The notes under the pieces: generated by a model
The model's database searches: none
The model's input: only the letters and a program-made list of their open reading frames with translations
What the model was told of the DNA's origin: nothing
Program-made: the position numbers and the translations under genes
Origin: Nitrosomonas sp.
GTDB taxonomy: Bacteria; Pseudomonadota; Gammaproteobacteria; Burkholderiales; Nitrosomonadaceae
Assembly (NCBI GenBank): GCA_024281995.1
Contig: JAMWZW010000008.1
Span: 29,806-93,805 of the forward strand
Direction of reading: 5' to 3'
DNA length: 64,000 nucleotides
Part shown: one piece after another, positions 1 to 64,000 of the stretch
Layout of the letters: each line of letters opens with the position of its first letter
Numbering within the stretch: position 1 is the first letter of the stretch

Positions 1-124
1 GGCGTATTCGATTGGGGCCATCATCAAATCGTGCGATAGCACTGTAATTGCCTTGTGTACTACCGGTTTCATAAACATTGATGACTTGTTCGCAAATGCG
101 TTTTTGCTGTGCGGTAAGGTTCAT
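1..124 (-). CDS. 5' part of a chitosanase-like (GH46, lysozyme superfamily) protein, truncated by the window edge
   Basis: Not in the ORF track. The reverse complement from the ATG at 124 reads MNLTAQQKRICEQVINVYETGSTQGNYSAIARFDDGPNRIR, resembling the GH46 N-terminus (INVFETG...DG). The ATG overlaps the TGA of the upstream gene (ATGA). Confidence 0.6.
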   Translation of the reverse strand, partial: MNLTAQQKRICEQVINVYETGSTQGNYSAIARFDDGPNRIR

Positions 125-633
125 GGCTGCTCTCCTCTAATTGGTTGCGATGATTTGACAGTGACGTGTTTTTTCAAGCGTGCCTGCAATTCCTTGAGCC
201 GCTCTTCGGTAATTTTCCTGAATGTATCGCTGTATTCCAGCGAAGCCAGCGTTCCGCCTTGGGAAACTACTGAGGCTTGCGCTTTTTCTTTACGCTGGTT
301 TAGCCAACGATCCTGTTCTTGGTATAAATTAACTTGCATGACTGCATTCAAATGTTGCATCAGTCTCATATAGACAATGAATAACTGAGCATCGCGCAGA
401 TCGGCGAGATTTTGCCCGATTCGATTGAGTGCTTGCTGAGAGGCATGCAAGTCTGTACCGGCGGATTCTTCGATAGACTCAGCAACTTGCTCGAGTGACG
501 GCGTCCAGGATGGGGGCACAATTTGCGCGTACAGCGCAGAAGGATTTTGTGCCAAAACTGGCACAGGAGACAGGACGGTGAGCAAGCAGCTTAACGTCAT
601 GGATGCAAGGGTTTGTCTGGTTTTAATATTCAC
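121..633 (-). CDS. hypothetical exported protein (170 aa)
   Basis: GTG start preceded by AAGGA; N-terminal signal-peptide-like segment (ending VLA-Q); helical body; lies between the L,D-transpeptidase and the GH46-like gene. Confidence 0.65.
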   Translation of the reverse strand: MNIKTRQTLASMTLSCLLTVLSPVPVLAQNPSALYAQIVPPSWTPSLEQVAESIEESAGTDLHASQQALNRIGQNLADLRDAQLFIVYMRLMQHLNAVMQVNLYQEQDRWLNQRKEKAQASVVSQGGTLASLEYSDTFRKITEERLKELQARLKKHVTVKSSQPIRGEQP

Positions 634-722
634 GCATCCTTTCCTTATTGACTGGCTTGCAGATGAGGTGACAAACAGGATTGCCTGGATTAACTGTAGA
701 TCTCTACGAAAAAGTAAGTCTA

Positions 723-1889
723 CTACCGAATCTGCTCGGATTGTTTATTCGTCATTTCCAAGACATCGTTCGCTGTCAGTTGCCGGCTCATGTCACCATC
801 CCACGTGGCATTAAACGGCAGGGTGTTCTGCACCAATATCGCGCGGTCGAGATAAGCTTGCAGGGTCAGAGCCGGTTGTGTGATGGGCAGGGCTATGGCG
901 CGCGGATTCTGGATAGCTTCATTCAGCAGAATCCGGTTAATTTTTGCATGCGGTCGCTGATCCAGCTTTGCCTTGGCTGCCGCACGCACAACACTTAATG
1001 ATTTATTAAACAATGCAATATGATTGCGCTTATCGTCTTCGAGGATGGTGTAGGTTTGCAGGTATAATTTGTGGTCGCGCCAACCGAGCAAGCGGGGTTG
1101 ATTCACGACGTGAACGGGCGTACCGACCGGTACATCGTTATAAATACCTACAATATCCTCGGGATACATGCGCAAACAACCATGACTGCCGCGTAAACCG
1201 ATACTGGGCGGTTTATCGGTACCATGAATGGCATAGCTCGGCCAGTCGAGTTTCAAGACATGCGTGCCCATCGGATTATCGGGGCCGGGTGGCACGATAG
1301 CAGGCAGCGGATCGCCATTTTCCGCATGTTCTTTACGAATGGAAAGCGGGGGTATCCACGCCGGATTTTCTTTTTTGGAAGCGACGCGGGTTACGCCTTC
1401 AGGCGTTTTCCATTGCACGCGCCCAATTCCTACGGGGTGCGTGACAACTTTTTGCGGTTCGCCAGGTTTGGCCTTGGGAAAATAAAACAGCCGCATGGCG
1501 GCAAGATTAATCACAATTCCTTGACGCGGCGCATCGGGTAAAACGAATTGGGTCGGAATGACGATTTTAGTGCCCGTTCCCGGCAGCCAGGGATCGACAT
1601 GGGGATTGGCGCTGACAATTTCTTCATAGCCCAAGTTGAAACGGCGGGCAATATCGGAAAGCGTGTCGTCTTTGCCTGCAGTAATGATCTGCAATGTGCC
1701 CACCACATCATCGCGAGCCGGGTCGAAACTGAATTCATGGCTGGCTAGCGGAATGGGTAATGACTTCACCACCGGCGGCAATGCTGCTTGTCTGCTTAAG
1801 AAAGACTGGCAGCCGCTCAACAGCAAAATGCTGGCGCAAAAACCGTATACGAGACCGTCACGGAGTGAACAGGCAAGTTTTTTATTCAT
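723..1889 (-). CDS. L,D-transpeptidase (ErfK/YbiS/YcfS/YnhG family) with LysM-like domain, probable lipoprotein
   Basis: DTLSDIARRFNLGYEEI (LysM-like), YAIHGT...SHGCLRM catalytic motif, lipobox LLSGC. The ATG at 1889 is preferred over the TTG at 1931. Confidence 0.9.
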   Translation of the reverse strand: MNKKLACSLRDGLVYGFCASILLLSGCQSFLSRQAALPPVVKSLPIPLASHEFSFDPARDDVVGTLQIITAGKDDTLSDIARRFNLGYEEIVSANPHVDPWLPGTGTKIVIPTQFVLPDAPRQGIVINLAAMRLFYFPKAKPGEPQKVVTHPVGIGRVQWKTPEGVTRVASKKENPAWIPPLSIRKEHAENGDPLPAIVPPGPDNPMGTHVLKLDWPSYAIHGTDKPPSIGLRGSHGCLRMYPEDIVGIYNDVPVGTPVHVVNQPRLLGWRDHKLYLQTYTILEDDKRNHIALFNKSLSVVRAAAKAKLDQRPHAKINRILLNEAIQNPRAIALPITQPALTLQAYLDRAILVQNTLPFNATWDGDMSRQLTANDVLEMTNKQSEQIR

Positions 1890-2200
1890 ATAATCAACAG
1901 GATCATAAAAAATAGACGTGGTCGATGGCAATCAATTTACAAGATTTCTCGTGATGACACAACAATTAACCACAATAAATCAAGATATTTTCACCATTAA
2001 TTTAAAGTATCACATGAGATACTGAACATGCGGCCATTGTTACCAGGACTATAATCTGCGCAGAGATTTCGAATTGTTTTCCGCATATTTTTTGTGCCGC
2101 TAAAATCGATTGCCAGTATGATTACAAGTTAGAAAAAAACAACACGCCCCGATTTCATCATATATCCATTGGAATTTTGCAGAAACCGTGAACGCACTTA

Positions 2201-3568
2201 ATGGCTAAAATTTTCATCAGTTACCGCCGCGATGATAGCGCAGGCTATGCGGGCCGATTGTATGATCGGCTAGCCGGTCACTTCGGTCGTGATCATGTGT
2301 TCATGGACATCGACCAGATCGAGCCGGGCGAGGTGTTCGACAATGTGATCAGGGAAAAGCTGGCAACGGTACAAGCCGCCGTGGTGCTGATCGGAAAGCA
2401 CTGGCTGAATATCACTGATGCCAACGGGCAACGGCGATTGGATCACCCCGACGACTGGGTGCGGCTTGAAATCACTGCATTGCTGGAGCGGGAAATTCGC
2501 GTCATTCCCGTGCTGGTTGGCGGCGCCGCGATGCCCAAATTGGAGCAACTGCCTGAATGCCTGATGCCATTGACGCGGCGGCAGGCGCTTGAAATTACTA
2601 GTCATGCCTGTTTTCATGGGGATACCGGCAAGCTGATAAAAGCGCTGGAAAAAATTATGGGTGCGCCAACGCCGCCGCGACCCGAACCGCCTAAACAACC
2701 GGAACAACCGGGTTTCCCGCGATTCGCGGCGATTGCCGGTGTGATTGTCGTTTTGGCGGCATGGGTTTATTATTGGGTAATGTCACCGGAGCCAACGCCG
2801 GTTCAACCGGAGACAGTAATACCCAAAACAATTAGCCAACTCGTTACTGACCCATCCAAAATTGCTGTCATTGAACCTAAAATGGTGCGTATTCCGCCTG
2901 GCAAGTTCTTGATGGATTCCGAGGACGGTAATTCAAATGAACAACCCATTCACGAAGTTACGATCGGCTACGCGTTTGAAATCGGAAAATACGAAGTCAC
3001 GTTCGACGAGTACGACGCATTTGCCAAAGCGACCCATCGCAAGTTTCCAAGCGATGAAATCTGGGGACGCGGCATACGTCCGGTAATCAATGTATCGTTT
3101 GACGATGCGCAAGCGTACGTGCAATGGTTGTCTCTAAAAACCGGCAAAAAATACCGGCTGCCGACGGAAGCGGAATGGGAATACGCCGCGCGTGCGAGCA
3201 CGGAAACCCATTATTGGTGGGGTGATGACATCGGCAGTAACAATGCCAACTGCTATGATTGCGGCAGTCAATGGGATAGCCGGCAAACTGCGCCGGTCGG
3301 TTCATTTAAGGCCAATACTTATGGGTTATATGATACCGCAGGAAATGTTTACGAATGGGTACTAGATTGCTGGCATGAGAGCTATCACGGTGCGCCTGGT
3401 GATGGTTCAGCCTGGTTGGATGCTAATGGTGGCGATTGTACTCGACGGGTGATTCGGGGCGGTTCGTGGGGCATCGATCCACTGGACCTGCGGTCGGCTG
3501 ACCGTAACTGGGACTACTCCGATGGTGCCTACAACTACCTCGGCTTTCGCGTTGCCAGGGATTTTTGA
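2201..3568 (+). CDS. TIR domain - transmembrane helix - formylglycine-generating-enzyme (SUMF1/FGE-sulfatase) family domain protein
   Basis: N-terminal IFISYRRDDS...WVRLEI (TIR_2), Pro-rich linker, TM segment, then YRLPTEAEWEYAARA, GLYDTAGNVYEW, RVIRGGSW and GFRVAR (FGE family). Confidence 0.9.
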   Translation: MAKIFISYRRDDSAGYAGRLYDRLAGHFGRDHVFMDIDQIEPGEVFDNVIREKLATVQAAVVLIGKHWLNITDANGQRRLDHPDDWVRLEITALLEREIRVIPVLVGGAAMPKLEQLPECLMPLTRRQALEITSHACFHGDTGKLIKALEKIMGAPTPPRPEPPKQPEQPGFPRFAAIAGVIVVLAAWVYYWVMSPEPTPVQPETVIPKTISQLVTDPSKIAVIEPKMVRIPPGKFLMDSEDGNSNEQPIHEVTIGYAFEIGKYEVTFDEYDAFAKATHRKFPSDEIWGRGIRPVINVSFDDAQAYVQWLSLKTGKKYRLPTEAEWEYAARASTETHYWWGDDIGSNNANCYDCGSQWDSRQTAPVGSFKANTYGLYDTAGNVYEWVLDCWHESYHGAPGDGSAWLDANGGDCTRRVIRGGSWGIDPLDLRSADRNWDYSDGAYNYLGFRVARDF

Positions 3569-3696
3569 CCTGTGTGCTTGGTGCTTTTGCCCTTTGCGGC
3601 ATTTTGTAAGGCGGCTAAGCGCAGCGCCATCCGCCGATTGTCTTGTTATTTGCGCGCCCTTCCTTGCCAAAAATATAAACGAACTTAAAAATCATT

Positions 3697-4623
3697 ATGT
3701 TGCAAAAACTGACATTGCTGTTTCCGCTCTGGATGTTACTCGCCGGCGCCATAGCTTTATTCTCGCCGGAGTGGTTATTGCCGCTGAATCAAGGGCCGGT
3801 TGTGGTGTTGATCCTGGCTTTTGTCATGCTCTGTATGGGACTGACCTTGACCTTCGACGATTTCCGCCGGATTGCCCGCATGCCGAAAGTGGTGGCAATG
3901 GGTTTTGCCGCGCAATATACCATCATGCCTTTATTGGCCTGGGGCATTGCGTCGGGGCTTGATTTACCGGTGCATTTTGCGGTCGGATTGATTCTGGTGG
4001 GTTGTTGTCCAGGCGGTACCGCCTCGAATCTGGTTTCATATATCGCGAAAGCCGATGTGGCACTATCTGTGGTGATGACCGTTTGCTCCACATTGGCGGC
4101 AGTGATGCTGACGCCTCTATTGACGCAATTATTTGCAGGACAACTGGTTCCGGTGGATACCTGGATGCTGTTCAAACAAACTCTGCAAGTCGTGATTTTA
4201 CCTGTTGTACTGGGTGTGTTACTCAATCGCTGGGTGCCACAACTCGTGCAGCGCGTGATGCCCGTTGCGCCGCTGCTATCCGTTTGGGGTGTGTGCGTAA
4301 TTTGCGCGATTGTGTTTGCAGCCAATGCCGCAACCATTCTCATGTATGGTGCTGAGTTGATGCTTGCCGTTGCGCTTTTACATGGTGGTGGTTTTTTGAT
4401 TGGTTATCAGTTTGCAAGGGTCTTTGGGTGCCATGCCCTGAGTGCCCGCACTATTTCAATTGAAGTGGGCATGCAGAATTCCGGATTGGCTATCGTGCTG
4501 GCCAAACAGGCTTTCCCGATGCTACCCCTGGCACCCGTTGCTGGAGCGGTATCGGTGTTGATGCATTCTTTGATAGGCAGTTCGCTGGCGGTGTTGTGGC
4601 GACTCCGGTCCCCACGGCGTTAG
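3697..4623 (+). CDS. bile acid:sodium symporter (BASS) family transporter
   Basis: Polytopic membrane protein with GCCPGGTASN and SIEVGMQNSGLA motifs. Confidence 0.9.
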   Translation: MLQKLTLLFPLWMLLAGAIALFSPEWLLPLNQGPVVVLILAFVMLCMGLTLTFDDFRRIARMPKVVAMGFAAQYTIMPLLAWGIASGLDLPVHFAVGLILVGCCPGGTASNLVSYIAKADVALSVVMTVCSTLAAVMLTPLLTQLFAGQLVPVDTWMLFKQTLQVVILPVVLGVLLNRWVPQLVQRVMPVAPLLSVWGVCVICAIVFAANAATILMYGAELMLAVALLHGGGFLIGYQFARVFGCHALSARTISIEVGMQNSGLAIVLAKQAFPMLPLAPVAGAVSVLMHSLIGSSLAVLWRLRSPRR

Positions 4624-4856
4624 TTCTTTCTTCCGTTATTGGGGTTGTCGAAGCCGTGCTGCGGCCCTATCGGATTATATGATAGGTATTGCCAGCCCGC
4701 TTTTCTTGTTAATGCCACTGTATCTCGCTGCATTTCACGTTCCTAGGATATTTGGATCATAAAGACTGCAAGTCTCGTGTCGATATGATTTCAAAGAAAT
4801 ATGGGGTTAATTGCCCGCATATATCCGATTCAATCCAAATAAATTAGGAAATTGTT

Positions 4857-7800
4857 ATGACCAAGTTTGTGAACGGTGAGTTCTTGATTCAGTTTGCTAC
4901 GCATATGACCGAGATAGAGAAGGTCACTATATTACGCAAAAATGGTGCTGAATTTGTCGATGATTTTGCATCATCTCAACAAGAACCGATGCTCGCGAGA
5001 GTCAACAATCCAAAATCTCTTGAGAGAGTAATCGATAAACTGGCCAAGCTGCCTGGTGTCGAGTTTGTGCAACACAATTGGGTTATATCCAATCAAGTTA
5101 GCAGCGATGATCCGTTCTATACCAACGGTAATCTTTGGGGTATGTACGGCGATCAATCTTCTCCTGCGAATAGCTATGGCAGTCAAGCAGCCGAAGCATG
5201 GAACAGTGGATTTACCGGGACCACAAAAACCGTTGTGGGTGTCATCGATACAGGCATTGATTACACACATCCAGATCTCTATCTCAATATTTGGATTAAT
5301 CAAAAAGAAATCAGCGCTACCCTCAAATCTGCGTTAACTGATGTGGACCAGGATAGTGTTATCAGTTTTATCGATTTGAATCATGCGGCTAACGTGAGTT
5401 ATGTGAACGATCTTAATAATAATGGCCGTATCGATGCCGGCGATTTGCTAGCAGATTCCCGCTGGGAAGGCGGAGATGATTTGGATGGCAATGGTTATAT
5501 TGACGACATTGTCGGTTGGGATTTCGTTAACAACGACAACAATCCTTTTGATGATGTCGGTCATGGTACCCACGTTGCTGGCACGATTGGCGCTACGGGG
5601 GGTAATGGTGCCGGTGTTTCGGGGGTGAACTGGAATATCGGGATGGTGGCGCTCAAGGCGTTGGGTCCTTCAGGAGGGACTTCTTTATCGACAACAGCGG
5701 CAATCAATTATTATACCAATGCAAGCTTGGTTTCCGGTACCGGCCAGAATTTCGTGGCTACCAATAATTCCTGGGGTGGAGGTGGATATTCCCAGAGCAA
5801 TTTTGATGCCATTGTACGCTCGGCGCAGGCTGGTAGCTTATTTGTCGCCGCTGCCGGAAATAGTGGATTGAATACCGATAGTTATGCAAATTATCCCTCC
5901 AACATGAATACCACCGCAGCAGCCGGATTCGATGCAGTGATATCGGTCGCTGCATTAACCAGTTCTGGCACACTGGCTTCCTTTTCCAATTACGGAAAAT
6001 CAACAGTTGATCTAGCGGCACCTGGGCAAGGCATTTATTCAACTGTGCCAGGTGGTGGCTATGCTTCCTATCAAGGCACATCAATGGCTGCACCGCATGT
6101 TACTGGTGCTTTGGCATTGTATGCATCCGCGCTTCCGGATATAACGGCGCAGCAATTGCGTGAAGCGTTATTGAGTACAGTGGCGCCAACCAGTGCTTTA
6201 GCGACAACTACCGTAACCGGGGGACGTTTGGATATTGGCACACTGATTGCCGGCGCGCCTCCTCCTCCCGGTGTAATTATCATTGGCGGCAGCTATACCG
6301 GCACAACAGCTAACAATATCATGAATGCTGGGGCGGGAGACGATATTCTCTATGGTTTGGCCGGCAATGACACACTCAATGGTTTGGCTGGCAACGATAT
6401 ACTGGATGGCGGCGCGGGTAGTGACAAACTCTACGGTGGAGAGGGGTCTGATATATTTCTTGTACTATTGACGGCGGATCACGGAGCAGCGGAATTTTTC
6501 GATTATGGTACTTCGGGCACCGATGAAGTACGGTTTGCTGCAACTGTTAATAGCACGCTAAAAATATTTGCGGGCGATAGTGGCATCGAACGCGTGATAA
6601 TTGGTACCGGACTCGGAGCCAGTGCCAATGCATCCGCCACGACAGCACTAAATATTAATGCTGCTGCAGCGGCAAATGCGCTGACTATCATTGGAAACGC
6701 CGGTAATAATTCGCTCACTGGTACTGCCTATGTGGATCAATTGGATGGGGGCGATGGTTCGGATGTTTATGTCATCAATTCCGCAGCGCATCATTCGGCT
6801 CCGGAAATTACCGATACAGGTTCAATTGGCATTGATGAGGTTAGTTTTGCCGCCACTACGCCCAGCACCCTGACATTGTACGCCGGTGACAGCGGTATTG
6901 AGCGTGTTATTGCCAGTGGAACAGCAGCGCTTAATATTGATGCATCGGCAGCCGAAAACAGCCTTGCGATAATTGGAAATTCCGCATCGAATGTTCTGAT
7001 TGGCACAGCTTTTCCCGATACCATGAATGGTGGCAGCGGCGGGGATATTTATCTCATCAATTCGTCCGCTGAGCACAATCAGGCTGAAATTGCTGACAAT
7101 GGAACTAGCGGAATTGACGAGGTGCGCTTTACAGCTCAAACGGCTGGAACTTTAACACTGTTCGCCAGTGATACAGGGATCGAACAAGCTGTTATTGGAA
7201 CAGGCAGTGCAGTTGCAGCTAATACCAGCGGTACTACCACTCATAACATCGATGCTACCCTAGCACCAAAAGGTTTAACTATCATAGGCAATGCAGGCGC
7301 TAATATACTCAAAGGAAGCATATTTAATGACATATTGATTGGCAATGTCGGTGAAGATTCGCTGCTAGGTGGGGACGGGTCGGATATTTATGTCTTTGAA
7401 AATTCTGCTGACCAAACTGTAGCAGAAATTTCTGATAGCGGAATTACAGGGGTTGATGTTATACGCTATGCCGCTACAACCGCCGGCACACTTACTTTAT
7501 TTGCTGGCGATACCGGTATAGAACAAATCGTTATTGGCACCGGTGTCGGACCTGCGGCGGTTTCTACAGGCACCACAGCATTAAATGTTGATGCATCAGC
7601 ACTGACTGGTCCGTTACTACTCGCTGGAAATGCTGGTGCCAATACACTTCATGCTACGGCACAAGATGATATTCTGAATGGCGGTTCGGGTATTGATATT
7701 CTTGACGGAAACGAAGGATCGGATATTTACTTGATTGCTGCAGCCGCTGAGCATTCAGCTGCGGAAATTTCTGATAGCGGCACTGCTGGATTTGATGAAG

Positions 7801-9380
7801 TGCGATACACGGCGGCAGTTGCTGGTACGCTGACACTTTTTGCCGGAGACACCGGCATCGAGCGTGTCGCAATTGGAACAGGAACTGCCGCAGCGGCTGT
7901 TTCAAATAAAACCACAGCGCTCAACGTTAATGCAGCCGAAGTCGGCAATGCGCTTGCGATTTTCGGCAATGCTGGCGCCAATATAGTAACGGGTACGAAT
8001 TTCGATGATCTTATCGACGGGAAGGGTGGGAATGATAAATTTAATGGCCTGAACGGCTCCGATATTTATTTGATAACCATTGCGGCTGAGCATGCTGTTG
8101 CGGAAATCGGCGATAGCGGTACTTCTGGAAGCGATGAAGTAAGATTTGCTGCGACGGTTAGCAGTACTTTAACTTTATTTGCAGGCGATACAGGTATCGA
8201 ACGTGTCGTCATCGGTACCGGACTAGAGGCTAATGCAATTACATCAGCCACCACGGCGCTGAATGTTAACGCCAGTCTAGTAGCTAATGCACTAACCTTA
8301 ATCGGTAACGCGGGTAGCAATATCCTTACCGGTACTGCCCATACTGATCTGATCGATGGCGGAGAGGGCTCCGATATTTATATCGTGAACGCAGCCGCTC
8401 ATCATATGGCTTCCGAATTCGCCGATAGCGGATTGACTGGAAGCGATGAAGTTCGTTTTTCTGCTACTGTGGCCAGTACACTTACAGTGTATGCGGGCGA
8501 TGTGGGCATAGAACGTATCGTTATTGGTACTGGTACAGCTGCGACTGCTGTTTCAACCGCGACTGTTGCACTCAATATTGATGCTACCGATGCTGTTAAT
8601 GCATTAACACTGGTGGGTAATGCTGGTGTGAATTCCCTGATCGGTACTGCGCAAGCCGATGTAATCGATGGCAAAGCAGGTATTGATATATTGGATGGCT
8701 GGGAAGAAGCAGATATTTACTTAATAAATGTTGCGGCAGAACACACTGCCGCAGAAATTAATGATACCGGTACAAGCGGTGTCGACGAAGTACGATTTGC
8801 AGCAGCCTCTGCGAGTACGCTAATGTTGTATGCAGGCGATAGCGGCATAGAACGTGTAGTGATTGGCACGGGAACTACGGCTAGTGCAAATACTGCCGGA
8901 GCCGCTGCTGTTAACGTAAACGCCTCTGCTGTAGCGAATGGATTGACAATTATCGGCAATAATGGCACTAACACATTGATTGGCACTGCATTTAATGACA
9001 CTTTGCATGGCAATTATGGCAACGATATTATCTCGGGAGGCGCAGGAGCGGACAAGTTCGTGTTTGATTATAGTCCGAATAGTACGTACAACCGAGATAC
9101 CATCACCGATTTCCAAAGCGGTACAGACATCTTACAATTTAGCTTAACATTGTTTACAGGTTTGGGCAGCAATCCAGGAATTCTCAATGCTGAGCAATTA
9201 TTGTCTGGTGCAGGCGCAGTATCAGCACAGGATATTGATGATCGGTTTGTCTATAATACCGCCACGGGCATCTTGTATTATGATGTCGATGGCTTAGGCG
9301 GTATTGCCGCCTTACAAGTTGCGTTAATGGGTACAACTATCCATCCCAGCATCAATAGTAGCGATATCCAATTGATTTGA
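4857..9380 (+). CDS. large S8 (subtilisin-like) serine protease with RTX Ca-binding nonapeptides and 8 tandem repeats; probable type I secretion substrate
   Basis: Catalytic triad motifs VIDTG, HGTHVAG and GTSMAAPHV; GAGDDILYGLAGNDTLNGLAGNDILDGGAGSD nonapeptides; RTX-type C-terminus; no Sec signal. Confidence 0.9.
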   Translation: MTKFVNGEFLIQFATHMTEIEKVTILRKNGAEFVDDFASSQQEPMLARVNNPKSLERVIDKLAKLPGVEFVQHNWVISNQVSSDDPFYTNGNLWGMYGDQSSPANSYGSQAAEAWNSGFTGTTKTVVGVIDTGIDYTHPDLYLNIWINQKEISATLKSALTDVDQDSVISFIDLNHAANVSYVNDLNNNGRIDAGDLLADSRWEGGDDLDGNGYIDDIVGWDFVNNDNNPFDDVGHGTHVAGTIGATGGNGAGVSGVNWNIGMVALKALGPSGGTSLSTTAAINYYTNASLVSGTGQNFVATNNSWGGGGYSQSNFDAIVRSAQAGSLFVAAAGNSGLNTDSYANYPSNMNTTAAAGFDAVISVAALTSSGTLASFSNYGKSTVDLAAPGQGIYSTVPGGGYASYQGTSMAAPHVTGALALYASALPDITAQQLREALLSTVAPTSALATTTVTGGRLDIGTLIAGAPPPPGVIIIGGSYTGTTANNIMNAGAGDDILYGLAGNDTLNGLAGNDILDGGAGSDKLYGGEGSDIFLVLLTADHGAAEFFDYGTSGTDEVRFAATVNSTLKIFAGDSGIERVIIGTGLGASANASATTALNINAAAAANALTIIGNAGNNSLTGTAYVDQLDGGDGSDVYVINSAAHHSAPEITDTGSIGIDEVSFAATTPSTLTLYAGDSGIERVIASGTAALNIDASAAENSLAIIGNSASNVLIGTAFPDTMNGGSGGDIYLINSSAEHNQAEIADNGTSGIDEVRFTAQTAGTLTLFASDTGIEQAVIGTGSAVAANTSGTTTHNIDATLAPKGLTIIGNAGANILKGSIFNDILIGNVGEDSLLGGDGSDIYVFENSADQTVAEISDSGITGVDVIRYAATTAGTLTLFAGDTGIEQIVIGTGVGPAAVSTGTTALNVDASALTGPLLLAGNAGANTLHATAQDDILNGGSGIDILDGNEGSDIYLIAAAAEHSAAEISDSGTAGFDEVRYTAAVAGTLTLFAGDTGIERVAIGTGTAAAAVSNKTTALNVNAAEVGNALAIFGNAGANIVTGTNFDDLIDGKGGNDKFNGLNGSDIYLITIAAEHAVAEIGDSGTSGSDEVRFAATVSSTLTLFAGDTGIERVVIGTGLEANAITSATTALNVNASLVANALTLIGNAGSNILTGTAHTDLIDGGEGSDIYIVNAAAHHMASEFADSGLTGSDEVRFSATVASTLTVYAGDVGIERIVIGTGTAATAVSTATVALNIDATDAVNALTLVGNAGVNSLIGTAQADVIDGKAGIDILDGWEEADIYLINVAAEHTAAEINDTGTSGVDEVRFAAASASTLMLYAGDSGIERVVIGTGTTASANTAGAAAVNVNASAVANGLTIIGNNGTNTLIGTAFNDTLHGNYGNDIISGGAGADKFVFDYSPNSTYNRDTITDFQSGTDILQFSLTLFTGLGSNPGILNAEQLLSGAGAVSAQDIDDRFVYNTATGILYYDVDGLGGIAALQVALMGTTIHPSINSSDIQLI
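6447..9040 (+). repeat. eight imperfect coding tandem repeats (94-113 aa) within the S8 protease
   Basis: The x-D-I/V-Y/F anchor motif starts at 6447, 6759, 7041, 7380, 7719, 8058, 8370 and 8709 (spacings 312, 282, 339, 339, 339, 312, 339 nt). Each unit carries DEVRF...TL.L.AGD.GIE motifs or close variants. Confidence 0.9.
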
Positions 9381-9407
9381 TGTAATTATTCTTATTGATT
9401 CAATTTA

Positions 9408-9452
9408 AATTGGGCCGGAGCGTGCAGTGCACGAAAATTCTCCGGCCCAATT
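9408..9452. terminator. 13-bp perfect inverted repeat with a nested inner hairpin, downstream of the S8 protease
   Basis: AATTGGGCCGGAG (9408-9420) / CTCCGGCCCAATT (9440-9452); the loop contains CGTGCA-G-TGCACG. There is no strong U-tract. Confidence 0.5.
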
Positions 9453-9613
9453 CATATCTTTCTCCGTGCTAAAATTTTAGGTGTTAGAAGTAGCGAGACA
9501 TAAAATTTTGCTGCGATCTGTATAGAAAAAAATTTTCTCATACTTTGGCCATCGATTGAGTTGACGCTTTTTTTCATTTAATAATGATTAACAAATTAAT
9601 TTATTAATAATAC

Positions 9614-10519
9614 ATGGCAAATATAGGTTTTATCGGGCTCGGCATCATGGGCAAGCCTATGGCCGGGCACCTGATCAAGGGCGGGCACAGTTTATTTTTA
9701 CAGTCACGCAGTGGCGTGCCTGCTGAGTTGGTTGCGCTGGGCGGTAAGGCATTAGCTTTGCCCAAAGTAGTGGCGCGGCACGCGGATATTATTATCACCA
9801 TGCTTCCCGATACGCCGGATGTGGAAAAAGTATTGTTTGCAGAGGATGGTGTTATTGATGGCCTGGAGCCGCATGCTGATCAAGCCAAGATCATCGTGGA
9901 CATGAGTTCCATCTCCCCGCTGGAAACGCGTAAGTTTGCGGCACGAATCAATGCATTTGGACATGATTATGTCGATGCGCCGGTTTCCGGTGGCGATGTG
10001 GGCGCGCAGAATGCTACGTTGACTATTATGGCCGGAGCCACGGCCGCTACCTTTGACAAAGTGAAACCGATATTCGAATTATTGGGAAAAAGCGTGACGC
10101 ATATCGGCGAAGTCGGTGCCGGGCAGGTTTGCAAGATCGCTAATCAGATAGTTGTATCATCAGCCATCGAAGCGGTGGCTGAGGCGTTGTTATTTGCATC
10201 CAAAGCTGGCGCGGATCCTGAAAAAGTGCGACAGGCTTTGATGGGTGGGTTTGCAGCGTCGCGCGTGCTGGAGGTGCATGGGGAGCGCATGATTCAGCGG
10301 CGTTTCGAGCCGGGTTTCCGCATCGAATTACACCAAAAGGATCTGAATATTGCGTTGGCAAGCGCTTTCGAGCTGGGTGTAAGTTTGCCCAATACTGCAA
10401 CGGTGCGCGAATTATTTTCGGCATGTCTCGCGCATGGTGGTGCAAAATGGGATAATTCAGCCATTGTAAAAATGCTGGAAAAATTGGCTAATCACGAAAT
10501 TCAAAAATATCCGGAATAA
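9614..10519 (+). CDS. glxR: 2-hydroxy-3-oxopropionate (tartronate semialdehyde) reductase
   Basis: IGFIGLGIMGKPMA Rossmann motif, DAPVSGG, GQVCKIANQ, FRIELHQKDL. Confidence 0.85.
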   Translation: MANIGFIGLGIMGKPMAGHLIKGGHSLFLQSRSGVPAELVALGGKALALPKVVARHADIIITMLPDTPDVEKVLFAEDGVIDGLEPHADQAKIIVDMSSISPLETRKFAARINAFGHDYVDAPVSGGDVGAQNATLTIMAGATAATFDKVKPIFELLGKSVTHIGEVGAGQVCKIANQIVVSSAIEAVAEALLFASKAGADPEKVRQALMGGFAASRVLEVHGERMIQRRFEPGFRIELHQKDLNIALASAFELGVSLPNTATVRELFSACLAHGGAKWDNSAIVKMLEKLANHEIQKYPE

Positions 10520-10523
10520 TTGC

Positions 10524-11978
10524 ATGGCTGTTCATGAACTTATCCAAAATCTGAGATCTTTCTTACCCGCTGAGGCGGTATTGTATGAAGCCGAAGATTT
10601 AAAACCTTATGAATGCGACGGTTTGTCGGCTTACCGGCAACTGCCGATGGTGGTGGTATTACCGGAAAACGAGGAACAGGTCGTTAAGGTTTTACAACTG
10701 TGCCATGCAGCACAAACGCCTGTGGTGGCGCGCGGTGCGGGTACCGGCTTATCGGGAGGCGCATTACCGCATGCGCAAGGTGTTTTATTGTCACTGGCAA
10801 AATTGAATCGAATCATCAATGTCGATCCGCTTGCGCGCACCGCACGGGTGCAGCCAGGTGTACGGAATTTGGCAATCAGCGAAGCCGCCGCACCTTATGG
10901 TTTGTATTATGCGCCAGACCCTTCGTCGCAAATTGCTTGTTCGATTGGCGGCAATGTAGCAGAAAACTCAGGCGGCGTGCATTGCCTTAAATATGGCCTT
11001 ACGGTGCATAACATTCTCAAATTACGTGTTTTGACTGTTGACGGAGAGCGCCTGGATATCGGTAGTGAAGGTCTGGACAGTGCAGGATACGATTTGCTTG
11101 CATTGATGACAGGCAGTGAAGGTATGTTGGGTATCGTCACGGAAATTACTGTGAAATTGATCCCGATTCCGGAAAAAGCGCAGTTGGTGATGGCTGCGTT
11201 TGACGATGTGCAAAAAGCGGGTAACGCGGTGGCGAATGTGATTGCTGCGGGCATCATTCCTGCTGGCATGGAAATGATGGATAAAATTACTATTCATGCG
11301 GTGGAAGAATTTTTGCATGCCGGTTATGACCTGGATGCGCAAGCTATTTTACTGTGCGAATCCGATGGTAGCGCCGAAGAGGTAGTCACAGAAATTCAGC
11401 GCATCCATGACATCATGCGGCAAAGTGGTGCAATTACCATCAGCACCTCGCGCAACGAAGCGGAGCGGCTCAAACTCTGGGCGGGGCGTAAGGCGGCATT
11501 TCCCGCGGCAGGCCGGGTTTCGCCTGACTACTACTGCATGGACGGCACTATTCCGCGCAAGCATTTGGCCGATGTGTTGCGTGGCATAGAACAACTTTCA
11601 CAGGAATATGGCTTGCGTTGCATGAATGTGTTTCATGCCGGCGACGGCAATCTACATCCTCTCATTTTGTATGATGCCAATCAACCGGGCGAATTGGAGA
11701 AAACCGAAGAATTTGGCGGGAAAATATTACAGATGTGCATTGATGCTGGTGGAACAATTACCGGAGAGCATGGCGTGGGGATGGAAAAAATCAATCAAAT
11801 GTGTTCACAATTCAGAACCAGTGAGTTGGAAATATTTCATGCGGTCAAAGCGGCATTTGATCCGGCTGGGTTGCTTAATCCCGGCAAAGCCGTGCCCACC
11901 TTGCATCGTTGCGCGGAATTGGGTGCTATGCATGTGCATCAGGGTGAAGAGAAATTCGCCGAATTGCCGCGTTTCTAA
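10524..11978 (+). CDS. glcD: glycolate oxidase subunit GlcD
   Basis: YECDGLSAYRQLP, PDPSSQIACSIGGNVAENSGGVHCLKYG, HAGDGNLHP, GEHGVG; first gene of glcDEF. Confidence 0.95.
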   Translation: MAVHELIQNLRSFLPAEAVLYEAEDLKPYECDGLSAYRQLPMVVVLPENEEQVVKVLQLCHAAQTPVVARGAGTGLSGGALPHAQGVLLSLAKLNRIINVDPLARTARVQPGVRNLAISEAAAPYGLYYAPDPSSQIACSIGGNVAENSGGVHCLKYGLTVHNILKLRVLTVDGERLDIGSEGLDSAGYDLLALMTGSEGMLGIVTEITVKLIPIPEKAQLVMAAFDDVQKAGNAVANVIAAGIIPAGMEMMDKITIHAVEEFLHAGYDLDAQAILLCESDGSAEEVVTEIQRIHDIMRQSGAITISTSRNEAERLKLWAGRKAAFPAAGRVSPDYYCMDGTIPRKHLADVLRGIEQLSQEYGLRCMNVFHAGDGNLHPLILYDANQPGELEKTEEFGGKILQMCIDAGGTITGEHGVGMEKINQMCSQFRTSELEIFHAVKAAFDPAGLLNPGKAVPTLHRCAELGAMHVHQGEEKFAELPRF

Positions 11979-11983
11979 ATACC

Positions 11984-13057
11984 ATGCTAGCTATTATTAA
12001 TGAATATATCGCAGCCATACATAAAGCGGCTGAAACTAAAATTCCACTGAAGATAAGCGGTGGCGGTACTAAGCATTTTTACGGCAATGCAATGACCAAA
12101 CAGGACATTGCATTGCTGGATATGAACAATTATCACGGCATTGTTGATTATGAGCCGACAGAACTGGTGATTACAGCGCGTGCCGGTACCCGGCTAACGG
12201 ATCTGGAAGCTATGCTTGCACAGCACGGGCAAATGCTGGCGTTTGAACCTCCCCATTTTGGTGAACTGGCTACGCTGGGAGGATGCGTGGCAAGCGGCTT
12301 GTCGGGGCCGCGCCGCGCTAGTGCCGGTTCGGTGCGCGATTATGTGCTGGGTGTGCGCATGCTGGATGGGCAAGGCAAGGATTTAAGTTTTGGCGGGCAA
12401 GTCATGAAAAATGTTGCGGGTTACGATATTTCCAGGTTAATGACGGGCTCAATGGGAACGCTGGGTGTGTTGCTTGAAGTTTCGCTGAAGGTTTTACCCA
12501 AACCGGCAACTGAAATGACGTTGCGCATGTCATTGCATGAAGCGGCAGCAATCGAGAAAATGAATCAATGGGCCAGTAAACCGTTACCCATTTCTGCGAC
12601 GTGTTATACCGCCGGCGAGCTCTTTTTGAGACTTTCGGGTGCTCAGTCCGCAGTGCGTGCAGCGCAATTGAAATTAGGCGGCGAAGCGCTGCATGACGGC
12701 GAAGTCTTTTGGCACACGATACGCGAGCAAACACATGCTTTTTTTCAGTCAGACAAACCGCTGTGGCGTTTATCCATTCAATCCACTGCAGCGCCCATGA
12801 CATTGCTTGGTAAGCAGCTAATCGAGTGGAATGGCGGTTTACGATGGTTACAATCTGGCGATGAAGCAGAAACAAAAGTTATACGTAACGCCGCAGAAAA
12901 GGCGGGCGGTCATGCCACGTTGTTTCGTAATAATAACCAGCGTATTGGCGTATTTCATCCGCTTCCTCCCGCTATGATGAAGATTCACCGTTCATTGAAA
13001 GAAAAATTTGATCCACTGGGAATCTTCAATCCCGGCCGGCTTTACTCTGAGATTTAA
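11984..13057 (+). CDS. glcE: glycolate oxidase subunit GlcE
   Basis: YEPTELVITARAGT, LAFEPPHFG, GGQVMKNVAGYD, FDPLGIFNPGR. Confidence 0.95.
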   Translation: MLAIINEYIAAIHKAAETKIPLKISGGGTKHFYGNAMTKQDIALLDMNNYHGIVDYEPTELVITARAGTRLTDLEAMLAQHGQMLAFEPPHFGELATLGGCVASGLSGPRRASAGSVRDYVLGVRMLDGQGKDLSFGGQVMKNVAGYDISRLMTGSMGTLGVLLEVSLKVLPKPATEMTLRMSLHEAAAIEKMNQWASKPLPISATCYTAGELFLRLSGAQSAVRAAQLKLGGEALHDGEVFWHTIREQTHAFFQSDKPLWRLSIQSTAAPMTLLGKQLIEWNGGLRWLQSGDEAETKVIRNAAEKAGGHATLFRNNNQRIGVFHPLPPAMMKIHRSLKEKFDPLGIFNPGRLYSEI

Positions 13058-14305
13058 ATGCAAACCAAACTCGTAGACTTTATAAAAAATTCTCCACAAG
13101 GACAGGAAGCGGATGCCATTTTGCGCAGTTGCGTGCATTGCGGTTTTTGTCTGGCGACTTGCCCGACTTATCAGATTCTTGGTGACGAGCTCGATAGTCC
13201 GCGCGGTCGTATTTATCTAATGAAGCAAATGCTGGAAGGGCAGCCTGTTACGCAAAAAACGCAATTGCACCTTGATCGCTGCCTGACTTGCCGCGCCTGT
13301 GAAACAACTTGTCCTTCGGGTGTGCGCTACGGTGCATTGGTGGACATCAGCCGCGGTATCGTTGAAAAGCGGGTAAAGCGCAGTTTCCGTTCTGATTTTG
13401 TACGCTATACGTTGCGCAAAATTTTACCTAATCCATTATTGTTTAATACATTATTTAAGGCTGGACAGGCAGTGCGCGCGATTTTGCCAGGAAAACTGAA
13501 AAGTAAAATTCCGCCCAAACTCAGTCCCGCTAAATTATGGCCTACAGAGCAGCATACACGCAAAATGCTGGCACTTGATGGCTGTGTGCAACCGGCAATG
13601 GCACCTAATATCAACGCTGCTACCGCACGTGTGTTGAATAATTTGGGCATATCGCTAATCACGGCTGCAAATGCCGGGTGTTGCGGGGCTGTTACTTTTC
13701 ACTTGAATGCACAGGAGGAAGGATTGGATTACATGCGCCGCAATATCGATGCGTGGTGGCCATTGGTAGCGCAAAGCGAAGTTGAGGCGATAGTGGTGAC
13801 AGCCAGTGGTTGTGGCGTAACTGTGAAAGACTATGGACATTTATTGCAGCATGATCCGGTCTATGCAAAAAAAGCGGCTGATATTTCGGCACTTGCTAAG
13901 GATATCAGTGAAATAATTCATGCTGAATTAGAAAATATTAAGTTATTGCTGGATAAGCACAACGGTAATGCACGTAAAATGAAATTGTCTTTTCATTCGC
14001 CTTGTACTTTGCAGCATGGTATGAAAATTCGCGGTGTTGTGGAAGACATTCTGATTAATATTGGTTTTGATTTGACCTCTGTTCCTAATAGTCATTTATG
14101 CTGCGGCTCAGCAGGCACCTATTCGATATTGCAGCCTGACTTGTCACAACAATTACTAAAAAGTAAAGTACTCGCTTTAGAATCAGGCAAACCGGAGCAG
14201 ATTGCTACCGCTAATATTGGATGCTTAGTGCATTTGCAAAGTGGTACAGCAGTACCCGTGAAACATTGGATTGAATTATTGGACGAATACTTGCTCAGCG
14301 TATAA
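13058..14305 (+). CDS. glcF: glycolate oxidase iron-sulfur subunit GlcF
   Basis: CVHCGFCLATCP and CLTCRACETTCP 4Fe-4S motifs; two CCG domains. Confidence 0.95.
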   Translation: MQTKLVDFIKNSPQGQEADAILRSCVHCGFCLATCPTYQILGDELDSPRGRIYLMKQMLEGQPVTQKTQLHLDRCLTCRACETTCPSGVRYGALVDISRGIVEKRVKRSFRSDFVRYTLRKILPNPLLFNTLFKAGQAVRAILPGKLKSKIPPKLSPAKLWPTEQHTRKMLALDGCVQPAMAPNINAATARVLNNLGISLITAANAGCCGAVTFHLNAQEEGLDYMRRNIDAWWPLVAQSEVEAIVVTASGCGVTVKDYGHLLQHDPVYAKKAADISALAKDISEIIHAELENIKLLLDKHNGNARKMKLSFHSPCTLQHGMKIRGVVEDILINIGFDLTSVPNSHLCCGSAGTYSILQPDLSQQLLKSKVLALESGKPEQIATANIGCLVHLQSGTAVPVKHWIELLDEYLLSV

Positions 14306-14454
14306 ATATCGCAGGATTTTCACAACCAAGAACCTGAAATCAAAGATTTTCATTTTGAAGTAATTAAAAACTTGCTTGAATGATCACTTAAGTTCGTTAT
14401 ATACTGCTCCCCTTAATTTAAATAATTAAAGAACTTTATAAGGAAAACTACATA

Positions 14455-14676
14455 ATGAAATATACTCTTCTGGCAGCATTCTTACTGGCATTAACATTAT
14501 CTGCATGCGGTGGCAAACCTAGTCAAGCACTACCTGAAACAGAAAAAGAAAACTACGAAAAGATGATGCGTGGTGAGCAAGTTGATTGTCCGCATGGATT
14601 GGATGGTAATGGAAATTGCTTGAAAGAAGGCGCGGATCCTCGTCCATATGGTGGAAGCAGCAAACCTGGTCATTAA
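14455..14676 (+). CDS. small lipoprotein (73 aa), unknown function
   Basis: AGGA ribosome-binding site, lipobox LSAC, own downstream terminator. Confidence 0.8.
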
Positions 14677-14727
14677 AAAGAATTCTCTTTTTAATAAAAA
14701 AACCGCCGATTTGGCGGTTTTTTTATT
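14672..14727. terminator. bidirectional rho-independent terminator preceded by a second AT-rich hairpin
   Basis: AATAAAAAAACCGCC-GATTT-GGCGGTTTTTTTATT (14693-14727, perfect 15-bp arms) between convergent genes; also ATTAAAAAGA-ATTC-TCTTTTTAAT (14672-14695). Confidence 0.9.
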
Positions 14728-14767
14728 CGAAAACAGAATATGAGCTTTATTCTTCTCTTTATTCTGT

Positions 14768-15931
14768 TTATCTCAGTTGTTCATGTAATAATTTTAGAAT
14801 ACGGTCTGTAGTCGCAGAATTAACGGCTGTTCCGTCATCATTAAGTAAGGTGACGTTGCTGGCATTTGTTCCGGTATTATTAACTTGTATACGGTATTTT
14901 GCCGCTTTCGCACCGTCTTTGTCATTATCATTTCGCCAGAACATTATTCCCGACAGCAATCCTTTGTCATCGCCAGTCTTTTTGGCATCTTTGTCAGGAT
15001 TAAGATAACGTACATAATAAATCCCTTCGACACGATTTCGATCTTCAACGGTAAAGCCAATACGGTCAAGAGCCAATCCCACGCGCCGCCATGATCGATC
15101 AAATGCTTCATTAATGATCAATGTATTTCCTGTTTCACGATCAATATAGGCGCGCTCTTGAGTTGAGCTTCTGCTGGTAGTGAGCTCCAATTTAGCTTTT
15201 TCTTCCGCGACACCAAAGCGCATCATTAAACGTGATAGCATTTCAGCTTCCAGATCTGGATCAGCAGGTCTTGGTTGCCAGACTGTGCGATTAAGATTGC
15301 CACCTTCTAACACTTCATTCATGCCGCGATGGCTGATATATATTTCAGTGTTACCTAATTCATTTCGTTCCAAACGCGTACGAAATTTATCACGCTCTGC
15401 TGTGGAATATATGCTATCAAGAAAAGTAGAAAGAATGGTTCGCAATGGATCTTGTGGAATTTTTGCTCGATTTTCAGCCCAATCGGTTTCCATAATGCCG
15501 GTTTCAGGGGCTTCTATTTTGATCAGAAAACCGAGTTCTTGCCAAAATTCCTTTACGATCGGCCACACGACTTCAGGTGCTTGTGGTACAACCAGCCAAC
15601 GTTGCGTGCCGGCACGTTCGATATGAACATTTTGGAATGAAGATGGTACCAACGAATGTGAACCGGTTTTGAATTGTCCGCCGCGCTCACTATTGTAGTT
15701 GGAAAATGTCGTACTTCCTGGTGAATCAGAATCCGGAATTGAGTATCGTTCATCAATCTCAGGTGTAATGAGATCCGGGGGTATTTCTAATGGGGGTAAT
15801 TTCCCTGCTGATTTATATTCAACCGTTTTTGTCTCTGGAAACAATTGGAACGTGTTACAACCAGTGTTCAATAATGAAAGCGCCATTGCCACTGACGGCA
15901 CAACTACTTTCCGCCATTTTGTTGTTGACAT
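14768..15931 (-). CDS. bamC: outer membrane protein assembly factor BamC (NlpB/DapX) lipoprotein
   Basis: Lipobox, LPPLEIPPDL, GIMETDWAENRAKIP, AWRRVGLALDR-like motif (SWRRVGLALDRIGFTVEDRNR); directly downstream of dapA. Confidence 0.92.
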   Translation of the reverse strand: MSTTKWRKVVVPSVAMALSLLNTGCNTFQLFPETKTVEYKSAGKLPPLEIPPDLITPEIDERYSIPDSDSPGSTTFSNYNSERGGQFKTGSHSLVPSSFQNVHIERAGTQRWLVVPQAPEVVWPIVKEFWQELGFLIKIEAPETGIMETDWAENRAKIPQDPLRTILSTFLDSIYSTAERDKFRTRLERNELGNTEIYISHRGMNEVLEGGNLNRTVWQPRPADPDLEAEMLSRLMMRFGVAEEKAKLELTTSRSSTQERAYIDRETGNTLIINEAFDRSWRRVGLALDRIGFTVEDRNRVEGIYYVRYLNPDKDAKKTGDDKGLLSGIMFWRNDNDKDGAKAAKYRIQVNNTGTNASNVTLLNDDGTAVNSATTDRILKLLHEQLR

Positions 15932-15932
15932 C

Positions 15933-16820
15933 TTACTCCTTTACTTCAGGGATATTGGCCAATTGCATTGCTTCTAGAATAAGCTGATGATATTGATTCG
16001 ATAATGGGGTGAGGGGTAAGCGAATTCCAGGATTTATTAAACCCATTTGGGTGACAGCCCATTTAACTGGAATTGGATTAGCTTCAACAAACAGATCGGT
16101 ATGTAATCGCAGCAGTTTGTTGTTAAGCGTTCGTGCCGTATTCAAATCGCCAGAAAATGCGGCGATACACATATCATGCATCATTTTTGGAGCTACATTT
16201 GCTGTAACTGAAATAATGCCATGTGCACCCAGCAACAGTAGCGCTAACGCGCTGCCGTCATCTCCGCTGTAGATGGAAAATCCTGATGGTGCGCGAAACA
16301 ATAGATCACAACCACGTCCAATATCTCCTGTCGCATCTTTAATGCCAACAATATTGGGAATCTGTGCGAGGCGTAATGCTGTATCGTTTTGAATATCCGC
16401 AACGGTTCTACCGGGAACGTTATATAAAATATGAGGAATTTCAACCGCTTCTGCAATAGCTTTGAAGTGTTGATACAGCCCTTCCTGGGTAGGCTTGTTG
16501 TAATAGGGTGCAACCGATAGACAGGCATCTACGCCGGCATTTTTTGCAAAAATTGATAAATCGATAGCTTCACGTGTTGAATTGGCGCCCGTGCCCGCAA
16601 TTACCGGTATCCGGCCCGCGACATGATCAACTGCTGTTTTCATCAGCAAATGGTGTTCATCAAAGTCTACTGTCGGAGATTCTCCGGTAGTGCCAACCAC
16701 CACTACGCCATCGCTACCCTGTACGATATGGAAATCGAGTAAAGAGCGGAATCGATCCAGGTCTAATCCGCCATCCTCATGCATAGGGGTAACGATGGCA
16801 ACTAAGCTACCTTTAAACAT
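15933..16820 (-). CDS. dapA: 4-hydroxy-tetrahydrodipicolinate synthase
   Basis: [39 protein letters not shown]. Confidence 0.97.
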
Positions 16821-16900
16821 GACGAGCTATCCAATAAAAAAATGATATTTTACCCGAATATCATTAAGACGCTATGTTTTAATCTGCTAACGTCAAAATC

Positions 16901-19513
16901 TCAATCATTGATTCTGGAGAAATTCATTTTATTGTCATAGTAATCAACTTTGATGGTATCTTTTGCGACAAAATTACCTTCAAGAATTTCTTTAGCTAGC
17001 GGATTCTCAATTTGAGCTTGAATCGCACGTTTAAGCGGCCGCGCACCAAACACAGGATCAAAGCCGGCTTGAGAAAGTGCTGATAGCGCTGCTTCGCTGA
17101 TTTCGAGTCGCATTTCCAGTTTAGCCAATCGTGCTTCAAGATAGTGCAACTGTATTTTTGCGATGGACTCGATATGCCTTTCATCCAACGCGTGAAATAC
17201 TACCACTTCATCAATACGATTAATAAATTCCGGACGGAAATGCGTTTTGACTTCCGTCATGACAGCTTGTTTAATCGCTTGATATTCGTTTCGCGACATT
17301 TCCTGGATCATTTGCGATCCCAGATTGGAAGTCATGACAATAACAGTGTTCTTGAAATCAACCGTACGTCCTTGGCCATCAGTCATACGTCCATCATCTA
17401 GAACTTGCAGCAATACATTAAATACGTCGGGGTGTGCTTTTTCCACTTCATCCAACAAAATAACGGCGTATGGCTTTCTGCGTACGAGCTCCGTCAAATA
17501 ACCACCTTCTTCATAACCGACATAGCCAGGGGGGGCTCCAATCAGTCGTGCTACAGAATGTTTTTCCATGAATTCTGACATGTCGACGCGTATTAAATGA
17601 TCTTCGGAATCAAACAGAAAACCAGCCAGTGCCTTACAAAGTTCAGTTTTTCCCACACCTGTGGGGCCAAGGAATAGAAATGAACCATAAGGCCTGTTCG
17701 GGTCTGCCAAACCCGCACGGGAACGTCGAATCGCATCAGATACCAAGCGTACGGCTTCATCCTGACCTACTACCCGATCATGCAGTTTTTGCTCCATCAG
17801 AAGTAGTTTTTCGCGCTCACCCTGCATCATTTTGGAGACAGGGATGCCTGTTGCGCGAGATACTACTTCAGCAATTTCTTCCGCGCCAACCTGCGTGCGT
17901 AATAGCTTAGGAGCTGAGGTGGTCGTGCTTGAACCGCCTTCTGCAGCTTGTTTCTGATCGCTGAGTTGTGACTGTAGTTGCGCTTCTAATTGAGGAAGGC
18001 GGCCATATTGTAATTCTGATACTTTTTGCCAATCTCCCTTACGCGTTGCAGTTTCTATTTCCAGTTTGATTTTTTCCATTTCTTCTTTGATTTGCTGGGA
18101 GCCCTGCACATGAAATTTTTCAGTTTTCCAAATTTCAGCTAAATCAGCGTATTCGCGCTCTTTTTGTTTGATTTCTTCTTCGAGTAATTGCAGACGTTTT
18201 TGCGAAGCTTCGTCTTTTTCCTTTTTAATGGCTTCGCGTTCAATTTTAAGTTGTATCAAGCGCCGATCAAGCTTATCCATTGCTTCTGGCTTGGAGTCAA
18301 TTTCCATGCGGATACGTGCCGCGGCTTCATCAATCAAATCAATTGCTTTATCGGGCAGGAAACGATCGGTAATATAACGGTTGGATAATTCTGCAGCAGC
18401 AACTATGGCAGGATCCGTAATATCTACACCGTGATGAACCTCGTATTTTTCTTGCAAGCCGCGCAGGATTGCGATAGTTGCTTCCACTGTGGGTTCTTCT
18501 ACCAATACTTTCTGGAAACGCCGCTCAAGCGCAGCATCTTTTTCGATATATTTGCGGTATTCATCTAATGTAGTGGCACCAACGCAATGTAACTCACCCC
18601 GCGCCAAAGCGGGCTTTAGCATATTACCCGCATCCATTGCGCCTTCCGCTTTACCTGCTCCAACCATGGTATGCAATTCGTCAATGAATACAATCGTTTT
18701 GCCTTCGTCCTGTGCAAGCTCTTTCAATACAGATTTGAGGCGCTCCTCAAATTCGCCGCGGTATTTCGCACCAGCCAGTAGTGCGGCCATGTCTAAAACA
18801 AGAACGCGCTTATCTTTCAGACTTTCAGGAACTTCACCATTGATAATGCGTTGTGCCAAACCTTCAACAATTGCGGTTTTACCTACGCCGGGTTCGCCAA
18901 TGAGTACAGGATTATTTTTTGTACGCCGCTGCAATACTTGGATCGCACGACGAATTTCATCATCTCGTCCAATCACCGGATCCAATTTTCCTTGCCGCGC
19001 ACGTTCGGTAAGGTCTAATGTGTATTTTTTCAGAGCCTCGCGACTGCCTTCAGCTTCGGCGCTGCTCACTTGTTCGCCACCTCGGATGGTATTGATGGCT
19101 TTCTCCAGTGCTGCATAATTAGCGCCGTACTGTTTGAGTAAAGCGCCTATTTCGCCTTTATCCTGTAGCATTGCGAGCAGAAACATTTCTGAAGCAATAA
19201 ATTGATCATTGCGTTTTTGCGCTTCTTTGTCTGCCACATTGAGAAGATTATTCAGGGTACGGGAGATAGTAACTTCTCCTTCTGAATTATCAATTTTAGG
19301 CAAGCGATTAACACTCTGTTTGAGGTTTTCTATCAGGGGAGCGACATTGACTCCCGAGCGCTGTAGTAATGACAATGTACTGCCATCGTCTTGCTGCAAT
19401 AACGCCAGCAATAGATGTTGTGGTTCAATGGTTGGATTATCCTGGCCGACCGCGATACTTTGCGCATCTGCAATGGCTTGTTGAAACTTGGTGGTTAGTT
19501 TATCAAAACGCAT
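16901..19513 (-). CDS. clpB: ATP-dependent chaperone ClpB
   Basis: Two AAA+ modules ([16 protein letters not shown]), coiled-coil M domain, GARPLKR. Confidence 0.98.
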
Positions 19514-19543
19514 GAAATTCTCCCTCGCTAGATTATTGATCCC

Positions 19544-19573
19544 TAAGTGGGGTAAGAGAGGCGAAATTTCAAG
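19544..19573 (-). promoter_or_regulatory. sigma-32 (RpoH) heat-shock promoter of clpB
   Basis: The minus strand reads CTTGAAA-N14-CCCCACTTA, matching the CTTGAAA / CCCCATNTA consensus with one mismatch, about 30 nt upstream of the clpB ATG. Confidence 0.8.
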
Positions 19574-19579
19574 AGCGGA

Positions 19580-22500
19580 TTATTTTGCGATACGCAGTGG
19601 TAGGGCGTGAAATTTATTGGCAATAGATTGCTTTAAGAGATTTTCGATATCAGAAACAGGCACGGGTCTACTGAAATAATAACCCTGATAGTGATTGCAT
19701 TGTTGTGCAATCAATAAATTGAGTTGTTCTTCTGTTTCAATACCTTCAGCAATAACTTCTATTTCCAGGCTGTGCGCCATCGCAATAATGGCGGCAACGA
19801 TCGTGCGATCATTTTTGTCGCTTACAATATCGCGTACAAATGAACGGTCGATTTTAAGCGTATGTATCGGAAAACGCTTGAGATAACTCAGACTCGAATA
19901 ACCTGTACCAAAATCATCAATTGATATGTGCATTCCCATTTCACTCAAGCATTTGAGGGTTTCGATGACTTTTTCAATATTATCGATGAGCATGCTTTCG
20001 GTGATTTCCAGGCTGATGTATTTTGCTTCAACGCCAGTTTCGTTAAGTATGCGGGCAACATTTTTTGTTAATTCCTTATCCCGGAACTGCCTTACTGATA
20101 GGTTAATAGCGACCCTTGGAACGGGATATCCTTGTTGTTGCCATGTTTTAATTTGCATACAAACTGTTTTGATAACCCATTCGCCAATTGGAATAATCAA
20201 TCCGGTTTCTTCCGCCAGGCCAATAAATTTATCAGGAGTAATCAGTTTATGCTCGGGGTGTCGCCAGCGGAGTAGAGCCTCTACACTGTGTAACTGATTG
20301 TCAGGCATATCCATAACAGGCTGATAGTACAAGACCAATTCATTGCGCTCGAGTGCATGGCGTAAATCCAAAGTAAGGGTATGCCGCTCATGCGCAGATT
20401 TGTTGAGTTCATCAGTGAAGAATTGGTAATTATAGCGGCCATTTGCTTTTGCATAATACATGGCTACATCGCTATTTTTTAATAATGCATCCGCACTGGT
20501 TCCATCGCCAGGAAACACAGCGATTCCTATACTTCCCGCGATATGAAGTTCGTTCTTATCGATCTGATAAGGTTGTGTTATCGAATCCAGAATTTTTTGT
20601 GCAACTTTGGCAGCATCCAATGATTCTGCAATAGAATTTAATACCACAATGAATTCATCTCCTCCTTGGCGTGCAACGGTATCTTCGTTACGCACACACG
20701 ACAGCAATCGTTCTGCGACTGCTTTGAGTAAAAGATCGCCAATGTCGTGACCTAATGAATCATTGATAGTTTTGAAATGATCCAAATCAATAAAGAGTAC
20801 CGCCATTTGCCTTTGATGACGTGTATCATGGACGAGGGCTTGCTCAATGCGATCTTGCAGTAAAAGCCGGTTGGGTAACCCAGTCAGAGCATCGTGCGTA
20901 GCCATTCTAATGATTCGTTGCTCGGCCTCTTCGCGTTCATACCAGCGCCCGAGGTCATGTGCAATGCTATCAATCAGGTTTTGCTCATAAGGGAGTGTGA
21001 AGGGAAGGTCTTGCAGATAAGAGACTTTTAACAATCCGCATATGGTTCCGTTGGATATAATTTGCGCTGTTAACTGGTTATGGAAGTTTTCTTGATATCC
21101 TATTGTAGCAATTTGCTTATTCTCCAACTCAATCATGGCAACTGCCATTTCCGGAAAATGCAGAGCTCGGATGAGTGACTCCAAAATGTTTTGACATATT
21201 TTTTCAGTACTGAGATTCTGCGCCATACAATGTCTGATGATCTGCATACAATTGCTTTCCCTCATTCGCTCGCTCAGGCCAAAATCTTCTTGCTTCTTTG
21301 CAGTGATATCAACGCTCACTGACATATAGCAGTCAATTTCTTCGCAAGTGTTTATTAAAGGAATGATTGCGCAGTCTAACCAAAACAGCATTCCGGATTT
21401 GTTGCGATTACAGATTTCCTGATGCCAAATCTCGCCTCGAGTAATGGTCGACCACAAATCATCAAAGAAAGATTGGGGGTGAATGTGTGAACTCAATAAC
21501 CGATGGTCTTGCCCGATCAATTCTTCCTGGGAATAACCACTCATTTCACATAATTTATCATTCACCTGAACAATTTTGCCATTGCGATCAGTAATGGAAA
21601 TTAAGGCAAGTTTACCTATCGTATTAATATATGCTGTTAATTCAAAAGAAATTTTTTCAGTATCGTTCTTTTCTTTGATCAAGTTTTTATGCTTTTTTGT
21701 CAGCGAATTTCCGAATTGAATGGCTTGTTGTCTACGTGGCAGAGTGACCCAAAAAATCACTGCAAGTCCGGCCAGTACCAACAAGCTGAGATACAATAAA
21801 ATTGTTCCAATGTGATCAATGAAAGGGTTAAATAGCTCCTTTTCATTGATTTGCAATACAGCGCCTAATCCGTGGGCAAGCGGCGAGTGTGCAGCAACAA
21901 TGCTGATTTTCTGAAGGTCCTGAGCAAATTGAATCCCTTCTTTTCCTGTGAGTGCAGAATGTATCGGTAGTGGTTTGTCGTTGACGATACGCTGCATACG
22001 CATGAATTGACTGTCGTTCAAATTGTGCCGGAAGCAGTTGATTGCTAAGTCATTATCTTTTACCGGAGCGCACAGCAATAAGTCGCTGGATTTCCCAATT
22101 AAAGCCGTATCCGTAAATATTTTCATGAGTGCCGGCATGGGTTGTTCAGTAGTGATGCGGCCGATAAATTTGTTCTCGGTGTTGAAAATATTTATAAAAC
22201 TGCGCAAAAGGAATTGCCTGTTCCATAATAATTCACTACGGTTTTCCAAGTCAGCCTGGAGTTCACCAATGAGGTGTGGTCGAGTGGATTTCTGACCGGA
22301 TTCGAGCACTAGGTTGTTATTCGAGTCATGGATGCTGATACTTGAAAAGTTATTTTGCAGCATTTTCTCTGAGAATTTCACTAAGTGAGCGGTGCTTGTA
22401 GCGCGAGACTCATTGAAATGAGTATTTTCCAAATCAGTGACTGGAAAAATGGATGTGGAAAATATCTGAGTATTTGAAATGGTATGTGTAATCTGATTTT

Positions 22501-22678
22501 CTATCAGTGTAGCCATATTTCTCAGTGTCACTTGGAGACTGGAAGTGATCATGGCTTGCGCTTGGGAATGAATGCTTTTATAGACAACAAAACCCGCCGA
22601 TAAGGTGATGGCAATCAATACAAATACATTGATTGTAATGATTCTGCGATCATTATGATTGATTATGAGGCGAGGCAT
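19580..22678 (-). CDS. membrane-anchored diguanylate cyclase/phosphodiesterase (periplasmic sensor - PAS - GGDEF - EAL)
   Basis: Two TM segments, PAS (HQEICNRNKSG..FW), intact GGDEF with RNED I-site, VEALLRW and DDFGTGYSSLSYL. Confidence 0.92.
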   Translation of the reverse strand: MPRLIINHNDRRIITINVFVLIAITLSAGFVVYKSIHSQAQAMITSSLQVTLRNMATLIENQITHTISNTQIFSTSIFPVTDLENTHFNESRATSTAHLVKFSEKMLQNNFSSISIHDSNNNLVLESGQKSTRPHLIGELQADLENRSELLWNRQFLLRSFINIFNTENKFIGRITTEQPMPALMKIFTDTALIGKSSDLLLCAPVKDNDLAINCFRHNLNDSQFMRMQRIVNDKPLPIHSALTGKEGIQFAQDLQKISIVAAHSPLAHGLGAVLQINEKELFNPFIDHIGTILLYLSLLVLAGLAVIFWVTLPRRQQAIQFGNSLTKKHKNLIKEKNDTEKISFELTAYINTIGKLALISITDRNGKIVQVNDKLCEMSGYSQEELIGQDHRLLSSHIHPQSFFDDLWSTITRGEIWHQEICNRNKSGMLFWLDCAIIPLINTCEEIDCYMSVSVDITAKKQEDFGLSERMRESNCMQIIRHCMAQNLSTEKICQNILESLIRALHFPEMAVAMIELENKQIATIGYQENFHNQLTAQIISNGTICGLLKVSYLQDLPFTLPYEQNLIDSIAHDLGRWYEREEAEQRIIRMATHDALTGLPNRLLLQDRIEQALVHDTRHQRQMAVLFIDLDHFKTINDSLGHDIGDLLLKAVAERLLSCVRNEDTVARQGGDEFIVVLNSIAESLDAAKVAQKILDSITQPYQIDKNELHIAGSIGIAVFPGDGTSADALLKNSDVAMYYAKANGRYNYQFFTDELNKSAHERHTLTLDLRHALERNELVLYYQPVMDMPDNQLHSVEALLRWRHPEHKLITPDKFIGLAEETGLIIPIGEWVIKTVCMQIKTWQQQGYPVPRVAINLSVRQFRDKELTKNVARILNETGVEAKYISLEITESMLIDNIEKVIETLKCLSEMGMHISIDDFGTGYSSLSYLKRFPIHTLKIDRSFVRDIVSDKNDRTIVAAIIAMAHSLEIEVIAEGIETEEQLNLLIAQQCNHYQGYYFSRPVPVSDIENLLKQSIANKFHALPLRIAK

Positions 22679-22939
22679 TGTTTATTTGCTAGAAAATTGT
22701 TGTGGCGTTTTGTTGTAAATGATGAAAATTATCCAAAGAGCGACAACCTATTATCGGTAAACTACTTTTACACTTAAACTGCGATTAGGCACTCTTTTAT
22801 CCCTTTATCTGAAATCTATTGTTCACAGAATAACGTTTAATCAGATGGGAGTTAGTAGCAGTAGGGTGCTGCCAGAAGATTCAAATATATTAAAATGAAT
22901 GGATCGGAAGAGTGTACTTAAGAATGATTTGACGCGGAT

Positions 22940-24427
22940 TTATGTTGTTTTTTTAGTCACTTCCGGGTAAGGGTACAAAATATTCAATGCGACGCTTTTG
23001 CCAGCGGTCTCGACGATGCGCACATGCTCGCGTTTGAATTGCCGGGCATGATGCAGGCCGCATGAATGCGCGATCATGTTGATTTCCTTGTTAACATTTC
23101 TGGCGTAATTGGCTACGCGCAGATATTTTTCTTCAACCACCAGGCCCCTCTGCAAGCGTACATCGTGTGTCGTAACGCCGGTGGGACAAGTATTGAGGTG
23201 ACAGCGCATCGCTTGGATACAGCCGAGCGAAAACATAAAGCCTCGTGCGGTGTTGACAAAATCTGCACCGGCACAAAGTGCCCACGCACCTTCTGCGGAA
23301 GTGACCAATTTTCCGGCAGCCACGACATAAATGCGATTTTTCAAACCGGATTGGATCAGCGCATCGACCACACGCGGCAGCGCTTCGGCGATGGGTAGGC
23401 TGACATGATCAACCAAAGTTTGTGGCGCCGCACCGCTGCCGCCTTCGCCACCGTCTATGGTGAGGAAATCCGGGGCGTATTCCAAACCGCGGCGATTGAT
23501 GCTGTCGCACAGTTCATTGATGAAATTCCATCCGCCGATGGCTGTTTTGATGCCGACCGGGCGCCCCGTCAATTCGCGGATGTAATGGATTTTGTCGAGC
23601 AGTTCGTCGATGTTGTTGATATCCTTGTGGCGGTTCGGGCTGATTGAATTTTGATTGACAGGAATGCCACGGATTGCAGCAATTTCTTCATGTACTTTAC
23701 TGGCGGGAAGCAGTCCGCCTTTGCCCGGTTTTGCACCTTGCGACAGTTTGATTTCAAACGCTTTCACTACTTTGCTCAATTCTTTCGCGCGTTGCGGTGA
23801 GAAATTGCCCTGTTCATCGCGAATACCGTATTTTGCAGTACCGATTTGCATGATCAGATCGCAGCCGCCTTCCAAATGATAAGGCGCCAAGCCACCTTCA
23901 CCGGTATTCAACCAGCAGCCTGCCTGTGCCGCGCCCAGCGATAAAGCGCGCACCGCAGGTTTGGAAATGGCGCCATAACTCATGCCGCTGATATTGATAA
24001 TCGATTTGGCTTCGAATGGCTGTTCGCAGTAACCTTCGCCGATGTGTAGCGACGGCGTGGGCAACTGATCTTCTTCCTGGATCGGGAAAGCGGCATTGAC
24101 AAAAATAATCGAGCCCGGCTGGCGTAGATCGTTGGTGGAACCAAAACCGACCAGACTGCCTTTGTTCTTGGCGTTTTTGTAAATCCATCCGCGGGTAGAG
24201 CGATTGAACGGCATCTCGTCGCGGTCATTGGCGAAAAAATATTGGCGGAAATACTTACCCTGTATTTCGAAAAAATAACGCAAACGGCCTATAACCGGAT
24301 AATTGCGCAGAATTGAATGTTTTTTCTGCGTCACATCCTGGATGAACCACACCACGATCAAGCCGACAGTGGCTACACCCAGCATCGTGGCAATGCTATA
24401 AAAAATCAGATCAAATGCGCCGGACAT
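22940..24427 (-). CDS. FMN-binding glutamate synthase family protein
   Basis: SGMSYGAIS, NTGEGG, EIKLSQGAKPGKGG, DGGEGGSGAAP, GCIQAMRCHLNTCPTG. Confidence 0.9.
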   Translation of the reverse strand: MSGAFDLIFYSIATMLGVATVGLIVVWFIQDVTQKKHSILRNYPVIGRLRYFFEIQGKYFRQYFFANDRDEMPFNRSTRGWIYKNAKNKGSLVGFGSTNDLRQPGSIIFVNAAFPIQEEDQLPTPSLHIGEGYCEQPFEAKSIINISGMSYGAISKPAVRALSLGAAQAGCWLNTGEGGLAPYHLEGGCDLIMQIGTAKYGIRDEQGNFSPQRAKELSKVVKAFEIKLSQGAKPGKGGLLPASKVHEEIAAIRGIPVNQNSISPNRHKDINNIDELLDKIHYIRELTGRPVGIKTAIGGWNFINELCDSINRRGLEYAPDFLTIDGGEGGSGAAPQTLVDHVSLPIAEALPRVVDALIQSGLKNRIYVVAAGKLVTSAEGAWALCAGADFVNTARGFMFSLGCIQAMRCHLNTCPTGVTTHDVRLQRGLVVEEKYLRVANYARNVNKEINMIAHSCGLHHARQFKREHVRIVETAGKSVALNILYPYPEVTKKTT

Positions 24428-24509
24428 ACTCTCTCCTTATTCCACTTGTCAATCGCTATACTTATCCATTCATTTATCGTAAGTGTACAACCAGCGTGCA
24501 CTATAATGC

Positions 24510-25394
24510 ATGGCTTCATGGCCGGTTAACTTAAATAAAGTAGAAAAAGTGCAAGATTTACACGATGAAATTCGCGATAACGTAAAACGCGCGTTACAGG
24601 AAGATATTGGCAGCGGTGATCTGACGGCATCGCTAATCCCCGGCGGCAAGACACTGAGTGCTGCCGTGATCAGCCGGGAAGAGGCGGTATTGTGCGGTGT
24701 GCAATGGTTTGAGGCCTGTTTTTTAACTTTGGCGCCTGAAACGATTATCGACTGGCTTGCCAAAGATGGCGATCGGGTGCAGGCGGGACAGAAACTATGC
24801 GAAATTAAAGGGCCGGCACGCGCATTGCTGACCGCGGAACGCTCCGCGCTGAATTTTCTGCAGTTGTTATCCGCCGTGGCGACGCAAACCAGGCATTTTG
24901 TCGATGCCGTTGCGGGCACGAAAGCTGCCATTGTCGATACGCGCAAAACATTGCCCGGTTTGCGCCTGGCGCAAAAATACGCGGTTACCTGCGGCGGCGG
25001 CGTCAATCACCGCGTAGGATTATTTGATGGCATTTTGATCAAGGAAAATCACATCATCGCCGCAGGCGGCATCCAGCCAGCTCTGAATCAAGCGCGGAAA
25101 ATCGCCCCGCCGGGTGTTTTCATCCAAATCGAAGTGGAATCGCAACAGGAACTGATTGAAGCGCTGCTCATTGGCGCCCAAATGTTACTGCTGGATAATT
25201 TTAATTTGGATCAATTGCGCCATGCCGTTACCCTGACTCGCCGGCAAGCCGGTGAGCAAGTGATCCTGGAAGCATCCGGCAATATTACTTTGGATAACGT
25301 ACGCCAGGTGGCGGAAACAGGCGTTGACCGCATTTCGATTGGCAGTCTGACCAAGAATATTCAAGCCGTGGATTTATCGATGCGGTTTGTGTGA
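24510..25394 (+). CDS. nadC: nicotinate-nucleotide pyrophosphorylase (carboxylating)
   Basis: EDIGSGDLT, LTAERSALN, DTRKTLPG, LIKENH, EASGNITL, ISIGSLT; start position uncertain. Confidence 0.95.
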   Translation: MASWPVNLNKVEKVQDLHDEIRDNVKRALQEDIGSGDLTASLIPGGKTLSAAVISREEAVLCGVQWFEACFLTLAPETIIDWLAKDGDRVQAGQKLCEIKGPARALLTAERSALNFLQLLSAVATQTRHFVDAVAGTKAAIVDTRKTLPGLRLAQKYAVTCGGGVNHRVGLFDGILIKENHIIAAGGIQPALNQARKIAPPGVFIQIEVESQQELIEALLIGAQMLLLDNFNLDQLRHAVTLTRRQAGEQVILEASGNITLDNVRQVAETGVDRISIGSLTKNIQAVDLSMRFV

Positions 25395-25512
25395 GAAGCT
25401 TTTAGAGAGCACATTTAAGCGAATACATATAAGCTTCTGGTAGATAAATTCTCAGCGTCCTAAGTAATCGGTAGTGTGCTGTTTCACTCAAAGTATTCAT
25501 GTTGATGGAGTT

Positions 25513-26169
25513 TTAGTTAGCTTTCTCATCAAGAATAGCCTTGAGGCGATTTTCAACAGCAGCGAGTTCATCAAGTGTCACATTTGGATTTTTTTCTGCC
25601 ATGGATAAGAAGAGTGCTCCTTCTTTTAAAAACAGTCGGGCGAAGAAACCTTTTCGAAGTCCAGAATTTGTGTGTCTAAGATCGTTGCGTATCGCGAGCA
25701 AAAATGCTTCGGTAAGAAATATAGTCTGCGCATCTGGAGTTCCCTTAGCTAGGTGATCTTTCCACGCGACAAATGCTTCAATAACTTCTGGTCCACTCCA
25801 AAGGATCAGTTTTCTGGTGAATTCGCGCAAGAACGATACTAAGTCCTTATCTGGCTGATCGGCAGATTTTTCTCCACCCGAAAAGTAGATATTAAAAAAT
25901 TCTTTTAGAAACTCATCATAGATCTCAGTCTTTTTGTCACGATAAAGTGCATCAAGCTCCTTCTTCCGCTCATAATACCTTCCGATCATGATTGTCACGG
26001 TTGCGACCAAGATCGTCACTGCTCCAGCTATAAGAGAAGCTGCAAGCTCCTTTGGGACTGTGCTAACGTAATCAAAGAATCCTTGAATGGCCCAAACTAC
26101 TAAAAATACAACTCCGGCAATTAGTGTAAGTGCGAGAATAATTGAAAGAAATTTTATGAGGCGTTTCAT
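25513..26169 (-). CDS. hypothetical membrane protein (two N-terminal TM helices)
   Basis: 218-aa ORF with two hydrophobic segments followed by a charged helical domain; no family recognised. Confidence 0.65.
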   Translation of the reverse strand: MKRLIKFLSIILALTLIAGVVFLVVWAIQGFFDYVSTVPKELAASLIAGAVTILVATVTIMIGRYYERKKELDALYRDKKTEIYDEFLKEFFNIYFSGGEKSADQPDKDLVSFLREFTRKLILWSGPEVIEAFVAWKDHLAKGTPDAQTIFLTEAFLLAIRNDLRHTNSGLRKGFFARLFLKEGALFLSMAEKNPNVTLDELAAVENRLKAILDEKAN

Positions 26170-26192
26170 CTGCTTAAAGAATGCAACTAATA

Positions 26193-26840
26193 TTACTTAC
26201 TCTCCATCGTACTAATAAACGCATTCGCTTCGTTGATCGATTTTTCCATCGATGCAATTAGCGCCGAGACGTCGGATTTAATATTGCTTAATTCGCCTTT
26301 CAGCGAGGCGATGGCGCGGGCGTTGAGGTTGTGTTTGAGGAACATGACTTGGTCGTGGAACACGGTGAGGATGGGTTCGATCTTGGCTTCGGCTTGTTTC
26401 ATCGAGGCAATCAACTGGCGGTAGTGCGCTTGCGTGCTGTCGAGTTTTTTCTGGCTGCTTTGTTTCATCGATGCATTGCTGTATTGCGTAATTTCCTGCT
26501 TCCACTCGTTAAACAATGCTTCGGATACGCTTTCAATGTCGGCAATACGGCTTCTGACTTCTTCGGCTTTGCCGATGCTTGCTTCGTAGGCGTCATTCAG
26601 ACGGTTATACGTATCTTCCAGATCGCCGCCGCTGAAATGGGTGGCGGCGGTGAATTGTTCCAGCGCGGATTTAAATTGTTCCTTGGTTTCCTCCTGCGTG
26701 TCGCGCGCTTTTTCGACGCGGTATACCATCACGTCGCGCTTCGGAATGCCGACTTTTTCCAGACCCTCAAGGTACATTGTGGAGCAAGCGGTAAGCATCA
26801 GCGCTAGTGAAATAACGAATAAACGAATAATAGGGCTCAT
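26193..26840 (-). CDS. DUF2959-like coiled-coil lipoprotein
   Basis: ATG at 26840 with GGAG RBS gives MSPIIRLFVISLALMLTAC (lipobox); LFLKHNLNA-like motif (MFLKHNLNARAIASL). The longer start in the ORF track is probably spurious. Confidence 0.75.
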   Translation of the reverse strand: MSPIIRLFVISLALMLTACSTMYLEGLEKVGIPKRDVMVYRVEKARDTQEETKEQFKSALEQFTAATHFSGGDLEDTYNRLNDAYEASIGKAEEVRSRIADIESVSEALFNEWKQEITQYSNASMKQSSQKKLDSTQAHYRQLIASMKQAEAKIEPILTVFHDQVMFLKHNLNARAIASLKGELSNIKSDVSALIASMEKSINEANAFISTMESK

Positions 26841-26892
26841 AAGTGTATCTCCGTTGAAAGTTCTGTAAATAGTCGCGGGTTTAAGCGATTTG

Positions 26893-28887
26893 TCAGCGTA
26901 ATACGCCGCGCTGTAGCAATTGCCACGCAACTTTCAAACCCCACAGGATAGGGTGGCGGCGCAGCATCGGGGTGATTTCGACGTGAACGCCGGTATGCCG
27001 TTCAATTTTCCATGCGGCGTATTCGACGCTATTTCTGAAAGTCAGTGTGGCCTTGGCCAGTCTCAGGATCGATAACATTCGCCCTTGCCAGCGGCGCAAA
27101 CGCCAGTGCCATAGCGCTTGCTTTTGCATTTCTGGTGTAGTCAGGCAACGATATTTACCATTGTTTTGTTTTTCCAGGATTTCTTCCAACATGGGGCTGG
27201 CGACATCTGTGAGGCGGGTAAAAGCGCTGAGATTGGTTTGCGCCAGATGGCGAGCGCGTGTTTCCCGCTCCGCACGTAATTCAGCAGAATAAGTGAGCGT
27301 TAGGCAGCGCGTCCAGATTTCTTCGACATCGGCTATTCCGGCTTCAAGCGTGGGGACGCCTGATTTCAGAAAGTTAATGACGGAATGGGCCTGTGCTACG
27401 TATAAGCGTTCCCGCACAGTCTCATCACGAACATACAGCAACCGTGATGGTTGGGCAAAGCGTGCCCAAATATAGGGATGAAACCAGTATTGCGCGCCCC
27501 GTTCAAAATCTTCTGTTGAAATGACAGCGTATTTGGCGCGTAACATGCGCTCTTGATGCGGTACCTCGAGGTAAAAAACATTGGGTGCCAGCCAGGCGTT
27601 TAAATTAGCCAAATAATTCTGGGGATACGCTTTATAGTAGCTATTGACGATGACGTACAGATCGACGATACCTTCTTCCAGGCTGACTCCGGAATGCAGG
27701 CAGGAACCATAGAGCATCACGGCATCCAGTGATTCACCGAAACGCATAATAAGCGAATCGACCAAAGGTACGAGATCAGGTGATGTTTCCTTGTTGTTTT
27801 CCCAAGCAACTTCACTGATCAATCGAACAGGTAGTTGTTTGGCGGGTGCGGATATGGAGTAATTCATGGTAATAATGTTGTCCTTTAGTGCTAAAAATGT
27901 AATGGGATTGGTTGCAGTAATTCGTAAGGGATTGTATGAATTGACCGATCGATACAATTCACCATCGACAATGTATTCATCATCCATGTGTAAAGTCACT
28001 GCATGGGTGTTATGGCTAAAGTAGCCGTCTTTTTCTTGTAATACTTCACCGCCGCCGGAAAGTAGTGGCCATAATGAGCGCCACAAGCGTTTGTGCTGTT
28101 GATTAACCCAAGTCACATGCAGCGGTTCGGGTTCTTTGCCCCAATACGGCCGGATGTTGAGTAACAAGCGGTCCAATGCGCTGACTAGCGCAAATAGATA
28201 AGTGCCCTGGTGTGACTCTCCGTTGGCTTGCGTTATCTTCATGGTAACAGGCGCCCATTCATCATCTTGGCGGCCAAAGATCTTGCCGGTAATCATGCCG
28301 GCAAGCGAGCGCAGCATAATGAGAAAGGTAAAAATTCCACCGGTAATTCCAATTTGCTTTACCGGGCTACGCGAGAATTTGACGCCACGCGCGATCAGGC
28401 CGACAGCAAAGAACATGCCATAGATTGGCGCCATGCCGCGTTGTTCGATCCGCAATGCCGGTCGTTGCACCAGATTTGGCGCCGATGGCTGCAATAAATA
28501 ATCACGTAAGCACGCTAAGATCCGCTCAGGTTTGCCGCACATGCCTAAATCCAAGGGCGTCATATTGGTGGTGCCGCCAGGAATAATTACCAGCACCGGC
28601 CATTTTTCAGGTGCCAACAGAGTAAACAGATGGCCAAGTATTGCGTGCGTTGTGCCATCTCCAGCGACAATGACCAGTAAGTCGATGTCTGCGCGCAGCA
28701 GTTGCACGATTGCCGTTTTAAAAGAAGTGGCGTCACTGGCTTCGCAAACAAGCATAGAGGGCATTGCTTCTAATATTCGATGGATAGCCGCTTGACGCTT
28801 GCGTACTTGACCACTCATAGGGTTTAGCAGGCAGCCCACTTTAGCTGTCCTGGTTTTCAGGCGGTCAATCCGTGCGTGTAAAGTCAT
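26893..28887 (-). CDS. diacylglycerol/sphingosine-kinase-family domain fused to a nucleotidyltransferase-fold domain (CpgB-like + CpgA-like)
   Basis: N-half LNPMSG...AGDGTTHA (DAGK catalytic); C-half MLYGSCL...DLYVIV (Pol-beta NTase-like); internal Met341 at 27867. Confidence 0.75.
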   Translation of the reverse strand: MTLHARIDRLKTRTAKVGCLLNPMSGQVRKRQAAIHRILEAMPSMLVCEASDATSFKTAIVQLLRADIDLLVIVAGDGTTHAILGHLFTLLAPEKWPVLVIIPGGTTNMTPLDLGMCGKPERILACLRDYLLQPSAPNLVQRPALRIEQRGMAPIYGMFFAVGLIARGVKFSRSPVKQIGITGGIFTFLIMLRSLAGMITGKIFGRQDDEWAPVTMKITQANGESHQGTYLFALVSALDRLLLNIRPYWGKEPEPLHVTWVNQQHKRLWRSLWPLLSGGGEVLQEKDGYFSHNTHAVTLHMDDEYIVDGELYRSVNSYNPLRITATNPITFLALKDNIITMNYSISAPAKQLPVRLISEVAWENNKETSPDLVPLVDSLIMRFGESLDAVMLYGSCLHSGVSLEEGIVDLYVIVNSYYKAYPQNYLANLNAWLAPNVFYLEVPHQERMLRAKYAVISTEDFERGAQYWFHPYIWARFAQPSRLLYVRDETVRERLYVAQAHSVINFLKSGVPTLEAGIADVEEIWTRCLTLTYSAELRAERETRARHLAQTNLSAFTRLTDVASPMLEEILEKQNNGKYRCLTTPEMQKQALWHWRLRRWQGRMLSILRLAKATLTFRNSVEYAAWKIERHTGVHVEITPMLRRHPILWGLKVAWQLLQRGVLR

Positions 28888-28904
28888 GAGCTAGAAATAG
28901 TGAA

Positions 28905-30143
28905 TTAGTTGGATGAAAAAGGGTAAGGTTTTCTGAGATTGAGTGGTGCGCGCGTAAAGATTTTGACCGCCCATATTTCCCGGTCGCGTGCCGGATCGAT
29001 ATCCTGCAGCCACGATTTCAGTGCACCTTCTCTTTGCTTGACTTGCCAGCCCGTAACTACGCGCCATGTAAGGAAGCCGGTTGAGAGTAAATGCCAGAGA
29101 ACCACCAGAATTAAGCCGGTGTCCGGGTGACCGGCCGCCCAACCATATGTAAGCAGTAGAAGATTAGGATTACGTCGTGCCGTGATTAAACGATTGAAGG
29201 AATCCAGTTTGCGCCAAATGAATAGGTCAAAAGGTGCCAGCCAAAGCTGGAATGCGCCTTCGCATAAGCGTCCGCCGATATAGCCAATGAACATAAGCCC
29301 CATCAGTATTTCCAATCCGGCAATAGCAGAGTCGCTACCTGCCAAGCCGGCACCCCAGGCGAGATACCAAAGCGGCGGATGGATAATATCCAAGCCATGA
29401 TCCATGACATCTCCAACACGGCTTGAAGTTACGGTGACACGCGCCAATTTGCCATCAACAGTATCGAGGAAAGTCATAAACCATCCCATCAGCAGGCCAA
29501 TGCCAAAAAATCCGGCCCAGAATGCCAAGCCGGTCAGAATAGCCAGCACAATACTGAGGTAGGTCACATGATTCGGCTGCCAGCCTCGATGCACGCAATA
29601 ATGTGTAGCCCAGAATGCAGGCACCGGCCAAACCCATTTGGTGACAAGATCGGTTACGCCTTTATACGAACCGGAAAACAGCTCCTTTTCCAGGAGCGGG
29701 CGGTTATTCTCGCTGATGGGTAAAATGTAAGGCGGATCCTTCTTTTTCAGGTTTTGCTGGAAATCGATTTTCAGATCTATTAACCCAATGCGTGGGATAG
29801 TGAGTAACACGAATTTATAATTCTGGTTTTTGTTGCTGTTAAGGTTTCTGAGGACTCGCGGTGCTTGATTGCCATCGGTGCGGATGGCGGCAGGGCAATT
29901 TTCTTCACTGTATAAGGCTATTTTTTTATCCAGACTCAATAATGCGGCCAGTACCCGCGTATCGAACAGAAAATTGGCATTCAGAAATAGTGCACTGGCG
30001 CCGGTAGGAATTTTTTCGACATGTTCAACCAGCTGGATGTGTTCATAGGCGTTAAGCATACGCTGTAGACGCTCACGACCGGTCAATCCCCAAATTTTGA
30101 TTTCACTTTCACCGAAAATATAAATATATGTTGAAGTGGACAT
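28905..30143 (-). CDS. CDP-alcohol phosphatidyltransferase family protein (CpgC-like)
   Basis: FLDTVDGKLARVT...GDVMDHGLD matches the D-x2-DG-x2-AR-x7/8-G-x3-D-x3-D signature; extended N-terminal domain. Confidence 0.88.
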   Translation of the reverse strand: MSTSTYIYIFGESEIKIWGLTGRERLQRMLNAYEHIQLVEHVEKIPTGASALFLNANFLFDTRVLAALLSLDKKIALYSEENCPAAIRTDGNQAPRVLRNLNSNKNQNYKFVLLTIPRIGLIDLKIDFQQNLKKKDPPYILPISENNRPLLEKELFSGSYKGVTDLVTKWVWPVPAFWATHYCVHRGWQPNHVTYLSIVLAILTGLAFWAGFFGIGLLMGWFMTFLDTVDGKLARVTVTSSRVGDVMDHGLDIIHPPLWYLAWGAGLAGSDSAIAGLEILMGLMFIGYIGGRLCEGAFQLWLAPFDLFIWRKLDSFNRLITARRNPNLLLLTYGWAAGHPDTGLILVVLWHLLSTGFLTWRVVTGWQVKQREGALKSWLQDIDPARDREIWAVKIFTRAPLNLRKPYPFSSN

Positions 30144-30229
30144 GTGATGTGGTTGTGATAATTATTCCATATGATCACAGCAGCGATCTTTTGACGGGAT
30201 GCTCGTAATTCATAAATTTAGTCAGAAAA

Positions 30230-31597
30230 TTAACCTATTTGTATCTCTGCATTAGCGTATTTAATATGCTTTTTCTTTGGAGTAGCCAGAAAATAGGCAA
30301 AAGTCAGTGGCCCTACGCGACCGACTATCATTAAAAATATAATGACAATCTCTCCTCCCGTACTTAACTGAGTTGTTAATCCCCTGGACAAGCCAACTGT
30401 GCTCAGTGCAGATACTACCTCGAAAACGATATCAATGAATGGAGCTTTCTCAGTTACAGTCAGGAAAAAGATTCCAATGAAGATCATGATAATAGATACA
30501 GTAGTTAATGCCAATGCTTTCATTACTTGTGATTGAGGAATAGTTCGTTGCAGTACTACGACATCATCCCGGCGGCGGAGGAAAGTATAGGTAGCCATGA
30601 TTAAAACCACGAAAGTGCCTAATTTAAGCCCGCTGGCGGTACTTAATGAACCTCCTCCGATAAACATCAATAAGATTATCAGGGTTGTTGTGGCATCGGT
30701 AAGTTCTTCTATAGCCAATGTATTGAAACCAGCCGTTCGCGGCGTAACGGCCTGAAACCAGGCAGCAATCACCTGATCTCCAAGCGATAGTGGGCCTAAT
30801 GTCGCAGGATTCTGTACTTCCAGAATCCAAATAAGTACAAAAGCACATAAATTAATGATCAATGTGCTAATCAATACAATTTTGCTGTTAACGCTCAATT
30901 TATGCCAGCTTTTTTGTGTTCTTAAGTCAATTAATACCAGAAAACCGATACCGCCGATAATAAAAAGCGTTGTGATGATAATATTAACGGGTAAATTGCT
31001 GGCAAAGGGCATCAGGCTGTTACTATTTAGGGCAAAACCAGCGTTATTAAATGCGGAAATCGTATAAAAGAATGCTTGATAGACAGCCGTGGTAAAACCC
31101 AAATCGTTTAACCATGTGGCAGTTAGTAATAAGAATCCGGCCAGTTCTATGAATAACGAATAAATTAAGACATATTTTGCCGTGTGGGCGACTTTTTCCA
31201 AGCTGGTTTGATTAAAGGCTTCCCGTGCAATCATTTGTTGCCCAATACCAAATCTGGCACCCAAACTTAATGCCGCAACAACCGCAAAGGTCATGAAGCT
31301 TAATCCACCGGTTTGAATTAATAGGGCAATAATAATTTGGCCGAACAAAGTAAAATGAGTACCCGTATCGACAACTGCCAAACCGGTAACTGTAACCGCT
31401 GAAGTTGCGGTAAAAATGGATTGTAGCCAGCTAATCTCGCTATGCGTTGCAAACGGTAGCTTTAGTAACAAAGATCCAAGTATAATCAACAAAATAAATC
31501 CCAGGAAAAGTACAGTCGGGGGATTGATATTCAATGTGGTGGTTTTTGGCAGGGTTACTCGTTTGTAAGGTAGAACACGGGGATCCCATAATTTCAT
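30230..31597 (-). CDS. ktrB: Ktr/Trk potassium uptake membrane subunit
   Basis: Four pore-loop Gly motifs: SAVTVTGL, SAFNNAGF, PRTAGFN, SALSTVGLS. Confidence 0.9.
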   Translation of the reverse strand: MKLWDPRVLPYKRVTLPKTTTLNINPPTVLFLGFILLIILGSLLLKLPFATHSEISWLQSIFTATSAVTVTGLAVVDTGTHFTLFGQIIIALLIQTGGLSFMTFAVVAALSLGARFGIGQQMIAREAFNQTSLEKVAHTAKYVLIYSLFIELAGFLLLTATWLNDLGFTTAVYQAFFYTISAFNNAGFALNSNSLMPFASNLPVNIIITTLFIIGGIGFLVLIDLRTQKSWHKLSVNSKIVLISTLIINLCAFVLIWILEVQNPATLGPLSLGDQVIAAWFQAVTPRTAGFNTLAIEELTDATTTLIILLMFIGGGSLSTASGLKLGTFVVLIMATYTFLRRRDDVVVLQRTIPQSQVMKALALTTVSIIMIFIGIFFLTVTEKAPFIDIVFEVVSALSTVGLSRGLTTQLSTGGEIVIIFLMIVGRVGPLTFAYFLATPKKKHIKYANAEIQIG

Positions 31598-31599
31598 AA

Positions 31600-32253
31600 T
31601 TACGCCAGCCTGGGAGCAATCGTTTTAAGTATGTTTAAAGTACCGGCTAATACCAGTGAGTCGCCTGATTCTAAAACAAAGTCCAATTTAACCGGTGTGA
31701 AGATATCTTTATTACGCTGCACCAAAAGCGGCTTTATCGAATGCTCCGTTTCTTTTAATAGCTCTTCGATTGCAATGCCTTGACACTTATCGGTTATCGT
31801 AATTTCAACCACATATAAATTGTAACCTATCGCCATATATTGGTTTACCATAGGGTAATTAAGCGATTGTGCTACTTTCATGCCCATTTCTTCTTCGGGA
31901 TGAATAATTCGGGAAACACCGATTCGAGAGAGAATCGTGTGGTGTGGTCGTGAAGTTGCTTTGACCCAGATTTCCTTGATATTCATGCTCTTGAGTTGCA
32001 GAACGCACAATATGCTGGCTTCCAGGCTTTCCCCGATTGCAACAAGAACAGCATCGCAGGCCGTAATATTCAGATCCTTAAGTGCGTGTTCATCCGTTGC
32101 ATCTGCTATTGCTGCAAGGGTTAATTGATCTGCCATTTGATTTATAATTTTCGGGTTAATATCCACCCCGATTACCGAGTGACCGAGACGCATCAATTCT
32201 AATGATGCTGCAGATCCAAACCGGCCTAGGCCTATTACTGCAAATTGCCCCAT
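31600..32253 (-). CDS. ktrA: Ktr/Trk potassium uptake RCK regulatory subunit
   Basis: VIGLGRFG Rossmann motif, DATDE, IIHPEEEMG. Confidence 0.9.
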   Translation of the reverse strand: MGQFAVIGLGRFGSAASLELMRLGHSVIGVDINPKIINQMADQLTLAAIADATDEHALKDLNITACDAVLVAIGESLEASILCVLQLKSMNIKEIWVKATSRPHHTILSRIGVSRIIHPEEEMGMKVAQSLNYPMVNQYMAIGYNLYVVEITITDKCQGIAIEELLKETEHSIKPLLVQRNKDIFTPVKLDFVLESGDSLVLAGTLNILKTIAPRLA

Positions 32254-32312
32254 TTCATTTCCGCCTTCGTTTTAAAAGATGATTGTTGCAAAGCTGCACT
32301 GGCAAGTCTCAA

Positions 32313-33374
32313 TCAGAAAGTTTTGCGCAACCATAAATAGGCTAAAAGAATCATGATGAGGCCAGGTACCAGCGCGATGAGTGCAGGGTTTAAGTCTAAT
32401 ATGAGTCCGACATTGGCGATAATTTGATCGAGTAAATAAACAGCAATACCAATGAGCGCAGCAAATACTAGTTTATTGCTCAAACCGGCGCGTATTGATC
32501 CAAAGACAAATGGAATCGATAGCAGCAGCATGGCGATCGTCATGAGTGCGCTACCTGCCTTACGCCATAGCGTTAACGCATAGGATTTTGCATCCTGACC
32601 GGTACTGCGTAAGAATTCTACATGCCGTGCCAATTCGAATGGAGATAGGCTTTCAGGCGGTTTGGTCAGGGTAGCAATGTCCTCCGGATTAAGAAAAGAC
32701 TGCCACTGTAATGAGTGGTGGCGAGTTGCTGAAATGCTATCCGTGGTAAAACTTCTTGTGATGACATTACTCAATTCCCACACATTGTTATCGGTAATGT
32801 CGGCATACTGCGCCTGGGTGTGCGTATTCAAAAAACCATCTTGGTCCAGTTGCAGAATTTCAATATCGGCGGCCTTTTGAGCATGTATCATTTGACCAAT
32901 ACGTAGAATATTGTGTTCGTTGCGCGTCCAGATTCCAAGGTTTCTGCCTAATTCGGCACTAAGCCCCAGTGCAATTGCACGATTCGTGATGGCGTGTTGC
33001 TGTAATTGTGGTGCTACAAAGTGTTCGAGCGTGGTTACGAATAGCAGCAGGAGAATACCAATCGTCAAAGATACGAAACTGATGCGAGTAGGTGATAATC
33101 CCGCAACCCGCATGGCAATTAATTCTGAGTGCACAGCCAGTTTACCTAGCGCTATAACAGTTCCTAATAAGGCTACAAAAGGAGCGATTTGAATAAATCT
33201 TCGCGGTAGTAACAGGGCGGTGTATAAGAACGCATCTGTGACGTGATAAGTGCCTTTGCCGACATCATCCAGTTGATCCAGTAAATCAAAGAAGCTGAAT
33301 AAAGGAAGCAAAACCGCGGTTGCAATGGTGAAACCGATCGCTACTTGATATGCGATATAGCGGTAAATAATCAT
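32313..33374 (-). CDS. lptG: LptG-family permease (paralog in the sphingolipid cluster)
   Basis: MIIYRYIA start at 33374 overlaps the lptF stop (ATGA); SELIAMRVAGLS motif; six-TM layout. The ORF-track start at 33494 is an out-of-gene extension. Confidence 0.85.
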   Translation of the reverse strand: MIIYRYIAYQVAIGFTIATAVLLPLFSFFDLLDQLDDVGKGTYHVTDAFLYTALLLPRRFIQIAPFVALLGTVIALGKLAVHSELIAMRVAGLSPTRISFVSLTIGILLLLFVTTLEHFVAPQLQQHAITNRAIALGLSAELGRNLGIWTRNEHNILRIGQMIHAQKAADIEILQLDQDGFLNTHTQAQYADITDNNVWELSNVITRSFTTDSISATRHHSLQWQSFLNPEDIATLTKPPESLSPFELARHVEFLRSTGQDAKSYALTLWRKAGSALMTIAMLLLSIPFVFGSIRAGLSNKLVFAALIGIAVYLLDQIIANVGLILDLNPALIALVPGLIMILLAYLWLRKTF

Positions 33375-34450
33375 CGCTGGTGGGAAAATTGTTTTTGCCG
33401 TGCCAGTAATGCATAGATGACCAATCCACATATCATGATCAGCTCCAGCCACCAAACACCCGGTATCGTTCCAATGGTGCCTTGCTCCACCCAATTTTTA
33501 GCGAGCCCAGCGAGATTATAATAGGCAGCAAAAACCAGGGCCGCGATCAAATAAGTGCGGTCGGTTTTATCATGGCGCGGCGTGGTGCGGATAAACGTCA
33601 TCGCAATAAGGGCGAGCAGGATGGTGGTCAGTGGGCGTGAAATACGCCATTGTAATTCTGCGATATCCCTTAGTTGATCGGATTCCCAAAGAGTTCTTGT
33701 GGCTGCTGATTTGCGCCGGTAGTTAAGGGCGAAATCGTTATCATAAAAATACGTCATATTTTTAAACTGAATGACATCATCAATAGTGGCTGTACCGCTT
33801 AATTTATAAACTATTCCTTCGGATAGTTGGATACGCGGCCGCGGTTCTTCCGCTGTGGGTTGAATCTGGCTGGCTTGCTTGGCAATTACGATTTCGCTAC
33901 CTTCGGATTTCCTGATATATTGAAAAATATCCTCCATTTGTTTGTCGATGTCATTTTTGTTGCGGACATAGATGACTCTACCTGTTTTTTCGCTGCCGTA
34001 AAATCGCCCGACTTGGAAGCGGTTGGTATTGAGCTCGGCTTCCGCTTGTGCATCGAGAATATAGCTCTCTCCATAAGCCCAAGGACGGACATACGATGAT
34101 AGGATGCCGCTGACGATACCGACGGGTATCGCTACCGCTAATACGGCTAATACAATGCGCGTATGGCTAATGCCCATAAAGCGGATGACATTTAATTCCT
34201 GATCTTTGTTAAGTCTACCAAGGCCGATAATTACTGATATATATAGTGCAATGGGGATGAGTACTTCTAGTGCAATCAACGTTTTCAGAAACACAAGTTG
34301 GAGCAGGGCAACAATTCCCAATGTTTCAGTAACGGCGCCCGCCAGTAGGCGAGCACTGCTGAAGCTGGCGAATAAACTAACCAGGATTAGGATGACTACC
34401 GTGAATGGCAGCAATATTTCACGAGCAATATACCGTTCTACTAATTTCAT
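33371..34450 (-). CDS. lptF: LptF-family permease (paralog in the sphingolipid cluster)
   Basis: MKLVERYIAREI, GRLNKDQEL, AELQWRISRP. Confidence 0.85.
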   Translation of the reverse strand: MKLVERYIAREILLPFTVVILILVSLFASFSSARLLAGAVTETLGIVALLQLVFLKTLIALEVLIPIALYISVIIGLGRLNKDQELNVIRFMGISHTRIVLAVLAVAIPVGIVSGILSSYVRPWAYGESYILDAQAEAELNTNRFQVGRFYGSEKTGRVIYVRNKNDIDKQMEDIFQYIRKSEGSEIVIAKQASQIQPTAEEPRPRIQLSEGIVYKLSGTATIDDVIQFKNMTYFYDNDFALNYRRKSAATRTLWESDQLRDIAELQWRISRPLTTILLALIAMTFIRTTPRHDKTDRTYLIAALVFAAYYNLAGLAKNWVEQGTIGTIPGVWWLELIMICGLVIYALLARQKQFSHQR

Positions 34451-34515
34451 TGAGTTGCTAGATCAGTGCGAGACTGATGACGTTACGGTAATAGGGATTG
34501 GATAGCAGGAGAACA

Positions 34516-35361
34516 TTATTTAACAGATGAATCGTCATTGTAAAAGCCGGATGCTTTTTTATTGAGTATAGACTCAGCCAGCATCAGATCTTCAATTTTA
34601 TCAACATCCACGCCAGCTCGCGGGTCATCCAGCATAATGGCTTGTATTTTTACTCCTGATTTTTCCGAAACAGCTTGTAACGCTTGTCGCAATGTTAACA
34701 ATCTAAACAAGTAGGAAAATACCATTTTAAATCCGAGTACCTGCTTGATTAAGCGCCAAGGGTGCTTACGCAAGTCTTCAGCTTGCCGCCAGAATCTGAC
34801 CAATGCTCTTCCCTGTGAATTAAATGTAAACAAATTACAGCCGCAGAATCCACCATCACTGAGGCGGATAACCGTACGCTTGGAACCGGGAAATGCAGCA
34901 GCAATAACCTGTTGCCGGATTGCACCGACAGTGGCGTCACAGGGTGTTGCCAAAGATGTTCGCAAGAAATTTTGTACAATGCTGGGTGTAAGCAAGGCAT
35001 GATCGGCAGTGGTTAATAATACCGGTGTATCACTGGGTATTTGGCTGAGACCGTTTTCAGCGCTTCGGCTGGGTGAATCCAAATTCGGTAACCAGGTCAC
35101 CTGCCCTGAGGCAATGCGCTGTTTTAATTCGGGGCAATGTACGTGCAGCGCTTCGGGGGGACCACAGAGAATAATGGTAGAAATCAGATCACAGGCTGAT
35201 AGTGCATCCACAACGCGGATAATCATCGGTATGCCACCTACGGATGCAAAAGCTTTACAAGCAGCTCCTGTGTGTTGCGTGATAGGATCCGCGCTGGTGC
35301 GGTCAGCAGCGAGAACCAATGCAGCATATCGTTGCGGTATTTGATGGAATTCATCGTTCAC
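34516..35361 (-). CDS. MobA-like NTP transferase / nucleotidyltransferase
   Basis: ALVLAADR...KAFASVGGIPMI, LLTTADHALL, GVDVDKIEDL. Confidence 0.85.
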   Translation of the reverse strand: MNDEFHQIPQRYAALVLAADRTSADPITQHTGAACKAFASVGGIPMIIRVVDALSACDLISTIILCGPPEALHVHCPELKQRIASGQVTWLPNLDSPSRSAENGLSQIPSDTPVLLTTADHALLTPSIVQNFLRTSLATPCDATVGAIRQQVIAAAFPGSKRTVIRLSDGGFCGCNLFTFNSQGRALVRFWRQAEDLRKHPWRLIKQVLGFKMVFSYLFRLLTLRQALQAVSEKSGVKIQAIMLDDPRAGVDVDKIEDLMLAESILNKKASGFYNDDSSVK

Positions 35362-36509
35362 AGTGTTTTTCCATAGATACGATAACGTTTGTATTGCTTG
35401 CTGCCGATCCTGTCGAGGATACTGCGCATAGCAGCATTATCTTCCAGAATCCATGACATCTCGACTTCTCGAATTCCACGTTTGAGCCCCACTTGTCTTG
35501 GGGCATCGATTACCAGGCATGCGAGTGCCAAACCAATGGGCGTATTGTGAAATTGCTTGCGAACACCCATAAGTGGTATACGGCCTGTGTGTATTTGATT
35601 ATTCCTAATGCTTTGAATGAGTTTAAGCCATCCGAATGGAAATAGACTGCCGTTAAGTTTGATCAAGACTTCGTTGAGATTAGGAAGTCCGACCATAAAA
35701 GCCGCAGGCTTACCATCAACTTCGGCAATTTGAATATATTCATCAGGTAGTAGTAGTCGCAGACTACTGCCTAATTCAGCAAATTCTTCTTGTGTAAACG
35801 GGATAAATCCCCAGTTCTCAGACCAGGCATCATTGAATATATCACGCAAAATTTCCATTTCGTGATCAAACTGATTGCGTTGTAATGTGCGTAATCTGAT
35901 TTGTGAAGAGAACCGATTGATCAGCATTTGCATGACCTTAGGTATTTCAAAATCAACGTTAACTTTATAAGCCAGTAAATCTTTTGCCGGAAAATATCCT
36001 TGTTCTTCAAGCAATCGGTCATACCAGGGTGGTGAGTGCGGCATCATGACGACCGGCGGGGTATCAAAGCCTTCAACCAAAATACCGCATTCCTGATTGA
36101 TGGAAAGATTGAACGGACCAGTGATGCGGCGAATTTGCCGAGAGGCTAGCCATGCTTCTGCATGTAGCATTAACGCAGCGCATACGGCTGAATCGTTGAT
36201 GCATTCGAACAAACCAAAGTGGCCGCTATCTGTGCCATAACGTTCTTGATGCAGTGAGTCGATTTGCGCACTGATTCTTCCAATGGGTTGATCATTTCGA
36301 TAGGCAACCCAGGCCTGCCACTGGCCATGCTTAAAATAAGGATTGAAGCGGGAGAAGTGAAAGCGCCGCTCGAGACGTAAAGGCGGCACCCACATCGGAT
36401 CATTAGCATAGACATGCCAGGGTACATCAATAAATTTCCCCATATCGCGATAAGACATGACCGGACGTACCGTAACTTGGGAGGTGACCGGCTTATCGTG
36501 TTTAGTCAT
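35358..36509 (-). CDS. GNAT-fold protein of the bacterial ceramide synthase (bCerS)-like family
   Basis: DPMWVPPL, GRISAQID, GPFNLSINQECG, KDLLAY, EMSWILEDN..M, Y..YR.Y; neighbours match the Caulobacter sphingolipid locus. Confidence 0.75.
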   Translation of the reverse strand: MTKHDKPVTSQVTVRPVMSYRDMGKFIDVPWHVYANDPMWVPPLRLERRFHFSRFNPYFKHGQWQAWVAYRNDQPIGRISAQIDSLHQERYGTDSGHFGLFECINDSAVCAALMLHAEAWLASRQIRRITGPFNLSINQECGILVEGFDTPPVVMMPHSPPWYDRLLEEQGYFPAKDLLAYKVNVDFEIPKVMQMLINRFSSQIRLRTLQRNQFDHEMEILRDIFNDAWSENWGFIPFTQEEFAELGSSLRLLLPDEYIQIAEVDGKPAAFMVGLPNLNEVLIKLNGSLFPFGWLKLIQSIRNNQIHTGRIPLMGVRKQFHNTPIGLALACLVIDAPRQVGLKRGIREVEMSWILEDNAAMRSILDRIGSKQYKRYRIYGKTL

Positions 36510-36593
36510 AACAAATCAATGGTATTGTTTTGATGATGCGCCGTTAAAATTGATCAGAAACATTTGCCGCTTTATTGGGCGTGCAGATTAATA

Positions 36594-37067
36594 TTATTTA
36601 ATTTCAGTATGTTTCAGTAATTTGGTTACGAGTTGATGAAAAACTTCTTTGGGATCCGGTTCGTGTTGAGCGGATGGATTGGATGCCATAGCATTTTGCT
36701 CAGCAGCAGCAATTTTTTCATCGGTAATATTGCGGCAAAAATCGCGGAAATTATTCCAATCCGTGTTGTATTCGAGTAAATTTTTTTGCGGGATAAAAAC
36801 ACGAAAAACCTCAAAATTTTGATACATTTCCGGCAGCCTGGCCGTAAGGTAATGGTTGATATTTTTTGGCCAGCGTTTATGCTGGGGGTACATGTCGGCC
36901 AATTCAATTTCGATCGTAGCACGAAAATTTTCGATGGCCATAGCACGGCGCTTACGATTAATAATATCCACCATAATGGCTACTATTCCTGCAAAACCCA
37001 ATAAGAAAAAAGGCCACAGCGGAACAGTTTCAAAATATCCTGAGATTTGATCAATATATTCGTTCAA
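36594..37067 (-). CDS. hypothetical protein with N-terminal TM anchor
   Basis: 157-aa ORF with one hydrophobic helix; divergent from the sigma-54 operon. Confidence 0.65.
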   Translation of the reverse strand: MNEYIDQISGYFETVPLWPFFLLGFAGIVAIMVDIINRKRRAMAIENFRATIEIELADMYPQHKRWPKNINHYLTARLPEMYQNFEVFRVFIPQKNLLEYNTDWNNFRDFCRNITDEKIAAAEQNAMASNPSAQHEPDPKEVFHQLVTKLLKHTEIK

Positions 37068-37289
37068 GGTCGTCTCTAATCATTTAATACAAAAGGTAAC
37101 AAAAAATCTGCGCCTGACGCAGCATCGCTGCCGTATCTTGCCATAGTAAAGCGTGTGGATCAATACAGGCTTCTACCTGATTTCTGCTGATAAGCATTCA
37201 CAGAGTAGTTGTCATTTCAAGTCCGGCCAAGAATGTATATCAATGTTTATTAGGAATTAATCACTTTATTCGGAATGACAAATTTCGAA

Positions 37290-37309
37290 TGTTCAAAGAA
37301 TCCTGAACA
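37290..37309. promoter_or_regulatory. candidate enhancer (UAS) palindrome for a sigma-54 activator
   Basis: TGTTCA-N8-TGAACA about 200 nt upstream of the -24 element; a second inverted pair TTGTCATT (37209-37216) / AATGACAA (37274-37281). Confidence 0.35.
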
Positions 37310-37509
37310 ACAAGGATTGTGTCATAGGGAGTCATCATAGAGCCGAAAACTTTTTCGCTCATAACAGGGGATGGACCCGGCTTACCGAAATCAATTTCGT
37401 TAATTTTTTTCCTTCGTTTAATTTATTTCCTTTGAGTTCTAATTTTTTTCACTCATATTTTCAGTGGATTAGATATTTTTTGAACGATATGTTGCAACAT
37501 TTATTTTTT

Positions 37510-37524
37510 TGGCACGCGGCTTGC
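37510..37524 (+). promoter_or_regulatory. sigma-54 (RpoN) -24/-12 promoter
   Basis: TGGCACG-CGGC-TTGC, matching TGGCACG-N4-TTGC with exact GG-N10-GC spacing, about 110 nt upstream of the ATG at 37633. Confidence 0.9.
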
Positions 37525-37632
37525 GTATATCAAGATGAAGGAGATTGGGGGTTACACCGATTGACCTTACAGGAGCGTACAACGCTTATTTAACGCAAGT
37601 ACTTGAATAAAAAAATAGTGGAGGGCTATACC

Positions 37633-38325
37633 ATGTATCAGAGCGAAAATACTTTTGAATTCAATCCGGAAATGAGTGGTTTTGAAGCCGAGCAATATGA
37701 AGGTGAACAGTATGAAGGCGAACAATTTGAGCAATTTGAATATGGCGAAGCGGAGTGGGGGGAAGTATTTAATGAAAGTGAGGTAATGGAACTCACTGCC
37801 GAACTTCTGGAAGTTACCAACGAAGCAGAACTCGACCGTTTTCTGGGTAAATTGATCAAGAAAGCCGGTAGTGCCTTAGGTAAAGTGGTGAAATCCCCCA
37901 TCGGTCAAGCAGTGGGTGGGGTACTCAAGGGCGTCGCCAAAAAAGCATTACCGATTGCTGGTGGTGCGCTGGGTGCTTATTTTGGCGGTCCTCTTGGCGC
38001 CAAGATCGGCAGTGGCTTGGCCTCCGCGGCGGGAAGTGCACTCGGACTTGAACTTGAAGCGCTTAACCAAGAAGATCGCGAATTTGAAGGCGGAAAACAA
38101 TTTGTGCGATTCGCCGCTAATACCGTGAAGAATGCCGTAGCAGCACCACCTGCCGCCAATCCTCGCAGCACCGCGCAAGTGGCTGCTAATAAAGCCGCAC
38201 AAGTCTATGCACCCAATTTATTAGGTTCAGGATCGACATCAACCATGCCATCAGCCATGCCAGGTAAAGGGCGCGGAGGCCGATGGTTCCGGCGTGGCCG
38301 CAACATCATCATTGTCAATTGCTAA
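37633..38325 (+). CDS. charge-segregated glycine-zipper protein 1 (unknown function)
   Basis: ATG at 37633 with GGAGGG RBS; EQYEG repeats, ELTAELLEV..EAELDRFLG, Lys-rich amphipathic and Gly-zipper core, C-terminal GRWFRRG. Confidence 0.85.
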   Translation: MYQSENTFEFNPEMSGFEAEQYEGEQYEGEQFEQFEYGEAEWGEVFNESEVMELTAELLEVTNEAELDRFLGKLIKKAGSALGKVVKSPIGQAVGGVLKGVAKKALPIAGGALGAYFGGPLGAKIGSGLASAAGSALGLELEALNQEDREFEGGKQFVRFAANTVKNAVAAPPAANPRSTAQVAANKAAQVYAPNLLGSGSTSTMPSAMPGKGRGGRWFRRGRNIIIVNC

Positions 38326-38361
38326 GCAGTTTCTATACATATATTTACGAGGAGAACTAAC

Positions 38362-39063
38362 ATGCATGATATTGACCGTACACAACTGGAAAGCAACCCC
38401 GAGCTGGAAAATTATGAACATGAGCAATACGAGTTTGGAGAATACGGCGAATATGGTGAAACCGAATGGGGAGGCGAAACTGGTACTTTTAGCGAAGCGC
38501 AAGCGATGGAATTGGCCGCCGAGTTATTGGAAGTCAGCAGCGAAGAAGAGCTGGACCGGTTCCTGGGCAGTCTTATCAAGAAGGCTGGTCAAGTTGCCGG
38601 GAAGTTTATCAAATCCCCGGTAGGTCAGCAGCTTGGCGGCTTGTTGAAAGGCGCGGCCAAGCAAGCCTTGCCTATGGTGGGTAGTGCCATTGGTGGTTAT
38701 TTTGGCGGTGCGGGCGGTGCCAAAATCGGCAGCCAGGTGGCCTCTACCGCAGGGCGCATTTTTGGTCTGGAGCTGGAAGGACTGAGCCATGAGGATCAGG
38801 AATACGAAGCTGCCAAAAGCTTCGTTCAGTTTGCCGGAACAGCCGCAAAAAATGCAGCACTATCACCGCAGGCAGCCAATCCAAGGGCGGTTGCGCAATC
38901 CGCAGTTGCGGCAGCCGCCCGTCAACTTGCTCCAGGTCTCGTTCGCGGTGCTCCGGCTGCAGCGTTAGTTGCATCGGGCAGCGCGTGCCCTTCCTGCGGA
39001 CGGGGTGCCATGAGCGGCCGCTGGATGCGGCGCGGAAACAAAATCATACTATTTGGAGCTTAG
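38362..39063 (+). CDS. charge-segregated glycine-zipper protein 2 (paralog of protein 1)
   Basis: GGAG RBS; alignable with protein 1 throughout (ELAAELLEVSSEEELDRFLG, GLELEGL..EDQEYE, GRWMRRG). Confidence 0.88.
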   Translation: MHDIDRTQLESNPELENYEHEQYEFGEYGEYGETEWGGETGTFSEAQAMELAAELLEVSSEEELDRFLGSLIKKAGQVAGKFIKSPVGQQLGGLLKGAAKQALPMVGSAIGGYFGGAGGAKIGSQVASTAGRIFGLELEGLSHEDQEYEAAKSFVQFAGTAAKNAALSPQAANPRAVAQSAVAAAARQLAPGLVRGAPAAALVASGSACPSCGRGAMSGRWMRRGNKIILFGA

Positions 39064-39069
39064 CCTATC

Positions 39070-40431
39070 ATGGCTGCCACTTCTTACGCCACATGGATGC
39101 TCGAGCAGGAAGCTCGTGCTTTGCTGACCCGGTTGAAACGCGTCAAGCCTTTCGCTTTGCATGAAACCATGCTGCCAGCGGCATCGTTATTACCGGCAGC
39201 GCAAACCGGCATCGAGCGTTACTTGATGGAAGGGCGGCGAGAATTGAGAGGTATGATTCAACGTTACATTGCCTGGTTACGCGGACCATCCGGGCGTAGA
39301 GCCACGCCCGCCCATGCGCAGCGGCTATTCTCACTGCTGCGATTGAGATTCAATGCGGTACTGACACAATTTGATCTATTTAACGATGCACTCACGCAGC
39401 GCAGCGAAAATGAAATCGGTGTCTGGCTTTCCGGACTTGAAGTGGTGTCGGCTGATGCACTCACTATTCCGGGGCATTACTACGAGGTACCGCCAGTTAT
39501 CTGCTACCTCGATCGTGGTGTCGGCGCAGCGATCCGCCGTGCCAGAACACGATTGCCAGGCGGCGGTGAAAATCCGGTAGCGGTGATTCGTGTTCCGCGG
39601 GAACGTATGGTGGGCAGCGGTATCGCTTCTTCTCTGATCCATGAAGTGGGGCATCAGTCGGCTGCTCTGCTTAACCTGGTGAATTCCTTGCGGCCTGTTT
39701 TGCAGGGTATGCAACGAGGCAGTGGAGCCTATAGCAGTACTTGGGCATTGTGGGAACGGTGGATTTCGGAAATCGTCGCCGATTTTTGGTCTGTTGCCCG
39801 CATTGGCATTGCTTCAACGCTCGGGTTGATGGGCGTCGTTAGCTTGCCGCGCGCTTTTGTATTCCGCTTGAACCGGGATGATCCGCATCCGTCGCCGTGG
39901 ATACGCGTCAAGTTGAGTTGTGCGATCGGGCAAGCGCTTTATCCGCATCCGCAGTGGCAACGCCTGGCTCAATTATGGGAATCCTATTATCCGCTGGATG
40001 GATTGGAGGCCGCGCAACAGCAGAATTATCAGGCATTGCAAGCGACTTTACCTGGTTTTGTAGCGCTGCTGATTAATCACAGACCTGAAAGCCTGCGCGG
40101 GCGCAGCCTGGCTGAAGCCTTGCAGGTGCAAAACCGCCAGCCGCGTCGTCTTCAGGCATTGTTCCTAGCGTGGCGGCAGGAACCAGTGAAAATGTATCGC
40201 GCATCACCAGTACTGGCTTTTGCTGTGATCGGTCAAGCACGTGCCGACGGCCGCATGAGTCCGGAGCAGGAAAGCGCCATACTGGGAAAATTGCTCACCC
40301 ACTGGGCGTTGCGCAGTACCTTGGCAGTGTCCGCGGCCTGCTCAATGCAATCAGAACGGCCGAAGCCTTGGCTCACAAACTACTACCAACAAAATCGTTT
40401 TATTAACTATTCACTCAGGAGAATGACATGA
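39070..40431 (+). CDS. HEXXH (gluzincin-like) metallopeptidase-fold protein
   Basis: LIHEVGHQ followed about 40 aa later by WISEIVADFW (E-x-x-A-D third-ligand pattern); no signal peptide. Confidence 0.7.
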   Translation: MAATSYATWMLEQEARALLTRLKRVKPFALHETMLPAASLLPAAQTGIERYLMEGRRELRGMIQRYIAWLRGPSGRRATPAHAQRLFSLLRLRFNAVLTQFDLFNDALTQRSENEIGVWLSGLEVVSADALTIPGHYYEVPPVICYLDRGVGAAIRRARTRLPGGGENPVAVIRVPRERMVGSGIASSLIHEVGHQSAALLNLVNSLRPVLQGMQRGSGAYSSTWALWERWISEIVADFWSVARIGIASTLGLMGVVSLPRAFVFRLNRDDPHPSPWIRVKLSCAIGQALYPHPQWQRLAQLWESYYPLDGLEAAQQQNYQALQATLPGFVALLINHRPESLRGRSLAEALQVQNRQPRRLQALFLAWRQEPVKMYRASPVLAFAVIGQARADGRMSPEQESAILGKLLTHWALRSTLAVSAACSMQSERPKPWLTNYYQQNRFINYSLRRMT

Positions 40432-42596
40432 GTACAACTAGTCGAAGCCGAAAAGATGAAAAAAAGAAACCGGGAATCCTTAGAGTTAATTTATTCGCTG
40501 AATTTTCAGCTACAACGAGAGACCGAGAATTAAAAGGTGCTATCACCAACGCAGCAGTTATCGTCAAAACAAACATGTTTTCGAATAATAAAATTGTTGC
40601 TCAAGATGTGACTGGACAAGATGGATGGGTAGATATTCCTCTCGAATCGGGGGGGTATCGTATAGAGTTTCCTTCACTTCCCGATCAATGGCAGCCGCAG
40701 TCAGGGCATTTAAGTGTCACGGTTGACGATGCTAAATTTAATGAAACAGGACATATTGTCGAAGCGCGTCAGAGTGGACTGGCTCTGGATATACTTACTA
40801 CGGCAGGCGACGATTTTATGCCCAAGCCCAGCTTGAATATCACGCAAGGTAAAGGAATCTGGATAGTAGTCACTGTACCGAACTATTTGCCATCTGTAAT
40901 TCCCGATACCTCGATAAACAGAGGCTTTTTACAAAAAATTCAAAAATCCGAGCACAGGGATAATGTGAGCTATAAGGCTCAAGTAACAGATGTATCGGGT
41001 AGCGGTCCATTTGGTTTTTTTAGCAGAGTATTGCTTAGCGATGATCGTGATGGCCCAGCCGTTATTATGAACGACGAAGCTGTTATTGAAGAAAGTAAGC
41101 AAATTGTTGGTGGCCAAGTCAATACTACTACCTCATTAACACGTACTGAGACCTCTTTCACTGAAGACACGGCATTCTGGACGGCGATCCGCAATAATAC
41201 GGATGCGCTTTCATTCAATAATTATCTTAGTTTTATGAATTGGATCTTTTGCAACCAGTTACCTAAGAATTTGAGCGGTTTTGAAGATAAACGCTTTGGC
41301 AAAAAAAGAGAGGCCTTTGAAAGCGATGAAATAGGTTTATTGAATAAACGCTTTTTGCCTTTTACTGATTCAGATGCCTATCGTGTGATGAAGGCTGCGA
41401 CTGAGGCATTTGTCATGGTGAACTGTGGGGTGTTGAGCGAGGAATTACAGCCGTTTGACTTGGAGTTAGATAAAGCCTATCTCGATAGGAGAGATTTGCC
41501 GTTTCCACAGAACGGATTGAGTAGTGCTTTTAACGATAATTATCTGGTGGGCGTCGATGGCAATGGTAACGTATTGCCCTATCTCGCGGTTATTCGTCGG
41601 AAGTTACCCGATATCAAGATTAAGCTAACTCCTTTCGAAGAGGCGGCTCGAAGAAGTAGATCCAATGCAGTCGATGCGGACGAATGTTTTGGGCTGCTGC
41701 AAGAGAAACTCGCCAATCCTTGCTTGCTCGAGCTCATCTGGTCGTACTGGCACGAAGAAGGCATGTTGGTGCAAACAACTAACGCCATTACACGGCGGTT
41801 CCAGAATGTGCGTTCATCTGCACGTGATCCACTGGTTAACCTGGAAATGGATCCGCTACGGCCGCTCAATAATGTGCTTTGGGGTTATATCCAGGACGAG
41901 CAACATCGCTTGACCGTCAACCGGCGTAATTACGAGTACGATCACCATTACGGTCTCCATTTGGAAGGCAAAGCGGTGCAAAATTTTCGTCCCGCCGATA
42001 CGCGTTCAAAGTTCCTGGAAGCGTTTCATCATTTATTGCGTTTATGTAGCGTATTTTATAAGCAAGACGATGATACAACAATCAAGGCTGATGCTTTTCC
42101 AGTACTCAACGCCCTCAAGGAAATACACTTGATTCTGTCCCAAGGGGCGCACAATCAATTTGGCGATTTACCATCAACGGCTCGCATCGAAATGTTGATG
42201 CAGCAATGGTTGCTGGCTCGGCCGGAGTTCCGGGAATTGTTGCCGACGCGCATTATGGTGGCTTATCCCGAACCTTGGATGGATCGCGTTGACGCGATGA
42301 AAAAATTGCAAGGCTGGACCGATACCAGCGTATTGCATTTCCGCAACTTGGGCATGTTCGGTGAGCAACTTTTGCTTTCCATCCGTTGGGGTCATTGGAG
42401 CGACGAATTCGAGCCTGTCAAAGCGCTCAATTGGGCGCGGTTTTTCCGTCCGCAGGCTCAGGGCTACATTCATGCCTACCGTGCTGCAACCGGTGTTGAT
42501 CTATCGGTTGATTTGACTGCCAATGTGCCCGTGGATTCGACCTTGCCATCGGTATTGTTGCAAAAGCGCCTGGCAAGTCAGCAACGGGCGATGTGA
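40428..42596 (+). CDS. hypothetical protein (722 aa): beta-rich N-terminus plus helical His/Glu-rich C-terminal core
   Basis: Start overlaps the upstream stop (ATGA); long ORF with no recognised named family. Confidence 0.8.
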   Translation: MSTTSRSRKDEKKKPGILRVNLFAEFSATTRDRELKGAITNAAVIVKTNMFSNNKIVAQDVTGQDGWVDIPLESGGYRIEFPSLPDQWQPQSGHLSVTVDDAKFNETGHIVEARQSGLALDILTTAGDDFMPKPSLNITQGKGIWIVVTVPNYLPSVIPDTSINRGFLQKIQKSEHRDNVSYKAQVTDVSGSGPFGFFSRVLLSDDRDGPAVIMNDEAVIEESKQIVGGQVNTTTSLTRTETSFTEDTAFWTAIRNNTDALSFNNYLSFMNWIFCNQLPKNLSGFEDKRFGKKREAFESDEIGLLNKRFLPFTDSDAYRVMKAATEAFVMVNCGVLSEELQPFDLELDKAYLDRRDLPFPQNGLSSAFNDNYLVGVDGNGNVLPYLAVIRRKLPDIKIKLTPFEEAARRSRSNAVDADECFGLLQEKLANPCLLELIWSYWHEEGMLVQTTNAITRRFQNVRSSARDPLVNLEMDPLRPLNNVLWGYIQDEQHRLTVNRRNYEYDHHYGLHLEGKAVQNFRPADTRSKFLEAFHHLLRLCSVFYKQDDDTTIKADAFPVLNALKEIHLILSQGAHNQFGDLPSTARIEMLMQQWLLARPEFRELLPTRIMVAYPEPWMDRVDAMKKLQGWTDTSVLHFRNLGMFGEQLLLSIRWGHWSDEFEPVKALNWARFFRPQAQGYIHAYRAATGVDLSVDLTANVPVDSTLPSVLLQKRLASQQRAM

Positions 42597-43723
42597 GCTG
42601 CATGGCTATGATCAATTTCACCTCGGCGCTATATCTGGGACTGCATCATCCGAGCCAGTTTTTGCAACCCTGGCAACAACTTACACTGGGGGTGCCGGCT
42701 GCGCTTGAAGAACCGCCCGGGGCTGAGGAGGCGGCGGGAGGATTGGCACAGTTACAAGGGTGCGAGCACGGTGTGTTGTTGCCTTCCACGTTGCATCTAT
42801 TCTGGGATTTATTTGCCATGCTGCGCCAACAACCGGCAGCGTTGTTTCTGGATGAAGGAGCTTATGCGATTGCTCGCTGGGGAGCAGAGCAATTTAGTGC
42901 CAAAGGGGGTGATGTTTACACTTTCCGGCACCACGATCCTGAAGCGCTGCTGGTGCAAATCAAGCGGCATGCGCATCAAAGAAAATATCCCGTGGCAATT
43001 GCCGACGGCTTTTGTCCGGCGTGCGGTCATGCCGCACCAGTCGGAGAATATCTGGAAATTGTGAGACGTTTTGGTGGTTTACTGGTGTTGGATGATACCC
43101 AAGCTTTGGGAATTCTGGGTGAGTCGCCAGCGTTGCACAGTCCTTATGGCAAAGGCGGGGGCGGTATGTTGCGCTGGAGTGGAAACTTTGGACCGGACAT
43201 CGTGGTGGGCTCATCACTGGCAAAAGGTTTCGGCGTGCCGGTGGCGGCTCTTGCGGGCAGCAAAAAACTGGTCAAACGCTTTAAAATGGCCAGTGATACC
43301 CGGGTACATGGCAGTCCGCCGTCGGCGGCTGTTATTCACGCAGCCGCTCATGCGCTGACGGTGAACGAGATCCGAGGCAGTTTGCTGCGGCACAGATTGG
43401 CTCAGCGGGTTGTTCAATTTCGCAAAGGACTGGAAGCCATCGGCTGGGATTCCATCGGCGGCTGGTTTCCCGTTCAAACCTTGCGGGGAATCGTTGGAAA
43501 CGCCGCGGTCAAAATGCACCAATACCTTTCCCGGAACGGTATTCAGACAGTATTGTCACGGCCCCGCGATAACGGCGAGGCACACCTGAGTTTTTTAATT
43601 ACAGCGCGGCATAGCGCTGATGAAATTGATCATTGCATCGACATACTGAGCACATTGACGCATAGCATCGACAAGGCTGCAAATCGCAGCGGCAAGTCAG
43701 CGTATTCGGGCTTCATAAAATGA
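42593..43723 (+). CDS. divergent PLP-dependent alpha-oxoamine synthase-like (BioF/KBL/SPT fold) protein
   Basis: INFTSALYLGL, ADGF, LDDTQALG and SSLAKGFG (Schiff-base Lys); GTGA overlap with the upstream stop. Confidence 0.8.
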   Translation: MSCMAMINFTSALYLGLHHPSQFLQPWQQLTLGVPAALEEPPGAEEAAGGLAQLQGCEHGVLLPSTLHLFWDLFAMLRQQPAALFLDEGAYAIARWGAEQFSAKGGDVYTFRHHDPEALLVQIKRHAHQRKYPVAIADGFCPACGHAAPVGEYLEIVRRFGGLLVLDDTQALGILGESPALHSPYGKGGGGMLRWSGNFGPDIVVGSSLAKGFGVPVAALAGSKKLVKRFKMASDTRVHGSPPSAAVIHAAAHALTVNEIRGSLLRHRLAQRVVQFRKGLEAIGWDSIGGWFPVQTLRGIVGNAAVKMHQYLSRNGIQTVLSRPRDNGEAHLSFLITARHSADEIDHCIDILSTLTHSIDKAANRSGKSAYSGFIK

Positions 43724-43746
43724 CAACTATAGGCGAGAGGTGAATC

Positions 43747-46128
43747 ATGAATCAAGAACTGAACTTTGAAACCATACCGTTAGAACTCGCTCCTGAAATT
43801 ACGGGAGAAATGTTCGAGGTGGAAGGCGAGCGAGGAATCCGCCGCTCATTTGCAGGATCTAGAAACCGCAGTTTCCGGCCTGGCGTTCGTCCCGGTTTGA
43901 GACCAAAAGGAACCAAACGGCCGCCATTCTCGCGAACAAGACCTTTCGTAAAGGGGTCGCGGCGGCCGTTTGGAAGTGCTGTCTATGAACCTTATCCGAT
44001 TGCGAGCGAGCCCTATTCCAGTGAACCGGAACCATCCGGCTCAGAACGCACCCGCTGGGTACAGGATTGCTTGAATCAAACGGCGGGAACGCAACTTCCG
44101 GTGACTGGAATCATGGGGCGGGAGACACGCAGCGCCGTGCGGAATTTTCAGCGGCAGCAAGGGTTAAGAGCAAGCGGCATTGTCGGGCCGGATACCGAAG
44201 ATGCGTTGAAGGCGGCATGCACCGGACAAAATGCCGGGGAAAATTCTGAGCTTGAATCGTATATCAAAGAACCTGGTTTTATCGCGTGGTTAACCTGGCA
44301 ACCCAGTAATGAAAATCCGAAGTTATTTACCTGGGATGAAATCCAGAAGCGCGCGCGTGATCGGATTCACGGTGATGTCGGTGTTTATGTTGTTGTTCTA
44401 TTTGAACGAAGAACCATTGGCGGAAAAACCAAAAAAATAATCACCAAAATCCTGAAGGTAGGAAAGGCGATTGATGATTCCTTCAGGCAAAGACTAGAAC
44501 GCGAAGATCACCAAAAAATACGAGCAAAGTATCCGGGAAAAGTTGGATACTATCTGGCCAAAATACAAGCAAGCGGCGCATGTCCCATTCGTGGTTGCGG
44601 TACTGCAATAGAGCATTTGGTAACACGCACCTTGATTCGGGCGCGAAAAATGCTGCCTGAGCATCAGCGGCCTATTGTTCCTATCAAGGCACTCGAGCAA
44701 ATTCAGGTGGCCAACATTCTGCCGAAGCCTTTGGCAAAAAATCTTGGAAAAGCCTATGCTGCAGCCGGCCCCATGGATGTCCGGAAACAAAGAATAGGGC
44801 CAGTGGCAGCTCCAGCCAGCGGCTCCGGTAATTTGATACTGCCGAAGGATGCAATATGGGAACTGGAGTACCCCTTCAGCGAAGCCGAAGAACTGGAGCT
44901 CGCCGCCGAATTATTGGCCATTTCCAACGAAGAAGAGCTGGATCTATTTCTTGGCAAAATGTTCAAGGGAATCGGTAGAGGATTGAAGAAATTTGGCCGT
45001 TTCGTCGGCAAGAAAGTGCTACCCGCATTGGGTAAAGGTTTGAAGGCTATCGGCAAGGTTGCATTGCCGATTGTTGGCAAAGCGCTCGGATCTTTTATTC
45101 CCATACCGGGCGTTGGCACGGCTATCGGAGGGGCTATCGGAACAGCTGTCAGCAACGCGTTGGAGCTTGAATTCAGCGGCTTGCCTGCTGAAGAGGCAGA
45201 GCTGGAAATGGCGCGGCGTTTTGTGCGCATTGCCGCGACAGCAGCCAGACAAGCGGCTTTGGCCAATCCGCATGCCAATCCCGAAGCTATCGCCAATGCT
45301 GCTTTGATAGCAGCGGCTAAAATGCAAGTGCCGAATCTTCCTGTAGCGATTCAAAGAAATTCGGAACTAAACGGTGCGATTAATAATGAATGGCAGACCA
45401 ATAGCATTCAACCCGAACGATCCGATCAGGAAGCGTTTCTGGGCGATGTATGGAACTCCATTAGCACCGGAGCTCGTAAGCTCTCCAGTGGCGTTGCCAA
45501 TATGCTGACAGATTGTGCGCCCATTGAAGATCGCACAAGTTTTACGCCTAGAGATAAGCGCAAAGGGAAGCCGCGCGATATGAGTAAAGTATATGCGCTG
45601 GTGTTGCATCAGACTGCCGGCAATCAAAGGAATACGCCACCCAATCGGTATGACAGTGTCACTGCGCATTTTGTAATCAAGCCAAATGGACAAATACTGC
45701 AATTGCATCCATTGGCAGCTTACCTTAATGCCTCAAATGGGTTTAATGCTGGCAGTGTAGCCGTTGAATTTGCAGGTAATTATCCTGATGTAAAAGGTAA
45801 ACGGTACGTTTATCCGAATGGCGCATCGCCTCAAGGCATTCTGACTGCCGAACAGATCAAGGCTGGGCGCTGTTTAGTGCGTTACCTTGTTAAAAATATG
45901 GGCCTTACCCATATTGTGGCTCATCGGCAATCCAGTGCAACCCGTGCAAACGATCCGGGTCCGGATATTTGGTATCACGTAGGTCAATGGGCAATCAATA
46001 ATCTAGGTTTACGGGATGGTGGGCCAAGTTTTAAGGTTGGTAGCGGCAATCCCATACCGGATATTTGGCGGACGTGGGGAGAAACCAGACCACAACAGCC
46101 TGAACTTGGCGAGGAAATCTTTGCTTAG
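43747..46128 (+). CDS. multidomain protein: PG-binding domain + GIY-YIG-like region + third copy of the charge-segregated domain + N-acetylmuramoyl-L-alanine amidase
   Basis: WVQDCLN...FQRQQGL..SGIVGPDT (PG_binding_1); ELAAELLAISNEEELDLFLG; LVLHQT, TAHFVI, SVAVEF, IVAHRQ, DPG (Amidase_2). Confidence 0.8.
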   Translation: MNQELNFETIPLELAPEITGEMFEVEGERGIRRSFAGSRNRSFRPGVRPGLRPKGTKRPPFSRTRPFVKGSRRPFGSAVYEPYPIASEPYSSEPEPSGSERTRWVQDCLNQTAGTQLPVTGIMGRETRSAVRNFQRQQGLRASGIVGPDTEDALKAACTGQNAGENSELESYIKEPGFIAWLTWQPSNENPKLFTWDEIQKRARDRIHGDVGVYVVVLFERRTIGGKTKKIITKILKVGKAIDDSFRQRLEREDHQKIRAKYPGKVGYYLAKIQASGACPIRGCGTAIEHLVTRTLIRARKMLPEHQRPIVPIKALEQIQVANILPKPLAKNLGKAYAAAGPMDVRKQRIGPVAAPASGSGNLILPKDAIWELEYPFSEAEELELAAELLAISNEEELDLFLGKMFKGIGRGLKKFGRFVGKKVLPALGKGLKAIGKVALPIVGKALGSFIPIPGVGTAIGGAIGTAVSNALELEFSGLPAEEAELEMARRFVRIAATAARQAALANPHANPEAIANAALIAAAKMQVPNLPVAIQRNSELNGAINNEWQTNSIQPERSDQEAFLGDVWNSISTGARKLSSGVANMLTDCAPIEDRTSFTPRDKRKGKPRDMSKVYALVLHQTAGNQRNTPPNRYDSVTAHFVIKPNGQILQLHPLAAYLNASNGFNAGSVAVEFAGNYPDVKGKRYVYPNGASPQGILTAEQIKAGRCLVRYLVKNMGLTHIVAHRQSSATRANDPGPDIWYHVGQWAINNLGLRDGGPSFKVGSGNPIPDIWRTWGETRPQQPELGEEIFA

Positions 46129-46219
46129 TATGCCTGTGAATTATTTTCAATGATTTTTGCCATCCGAGAAAAATTGTTTTTTGTTGAGAATTGCACAAAA
46201 ATCTTAAAGGAGAAACAAG

Positions 46220-46798
46220 ATGACTACCATCTCAACCCAATCAGCGGAGGGTTCACTTGTAATCACGTCAAATGATGGTGAGCTTCCTGCTGCATCCGCC
46301 GTACTGTTGTTGAAAGCCACAAACCCGGAATATAACCAGCCTGTATTACATATCAAACAGGCAGGTGAACGTGGAAGCGCGGCTTCGATCCGGATCGACG
46401 ACCCGAATCCTGATATCGAGTTTGTCGAGACTAGCCCGGATAATCCTAATCCCAATGATCATGGCGCCGGGAAGTACGAGATTGCCGTTCAGTCGGATCG
46501 GCTTCAAATTAATGGCCGCAAAGCTGATGGTAGCCGCTTCGAAACCATCGTCGTGTTTCAGCGGGCGGGAGTAAATTGCGATCCTCTGCGGCCAGAAAGC
46601 GGGGGAAATATCGGTTTTGGTTTTAAAGAAGCCAAAGAGTTTAAAGATTTTGGAGGCGGACAAGGCGTCATCGCGATTGTCAATGTTTGTGTCGCTCCGA
46701 CGAAAAATCTCGCCGGTGCCGGAATTTTATATGTCGAGGACGGGGCGCTCAAATATATGGGATCGAAGGGAACAATAACTATTATTGCGCCAGCATGA
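46220..46798 (+). CDS. hypothetical beta-rich protein with a phage tail-fibre-like C-terminal motif
   Basis: AGGAG RBS; C-terminus GGGQGVIAI...GILYVEDGALKYMGSKGTITIIAPA. Confidence 0.65.
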   Translation: MTTISTQSAEGSLVITSNDGELPAASAVLLLKATNPEYNQPVLHIKQAGERGSAASIRIDDPNPDIEFVETSPDNPNPNDHGAGKYEIAVQSDRLQINGRKADGSRFETIVVFQRAGVNCDPLRPESGGNIGFGFKEAKEFKDFGGGQGVIAIVNVCVAPTKNLAGAGILYVEDGALKYMGSKGTITIIAPA

Positions 46799-46816
46799 AC
46801 GAGAGGAGAGTAAGAA

Positions 46817-48343
46817 ATGTCGACAAATTACGTTTGGCCGCTCAGCAACAGTACGACATCCGATGAGATGAACACTTCATTCGGGCCGCGCATCAATACC
46901 AATCGCTGGGATTTCCACGATGGCATCGATCTGCCGGCCAGTATTGGAACCAAGGTTTATGCTATGCGCGGGGGAATAGTGCATTTCGCCGGGTTACCTG
47001 GAGACCCTGGGGCGGGCAGGTATGATTCCCGTCATGTCATCCTCGAGGTTGATGACCCCAATGACGGATGGATGTATCTTGCTTACCTGCATCTTGACAG
47101 TATTGATGGGGCCGTGATCTCCGGTGCGAATATTGTGCAGGGGCAGGAAATCGGCACAGTCGGTAAGCACGAAGCGACTTATCCACATTTGCACATCGAG
47201 TTTCTCCAGGGAACGCCCGATGCCGATGCGCAAACCAGTCGTCATCCATTGAAGTATCTCCCCTATTCCAACAAGGCGAACTTTACCGCACCGCTAGCCG
47301 ACCGTTTCAATCGCTTCGGGCCACACATGGCAGCGCGTCTGCTATTCGGCGCCAGCAATAGGTCGGAAGGTGATTTGCTGAGGATTGAAGTCGACCTTCT
47401 CAGGGGTACCGGCGTGCTTGCTACCCGCGTCGTTGATTTTCACGATGAAACGACGATCAATAAGAAAAGAGGTAACAGCGACAAGAAAATCTTCAAAAAC
47501 GACATGGGCGTGGAAGGTTACCAAAAATCCCGCATGAACGATCCGGAACGTACACGTGCCGACCTTCACTACGGTATCCTGGTGCGCAACTTACCGGATG
47601 AGTGCGATACCCTCGTGGCTCGTGTTTTCGATATCGGCGGCAGCATGGTCAGCAGTGCGCCAATTCCCGTTCCGGATCAGAATGCAACGAATGAGCTTGT
47701 CTGTTTCGAGGGCGGCGCGATGCCACCCACAGGCTGGGAGCTTGTGACGAGCACGACAGGCAGCGGAACAACGGTGACAAATGATGCCTCTGCTGCATAC
47801 TCCGGTACGCACGGCATGCTCTGCATCGATGACTCCACTACAGAGACGAGAACACAACGGGCAGGTATCGAGTTTACGCTACCACCCGGTCGCTTCGAAT
47901 GGATTGCCGAAGGCTGGTTTAATCCGAATGTGCTGGATTTGGCACCGGATCAATCAATCTTGCTGCTGCATCTCCTGCATGGCGAAAATCTGAGCGTAGC
48001 GGCACGCATTCGCAACGAAGACGGTCAACTGCTCGCAGGAATCGTGGCGAAGGATAGCGACGGCGACTTGAGAGGTTCGAATAGTTCGGTAGTTTCCGGT
48101 GCCATCATTCCCGGCTTCTGGCGCAAGTGGAGACTGCATCTGCTACGAATCGGCACGCGGGAAACGACTGCTGTGCTTTATCTGGACAAAGACGGCGAAT
48201 TGGCAGAGCATGACCGCCTTAACTGGGATTCGACGACCTTTGAACCTCAAGTTTTGCGCGCTGGAATAGGCCGGTCGGAGGCGGGAGGGAAAGCTACTGT
48301 ACTGGTCGATGAACTGCGGATAAGCGAATATCCCATTCCGTAG
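46817..48343 (+). CDS. M23 family metallopeptidase with C-terminal beta-sandwich domain(s)
   Basis: FHDGIDL (HxxxD), YLHL, YPHLHIE (HxH); no signal peptide. Confidence 0.85.
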   Translation: MSTNYVWPLSNSTTSDEMNTSFGPRINTNRWDFHDGIDLPASIGTKVYAMRGGIVHFAGLPGDPGAGRYDSRHVILEVDDPNDGWMYLAYLHLDSIDGAVISGANIVQGQEIGTVGKHEATYPHLHIEFLQGTPDADAQTSRHPLKYLPYSNKANFTAPLADRFNRFGPHMAARLLFGASNRSEGDLLRIEVDLLRGTGVLATRVVDFHDETTINKKRGNSDKKIFKNDMGVEGYQKSRMNDPERTRADLHYGILVRNLPDECDTLVARVFDIGGSMVSSAPIPVPDQNATNELVCFEGGAMPPTGWELVTSTTGSGTTVTNDASAAYSGTHGMLCIDDSTTETRTQRAGIEFTLPPGRFEWIAEGWFNPNVLDLAPDQSILLLHLLHGENLSVAARIRNEDGQLLAGIVAKDSDGDLRGSNSSVVSGAIIPGFWRKWRLHLLRIGTRETTAVLYLDKDGELAEHDRLNWDSTTFEPQVLRAGIGRSEAGGKATVLVDELRISEYPIP

Positions 48344-48348
48344 CCGTC

Positions 48349-49839
48349 ATGTTTGCCACTGCGGATGTGCCAATGAGATTTGCGAATCTATCGTTTGATC
48401 CAACCGCTTTGGCTAGCGCGTACAGCCGGAAACATCATGGTCGCTTTGTGGCGGAGCTGGGGGAGTTTATTCGCTTCCCGAGTATCAGTGCGCAGCCGCA
48501 GCATAAAGGCGATACGCAGCGTTGCGCGGCATGGTTGACTGATCATTTGAAAAAAATTGGCATGGAACGAGTAGCTGTGATTCCTACCAGCGGTCATCCC
48601 GTAGTTTATGCTGAGCACTGCCATGCAGCGGGAAAACCGATGGTGCTGATTTACGGCCACTATGATGTGCAACCGGCTGAGCCGCTGAGTGAATGGCGCT
48701 CGGCGCCGTTCGAGCCGGTGATCCGTGGAGACGATCTTTATGGCAGAGGCGCTTCGGATGATAAGGGGCAGCTTTTTACACATGTCAAGGCATTGGAAGC
48801 ATTGCTTCGAGGCGGTCAGGGGTTGCCCGTTAACATCAAGTGCCTGTTTGAGGGCGAAGAGGAAATAGGCAGCCCCAGTTTGCCTGATTTCATGATTGCC
48901 AACCGGCAGTTACTTGCTGCGGATTGTGCCGTGATATCGGATACGCAAATCCCGGCTGCCGGTCAACCTGCCATCACTTATGCCTTGCGAGGTTCAATCA
49001 ATTTTGAGCTGGAGATCACCGGGCAAAAGCGGGAACTACACTCGGGCGTGCTGGGCGGTGCCATTCATAATCCGCTGCAAGCGCTGTGTGAAATGATTGC
49101 GCAACTACATGATCAGGCTGGACGTATAGCTATTCCTGGTTTTTATGACCGTGTGCGGAGATGGGATATGAAGGAGCGTGCCTACATGAAAAGGGTTGGA
49201 CCGTCTGATGAAAAAATATTACAAGATGCTGGAGCGGCAATGGGTTGGGGGGAACGGAATTATTCATTGTATGAGCGTACTACAATCCGCCCTACTATCA
49301 CGGTAACCGCCATGCATGGCGGATATCAGGGTAGCGGTGTTAAAGCGGCTATCCCGACACACGCTGTGGCCAAACTGAACTTCCGTCTGGTACCAGACCA
49401 GGATCCGCAGGAAATTGATCGGTTATTCCGGGAATATGTCGAACAGATTACGCCTCCGGGTCTGCGGTTACGAGTTCGTACTTTTGCATCATCCCGGCCT
49501 GTACTGATAGGCCGCAGCCATCCTGCAGTAATGGCTGCGGCGCACGCCTATCGTCAGGGATTCGGGACAGCACCGGTATTTTTGCGCAATGGCGGCACGA
49601 TTCCGGTAGTTGGTCTGATTCAGGAAATTTTGCATCTGCCTGTTGTGTTGATGGGATTCGGTTTGCCAGATGACAGGATTCACGGATCGAATGAAAAATT
49701 TCATTTACCCAATTTTTTCAATGGCATTGAGACCAGCATCCGGTTTCTGACAGCAATGGGTCAGAGTCAGCATGCCAGTCTTGTCAGGCGGGATAACAGT
49801 CAGCAGATTCGTAACACAGGAACGTTTTGGGGGCCATGA
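48349..49839 (+). CDS. M20 family dipeptidase
   Basis: YGHYDVQP, GRGASDDKG, EGEEEIGS, IHGSNEK. Confidence 0.92.
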   Translation: MFATADVPMRFANLSFDPTALASAYSRKHHGRFVAELGEFIRFPSISAQPQHKGDTQRCAAWLTDHLKKIGMERVAVIPTSGHPVVYAEHCHAAGKPMVLIYGHYDVQPAEPLSEWRSAPFEPVIRGDDLYGRGASDDKGQLFTHVKALEALLRGGQGLPVNIKCLFEGEEEIGSPSLPDFMIANRQLLAADCAVISDTQIPAAGQPAITYALRGSINFELEITGQKRELHSGVLGGAIHNPLQALCEMIAQLHDQAGRIAIPGFYDRVRRWDMKERAYMKRVGPSDEKILQDAGAAMGWGERNYSLYERTTIRPTITVTAMHGGYQGSGVKAAIPTHAVAKLNFRLVPDQDPQEIDRLFREYVEQITPPGLRLRVRTFASSRPVLIGRSHPAVMAAAHAYRQGFGTAPVFLRNGGTIPVVGLIQEILHLPVVLMGFGLPDDRIHGSNEKFHLPNFFNGIETSIRFLTAMGQSQHASLVRRDNSQQIRNTGTFWGP

Positions 49840-50630
49840 TGATCATTGATTGCCACTGTCATGCCGGAAGCGGCGATGGGTTTACCGGACCCTGGGATAC
49901 GCGGGCGCCATTAGAGGATTATCTGCGCCGTGCCACTGCGGCAGGAATTCAGCGCAGTGTTTTATTTGCCGCATTTCATTCGGATTACGCTGCTGCCAAT
50001 AAAGAAGTGGCGAAAATTGTAGCTAGCCGGCCGGACAGGTTTTATGGATTTGCATTTGTGCATGCGGCCAGAGACCGCGGGCGGGTGCATAAATTGATCG
50101 AAACCGCTGTCAGACAATATGGATTTGCTGGGATCAAAGTGCATCGCCATGATGCGCCGATTACCCGGGAAATCTGTGATGCGGCGAGGGCTTTCGCTTT
50201 GCCGGTACTTTACGATGTGGTGGGAGAAGTATCGGTTTGTGAGTTGCTGGCGCAAGAATACCCGGATGTCAACTTCATTATTCCCCATTTAGGCAGTTTT
50301 GCCGACGATTGGCGTGCACAATTAGGTCTCATTGATCATTTGGTTCGTCATCCGAATATTTATGCGGATACCGCTGGTGTGCGGCGTTTCGATTTGCTGG
50401 AACAAGCGGTGAAACGCGCCGGAGCGGGCAAGATTTTGTTTGGTTCGGATGGGCCATGGCTTCATCCAGGCATTGAATTGGCAAAGATCAAGGCATTACG
50501 CCTTTCACCACAGCAAGAAAAATTGATTTTGGGAACTAATTTGCAGAAATTAATCCATTCTGCGCGACAGTATCGGCCATCCGCTTTATCCGGAAGGCAC
50601 AACACGGCGCCATTCGCTTTTTCCGAATAA
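49836..50630 (+). CDS. amidohydrolase family (Amidohydro_2) protein
   Basis: IDCHCH, GIKVH, IPHLG, ILFGSDGP; the ATG at 49836 overlaps the M20 stop (ATGA). Confidence 0.9.
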   Translation: MMIIDCHCHAGSGDGFTGPWDTRAPLEDYLRRATAAGIQRSVLFAAFHSDYAAANKEVAKIVASRPDRFYGFAFVHAARDRGRVHKLIETAVRQYGFAGIKVHRHDAPITREICDAARAFALPVLYDVVGEVSVCELLAQEYPDVNFIIPHLGSFADDWRAQLGLIDHLVRHPNIYADTAGVRRFDLLEQAVKRAGAGKILFGSDGPWLHPGIELAKIKALRLSPQQEKLILGTNLQKLIHSARQYRPSALSGRHNTAPFAFSE

Positions 50631-50655
50631 AACTCCGCAGACGAAGATAGCGTAA

Positions 50656-52053
50656 TCAATACTCGCTATTTTCCTGGCGTTGCGCTGCCCGGCGCAACTG
50701 TAAGGCACGGTCGGTTACGCCGAGACGTTGCGCGGCGCGTTGTAAATTGCCGTTTGCTTCGTCGACCGCGATACGAATGGCGGTTTCTTCGGTGTCTTTG
50801 CTGATAGTTTTGAGTCCCATGCCGCGGTTCAGCGCGATGCGGATTGCCCGCTCAAAACTCATGTCGCGCCATTCTTTCCAATCTTCAGATAAAACCGGCC
50901 GTTCATCCGGCGGAATACAGCCAACAGTAATAGGGCCTTCACCCGCATAGCGGCACAACATCCGCGCGATTACCTGCTTGAGGTCGCGTACATTGCCCGG
51001 GTATTGCCTGCGTAACAGATATTCTTGCACAGGCTTATCAATGGTGGGCACATTGTGGTTCGTGCAGTTTTTTTTTAGGAAATGATTGGCTAGAGGCAAA
51101 ATGTCTTCAGATCGTTCGCGCAGAGGTGGTAAGCGGCATATATAGCTGGCAATTCGGTAATAGAGATCGGCACGGAATTCGCCGCGTTGAACTTGTGCCA
51201 TGAGGTCGCGATTGGTGGCGCAAATTAATCGGAATGAGGTGCGTTGCCAGGCATTGCCGCCGACACGTTTGTAAGTTTGCTCTTGAATGACCCGTAAAAG
51301 CTGAGTTTGCATGGTCAAGGATAATTCGCCCACTTCGTCCAGAAAAAGCGTGCCGCCGTTTGCGAGCGCGAATACACCATCCCGTGAAGATGCAGCACCT
51401 GTAAATGCCCCCCGTTCATGACCGAAAAATTCACTGCCCGATAATTCCGGCACAATAGTCGTGCAATCCAGAATGACAAGCTCGCCCTTATCGGTGCGAT
51501 TGTCGAGCGAGTGTATGAGATTGGCCAGTAATTCCTTTCCTGTTCCGCTTTCGCCGAGAATTAATACCGATACGTTGGTAAAGCGCGCGACTTCGATCAC
51601 TTGGCGTAATATGGTTTGCAGTGTTTGGCTTGTACCAACCAATGCATTTTGAACAAGCGAAGAATTGAGTAACCGATTGATGGCTTCCCAGCGGCGCAGG
51701 CGGGCGGTGATTTCATGAATGATCAAATTATCTTTTGTGCAAACCAGTACATCAGACGCGCCCGCTTCCATTAATTGCCAGATGGCTTCTCCTGAAATCG
51801 CTTCGTGACAGCAGGCAAGGACTTGTATTTGACCGTTGTGGCTAAGTTCGCATAACTGTTCGCAGAGTTCCGGGGTTACTTTGTTGCTAAAGACGATACC
51901 GGAGTGACTGCAGGGAACGCGATAATCTTGTACTTTGATGCCCTGCTGGGTCAAGAGGTCGATGAATTTACAAATAGTTTTTTCCGAGTACTCTCCGACG
52001 CCGCGAATCCAGACAGTGGTAGGTTCAGATATATCATTAAAGAAAGTATCCAT
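50656..52053 (-). CDS. sigma-54-dependent transcriptional activator (bEBP) with degenerate receiver-like N-domain
   Basis: GESGTGKE, FFGHERGAFTGA, LFLDEVGE, FRADLYYRI and a Fis-type HTH; the ATG at 52053 is preferred (TTG at 52065 is an alternative). Confidence 0.93.
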   Translation of the reverse strand: MDTFFNDISEPTTVWIRGVGEYSEKTICKFIDLLTQQGIKVQDYRVPCSHSGIVFSNKVTPELCEQLCELSHNGQIQVLACCHEAISGEAIWQLMEAGASDVLVCTKDNLIIHEITARLRRWEAINRLLNSSLVQNALVGTSQTLQTILRQVIEVARFTNVSVLILGESGTGKELLANLIHSLDNRTDKGELVILDCTTIVPELSGSEFFGHERGAFTGAASSRDGVFALANGGTLFLDEVGELSLTMQTQLLRVIQEQTYKRVGGNAWQRTSFRLICATNRDLMAQVQRGEFRADLYYRIASYICRLPPLRERSEDILPLANHFLKKNCTNHNVPTIDKPVQEYLLRRQYPGNVRDLKQVIARMLCRYAGEGPITVGCIPPDERPVLSEDWKEWRDMSFERAIRIALNRGMGLKTISKDTEETAIRIAVDEANGNLQRAAQRLGVTDRALQLRRAAQRQENSEY

Positions 52054-52792
52054 AGTATTTAGCAACGAACTGATTGAATTACATCCACGAAGAATCCGGA
52101 AGGGCTCTTCTCATGTTTGATAATTGCTTGCAGTCAGTGTCGCTATACTTGGATTTTTTGATCAGCCGAATTACTTCTTATTAGTATTCAGCAGGTTGTT
52201 ATTGAAGTGTTGTTCAAGCAATTATTTTTTCATTGCATGGCGGTTAATTTCCATGCCTGCAATTTCATTCTAAAGTAAATTACCTTAATCTTGAATAAGA
52301 TTTATGTATTCTTTTAATTACTTCATGATTTCTATGATAGATATATTGGTTAATCCGGATTCTCACTAAGTAAGCAGCACTGATTGAATCTTACTTCGGC
52401 GCTCAATAGGAGGTGGTTTGAGCGCGTACGTTGCTATCTTATAAACTTAATGAAAGTCCGGTTTTAATCTGAATTGGCAACAAATCCCTATACTTGTGCT
52501 AGCGATATTTCCATTCATTGATAATAAAGTTATCACCGAATTGTTTAATTTGAAGTGAGATTAATCACATGTCCTGCAATTTTATGGCATCATCGTTAAA
52601 CAGTTGAAATTTGGACTATTAGAAAATCTATTACCAGTCAAAGTATTGTGGCGATCTGAAGTGGTTGTTCTTACATTTCATCTGATTCTTCTCATATTTG
52701 CATTGACCTGATATGGCTTATTGCGTTATTTTTACCCATTTTTATAATAGAGCCTTTGATGGGTTACAGTTTTTTATTGGTTGGCGATTTTT

Positions 52793-53047
52793 ATGGCCAA
52801 ATCTTCTAAACAAGTTGCTTCAACGCAACCAGAGAGCTTTGAAGCGGCATCGGCTGAGTTGGAAAAGATAGTATTGGCGATGGAAACAGGGCAAATGTCA
52901 TTGGAGGCTTCGTTATCAGCCTATCAGCGCGGGGTCGTGTTATTGCAATATTGCCAGAATAAATTGCAGGATGCGCAGCAACAAGTAAAGATACTTGAAG
53001 CCGATATGTTAAAAAATTTTACCAAACCTGATCCTGATGAGCGCTGA
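52793..53047 (+). CDS. xseB: exodeoxyribonuclease VII small subunit
   Basis: SFEAASAELEKIV..ME.GQMSLEASLSAYQRG; upstream of ispA. Confidence 0.95.
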   Translation: MAKSSKQVASTQPESFEAASAELEKIVLAMETGQMSLEASLSAYQRGVVLLQYCQNKLQDAQQQVKILEADMLKNFTKPDPDER

Positions 53048-53930
53048 TTTTCAGAACTGGGCCACTAGCTGCCAGGCACGTATCGAAACATTCTTGGAGG
53101 CAAGATTGCCTGCAATAGATTGTGTTCCCGAGCGATTACACAAAGCCATGCGATATTCCGTACTGGGAGGAGGCAAGCGGGTGCGCCCGTTGTTATCCTT
53201 CGCGGCCGGAGAGCTTGCGGGTGCTGATGTTGTACGTGTTACCAGCGTGGCTGCTGCAGTAGAACTTATTCATGCTTATTCGCTGGTGCATGATGATTTG
53301 CCGTGTATGGATGATGATATTTTGCGGCGTGGTAAACCTACGTGTCACGTAGAATTTGATGAAGCTACTGCGTTATTGACGGGCGATAGTTTGCAAACGT
53401 TGGCTTTTGAGATATTGGCAGAAAAGCGTTTGACTGATGGGCCAGAGTCGCAATTAGAAATGATTGCACATTTAGCGCTAGCAGCGGGTTCACGGGGAAT
53501 GGCGGGGGGGCAAGCATTTGATCTTGATAGCGTCGGTAAACCACTCAGCTTACCGGAGCTGGAATATATGCATATTCACAAAACCGGTGCGCTTATTCGA
53601 GCTGCTGTGATGCTTGGTGCTCGTTGTAGTAGTCGTTTAAACGATGAGCAACTGGGTAAATTAGATCATTTTGCCAAATGTGTCGGTTTGGCATTTCAGG
53701 TAGTCGATGACTTGCTGGATACAGAAGCAACGACGGCGACACTGGGTAAAACTGCCGGTAAAGATGCGGAGAACAATAAGCCCACTTATGTCAGTATCCT
53801 AGGTATAAGCGAAGCGCGAGAGTTGGCGCAGAAGTTACAATGCGACGCTGATCAAGTTTTGAATAGTTTTGGTGAAGGTGCATTGCGGTTGCGTCAAGTT
53901 ACTGATTTCATTATTAAACGTAAATTCTAA
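53037..53930 (+). CDS. ispA: farnesyl diphosphate synthase
   Basis: GGKRVRP, SLVHDDLPCMDDD..RRGKPT, FQVVDD, GKTAGKD. Confidence 0.95.
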   Translation: MSADFQNWATSCQARIETFLEARLPAIDCVPERLHKAMRYSVLGGGKRVRPLLSFAAGELAGADVVRVTSVAAAVELIHAYSLVHDDLPCMDDDILRRGKPTCHVEFDEATALLTGDSLQTLAFEILAEKRLTDGPESQLEMIAHLALAAGSRGMAGGQAFDLDSVGKPLSLPELEYMHIHKTGALIRAAVMLGARCSSRLNDEQLGKLDHFAKCVGLAFQVVDDLLDTEATTATLGKTAGKDAENNKPTYVSILGISEARELAQKLQCDADQVLNSFGEGALRLRQVTDFIIKRKF

Positions 53931-53964
53931 ATTTCTTCTTGATCTATTTATTTCCAGGATTTGA

Positions 53965-55809
53965 ATGTATCCACTACTAGATACCATTAATTCACCATCC
54001 CAGTTACGTGAACTGGAGCAAAAAAAGTTACCTCAATTTGCCAAAGAGTTACGCAACTTTCTGGTTGAGTCAGTTGCTAAAACCGGTGGACATTTATCTT
54101 CCAATTTGGGTACGGTTGAATTGACCATTGCCTTGCACTATGTATTCAATACACCTTACGATCAGCTTGTTTGGGATGTGGGGCACCAGACTTACGCACA
54201 CAAAATTTTGACAGGCCGGCGAGAAGGTATGAGCAAGCTTCGCATGCAAGGTGGCATAGCAGGTTTTCCTCGTCGCGATGAAAGTGAATATGATGCATTC
54301 GGTACTGCGCATTCAAGTACCTCGATTAGTGCTGCTTTGGGTATGGCAGTAGCTGCGCGATTAAACAAATCGGATCGGCGCGCAATTGCCATTATTGGTG
54401 ATGGTGCCATGAGTGCGGGTATGGCTTTTGAAGCACTCAATAATGCCGGGGTGATGGATGCTAATTTGTTGGTAATCCTGAATGATAACGATATGTCGAT
54501 ATCACCGCCGGTGGGAGCATTGAATAATTATTTAGCCAAGTTGATGTCTGGACGGTTTTATGCCACAGCGCGCCGTGCTGGTGAGAAAGTGCTTGGTGTG
54601 GTCCCTTCCGTGCTGGAGCTGGCAAAACGCGCTGAAGAGCACGTTAAAGGCATGGTAACTCCCGGCACATTGTTTGAAGAATTTGGATTTAATTATATCG
54701 GTCCGATTGATGGGCATGATTTGGATGTTTTGATTACGACTCTAAAAAATATTAAACTTCTTGATGGGCCGCAATTTCTACACGTGGTTACTCGCAAAGG
54801 AGCTGGCTATAAAGTTGCCGAAGAAGATCCAATTTTATATCACGGTGTTGGTAAGTTTGATCCGAAAAAAGGAATTGTCACCAAATCTAACGGTAAGCCG
54901 ACTTACACCCAGGTTTTTGGTGATTGGTTGTGCGATATGGCCGCGCAAGATTCCCGTTTGATAGGTGTCACACCGGCAATGCGTGAGGGTTCTGGCTTGG
55001 TGCGTTTTTCACAAGAATATCCAGAGCGGTATTTTGATGTGGGCATTGCGGAGCAGCATGCGGTTACTTTTGCTGCAGGTGCAGCATGCGACGGCTTGAA
55101 ACCGGTAGTTGCGATTTATTCGACCTTCTTGCAGCGTGCGTATGATCAATTCATTCACGATGTTGCTATCCAAAATCTTCCTGTTGTTTTTGCCATTGAT
55201 CGCGCCGGTTTGGTGGGTGCCGATGGACCTACGCATGCAGGAAGTTTTGATTTATCCTATCTGAGATGCATTCCGAACATCACAGTTATGGCTCCAGCGG
55301 ATGAAAATGAATGCAGGCAGATGTTGTTTACTGCTTTTAAACTGGATACGCCATCAGCAGTACGTTATCCGCGAGGATCAGGAGTGGGAGTGCAAGTGCA
55401 GAAAAAGATGCAAGCACTGCCGATAGGTCGTGGTGAGGTGCGGCGTCAAGGTGAGAGAATTGCATTGTTGGCGTTTGGCAGCATGTTGGCGCCGTGCATG
55501 GAAGCTGCAGAAGAGCTCAATGCGACGGTAGTAAATATGCGTTTTGTCAAACCGCTCGATGATGAATTAGTGGCTGCTTTGGCGAATAGTCATGAGCTGC
55601 TGATTACCGTGGAAGAGAATACCATAATAGGTGGTGCAGGCAGTGCTGTAACAGAATCGCTCAATAGCCAACGAATTGATGCCCAAGTATTACAATTGGG
55701 ATTGCCGGATATTTTTATCGATCAAGGGGATCATGCGCAAATGCTTGCAGATTGTGGATTAGATAAGAATGGTATTATTAAGTCAGCACGATTAATCGTA
55801 GGTGAATAA
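53965..55809 (+). CDS. dxs: 1-deoxy-D-xylulose-5-phosphate synthase
   Basis: [43 protein letters not shown]. Confidence 0.98.
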
Positions 55810-55922
55810 CTTTTACCTTTAATGAGTGTCTATTTTTCTGTGACAGCATTAATTTTGACCTGGAATTGATTAGCACATTATTCAATTGTTGCCAGGTATT
55901 CCTCGTTGCTTAGGAGAAAAAT

Positions 55923-56726
55923 ATGAATAAACAAATAGATTTACCGATTGCTGATGTACAGAATACACTTGATACTCGACGTATCGCGATCGATAGGGTG
56001 GGGATTAAGGCTATACGTCACCCCGTAGTTGTCGCGGACAAAGATGATGGCGTGCAACACACCGTGGCAATTTTCAACATGTATGTGAATTTACCGCATA
56101 ATTTCAAAGGCACACATATGTCTCGCTTTGTTGAGATTTTGAATAGTCATGAACGGGAGATTTCTGTCGAATCCTTCCAACTTATGTTGCGGGAAATGAT
56201 CGAAAAATTGGGAGCGGATTCGGGCCATATCGAGATGACTTTTCCTTATTTCATTAATAAATCCGCGCCTGTTTCTCAAGTAAAAAGCTTATTGGATTAT
56301 GACGTGACGTTTACGGGCGAGATTAAAAATCACGAGTATTTCTTTACGATGAAAGTGGTCGTTCCGGTTACCAGTTTATGCCCATGTTCTAAAAAAATAT
56401 CCAATTATGGTGCTCATAATCAACGGTCGCATGTCACTATTTCAGTGCGTACCAACAGTTTTGTATGGATTGAAGACATTATTAGGATTGCCGAGGATAA
56501 GGCATCGTGTGAATTATATGGCCTTTTAAAAAGACCTGATGAAAAGTACGTAACCGAGCGAGCCTATGATAATCCTAAGTTTGTGGAAGATATCGTAAGA
56601 GATATTGCAGAAGTACTTAATCGTGATGAACGTATCGATGCGTATGTAGTTGAATCAGAAAATTTTGAATCTATTCATAATCATTCGGCCTATGCATTGA
56701 TAGAAAGTGATAAGAAGAAACACTAA
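55923..56726 (+). CDS. folE2: GTP cyclohydrolase FolE2
   Basis: [40 protein letters not shown]. Confidence 0.95.
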
Positions 56727-56839
56727 AAGATTTCCAAGGCGAAATTCTTAATACGCTGTTTTGTTTAAAAAAATATGAATTGAAAGTAAATATAGCCTGC
56801 AATTCCTGGCGTAATCTTGTTGAACGGAGAATGGATCAT

Positions 56840-57946
56840 ATGTCACATTTGATTATCCAAGAACGTGCCAGGGGGGCGATTATGGGAGCTTTCATTGGCG
56901 ATGCTTTAGCAGTTGGTCCGCATTGGTATTACGATCTTATGGAAATGCGGCGCGATTATGGAGAGTGGATCACTACGTACACAGATCCAAAACCGGGTCG
57001 CTATCATAGTGGGCGCAAAGCAGGTCAGCTCTCGCAATCCGGCATCATTCTTAAGCTCATGCTTAAATCCCTTGTTGCGCACGGTGGTTATGATGAGAGG
57101 GATTTCTGCCATCGCATGGATGAAGAACTTTTTCCATTCCTTGATGGTAAACCAATGAGCGGGCCGGGTGGTTACACCAGTCAATCCATTCGGACAGTAT
57201 GGCGGCGACGCGTTGAGCAGCAGTTGCCATGGGGGCAAGTTGGCAGTCATGCTGATGATACCGAAGCGATTGAACGTACACTGGCATTGGGTGTGCGTTA
57301 TGCATTCCAGCCTGTAGAGCTCGCTCATACCATTGCAAGCAATACAGCCCTAACCCAAATTGATGAAGCCGTGATCTCCATGACAGTTGCTTATGCGGCG
57401 GTGCTAGGTATGCTGGTGCAGGGACATGCACTGGATAAAGCATTATCCGAAAAGTTAATGAAATTGGTAAAAAGTGGAAAGCTACCCTTTCATGCAGTAA
57501 CTTTTGACGATTTGCAGCCACCGCGACCAGGCGACCCTGATCCGCCACGTGCTGGAAAATTTGCTTCACCCGATGCTTTGTTGACGCCATCCTATATGGC
57601 TCAAGCTGCAGCGGATCCGGATATACGCATTGAACCGGCATGGAAGGTATCGATTGTCTATGGTATGCCTTGTGCCATTTATCACCAGCTTCCTGCTGTT
57701 TATTACCTTGCCGCACGTTTCTGTGATGATTTTGAGTCAGCCGTATTGCATGCTGTCAATGGTGGTGGGCAAAATCAGGCGCGTGCGATTCTCACCGGTG
57801 CATTGGTAGGCGCACAAGTGGGTCTTTCCGGCATTCCGCAACGTTTTCTTGATGGACTTGAAGATCTGAGTGTACTCAAGAGCCTTGCTACAGATCTTTC
57901 TTCACAGCTAATCGGCTCCGTTGCTAATTCCACTGAGCAATTATAA
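56840..57946 (+). CDS. ADP-ribosylglycohydrolase-family protein with altered catalytic motifs
   Basis: GAFIGDALAVG and AILTGALVGA match the family. The usual TDDT and DTDT acidic motifs appear as SQSG and QNQA. Start chosen from the GGAGA RBS spacing. Confidence 0.8.
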   Translation: MSHLIIQERARGAIMGAFIGDALAVGPHWYYDLMEMRRDYGEWITTYTDPKPGRYHSGRKAGQLSQSGIILKLMLKSLVAHGGYDERDFCHRMDEELFPFLDGKPMSGPGGYTSQSIRTVWRRRVEQQLPWGQVGSHADDTEAIERTLALGVRYAFQPVELAHTIASNTALTQIDEAVISMTVAYAAVLGMLVQGHALDKALSEKLMKLVKSGKLPFHAVTFDDLQPPRPGDPDPPRAGKFASPDALLTPSYMAQAAADPDIRIEPAWKVSIVYGMPCAIYHQLPAVYYLAARFCDDFESAVLHAVNGGGQNQARAILTGALVGAQVGLSGIPQRFLDGLEDLSVLKSLATDLSSQLIGSVANSTEQL

Positions 57947-58004
57947 ATTTCAACTGAATACTGATAGAGTGAAATCTGTAAATAAATAGATGCCCAATTT
58001 CAGC

Positions 58005-59543
58005 TTATATTGACTGTTGTTTAGTGAAGTCTTTTAGGCGGAATCCTAATAACCATAAGGTAGCAAAATAACTGGATGCACCAGCAACAATAATCCAGCT
58101 TAACCGGGCAGCACGGGTTAGTGTTGAATCAATTAACCATGAAGCATCATCGCCCGCAGTAAACCATAATACAACGCCCATAACCGTGAGTGCTGTCAGT
58201 ATTTTTAGAAAGAAAATAAGCCAACCTGGCTGCGGTTGATAGATATGGTGATTACGTAGCTTGTAATACAGCAATCCTGCATTAAGGCAGGCACCTAAAC
58301 CGATAGCAAGTGCCAATCCTGCATGTTTTAAGGGAATAATAAAAGCAAGATTCATAAGTTGGGTTGCAATTAAGGTAATGATTGCAATCTTCACGGGTGT
58401 TTTAATGTTCTGGCGTGCATAAAATCCTGGTGCTAGCACTTTCACTAGAATTAATCCAAGCAATCCCGCACTATAAGCAATGAGTGCTTCACGTGTCATC
58501 CATACATCATGTGCTGTGAATGCGCCATGATGAAAAAGCGTGGTAATGAGTGGTGTCGCTAGCTGTGCTAATGCCAATGCTGCAGGTAAAGTGAGTAATA
58601 TGGTCATGCGCAAGCCCCAATCAAGGAGGCGTGAATATTCTTCCCGGCTATTGCTGTTATAATGACGAGCCAGTGAAGGCAGTAAGATAGTACCCAACGC
58701 AACACCCAGAAGACCCGCTGGAAATTCCATTAAACGATCAGCGTAATAAAGCCATGATACGCTGCCGGTAATGAGCAGTGAAGCAAAAATGGTATTGATC
58801 AATAAGCTAATTTGACTAACTGAAACACCAAAAATTGCCGGTCCCATCAGTTTGATTACACGCCAGGCGCCGGTGTCAGGATTTTTAAAATGAATTCGTG
58901 GTAATAATTTAAGTCTTAGTAAAAATGGTACTTGGAAGGCGAGTTGTAATATACCACCAATAAAAACTGCCCACGCTAAAGCAAATACCGGTGAATTGAA
59001 CAGCGGTGTTAACCACAATATACAACCAATAAATGATAAATTTAATAGTGCGGGTGTAATTGCGGGAACGTTAAATTTTCCATAAGTATTGAGTATGCCG
59101 CCTGCTAACGCGACTAGCGAAATAAAAAAAATATAAGGGAATGTAATTTGTAAAAGCGCTACTGTCAGATCAAATTTTTCCAAGTCAGCAGAAAACCCTG
59201 GTGCGCTGATATAGATAATCAGTGGTGCAGCCAAAATACCAATGAGTGTAACAATAAAAAGTGTGATGCCTAAAAGCGCGGTAATGTGATCAATTAGACC
59301 GCGAGTTTCTTCGGGAGTGCGAGTGGTCTTATATTCAGCAAGTATGGGAACAAATGCCTGTGAGAATGCACCTTCAGCAAATATTCGACGTAATAAATTC
59401 GGAATGCGAAATGCAACAAAAAAAGCATCAGTTAATATTCCTGCACCAAAGAATCGAGCGATCATGATATCACGCAAAAAACCGAGAACTCGGGATATAA
59501 ACGTCATACTGCTGACTGCAACAAGAGCTTTGAGTAAATTCAA
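58005..59543 (-). CDS. murJ: lipid II flippase MurJ
   Basis: [34 protein letters not shown]. Confidence 0.97.
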
Positions 59544-59663
59544 TGGTGTTTAAGTTTGTGCTAGTGATTAGCAGAATTAATTAGTTTTAAAAGATTTTTT
59601 CTTTTTGTGTTACTAAAATTAAATGTTATATATTCTGACTCATTGGAGAATTTTAGATTTCTT

Positions 59664-60386
59664 TCAGAAAAAATGTTTTAATTTTTGTAATAGACCCTCT
59701 TCAGACCAATTCCATTGTAAGCAATACTCTGCTCCCAATTTTGGATCTTTAATATCTGCTTCAATATTTGTTTGTCCAGTAACAGTCGGTGGCAGAAGTG
59801 CCTTTTCTTCACCATTGAACTTGCAGAAAAATCTAGCGGATGAAACCGTGCGTCCTGGAGGCAATTGAACCATTAGATGCAATCGCCGAGTGTCGTTGTC
59901 AACAACATGAGAAAGGATTCCATCGCTTTGAGTGAAGGAATCTTCGTACTCATACGATAAAGTTAAATCTGAGCCGTGAATTATCTTTAATTCTGGTGGG
60001 ATCTTCATGCAAACTTCGTAATCTCCATTTACTTTTCTTTGCTCGACTGGTTCAATATTGTTGACTTTGAAGTTGCTAATACTTCCGAGGGCGCGAATAT
60101 TTTTAAAACAATATTCTGAATTATCAACATGACAAGCAGTAGTCATTTGTGTTTGTGTCAGGGTTGCTTTGCTTCCACTCGTATCATGAATAGTAAGAAT
60201 TTTTCTCAAATTTGCAACAGTAAATGCGAACTTGTTCTGTCTGATTTGATCATAAATCAGTATTAATGCACTGACAGCAAAGATTATTCCAATCACAACA
60301 TATTCTGTCAGCAACGCTACCAGTATGCCAAAGACGATAAGCATTATATTGATATAAAAAATTAGTTGGTTGGGCTTGTCAAACAT
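59664..60386 (-). CDS. hypothetical protein, N-terminal TM hairpin plus predicted beta-sandwich domain
   Basis: 240-aa ORF with two hydrophobic helices and a beta-rich domain ending PKLGAEYCLQWNW. Confidence 0.7.
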   Translation of the reverse strand: MFDKPNQLIFYINIMLIVFGILVALLTEYVVIGIIFAVSALILIYDQIRQNKFAFTVANLRKILTIHDTSGSKATLTQTQMTTACHVDNSEYCFKNIRALGSISNFKVNNIEPVEQRKVNGDYEVCMKIPPELKIIHGSDLTLSYEYEDSFTQSDGILSHVVDNDTRRLHLMVQLPPGRTVSSARFFCKFNGEEKALLPPTVTGQTNIEADIKDPKLGAEYCLQWNWSEEGLLQKLKHFF

Positions 60387-60780
60387 TCAGAACTCCTCAA
60401 TTAGCTAACATGTTCCTATTATTTATCGAAGCGCTGAGTTTATCAGAGAGAAGCATGCAAAAGAAACAAGATAAATGCGAGATGAAGTCTAATTTTCTAT
60501 TTTTAACAAAAGAAGAGTAAAAAATAGATTGGTTTCTAAGTAAATAGGCAATTTAGGAAGTTTAATTTATAGATGTGGAATCACAAATACGTGGTGCTAG
60601 GATATTAATCGTAAATTGACTAAATAATAATCTTATTTTTTAATCTTTCGTAGATTGGATTATGGAATCATGTATTGATATCCACTAAAGTTTGAGCGAG
60701 TAAAGTCGTTAAAATCAAAATAATAACGTCGCTACCAGCGTAGCGGTAATTTTTGTTGAATCAAATTTATCTGGAATAGT

Positions 60781-60990
60781 GTGATGAAAATTCTTGTTAA
60801 TTTCAAATCTGGATTTAAACAAATATTTATTGTTCCAAAATCTATGTTAGCAGTAGAATTTAGAAATATGGCCAAGGAGATTGGCGGTAAAATCGATAGT
60901 ATCGAATTTTCTTTGCCTACTCGTCGCCCATCAAATTTTACGAGATCAGAACTTTCTGAAGGAATAATTCGTCTACCTGATAAACGTTAA
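60781..60990 (+). CDS. small hypothetical protein (69 aa)
   Basis: The only ORF in an AT-rich gap; weak GGAA-type RBS; convergent with ssb. Confidence 0.45.
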   Translation: MMKILVNFKSGFKQIFIVPKSMLAVEFRNMAKEIGGKIDSIEFSLPTRRPSNFTRSELSEGIIRLPDKR

Positions 60991-61021
60991 AATTTAGCCC
61001 AATTTTGATTTATCTAATCAA

Positions 61022-61471
61022 TTAGAAGGGAATATCGTCATCCATATCATCAAAGCCGTTGGATTTTTTTACTTGCGAAGAGCGAGGAGAAATAGAATTG
61101 TCTTCTTCATGCTCGGATGATTCAAAACTACCACTGCCTGATCGAGCCCCCAACATCTTCATGTCATTAGCAATAATATCTGTTGTATAGCGTTCTACGC
61201 CATTTTTGTCAGTCCATTTTCTTGTTTCTAGCCTCCCTTCAATATATACAGAGCGCCCTTTTTTTAGATATTCCCCAGCAATTTCTGCAAGCTTGCGATA
61301 GAAAGTAACGCGATGCCATTCAGTCTTTTCCTGTTTTTCACCATTCTTATCTTTCCAAATATCTGTTGTTGCCACCGTTATATTTGTTACTGCATCACCA
61401 TTTGACATGTAGCGAGTTTCTGGGTCTTTTCCCAAGTTTCCAATGAGTATAACTTTATTGACTGATGCCAT
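61022..61471 (-). CDS. ssb: single-stranded DNA-binding protein
   Basis: [18 protein letters not shown] ... DDDIPF; the true start is the ATG at 61471. Confidence 0.98.
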
Positions 61472-62855
61472 TTGTTTCCTCCCCAAGCAATTTAATTACT
61501 TTTTCTTCATCAAAACCTTTCATGTCAACTTTTAGATAGGCTACTCCTTCATTAACCAATATTAAAGCTTCATATACACCACGTATCGCTGCCAGCTGAC
61601 GTGACAATTCTTTTGATTTGCTTACATCCATTTCTTGTACATGATACATCTTGGAGCGCACTGCCGCAGGAGCTTTCATCGTGATCGCAAGGATCAACCA
61701 CACTATTAATAGTAAGCCGCAAAGTGTAAATAATGCATGGCTTCCATACATACCAAATAAATAACCGCCGCTTGCAGCACCTGTGAACGCTCCCAGAAAT
61801 TGCGTACTACTATAAATACCAATTGCTGTTCCTTTTGCACCTATTGGTGCTATTTTTGAAATTAGCGATGGTAAGCTAGCTTCCAGCAAGTTGAATGCCG
61901 TAAAGAAAACTAATAATGCAGTAGCAGTTCCCCAAATTGAATCAGAAGTAATCGCTAATAATAGTTGTGCTGCTAACAATATAGCAATCGCTGCAATAAA
62001 AACGGGCTTTAATTTTGCTTTTTTTTCGGCGTAAATGATTGCCGGAATGATAAATATAATAGATAAAACTAAAACTGGTAAATAAATCTGCCAGTGGTTA
62101 TTTGCTATCATTCCTGCTTGGCGTAAAGTAAGCGGTACAACCAACCACAGCGCCATCAATGTGGCATGTAAAGCAAAAATACCATAATTTAAGCGTAACA
62201 ACTGCGAATCCCGCAATACACTTGTAAAACTTGCAGCAGATGTTTCCGTATCTGAATGAAAACGACTGATTTGTGGATCAGGAACAATTTTCTTGACGAT
62301 AACTATTGCTATCAGTGCCAATATTCCTGTCATAGCAAAAATTCCAGGGACACCGATCCATTGGTTTAAAACCGGCGCAGTAACCAAGGAAATGGCGAAT
62401 ACCATGCCGATGGTCATACCAATAGTTGCCATTGCTTTGGTGCGGTGTTCTTCGCGTGTGAGATCCGCAGCAAGTGCCATTATGGCGGCTGAAATTGCTC
62501 CAGAACCTTGAATGATGCGTCCCACTATTACCCAGTAAATGTCGGTTGCAAACGCTGCAATGAGACTACCTACAGCAAATAAAATCAATCCTAAATAGAT
62601 GACAGGCTTGCGACCGATTCGATCAGACAGCCAGCCAAAAGGAATTTGCAAAATAGCTTGTGTTAATCCATATGCTCCTAGTGCGATACCGACTAAGGTG
62701 TAGTTATCACCACCAGGCAGATCCTCTGCATAAAAGGCGAATACCGGCAAAATGATAAATAATCCCAGCATTCGTAAACCATAAACGCTAGCCAGACCAA
62801 TAGTTGCGCGTAGTTCCGGTGGCGACATTTTTTCGGATGAAGATGAAGCAGACAT
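61455..62855 (-). CDS. MFS transporter (YajR-like)
   Basis: [34 protein letters not shown] and a C-terminal YAM-like domain; lies between uvrA and ssb. Confidence 0.9.
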
Positions 62856-62921
62856 GAATCAGGTTGTGATATTCCCAAAAAGTTGGGTATATTAACAGGT
62901 TGACTCATACATAGATAGTTC

Positions 62922-64000
62922 ATGGAATCGATAAAAATACGTGGTGCACGCACCCATAATCTGAAAAATATCCAATTGGATTTGCCACGCAACAAGCTTG
63001 TGGTTATTACTGGGCTATCAGGATCGGGCAAATCCTCACTGGCATTTGATACACTCTATGCGGAAGGGCAACGCCGTTATGTGGAATCGCTCTCCGCTTA
63101 TGCGAGGCAATTCTTGCAATTAATGGAAAAACCGGAAGTAGATCTAATCGAAGGACTTTCTCCGGCAATTGCCATCGAGCAAAAAGCAACTTCACACAAT
63201 CCGCGCTCGACGGTGGGTACAGTCACAGAGATCCATGATTATCTACGTTTGTTATTTGCACGTGCCGGTGATCCTTCCTGCCCGCAGCATAACATCGTGT
63301 TGACCGCACAAAGTGTTTCACAAATGGTCGATCATGTACTTCAGCTCCCACAGGATACGCGCTTGATGATTCTTTCCCCACTGATCGTGGAACGTAAAGG
63401 TGAACAAGTTGAATTGTTTGATGAGCTTCGCGCACAAGGATTTATTCGTTTGCGGATTGATGGCGAAGTATACGAAATTGATGCATTGCCGAAACTGCAA
63501 AAAAACAAAAAACATACCATAGAGATCGTAATCGATCGCTTGAAAGTGTCTCTTGAAGCCAAACAGCGGCTTGCGGAATCATTTGAAATGGCGTTACGTC
63601 ATTCGGATGGGCGCGCTTTAGCCATCGAGATGGATACCGGCCATGAACATCTCTTTTCCGCTAAATTTAGCTGTCCTGTCTGTAGTTATTCTCTATCTGA
63701 ACTAGAACCTAGATTATTCTCATTTAATAATCCACTGGGTGCATGTCATAAATGCGATGGTCTGGGGCAGATCACTTTTTTTGATCCAGCACGTGTAGTA
63801 GCTTTTCCACATCTATCACTGGCTGCAGGTGCTGTGAGGAATTGGGATCGGCGCAATCAATTTTATTTTCAGTTATTAACAAGCTTGGCAGATCACTATC
63901 AATTCGATTTGGAAGCTCCATTTGAGAGTTTGGATGAATCTATTCGTAACATTATTTTGCATGGTTCAGGTAAAGAAAAAATACAGTTCTGCTATTTAAC
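62922..64000 (+). CDS. uvrA: excinuclease ABC subunit A, 5' part, truncated by the window edge
   Basis: Not in the ORF track. ATG at 62922 gives [16 protein letters not shown]...[35 protein letters not shown] and the Zn finger FSCPVC...CHKCDG. Confidence 0.97.

What the first reader, a model, noticed from the sequence alone, without database searches (positions are those of the whole stretch)
43747..46128. Polymorphic-toxin-like architecture: PG-binding + GIY-YIG-like + shared domain + mini-tag + amidase
Seen: an acidic start (MNQELNFETIPLEL..E..EVEGE), an Arg/Pro-rich disordered tract, PG_binding_1 (about 44050-44215), and a middle region with GVY (44380), KVGKA (44455), FRQRL and AIE (44605). 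Then come the third shared domain (about 44875-45330), a short fourth echo of the tag (DQEAFLGDVWNSISTGARKL, about 45424-45483) directly before an Amidase_2 domain, and an acidic tail (ELGEEIFA). Established: GIY-YIG nucleases have G-I/V-Y, Y-I/V-G, Arg and Glu motifs in this order. Inference: the middle domain is a divergent GIY-YIG fold (YVG Tyr replaced by Lys, so activity is uncertain). Each enzymatic module seems to be flanked by an acidic/ELE-type tag, suggesting modular cargo loading or processing into separate effectors.
Basis: partly seen in the sequence, partly recalled or inferred. Interest (0 to 1): 0.75.

Follow-up and report, generated by a model that had tools for sequence, protein, structure and literature searches.

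The report
Four-module wall-binding nuclease-fold toxin
A Nitrosomonas gene encodes one long protein that strings together a cell-wall anchor, a divergent GIY-YIG (nuclease-fold) domain, a membrane-active glycine-zipper domain and a wall-cutting amidase; it belongs to an undescribed family of swappable effectors that has no known secretion signal and no immunity gene.

Summary

The central inference, that the middle domain is a divergent GIY-YIG fold, is supported by four independent lines:
- Weak Pfam hits fall only on GIY-YIG and T5orf172.
- Profile-profile matches to real GIY-YIG domains reach 73% and beat all controls.
- A sister module in the same slot has canonical GVY/YVG/R/E/N motifs. 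It matches UvrC at 85% and the query's module at 78%.
- Foldseek on a compact family member gives GIY-YIG structures as 12 of the top 14 hits.

The Tyr-to-Lys change recurs in T5orf172 and Tox-URI2.

The middle position is a recombination slot. Relatives carry the canonical GIY-YIG-like module, Ntox16 or an amidase there.

Differences from classical polymorphic toxins:
- The variable part is internal.
- No immunity gene follows.
- There is no signal peptide or secretion domain.

This protein has replaced the tail with its amidase.

Processing into separate effectors remains untested. I rate it a new variant of a known kind, with moderate to high interest.

The parts
43735..43743 (+). Shine-Dalgarno (GAGAGGTGA) a few bases before the ATG; the gene starts 23 nt after the stop of the BioF-like PLP gene
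   Evidence: (sequence)
43747..46128 (+). Whole ORF, 793 aa plus stop: the only leader-bearing effector of the cassette in this genome
43747..43833 (+). Acidic N-terminal leader (aa 1-29, net -7), family consensus MNQELxFExxPFExxPE..E.FEEESE.GRR. It has no hydrophobic segment and is not a Sec or Tat signal.
43834..44046 (+). Arg/Pro-rich, presumably disordered tract (aa 30-78, net +15), followed by an acidic EPYxxxSEPYxxEPEPxGSE stretch (aa 79-100)
44044..44208 (+). PG_binding_1 domain (aa 100-154). The conserved N-module ends at ..GPDTEDALKAAC.G, where homology to relatives with other middle modules breaks.
44260..44868 (+). Variable-slot module (aa 172-374, net +17): a divergent GIY-YIG/URI-fold domain of a rare family, ending in the family's WELE motif. 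Residues invariant in the family are W184, G212, Y214, G239, E289, R294, R298, P326 and A336; K237 is nearly invariant. The core beta-hairpin/alpha/alpha/beta/alpha spans aa 209-306 (44371-44664).
44869..45345 (+). Third copy of the cassette's shared domain (aa 375-533). It has an acidic helix (YPFSEAEELELAAELLAISNEEELDLFLG), then a cationic Gly/Lys-rich glycine-zipper core (aa 400-472, net +12, 5 GxxxG, the only hydrophobic stretch in the protein), then an acidic ELE..EE.ELE stretch and an Ala-rich helix.
45424..45501 (+). Pre-amidase element ('mini-tag', aa 560-585, DQEAFLGDVWNSISTGARKL..). It is conserved at the start of every amidase module of the family and resembles the ELD.FLGK.. segment of the shared domain.
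45586..45963 (+). Amidase_2 / PGRP-type N-acetylmuramoyl-L-alanine amidase domain (aa 614-739). Family-invariant H621, E674, H726 and D736 are read as Zn-ligand/catalytic positions. A734 replaces the family's near-invariant Glu in RENDPG.
46099..46125 (+). Acidic C-terminal tail PELGEEIFA, conserved in the amidase-terminal orthologs. It stands where most family members carry GRWxRRGxxIVLLGA.
37633..39063 (+). Context: two small paralogs carrying the same shared domain, a FE.NPE-type leader and the canonical C-terminal tail (..GRWFRRGRNIIIVNC and ..GRWMRRGNKIILFGA)

Best explanation
The gene encodes a composite, signal-less antibacterial effector of a conserved sigma-54-controlled cassette. The cassette runs: small glycine-zipper proteins, an HExxH protein, a 722-aa protein, a BioF-like PLP enzyme, the effector slot, M20/Amidohydro_2, and a convergent activator.

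Shown:
- The protein has four modules.
  1. A family-specific leader, an Arg/Pro-rich tract and a PG_binding_1 wall anchor.
  2. A divergent GIY-YIG/URI-fold module of the Lys variant (Y...KxG...E, as in T5orf172 and Tox-URI2). It sits in a recombination slot where relatives carry a canonical GIY-YIG-like module, Ntox16 or an amidase.
  3. An in-cis copy of the cassette's glycine-zipper domain, whose cationic core is flanked by acidic helices.
  4. An Amidase_2 wall hydrolase that has replaced the family's canonical C-terminal tail.

Inferred:
- After induction, the glycine-zipper domain permeabilises a membrane. It acts in cis and together with the two small paralogs. This lets modules that lack a signal peptide reach the peptidoglycan, as in a holin-endolysin pair.
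- PG_binding_1 and the amidase then bind and cut the wall.
- The strongly basic GIY-YIG-like module is a nuclease-type warhead. The zipper helps it across a cytoplasmic membrane, as shown for the T6SS DNase Tde1.
- I favour neighbouring competitor cells as the target, with toxin released by lysis or self-export of a producing subpopulation.
- The producer would be protected by synthesis as a charge-masked pro-form and by tight transcriptional control, not by an immunity protein.
For: Domains.

GIY-YIG fold:
- hmmscan of 27 family members hits only T5orf172 (4 members) and GIY-YIG (2 members) among nuclease-type families, best E about 0.04.
- HHalign against GIY-YIG domains fetched from genomes gives 73%, P 3e-5, score 35, with GVY, KVG/YVG and F..R/L..R in register.
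- Controls are lower: reversed profiles 14-26, and 100 column shuffles at most 14.4.
- For calibration, two accepted GIY-YIG subfamilies match each other at 82% with score 33.
- AlphaFold models have pLDDT 84 and 90 and show beta-hairpin/alpha/alpha/beta/alpha.
- Foldseek with the compact member gives GIY-YIG folds as 12 of the top 14 and 18 of the top 50 PDB hits: 2lwf, UvrC 1yd0-series, Eco29kI and 9u75. For T. maritima UvrC, TM is 0.50 on the target over 89 aligned columns (target 89-90 residues). The identities of 2lwf and 9u75 were checked.

Slot swapping:
- P0006, P0007 and P0010 share 83-85% identical GZ+amidase and 62-73% identical N-modules, but carry a canonical GVY..YVGE..R..K.IE..N module. 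That module matches UvrC at 85% and the query's module at 78%.
- Ntox16 occupies the same slot in a Nitrospira protein.

Other support:
- The module has net charge +17.
- The Lys variant is a known toxin signature (PMC3482391).
- The protein has no signal peptide, and its only hydrophobic stretch is the zipper.
- The cassette is conserved, and the stretch between the PLP and M20 genes is hypervariable.
- There is a precedent for glycine-zipper-mediated delivery of a DNase (PMC10240207).
- The cassette is accessory: 13 of 49 genomes of the genus and 0 of 32 other genera of the order have it. The query-type module is in 3 of 49.
Against: - The query's own model gave no GIY-YIG hit with Foldseek (best E 0.38). 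The structural support comes from a homolog that is 38% identical.
- Every individual Foldseek E-value is weak (0.2-2).
- No Pfam GIY-YIG-type model reaches its cut-off.
- The alpha-1 Arg is not invariant in the family, and no equivalent of the UvrC Asn was identified, so catalysis is unproven.
- No immunity gene accompanies either GIY-YIG-type module. That is unusual for a nuclease aimed at kin.
- No secretion apparatus was recognised in the cassette.
- The amidase has Ala where the family has a near-invariant Glu.
- Nothing here shows membrane activity, export, processing or the identity of the target.
Confidence: 0.5

Rival explanations
1. It is a self-directed lysis or abortive-infection effector. 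On a signal sensed by the sigma-54 activator, the cassette kills its own cell. Glycine-zipper proteins act as holins, the signal-less PG-binding amidase (and the M23 enzyme) act as endolysins, and the GIY-YIG-like module degrades the cell's or an invading phage's DNA. No immunity protein or secretion system is needed.
For: - There is no immunity gene, even in the minimal cassette PLP, effector, Amidohydro_2, activator.
- There is no signal peptide and no recognisable secretion component.
- A dedicated activator is conserved.
- From general knowledge, exchangeable nuclease, membrane or hydrolase effectors are typical of anti-phage systems.
- GIY-YIG nucleases occur in defence systems such as PD-T4-3.
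Against: - Almost every effector, including the nuclease-type ones, carries a peptidoglycan-binding domain in the same polypeptide. That places it outside the cytoplasm, away from the producer's DNA, unless it is cleaved.
- A PADLOC scan was not run.
- Module swapping between close relatives with conserved flanks is the classical mark of inter-strain toxin diversification.
Confidence: 0.3
2. It is essentially a cell-wall hydrolase (autolysin or bacteriolysin). The middle module descends from GIY-YIG but has lost catalysis and serves as a binding or scaffold domain. The only enzymatic warhead is the amidase.
For: - The second catalytic Tyr is Lys.
- The alpha-1 Arg is not conserved in part of the family, and no Asn equivalent was found.
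- No curated GIY-YIG model reaches threshold.
- Neighbouring genes are also wall enzymes (M23).
Against: - Y214, K237/G239, E289, R294 and R298 are invariant or nearly so across sequences only 23-37% identical. That argues for a conserved active or binding site.
- The same Lys variant defines Tox-URI2 toxins.
- Many family members carry this module with no hydrolase at all, for example P0008, P0009, P0021, P0025 and P0099. The module must therefore function on its own.
- The slot also hosts a canonical GIY-YIG-like module and Ntox16.
Confidence: 0.15
3. The GIY-YIG resemblance is fortuitous, and the middle domain is an unrelated alpha/beta fold.
For: - Foldseek with the query's own model finds nothing.
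- The solved-structure profile search is empty.
- All Foldseek E-values for the homolog exceed 0.2.
- A reversed-profile control reached score 26 in one case.
Against: - Four independent lines converge on one superfamily.
- The motifs align in register in every comparison.
- Twelve of the top 14 structural hits belong to a fold that is a tiny fraction of 350,542 PDB chains.
- A canonical-motif sister module bridges the two.
Confidence: 0.08

Closest known systems
Tox-URI2 (PF15653) and T5orf172 (PF10544): Lys-variant members of the GIY-YIG/URI nuclease superfamily
   Same: - Same motif order and the same replacement of the second Tyr: G-V-Y ... K-V-G ... E here, 'Y, KxG, [EQ]' for Tox-URI2 (PMC3482391) and phi-K-I-G-x-T in T5orf172.
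- Same beta-hairpin/alpha/beta/alpha core.
- Tox-URI2 is likewise a swappable toxin module.
   Different: - It is not detected by either Pfam model.
- HHalign to them is weak (3-8%).
- The domain is larger (about 200 aa), with an N-terminal W-containing strand and a C-terminal LP.PL...AY...WELE extension.
- It sits in the middle of the protein, not at the C-terminus.
- No Imm-type gene is adjacent.
UvrC N-terminal GIY-YIG domain (e.g. PDB 1YD0-1YD6)
   Same: - It is the best profile-profile match (73%, score 35) and among the best structural matches (TM 0.50 on the target, 89 aligned columns for an 89-90-residue target).
- GVY, (K/Y)VGK(A/T) and the F/L..R spacing of +10 are shared.
   Different: - K237 replaces the second Tyr.
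- No Asn equivalent was found.
- The context is unrelated (a wall-anchored effector, not a repair enzyme).
Agrobacterium tumefaciens T6SS DNase Tde1 (nuclease plus glycine zipper; PMC10240207)
   Same: A nuclease-type module is combined in one polypeptide with repeated GxxxG motifs. In Tde1 these permeabilise the target's cytoplasmic membrane and are required for delivery.
   Different: - Tde1 is an Ntox15 toxin with an N-terminal zipper, a T6SS adaptor and an immunity protein.
- Here the zipper is a 160-aa domain with acidic masking helices, placed C-terminal to the toxin.
- There is no T6SS and no immunity gene.
- Homology to Tde1 was not tested.
Polymorphic toxin systems (Zhang et al. 2012, PMC3482391)
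   Same: - A conserved N-terminal part is combined with toxin modules exchanged by recombination between close relatives.
- Recognised toxin families occupy the slot (URI-type, Ntox16).
- Arrays of 1-3 effector genes occur.
   Different: - The variable module is internal and is followed by a conserved C-terminal domain and tail.
- No adjacent immunity gene.
- No known trafficking domain or signal peptide.
- The family is embedded in a fixed sigma-54 cassette with PLP, M20 and amidohydrolase enzymes.
Phage-type endolysins (PG_binding_1 + Amidase_2) working with holins
   Same: - A signal-less wall-binding amidase depends on a membrane-active partner.
- PHROG endolysin families match both end domains.
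   Different: - The membrane-active part is fused in cis and is not a known holin family.
- A nuclease-fold module is inserted.
- No phage genes are nearby.

Membership tests
GIY-YIG / URI nuclease superfamily | Core topology: beta1(GIY)-beta2(YIG) hairpin, helix with Arg, beta3, helix with catalytic Glu | tested here: met
   AlphaFold models of the query domain (pLDDT 84) and of a compact homolog (pLDDT 90) give E-E-H-H-E-H, with GVY, KVG, F..R, FYLA and E..R..R on the matching elements.
GIY-YIG / URI nuclease superfamily | Structural similarity to solved GIY-YIG domains | tested here: inconclusive
   The homolog model gives GIY-YIG chains as 12 of the top 14 and 18 of the top 50 PDB hits, with TM 0.50 on T. 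maritima UvrC, but E is only 0.2-2. The query's own model, which has a long hairpin insertion, gives no GIY-YIG hit. In BFVD the only hint is an intron-associated endonuclease at E 0.08.
GIY-YIG / URI nuclease superfamily | Sequence-profile relationship | tested here: met
   HHalign gives 73% (P 3e-5) to GIY-YIG alignments, above reversed and shuffled controls and within the range seen between accepted subfamilies. It gives 78% to a canonical-motif sister module, which itself matches UvrC at 85%.
GIY-YIG / URI nuclease superfamily | Curated Pfam model PF01541 above its gathering score | tested here: not met
   There is no hit for the query. Two of 27 family members reach E about 0.04, and T5orf172 is hit by 4 of 27 at E about 0.05. 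The genome-wide scan of the window's own genome is negative.
GIY-YIG / URI nuclease superfamily | Catalytic residues: Tyr of GIY, Tyr of YIG, Arg about 10 residues later, Glu, Asn | tested here: inconclusive
   Y214 and E289 are invariant. The second Tyr is K237 (nearly invariant; a true Y in P0084). R249 is present in the query at the +10 register, but that Arg is not conserved in one subclade. No Asn equivalent was found; R294 and R298 are invariant instead.
Tox-URI2 (PF15653) | Signature 'Y, KxG, [EQ]' on a URI fold (PMC3482391) | tested here: met
   G-V-Y214, K237-V-G239 and E289 occur in that order. Retrieved Tox-URI2 sequences show VY...FKVG in the same register.
Tox-URI2 (PF15653) | Match to the family HMM or profile | tested here: not met
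   No hmmscan hit for any of 27 members at E up to 10. No match in the window's genome. HHalign to the four available sequences gives only 3%. I therefore do not file it as a member.
Polymorphic toxin systems | Conserved trafficking part plus toxin modules exchanged by recombination | tested here: met
   Flanks are 62-85% identical around different middle modules, and at least five module types occupy the slot. However, the slot is internal, not C-terminal.
Polymorphic toxin systems | Cognate immunity gene immediately downstream of the toxin | tested here: not met
   Downstream genes differ in every locus and do not follow the module type. L070 has no gene between the effector and Amidohydro_2.
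Polymorphic toxin systems | Recognised secretion signal or domain (Sec, T5SS, T6SS, T7SS, PVC ...) | tested here: not met
   The N-terminus is acidic with maximum hydropathy 0.4. No trafficking domain appears in Pfam or NCBIfam. The PT-VENN hit is below cut-off and the motif is not conserved at the junction.
Amidase_2 / PGRP-type amidases | Pfam model above cut-off and Zn-binding His/His/Asp(Cys) triad | tested here: met
   PF01510 scores 53.6 bits against a cut-off of 26. The family profile hits solved amidases, PGRP-SD and T7 lysozyme. H621, H726 and D736 plus E674 are invariant; their assignment as ligands rests on motif position and my own knowledge of AmpD/T7 lysozyme. A734 deviates from the family's Glu.
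PG_binding_1 | Pfam model above cut-off | tested here: met
   PF01471 scores 47.4 bits against a cut-off of 23, at aa 100-154. Solved PG-binding domains match weakly.
Glycine-zipper membrane-active domains | Tandem GxxxG / small-xxx-small repeats in an amphipathic or hydrophobic segment; membrane permeabilisation | tested here: inconclusive
   Aa 400-475 contain 5 GxxxG and 11 small-xxx-small motifs and include the protein's only hydrophobic stretch (KD 1.55). Membrane activity cannot be tested with these tools.

The most novel reading that the evidence does not exclude
The protein is one unit of an undescribed protein weapon that needs neither a secretion system nor an immunity protein.
- Effector units would be marked by an N-terminal FExxP-phi-E leader and a C-terminal GRWxRRGxxIVLLGA tail.
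- Units can be concatenated head-to-tail into polyproteins.
- The cassette's own peptidases (the HExxH protein, M20) would cut them at the acidic ELE/FLG borders.
- A charge-masked glycine-zipper domain would carry them across membranes.
- A wall anchor, a nuclease, a pore former and a wall hydrolase would thus be released from a single precursor.
Probability: 0.2. Interest if true: 0.85.

Novelty: new variant of a known kind. Interest (0 to 1): 0.68.

Why it matters
- It adds a previously unrecognised family to the GIY-YIG/URI superfamily. Only 23 cluster representatives in 1.8 billion proteins match it, and Pfam does not detect it.
- It shows this family and a canonical GIY-YIG-like sister being swapped in an internal slot of wall-anchored effectors.
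- The architecture breaks three rules of classical polymorphic toxins. The warhead is not C-terminal, there is no immunity gene, and there is no known export route.
- The family is found in nitrifiers (Nitrosomonas, Nitrospira). These organisms live in dense aggregates, are hard to study genetically, and have almost no described interbacterial weaponry.
- If the glycine-zipper domain really moves signal-less enzymes and a nuclease across membranes, it would be a simple, portable delivery principle and a new route of protein release.

Tried and rejected
- A profile search of the middle domain against PDB sequences was empty. phmmer of the amidase region alone against PDB sequences was also empty; the family profile was needed.
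- PT-VENN (E 0.0011, below cut-off) is rejected, because the GENS motif is confined to close relatives and homology simply ends after ..ALKAAC.G.
- Membership of Tox-URI2 or T5orf172 is not supported by HMM or HHalign.
- A search for an immunity gene by synteny found none.
- A genome-wide regex scan for further leader- or tail-bearing proteins found only the three cassette proteins. The other leader hits are chance.
- My first clustering of slot modules over-merged types by single linkage; I resolved it by inspection.
- A first T5orf172 alignment contained four wrong-frame sequences and was rebuilt. One of the four Tox-URI2 sequences was also picked in the wrong frame, which weakens that comparison.
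- Literature searches found no description of this cassette or family.
- A resemblance of ..EELD.FLG|K to double-glycine bacteriocin leaders occurred to me from memory. It was not tested and is not used.
Full report
**1. What is there**

The window comes from a Nitrosomonas genome; the closest named homolog is from N. ureae. ORF 43747-46128 (+) encodes 793 aa. It has a good Shine-Dalgarno and starts 23 nt after the stop of a BioF-like PLP enzyme gene.

- An acidic start (aa 1-29, net -7).
- An Arg/Pro-rich tract (aa 30-78, net +15).
- PG_binding_1 (aa 100-154, E 2.3e-12).
- GVY (212-214), KVGKA (237-241), FRQRL (246-250) and AIE (287-289).
- The shared domain (aa 375-533).
- The short 'echo' (aa 560-579).
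- Amidase_2 (aa 614-739, E 3.7e-14).
- The tail PELGEEIFA.

The shared domain is 44-45% identical to the two small ORFs at 37603-38325 and 38362-39063. These are the only three full copies in the genome. Five 89-93% identical full-length orthologs in the database show that the fusion is real.

**2. The middle domain**

An exhaustive HMMER search of 1.8 billion cluster representatives found only 23 relatives at E <= 1e-3, so this is a rare family. The alignment (A2, 27 sequences, 23-37% identical to the query apart from two close orthologs) shows these residues:
- Invariant: W184, G212, Y214, G239, E289, R294, R298, P326 and A336.
- Nearly invariant: K237.
- Consensus: GVYI ... LKVGK(T/A)..F..R ... 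FYLA ... IE.AIARTL.RAG..LP.H ... N.LP.PL...AY ... L.L.P...WELE.

No curated model sees the domain. Pfam and NCBIfam give nothing for the query, and a profile search of PDB sequences is empty.

Four independent lines nevertheless point to the GIY-YIG/URI superfamily.

(a) Pfam scan of family members. When all 27 members are scanned, the only nuclease-type families touched are T5orf172 (4 members) and GIY-YIG (2 members), best E about 0.04. From my own knowledge, both belong to the Pfam GIY-YIG clan.

(b) Profile-profile comparison with real GIY-YIG domains. I fetched GIY-YIG domains from 29 genomes of the class and ran HHalign.

| Comparison | Probability | P | Score |
|---|---|---|---|
| Family vs mixed GIY-YIG set | 73% | 3.1e-5 | 34.6 |
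| Family vs UvrC alone | 73% | 3e-5 | 35.4 |
| Reversed-profile controls | up to 19.5% | | 14-26 |
| 100 column shuffles | | | at most 14.4 |
| UvrC-type vs small stand-alone GIY-YIG | 82% | | 33 |
| GIY-YIG vs T5orf172 | 59% | | 28 |

In the real comparisons, GVY, KVG/YVG and F..R/L..R align in register.

(c) A canonical sister module. In 17 family members the same position holds a different ~145-aa module that reads RGVYLLIFR...GHIGYVGE..NL..RM...FCWV...K.IE..LR..LNP...N. That is a canonical GIY-YIG pattern. It matches UvrC at 85% (P 6e-6) and the query's family at 78% (P 2e-5, 113 columns, motifs in register).

(d) Structure.
- AlphaFold gives confident models: query domain pLDDT 84 and pTM 0.84, compact homolog pLDDT 90 and pTM 0.87. 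The element order is beta-hairpin/alpha/alpha/beta/alpha.
- Foldseek with the query's own model finds nothing (best E 0.38). In BFVD the only hint is an intron-associated endonuclease at E 0.08. The query has an unusually long hairpin.
- With the compact homolog, 12 of the top 14 and 18 of the top 50 PDB hits are GIY-YIG folds. These are the AtGRXS16 N-domain 2lwf, nine UvrC chains (T. maritima entries: TM 0.50 on the target, 89 aligned columns for an 89-90-residue target), six R.Eco29kI chains and two chains of 9u75 (CMoRE/PD-T4-3). I checked the identities of 2lwf and 9u75.
- Each E-value is weak (0.2-2). The enrichment for one rare fold is still not chance.

I put the probability that this is a GIY-YIG-superfamily domain at about 0.85.

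**3. The Lys-for-Tyr substitution**

Two results count against that reading:
- The T5orf172 domains I retrieved carry phi-K-I-G-x-T.
- Zhang et al. 2012 define the divergent toxin clade Tox-URI2 by 'Y, KxG, [EQ]'. The Tox-URI2 sequences I fetched read VY...FKVG.

The Lys variant is therefore a recurrent, conserved state of toxin-type URI domains.

The domain is still not a detectable member of either Pfam family. I treat it as a new family. Catalysis is unproven for these reasons:
- The alpha-1 Arg (R249 in the query, at the UvrC +10 spacing) is not conserved in one subclade.
- No Asn equivalent was found.

The net charge of +17 fits nucleic-acid binding.

**4. Modular architecture across relatives**

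Mapping 81 homologs onto the query shows these building blocks:
- A conserved N-module (leader + PG_binding_1, q1-170).
- A variable slot.
- The shared glycine-zipper domain (q373-532).
- An optional Amidase_2, placed either after the shared domain or in the slot before it. It follows the shared domain in the query and eight database proteins: five full-length orthologs, plus P0006, P0007 and P0010 with a different middle module.

The slot holds at least five module types: the query's module (25 proteins), the canonical GIY-YIG-like module (17), Ntox16 (P0043, Nitrospira), another unknown module (P0017, P0047), or the amidase.

P0006, P0007 and P0010 share an 83-85% identical GZ+amidase C-terminus and a 62-73% identical N-module with the query, but carry the other GIY-YIG-type module. 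That is a clean cassette swap.

The ortholog-like P0009 is 88% identical over q69-533. It lacks the amidase and ends in the canonical tail.

**5. Signals at the ends and borders**

Leader. All effectors begin MNQELxFExxPFExxPE..E.FEEESE.GRR. Both small glycine-zipper proteins begin with a related FE.NPE motif. Some slot modules begin EFSFEVEPF.

Tail. Nearly all family members end in GRW[IV]R[RHQ]G..[IV]V[LV]LGA-COOH. This includes the two small proteins and effectors without a shared domain. The query's clade is the exception and ends ELGEE[IL]F[AV] after the amidase. In this genome, only the two small proteins carry the tail and only the 793-aa protein carries the leader.

Mini-tag. The 'mini-tag' starts every amidase module wherever that module sits, so it belongs to the amidase. 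It does resemble the ELD.FLGK segment of the shared domain (83%, controls lower).

ELE motifs. These are enriched six-fold and lie at borders.

Fusions of whole units. P0056 contains an internal ..AIP-MNQELGFETIPFE. P0020-type proteins continue past ..VVLGA into a leader-like stretch and another domain.

They do not demonstrate it.

**6. Context**

The cassette order is: small GZ protein(s), HExxH protein, ~720-aa protein, BioF-like PLP enzyme, 1-3 effector genes, M20 and/or Amidohydro_2, and a convergent sigma-54 activator. It is conserved in Nitrospira, in another Nitrosomonas at a different chromosomal site, and in metagenomic contigs.

Only the stretch between the PLP gene and M20/Amidohydro_2 varies. 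The 192-aa ORF and the M23 gene of the window recur only in the closest ortholog locus.

No gene follows the GIY-YIG-type modules consistently. In L070 the effector is followed directly by Amidohydro_2 and the activator. There is therefore no adjacent immunity gene.

The cassette is accessory. It is in 13 of 49 genomes of the genus and none of 32 other genera of the order, and the query-type module is in 3 of 49. The cassette region is GC-richer (0.47-0.55) than its flanks (0.35-0.45).

**7. Mechanism**

Shown:
- The domain set.
- The fold assignment at family level.
- The swap slot.
- The absence of a signal peptide and of an adjacent immunity gene.

Inferred:
- The zipper domain permeabilises a membrane so that the signal-less wall-binding and wall-cutting parts reach the peptidoglycan.
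- The basic GIY-YIG-like module is a nuclease-type warhead that the zipper helps across a cytoplasmic membrane, as shown for Tde1.

I favour competitors as the target. Even the nuclease-type effectors carry a wall anchor in cis, and the module swapping looks like inter-strain diversification. The self-lysis or abortive-infection reading is a serious rival (0.3), because there is no immunity gene, no secretion system, and a dedicated tight regulator.

**8. Amidase**

The amidase is a real Amidase_2/PGRP-type domain. H621, E674, H726 and D736 are invariant in the family. The query's clade has Ala (A734) where the family has a near-invariant Glu, two residues before the Asp. The effect of this is unknown.

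**9. Limits**

- Structural support for GIY-YIG comes from a 38%-identical homolog, not from the query's own model.
- Foldseek E-values are individually non-significant.
- Model coordinates could not be inspected for active-site geometry.
- No publication describing the family or cassette was found.

**10. Verdict**

I rate it a new variant of a known kind.

Noticed in passing
window 38281-38322 and 39019-39060; homologs P0009, P0012, P0015, P0021, P0043, P0096 and others: A canonical C-terminal tail GRW[IV]R[RHQ]G..[IV]V[LV]LGA-COOH ends almost every member of the effector family and both small glycine-zipper proteins. It is often preceded by a CxxC. It looks like a recognition or assembly signal of unknown function. 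Only these two proteins carry it in the whole genome.
   Followed up: partly
P0056 residues about 475-500; P0020 C-terminal 180 aa: These are head-to-tail in-frame fusions of complete effector units. P0056 has an internal '..AIP-MNQELGFETIPFEIAPEF' leader. P0020-type proteins run on past '..VVLGA' into a leader-like acidic stretch and a further Cys-rich domain.
   Followed up: partly
L001 (Nitrospira, GCA_029194675.1) compared with window 37603-52065: Core cassette proteins are 51-75% identical between Nitrosomonas and Nitrospira, which are different phyla. The cassette sits at different chromosomal sites in two Nitrosomonas genomes and is GC-richer than its flanks in the window. This suggests horizontal transfer among co-habiting nitrifiers.
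   Followed up: partly
whole genome G000: The Pfam GIY-YIG model finds no match at E <= 1e-3 in the window's own 97.6%-complete genome, although 39 of 41 genomes of the class have one (normally uvrC). Either uvrC is missing from the assembly or its N-terminal domain is withheld or divergent.
   Followed up: no
genome contig C9:132291-132488 (outside the window): A weak partial match (E 1e-5, 50% identity over 68 residues) of the Gly/Lys-rich core of the shared domain lies inside a 642-aa open frame.
   Followed up: no
window 45946-45948 (A734): The amidase family's near-invariant RENDPG reads RANDPG in the query and its 89-93% orthologs. The change is two residues before the putative Asp Zn ligand.
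   Followed up: partly
window 46220-48343: The 192-aa ORF and the signal-less M23 peptidase downstream recur only in the closest ortholog locus (L071). They are absent from the other cassettes examined (L001, L002, L062, L067, L070), so they are part of the variable effector stretch.
   Followed up: partly
L069 5729-7938: In the P0010 locus a 57-aa ORF lies between the PLP gene and an N-terminally shortened effector (homology starts at q87). The leader may be split off by a frameshift or an assembly error.
   Followed up: no

Follow-up and report, generated by a model that had tools for sequence, protein, structure and literature searches.

A probable cassette-specific sigma-54 activator with a phosphorylation-independent input domain in Nitrosomonas

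Introduction

How is a sigma-54 enhancer-binding protein (bEBP) controlled when its receiver-like input domain lacks the residues for phosphorylation, and which genes does it control? Both questions are raised by an activator gene in a stretch of 64,000 nucleotides of Nitrosomonas DNA, the whole of which is referred to here as the window. A first-pass annotation of the window had described the gene as an orphan activator, with a Cys-rich pseudo-receiver domain, that acts on a promoter 13 kb away. Pseudo-receiver regulators are common, and their switching is largely unknown (PMC12632262). A search of the literature for papers on this activator family or on sigma-54 activators of Nitrosomonas found none. 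The comparisons presented below indicate that the gene probably encodes a cassette-specific sigma-54 activator with a phosphorylation-independent input domain. The positions of the features discussed are collected in Table 1.

Table 1. Features of the activator gene and its candidate target operon, in window coordinates.
Feature	Position	Strand	Basis
Distal candidate enhancer palindrome CGAAAACTTTTTCG, CGAA-N6-TTCG	37344..37357	.	Conserved in alignment; recurs in other phyla
Proximal candidate enhancer palindrome CGAAATCAATTTCG, CGAA-N6-TTCG	37386..37399	.	Conserved in alignment; recurs in other phyla
Sigma-54 promoter TGGCAC-N5-TTGC (TGGCACGCGGCTTGC), expected start about 37536-37537	37511..37525	+	Pattern scan; conservation upstream of first cassette gene
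Target operon, ten genes	37633..50630	+	Domain search; synteny with activator
Sigma-54 enhancer-binding protein (bEBP), 465 aa	50656..52053	-	Pfam domains; orthologs 47-98% identical adjoin the same cassette
Fis-type HTH, residues about 420-455	50689..50796	-	Pfam HTH_8; ortholog C-termini
AAA+ sigma-54 interaction domain, residues 142-307, with Walker A/B and GAFTGA	51133..51630	-	Pfam and motifs in translation
N-terminal pseudo-receiver domain, residues 1-137	51643..52053	-	AF2 model, Foldseek, VIA-align, hhalign

Results

Anatomy of the activator

The activator reading frame (50656-52065, minus strand) is uninterrupted, with the ATG at 52053 as the likely start and an alternative TTG start at 52065. 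Pfam identified a Sigma54_activat domain (PF00158, E 3.5e-58), an AAA_lid_14 match and, within the final 80 residues, HTH_8 (PF02954) at 22.6 bits against a cut-off of 22. The translation contains Walker A (GESGTGKE), Walker B (LFLDEVGE), GAFTGA at residues 215-220, and the FRADLYYR and NVRDL motifs; both Pfam and this motif reading agree with the earlier description of the AAA+ motifs and HTH as intact. With an AAA+ domain and a Fis-type HTH, in a genome that has rpoN and a -24/-12 target promoter, the protein has the features that define a bEBP, and it is a predicted sigma-54 transcription activator with intact AAA+ and HTH parts. A search of NCBIfam returned many bEBP equivalogs, with RtcR, NorR and NifA highest, all of which scored under their cut-offs. 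These matches start at about residue 83, and the best ones from about residue 130. Homologs of the protein bear Nitrosomonas names.

The 2.88-Mb genome has one rpoN (a single Sigma54_DBD match) and three true bEBPs. The other two bEBPs each carry a Response_reg domain and are encoded next to a kinase. The first-pass annotation had remarked on the lack of a histidine kinase nearby, and this holds over the entire 108-kb contig of the activator (C15): the genome has 26 HATPase_c matches, all of them on other contigs. On contigs C19/C11 and C2/C19, several matches to kinases and receivers come in pairs of almost equal score and ORF length (for example 1257-aa kinases at C19:31240 and C11:103522), which suggests either large duplications or the presence of two strains in the assembly.

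A predicted receiver fold without phosphorylation chemistry

Searches with the sequence of the N-domain gave no family. Pfam at E<=1 returned no Response_reg, no FleQ or other pseudo-receiver family and nothing else significant, and the domain is absent from the 48 Response_reg (PF00072) matches of the genome. FleQ-type PF06490 and five other minor PsR families in Pfam likewise gave no match at E<=1, a PDB sequence search found nothing significant, and NCBIfam contained no specific family. The identity of the domain was settled only through fold and profile-profile comparison and not by single-sequence assignment.

An AlphaFold (AF2) model of the N-domain, built from six orthologs, has a pLDDT of 80.5 and places strands and helices in (beta-alpha)5 order. 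The best Foldseek matches to this model were the atypical receivers of CpaE/TadZ, followed by LuxO, CheY, KdpE, BrpR and NtrC1. VIA-align of the model against 48,161 chains gave Z of 10-12 to receivers, including NtrC1, DctD, NtrX, HupR and the atypical HP1043. Additionally, hhalign of the N-domain profile against ten canonical receivers of the same genome gave an E of 2.4e-5. A CARF domain, as in RtcR, was not seen: the 50 best VIA-align structural matches include none, and the RtcR models match residues 130-463 only, at 289 bits against an NCBIfam equivalog cut-off of 650.

The hhalign comparison pairs the receiver phospho-Asp with Asn57 and the receiver Lys with Cys105. Strand beta3 ends in SGIVFSN57K, where Asn stands for the phospho-Asp. 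The beta1 loop reads VGEYS, in which the acidic pair is missing and only a non-conserved Glu is found, and the receiver Thr position falls on C81 or C82, varying with the alignment. From the canonical receiver set (DD, D, T, K), the DD, D and K are missing. The earlier observations of a receiver-like AGASDVL motif and of an absent acidic pocket and phospho-Asp at SGIVFSNK are both confirmed by these alignments. Judged from the model, the N-domain is a CheY-like pseudo-receiver and, by the definition in PMC12632262, an aspartate-less receiver (ALR). The domain is derived from a receiver but is predicted to have lost the ability to be phosphorylated; with the phosphorylation chemistry gone, control is expected to be independent of phosphorylation. 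In the classification scheme for bEBPs of PMC3162934, with its types Ia and Ib, the activator would count as type Ib on Pfam, yet its structural origin is type Ia.

A profile search with the N-domain found 438 clusters among 1.84 billion representatives, and the domain defines a pseudo-receiver family without a Pfam match. Column statistics were obtained from 156 aligned sequences of this family. The acidic pair is missing across the family. The Lys column never holds K and is W in 81%, and V, T and I predominate in the Thr column. At the Asp column, D accounts for 42% and S, E, N, G or A for the remainder. Both Nitrosospira orthologs keep Asp at this acceptor column; with Asp retained to this extent, a vestigial acid-dependent role is possible in the members that keep it.

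The activator travels with an adjoining cassette

Of the ten operon genes, two encode small proteins that are paralogs of each other, and two encode proteins of 453 aa and 722 aa that gave no Pfam hits. The remaining six encode a BioF/Kbl-like PLP enzyme, a PG_binding+Amidase_2 protein, a 192-aa protein, the peptidases M23 and M20, and an Amidohydro_2 enzyme. The operon forms a cassette of signal-less cell-wall hydrolases that is undescribed and widely transferred, and PADLOC defence models gave no matches to its proteins. To call the activator an orphan acting over 13 kb is misleading, as it is the terminal gene of the cassette and lies 25 bp from the last gene of the operon. The two genes converge across those 25 bp between their stop codons (50631-50655), and a strong bidirectional terminator is lacking there; transcripts that ran on from the sigma-54 promoter would be antisense to the mRNA of the activator.

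Of 80 genomes from the taxonomic family, seven have the N-domain and six have the 722-aa cassette protein. In each of these six, the contig with the 722-aa protein also encodes the N-domain; the seventh N-domain genome retains only a broken activator remnant. Across 185,579 species genomes, a scan found 33 loci encoding the N-domain, 30 of which have adjoining cassette genes; the three exceptions are two short contigs and one partial remnant. The loci that combine cassette and activator span Pseudomonadota, Myxococcota, Desulfobacterota, Chloroflexota, Acidobacteriota and Bacteroidota. A sample of 400 genomes of the phylum yielded one further carrier only, and the family is therefore sparse. 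The genes that flank the activator and cassette vary between lineages, indicating that activator and cassette move together.

The Amidohydro_2 gene is the direct neighbor of the activator in nearly all loci, usually convergent and sometimes tandem, and is missing in Bradyrhizobium. Its product (encoded at 49827-50630) is the most conserved component of the cassette across phyla, with 62-80% identity compared to 47-55% for the activator.

The content of the cassette varies in places. The genes for the 192-aa protein and the M23 peptidase (46220-48343 in the window) are missing from the cassettes of N. ureae Nm13, Nm132 and Nm166 (L016, L017 and L018), and some of these cassettes lack the M20 gene as well; the operon is modular and variable in its 3' half. 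In Nitrosospira sp. Nsp1 (L019:5405-6861) the two paralogous small genes are in the order opposite to that in Nitrosomonas. In Nitrosospira briensis both small-protein queries match one region, and the cassette there may hold a single copy. Activator remnants without nearby cassette genes occur at L021:9789-10232, in a genome of the same genus (G011), and at L036:4707-4901, in Nitrosomonas sp. Nm33. These broken or partial remnants suggest that the cassette was lost in some Nitrosomonas lineages.

Promoter and leader of the operon

The exact -24/-12 element that the first-pass annotation had placed at the 5' end of the operon was confirmed. TGGCAC-N5-TTGC has nine exact matches genome-wide, compared to about 4 expected from base composition by our own estimate. 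Eight of the nine copies are inside ORFs; only the one at 37511, located 79 nt upstream of the first operon ORF, is both intergenic and upstream of a gene on the same strand. The element is kept in the Nitrosomonas relatives, and the -12 region reads TCGC or GTGC in Nitrosospira.

The leader of ~97 nt (37537-37632) is well conserved among the Nitrosomonas relatives, including ATGAAGGAGAT right after the predicted start. It matched no Rfam family and has no significant fold (z-score -1.24). Operon genes between 37760 and about 49160 are represented in metatranscriptome contigs of a sediment study and a sludge study. No such contig spans 37134-37700, and no start site could be read from RNA. Because this evidence consists of assembled contigs with possible DNA carry-over, it is a weak hint of expression.

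Candidate enhancer palindromes

Alignment of five Nitrosomonas upstream regions identified two CGAA-N6-TTCG palindromes that are 42 bp apart, centre to centre, with the proximal centre 118 bp upstream of the -24 GG. Single sites of this kind number 39 in the 2.88-Mb genome, which is about chance level, and only one pair occurs within 150 bp. Counting the present window, the pair was found in 17 loci. Its spacing is 41-42 bp in Nitrosospira, Polyangiaceae, Geotalea, Massilia, Rugamonas, Pseudoduganella and Acidobacteriota, and 32 bp in Bradyrhizobium. Downstream of the pair, a -24/-12 element is present in all 17 loci except L052, which has none by the pattern used. The distance from the proximal palindrome to the -24 GG is 106-210 bp in Nitrosomonadaceae compared to 38-52 bp elsewhere. 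In Paraflavitalea, neither promoter nor palindromes were found in the locus DNA examined. The HTH motif GNLQRAAxRLGVTDRALQxRR is kept across phyla, as determined by comparing the ortholog C-termini of palindrome-bearing taxa.

Between enhancer and promoter (37400-37510 in the window) Nitrosomonadaceae have an AT-rich stretch of ~70-170 bp, which is missing in other phyla, and this spacer contains a conserved TATTTTCA motif. An IHF consensus was sought in the 118-bp enhancer-promoter spacer and none was found.

A different upstream palindrome, TGTTCA-N8-TGAACA, had been proposed earlier. It does exist at 37290-37309, but it is not conserved and is broken in a relative whose activator is 98% identical, and 6-bp inverted repeats in the spacer occur at chance level (5 observed compared to 3.5 +/- 2.5). 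We therefore reject it as the enhancer. The footprinting window suggested with it, 37200-37330, is consequently unsupported; the conserved candidate sites lie at 37344-37399.

Single palindromes near weak -24/-12 look-alikes elsewhere in the genome (contigs C2 and C17) sit inside long ORFs and were rejected as further targets. The ten-gene operon appears to be the only target of the activator in this genome. Upstream of the activator genes themselves there is no sigma-54 promoter, no CGAA-N6-TTCG site and no conserved LexA-type box, and with these elements missing we reject autoregulation or SOS control of the activator. One isolated LexA-like box is present upstream of the activator in Nitrosospira Nsp1.

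Phyletic co-occurrence, synteny in 30 of 33 loci and the conservation of promoter, enhancer and HTH strongly support the prediction that the activator is dedicated to the adjoining cassette. The dedicated role assigned to it by the first-pass annotation is thus upheld by comparison, but not through the palindrome that had been proposed for it.

Discussion

Proposed control of the cassette

Our proposal starts from the domain anatomy, the loss of catalytic residues and the co-inheritance with cassette, promoter and enhancer established above. The Fis-type HTH would bind the two CGAA-N6-TTCG palindromes, which lie four helical turns apart and would be centred near -143 and -185. The AAA+ ring would remodel the sigma-54 holoenzyme at TGGCAC-N5-TTGC, and this remodelling would switch on the ten-gene operon of cell-wall hydrolases.

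What holds the activator in check may be read from the conserved surface of the N-domain. The family signature consists of W15, G52, W92, LLxAGA[SA]DV[LF]xW, R118 and R121-W122. In the model, W92, LLxAGASDV, W/C105, R118 and R121-W122 map to the alpha4-beta5-alpha5 face and the start of the linker helix, and helix alpha5 (residues 108-129) extends toward the AAA+ domain. Confidence in the AAA+ loops is low in the full-length model (pLDDT 71.6), whose interdomain information is limited to the linker helix; the structure models are monomers, with a dimer or partner beyond their reach. We tentatively suggest that the alpha4-beta5-alpha5 face either locks the activator in a dimeric, inactive state or serves as a docking site for a ligand or a protein partner. 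A signal would free the activator from this hold, amounting to negative control of the NtrC1/DctD type without phosphate. We favor such a phosphorylation-independent switch, ranking it above constitutive activity and well above control by Cys or by a kinase.

The activator could instead be constitutive, with the pseudo-receiver only a structural or oligomerisation module and control exerted via the amount of activator or the availability of sigma-54. Intrinsic dimers that need no signal for activity are common among pseudo-receiver regulators (PMC12632262), the RNA-library contigs of both studies contain operon genes, and no partner gene is evident. However, the conservation across phyla of W15, G52, W92, AGASDV, R118 and R121-W122 on the surface exceeds the need of a passive spacer. 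Unregulated signal-less wall hydrolases would also seem costly, and no conserved LexA-type box, sigma-54 promoter or CGAA-N6-TTCG site is seen upstream of the activator genes. We consider constitutive activity unlikely.

The pseudo-receiver might dock a protein encoded by the cassette. The best candidate is the Amidohydro_2 protein, because its gene is the immediate neighbor of the activator in nearly every locus and its sequence is so highly conserved across phyla. It would act as a trigger enzyme that couples a wall- or cassette-derived metabolite to control of the operon. This extension is distinctly doubtful; if true, it would put a potentially self-lytic operon under metabolite-linked on/off control.

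Cysteines of the N-domain

Could the cysteines be the sensor? The first-pass annotation had counted seven Cys in the N-domain, which is correct (C28, C48, C64, C68, C81, C82 and C105, against a family median of 2), and had listed metal and redox state, beside a ligand or a protein partner, among the possible inputs. By a Cys-based account C64, C81, C82 and C105 would line the former phospho-pocket and bind metal or form a redox disulfide. An NCCCC pattern at 57/64/81/82/105 recurs in close relatives, C81/C82 and C105 are at the ends of beta4 and beta5, the usual places of the receiver Thr and Lys, and redox-switched pseudo-receivers such as RitR and HP1021 exist (PMC12632262, PMC4395418). However, the family has no invariant Cys column. 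C64, C81 and C82 are retained only in the clade of Nitrosomonas and Methylococcaceae, and C105 is F, N or S in other members of these groups and, as the Lys column, W in 81% of the family. The ortholog of Nitrosospira Nsp1 lacks Cys altogether and retains the same cassette, promoter and palindromes. Additionally, the protein is not a Cys-ALR in the published sense, which places Cys at the phospho-Asp position (PMC4395418), because that position is Asn57. The Cys richness of the N-domain, as judged by alignment, is lineage-specific. A family median of 2 and an ortholog without any Cys indicate that Cys, metal or redox sensing is not the family mechanism, and the earlier emphasis on cysteines is not borne out. 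Even for the present protein we regard it as improbable.

Other activators and distant kinases

It is highly improbable that the promoter at 37511 is served by one of the two NtrC-type activators while the present gene regulates something else: bEBPs can cross-activate from solution, but activator, cassette, promoter and palindromes are co-inherited in every informative locus, the genome has no second palindrome pair, and the two single sites near weak -24/-12 look-alikes fall inside long ORFs. Ordinary phosphorylation of the N-domain by a kinase encoded elsewhere is scarcely credible: the genome does have its 26 HATPase_c matches and 42% of the family has Asp at the acceptor column, but the acceptor position here is Asn57, the acidic pair is missing and Lys never present in the 156 family sequences, Pfam Response_reg gives no match, and no kinase is found among the cassette components identified in the 33 loci, to which this comparison was confined.

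The activator, with a possible switch on its alpha4-beta5-alpha5 face still the reading we favor, is an unusually clean test case, with a single candidate promoter, a two-site candidate enhancer and a conserved input-domain surface. Orthologs are present in cultured strains, including Nitrosomonas ureae Nm13, Nitrosospira briensis, Massilia, Rugamonas and Bradyrhizobium. The activator provides an experimental handle on the cassette, and its inducing signal would show the purpose of the cassette.

Comparison with known systems

PspF-PspA, NifA-NifL and DhaR-DhaK/L are activators under partner-protein control, the partner sometimes being an enzyme of the regulated operon. They suggest how a kinase-less bEBP within its own operon might be controlled, by a partner that is hypothetical for the present activator.

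RitR, HP1021 and the Cys-ALRs are, like the activator, Cys-carrying pseudo-receivers without a kinase. In contrast to their one defined conserved Cys, the activator has clade-specific Cys and an Asn at the Asp position.

The CpaE/TadZ atypical receivers (4dad, 4dn6 and 4lda) are the best structural matches, with a Foldseek E of 1.2e-4 and VIA Z of 11.8 and 11.2. They have in common with the activator a weak motif, AG-x-DVL-x-W, in place of the Lys region (E 0.3), although the sequence similarity is not significant. While TadZ domains are found on ParA/MinD-type ATPases for pilus localisation, the domain of the activator is found on a bEBP.

NtrC1 and DctD have the receiver fold in common with the activator (Z about 11 to 1zy2 and 1l5y), as well as a short helical continuation of alpha5 into the AAA+ domain, and the conserved residues of the activator lie on alpha4-beta5-alpha5. 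However, NtrC1 and DctD are switched by Asp phosphorylation from a cognate kinase, and the pocket for this is gone from the activator.

Similar to the activator, the PF06490 pseudo-receiver bEBPs FleQ and FlrA have a (beta-alpha)5 N-domain without the phosphorylation residues and no partner kinase; they are regulated through dimerisation and partners (PMC12632262). The activator differs from them in giving no PF06490 match at E<=1 and in having its own signature, W15, W92, AGASDV-x-W and RxxRW. For the activator, a FleN-like partner or a c-di-GMP site would be hypothetical. Lastly, FleQ and FlrA target the flagellar regulon, whereas the candidate target of the activator is a single hydrolase cassette.
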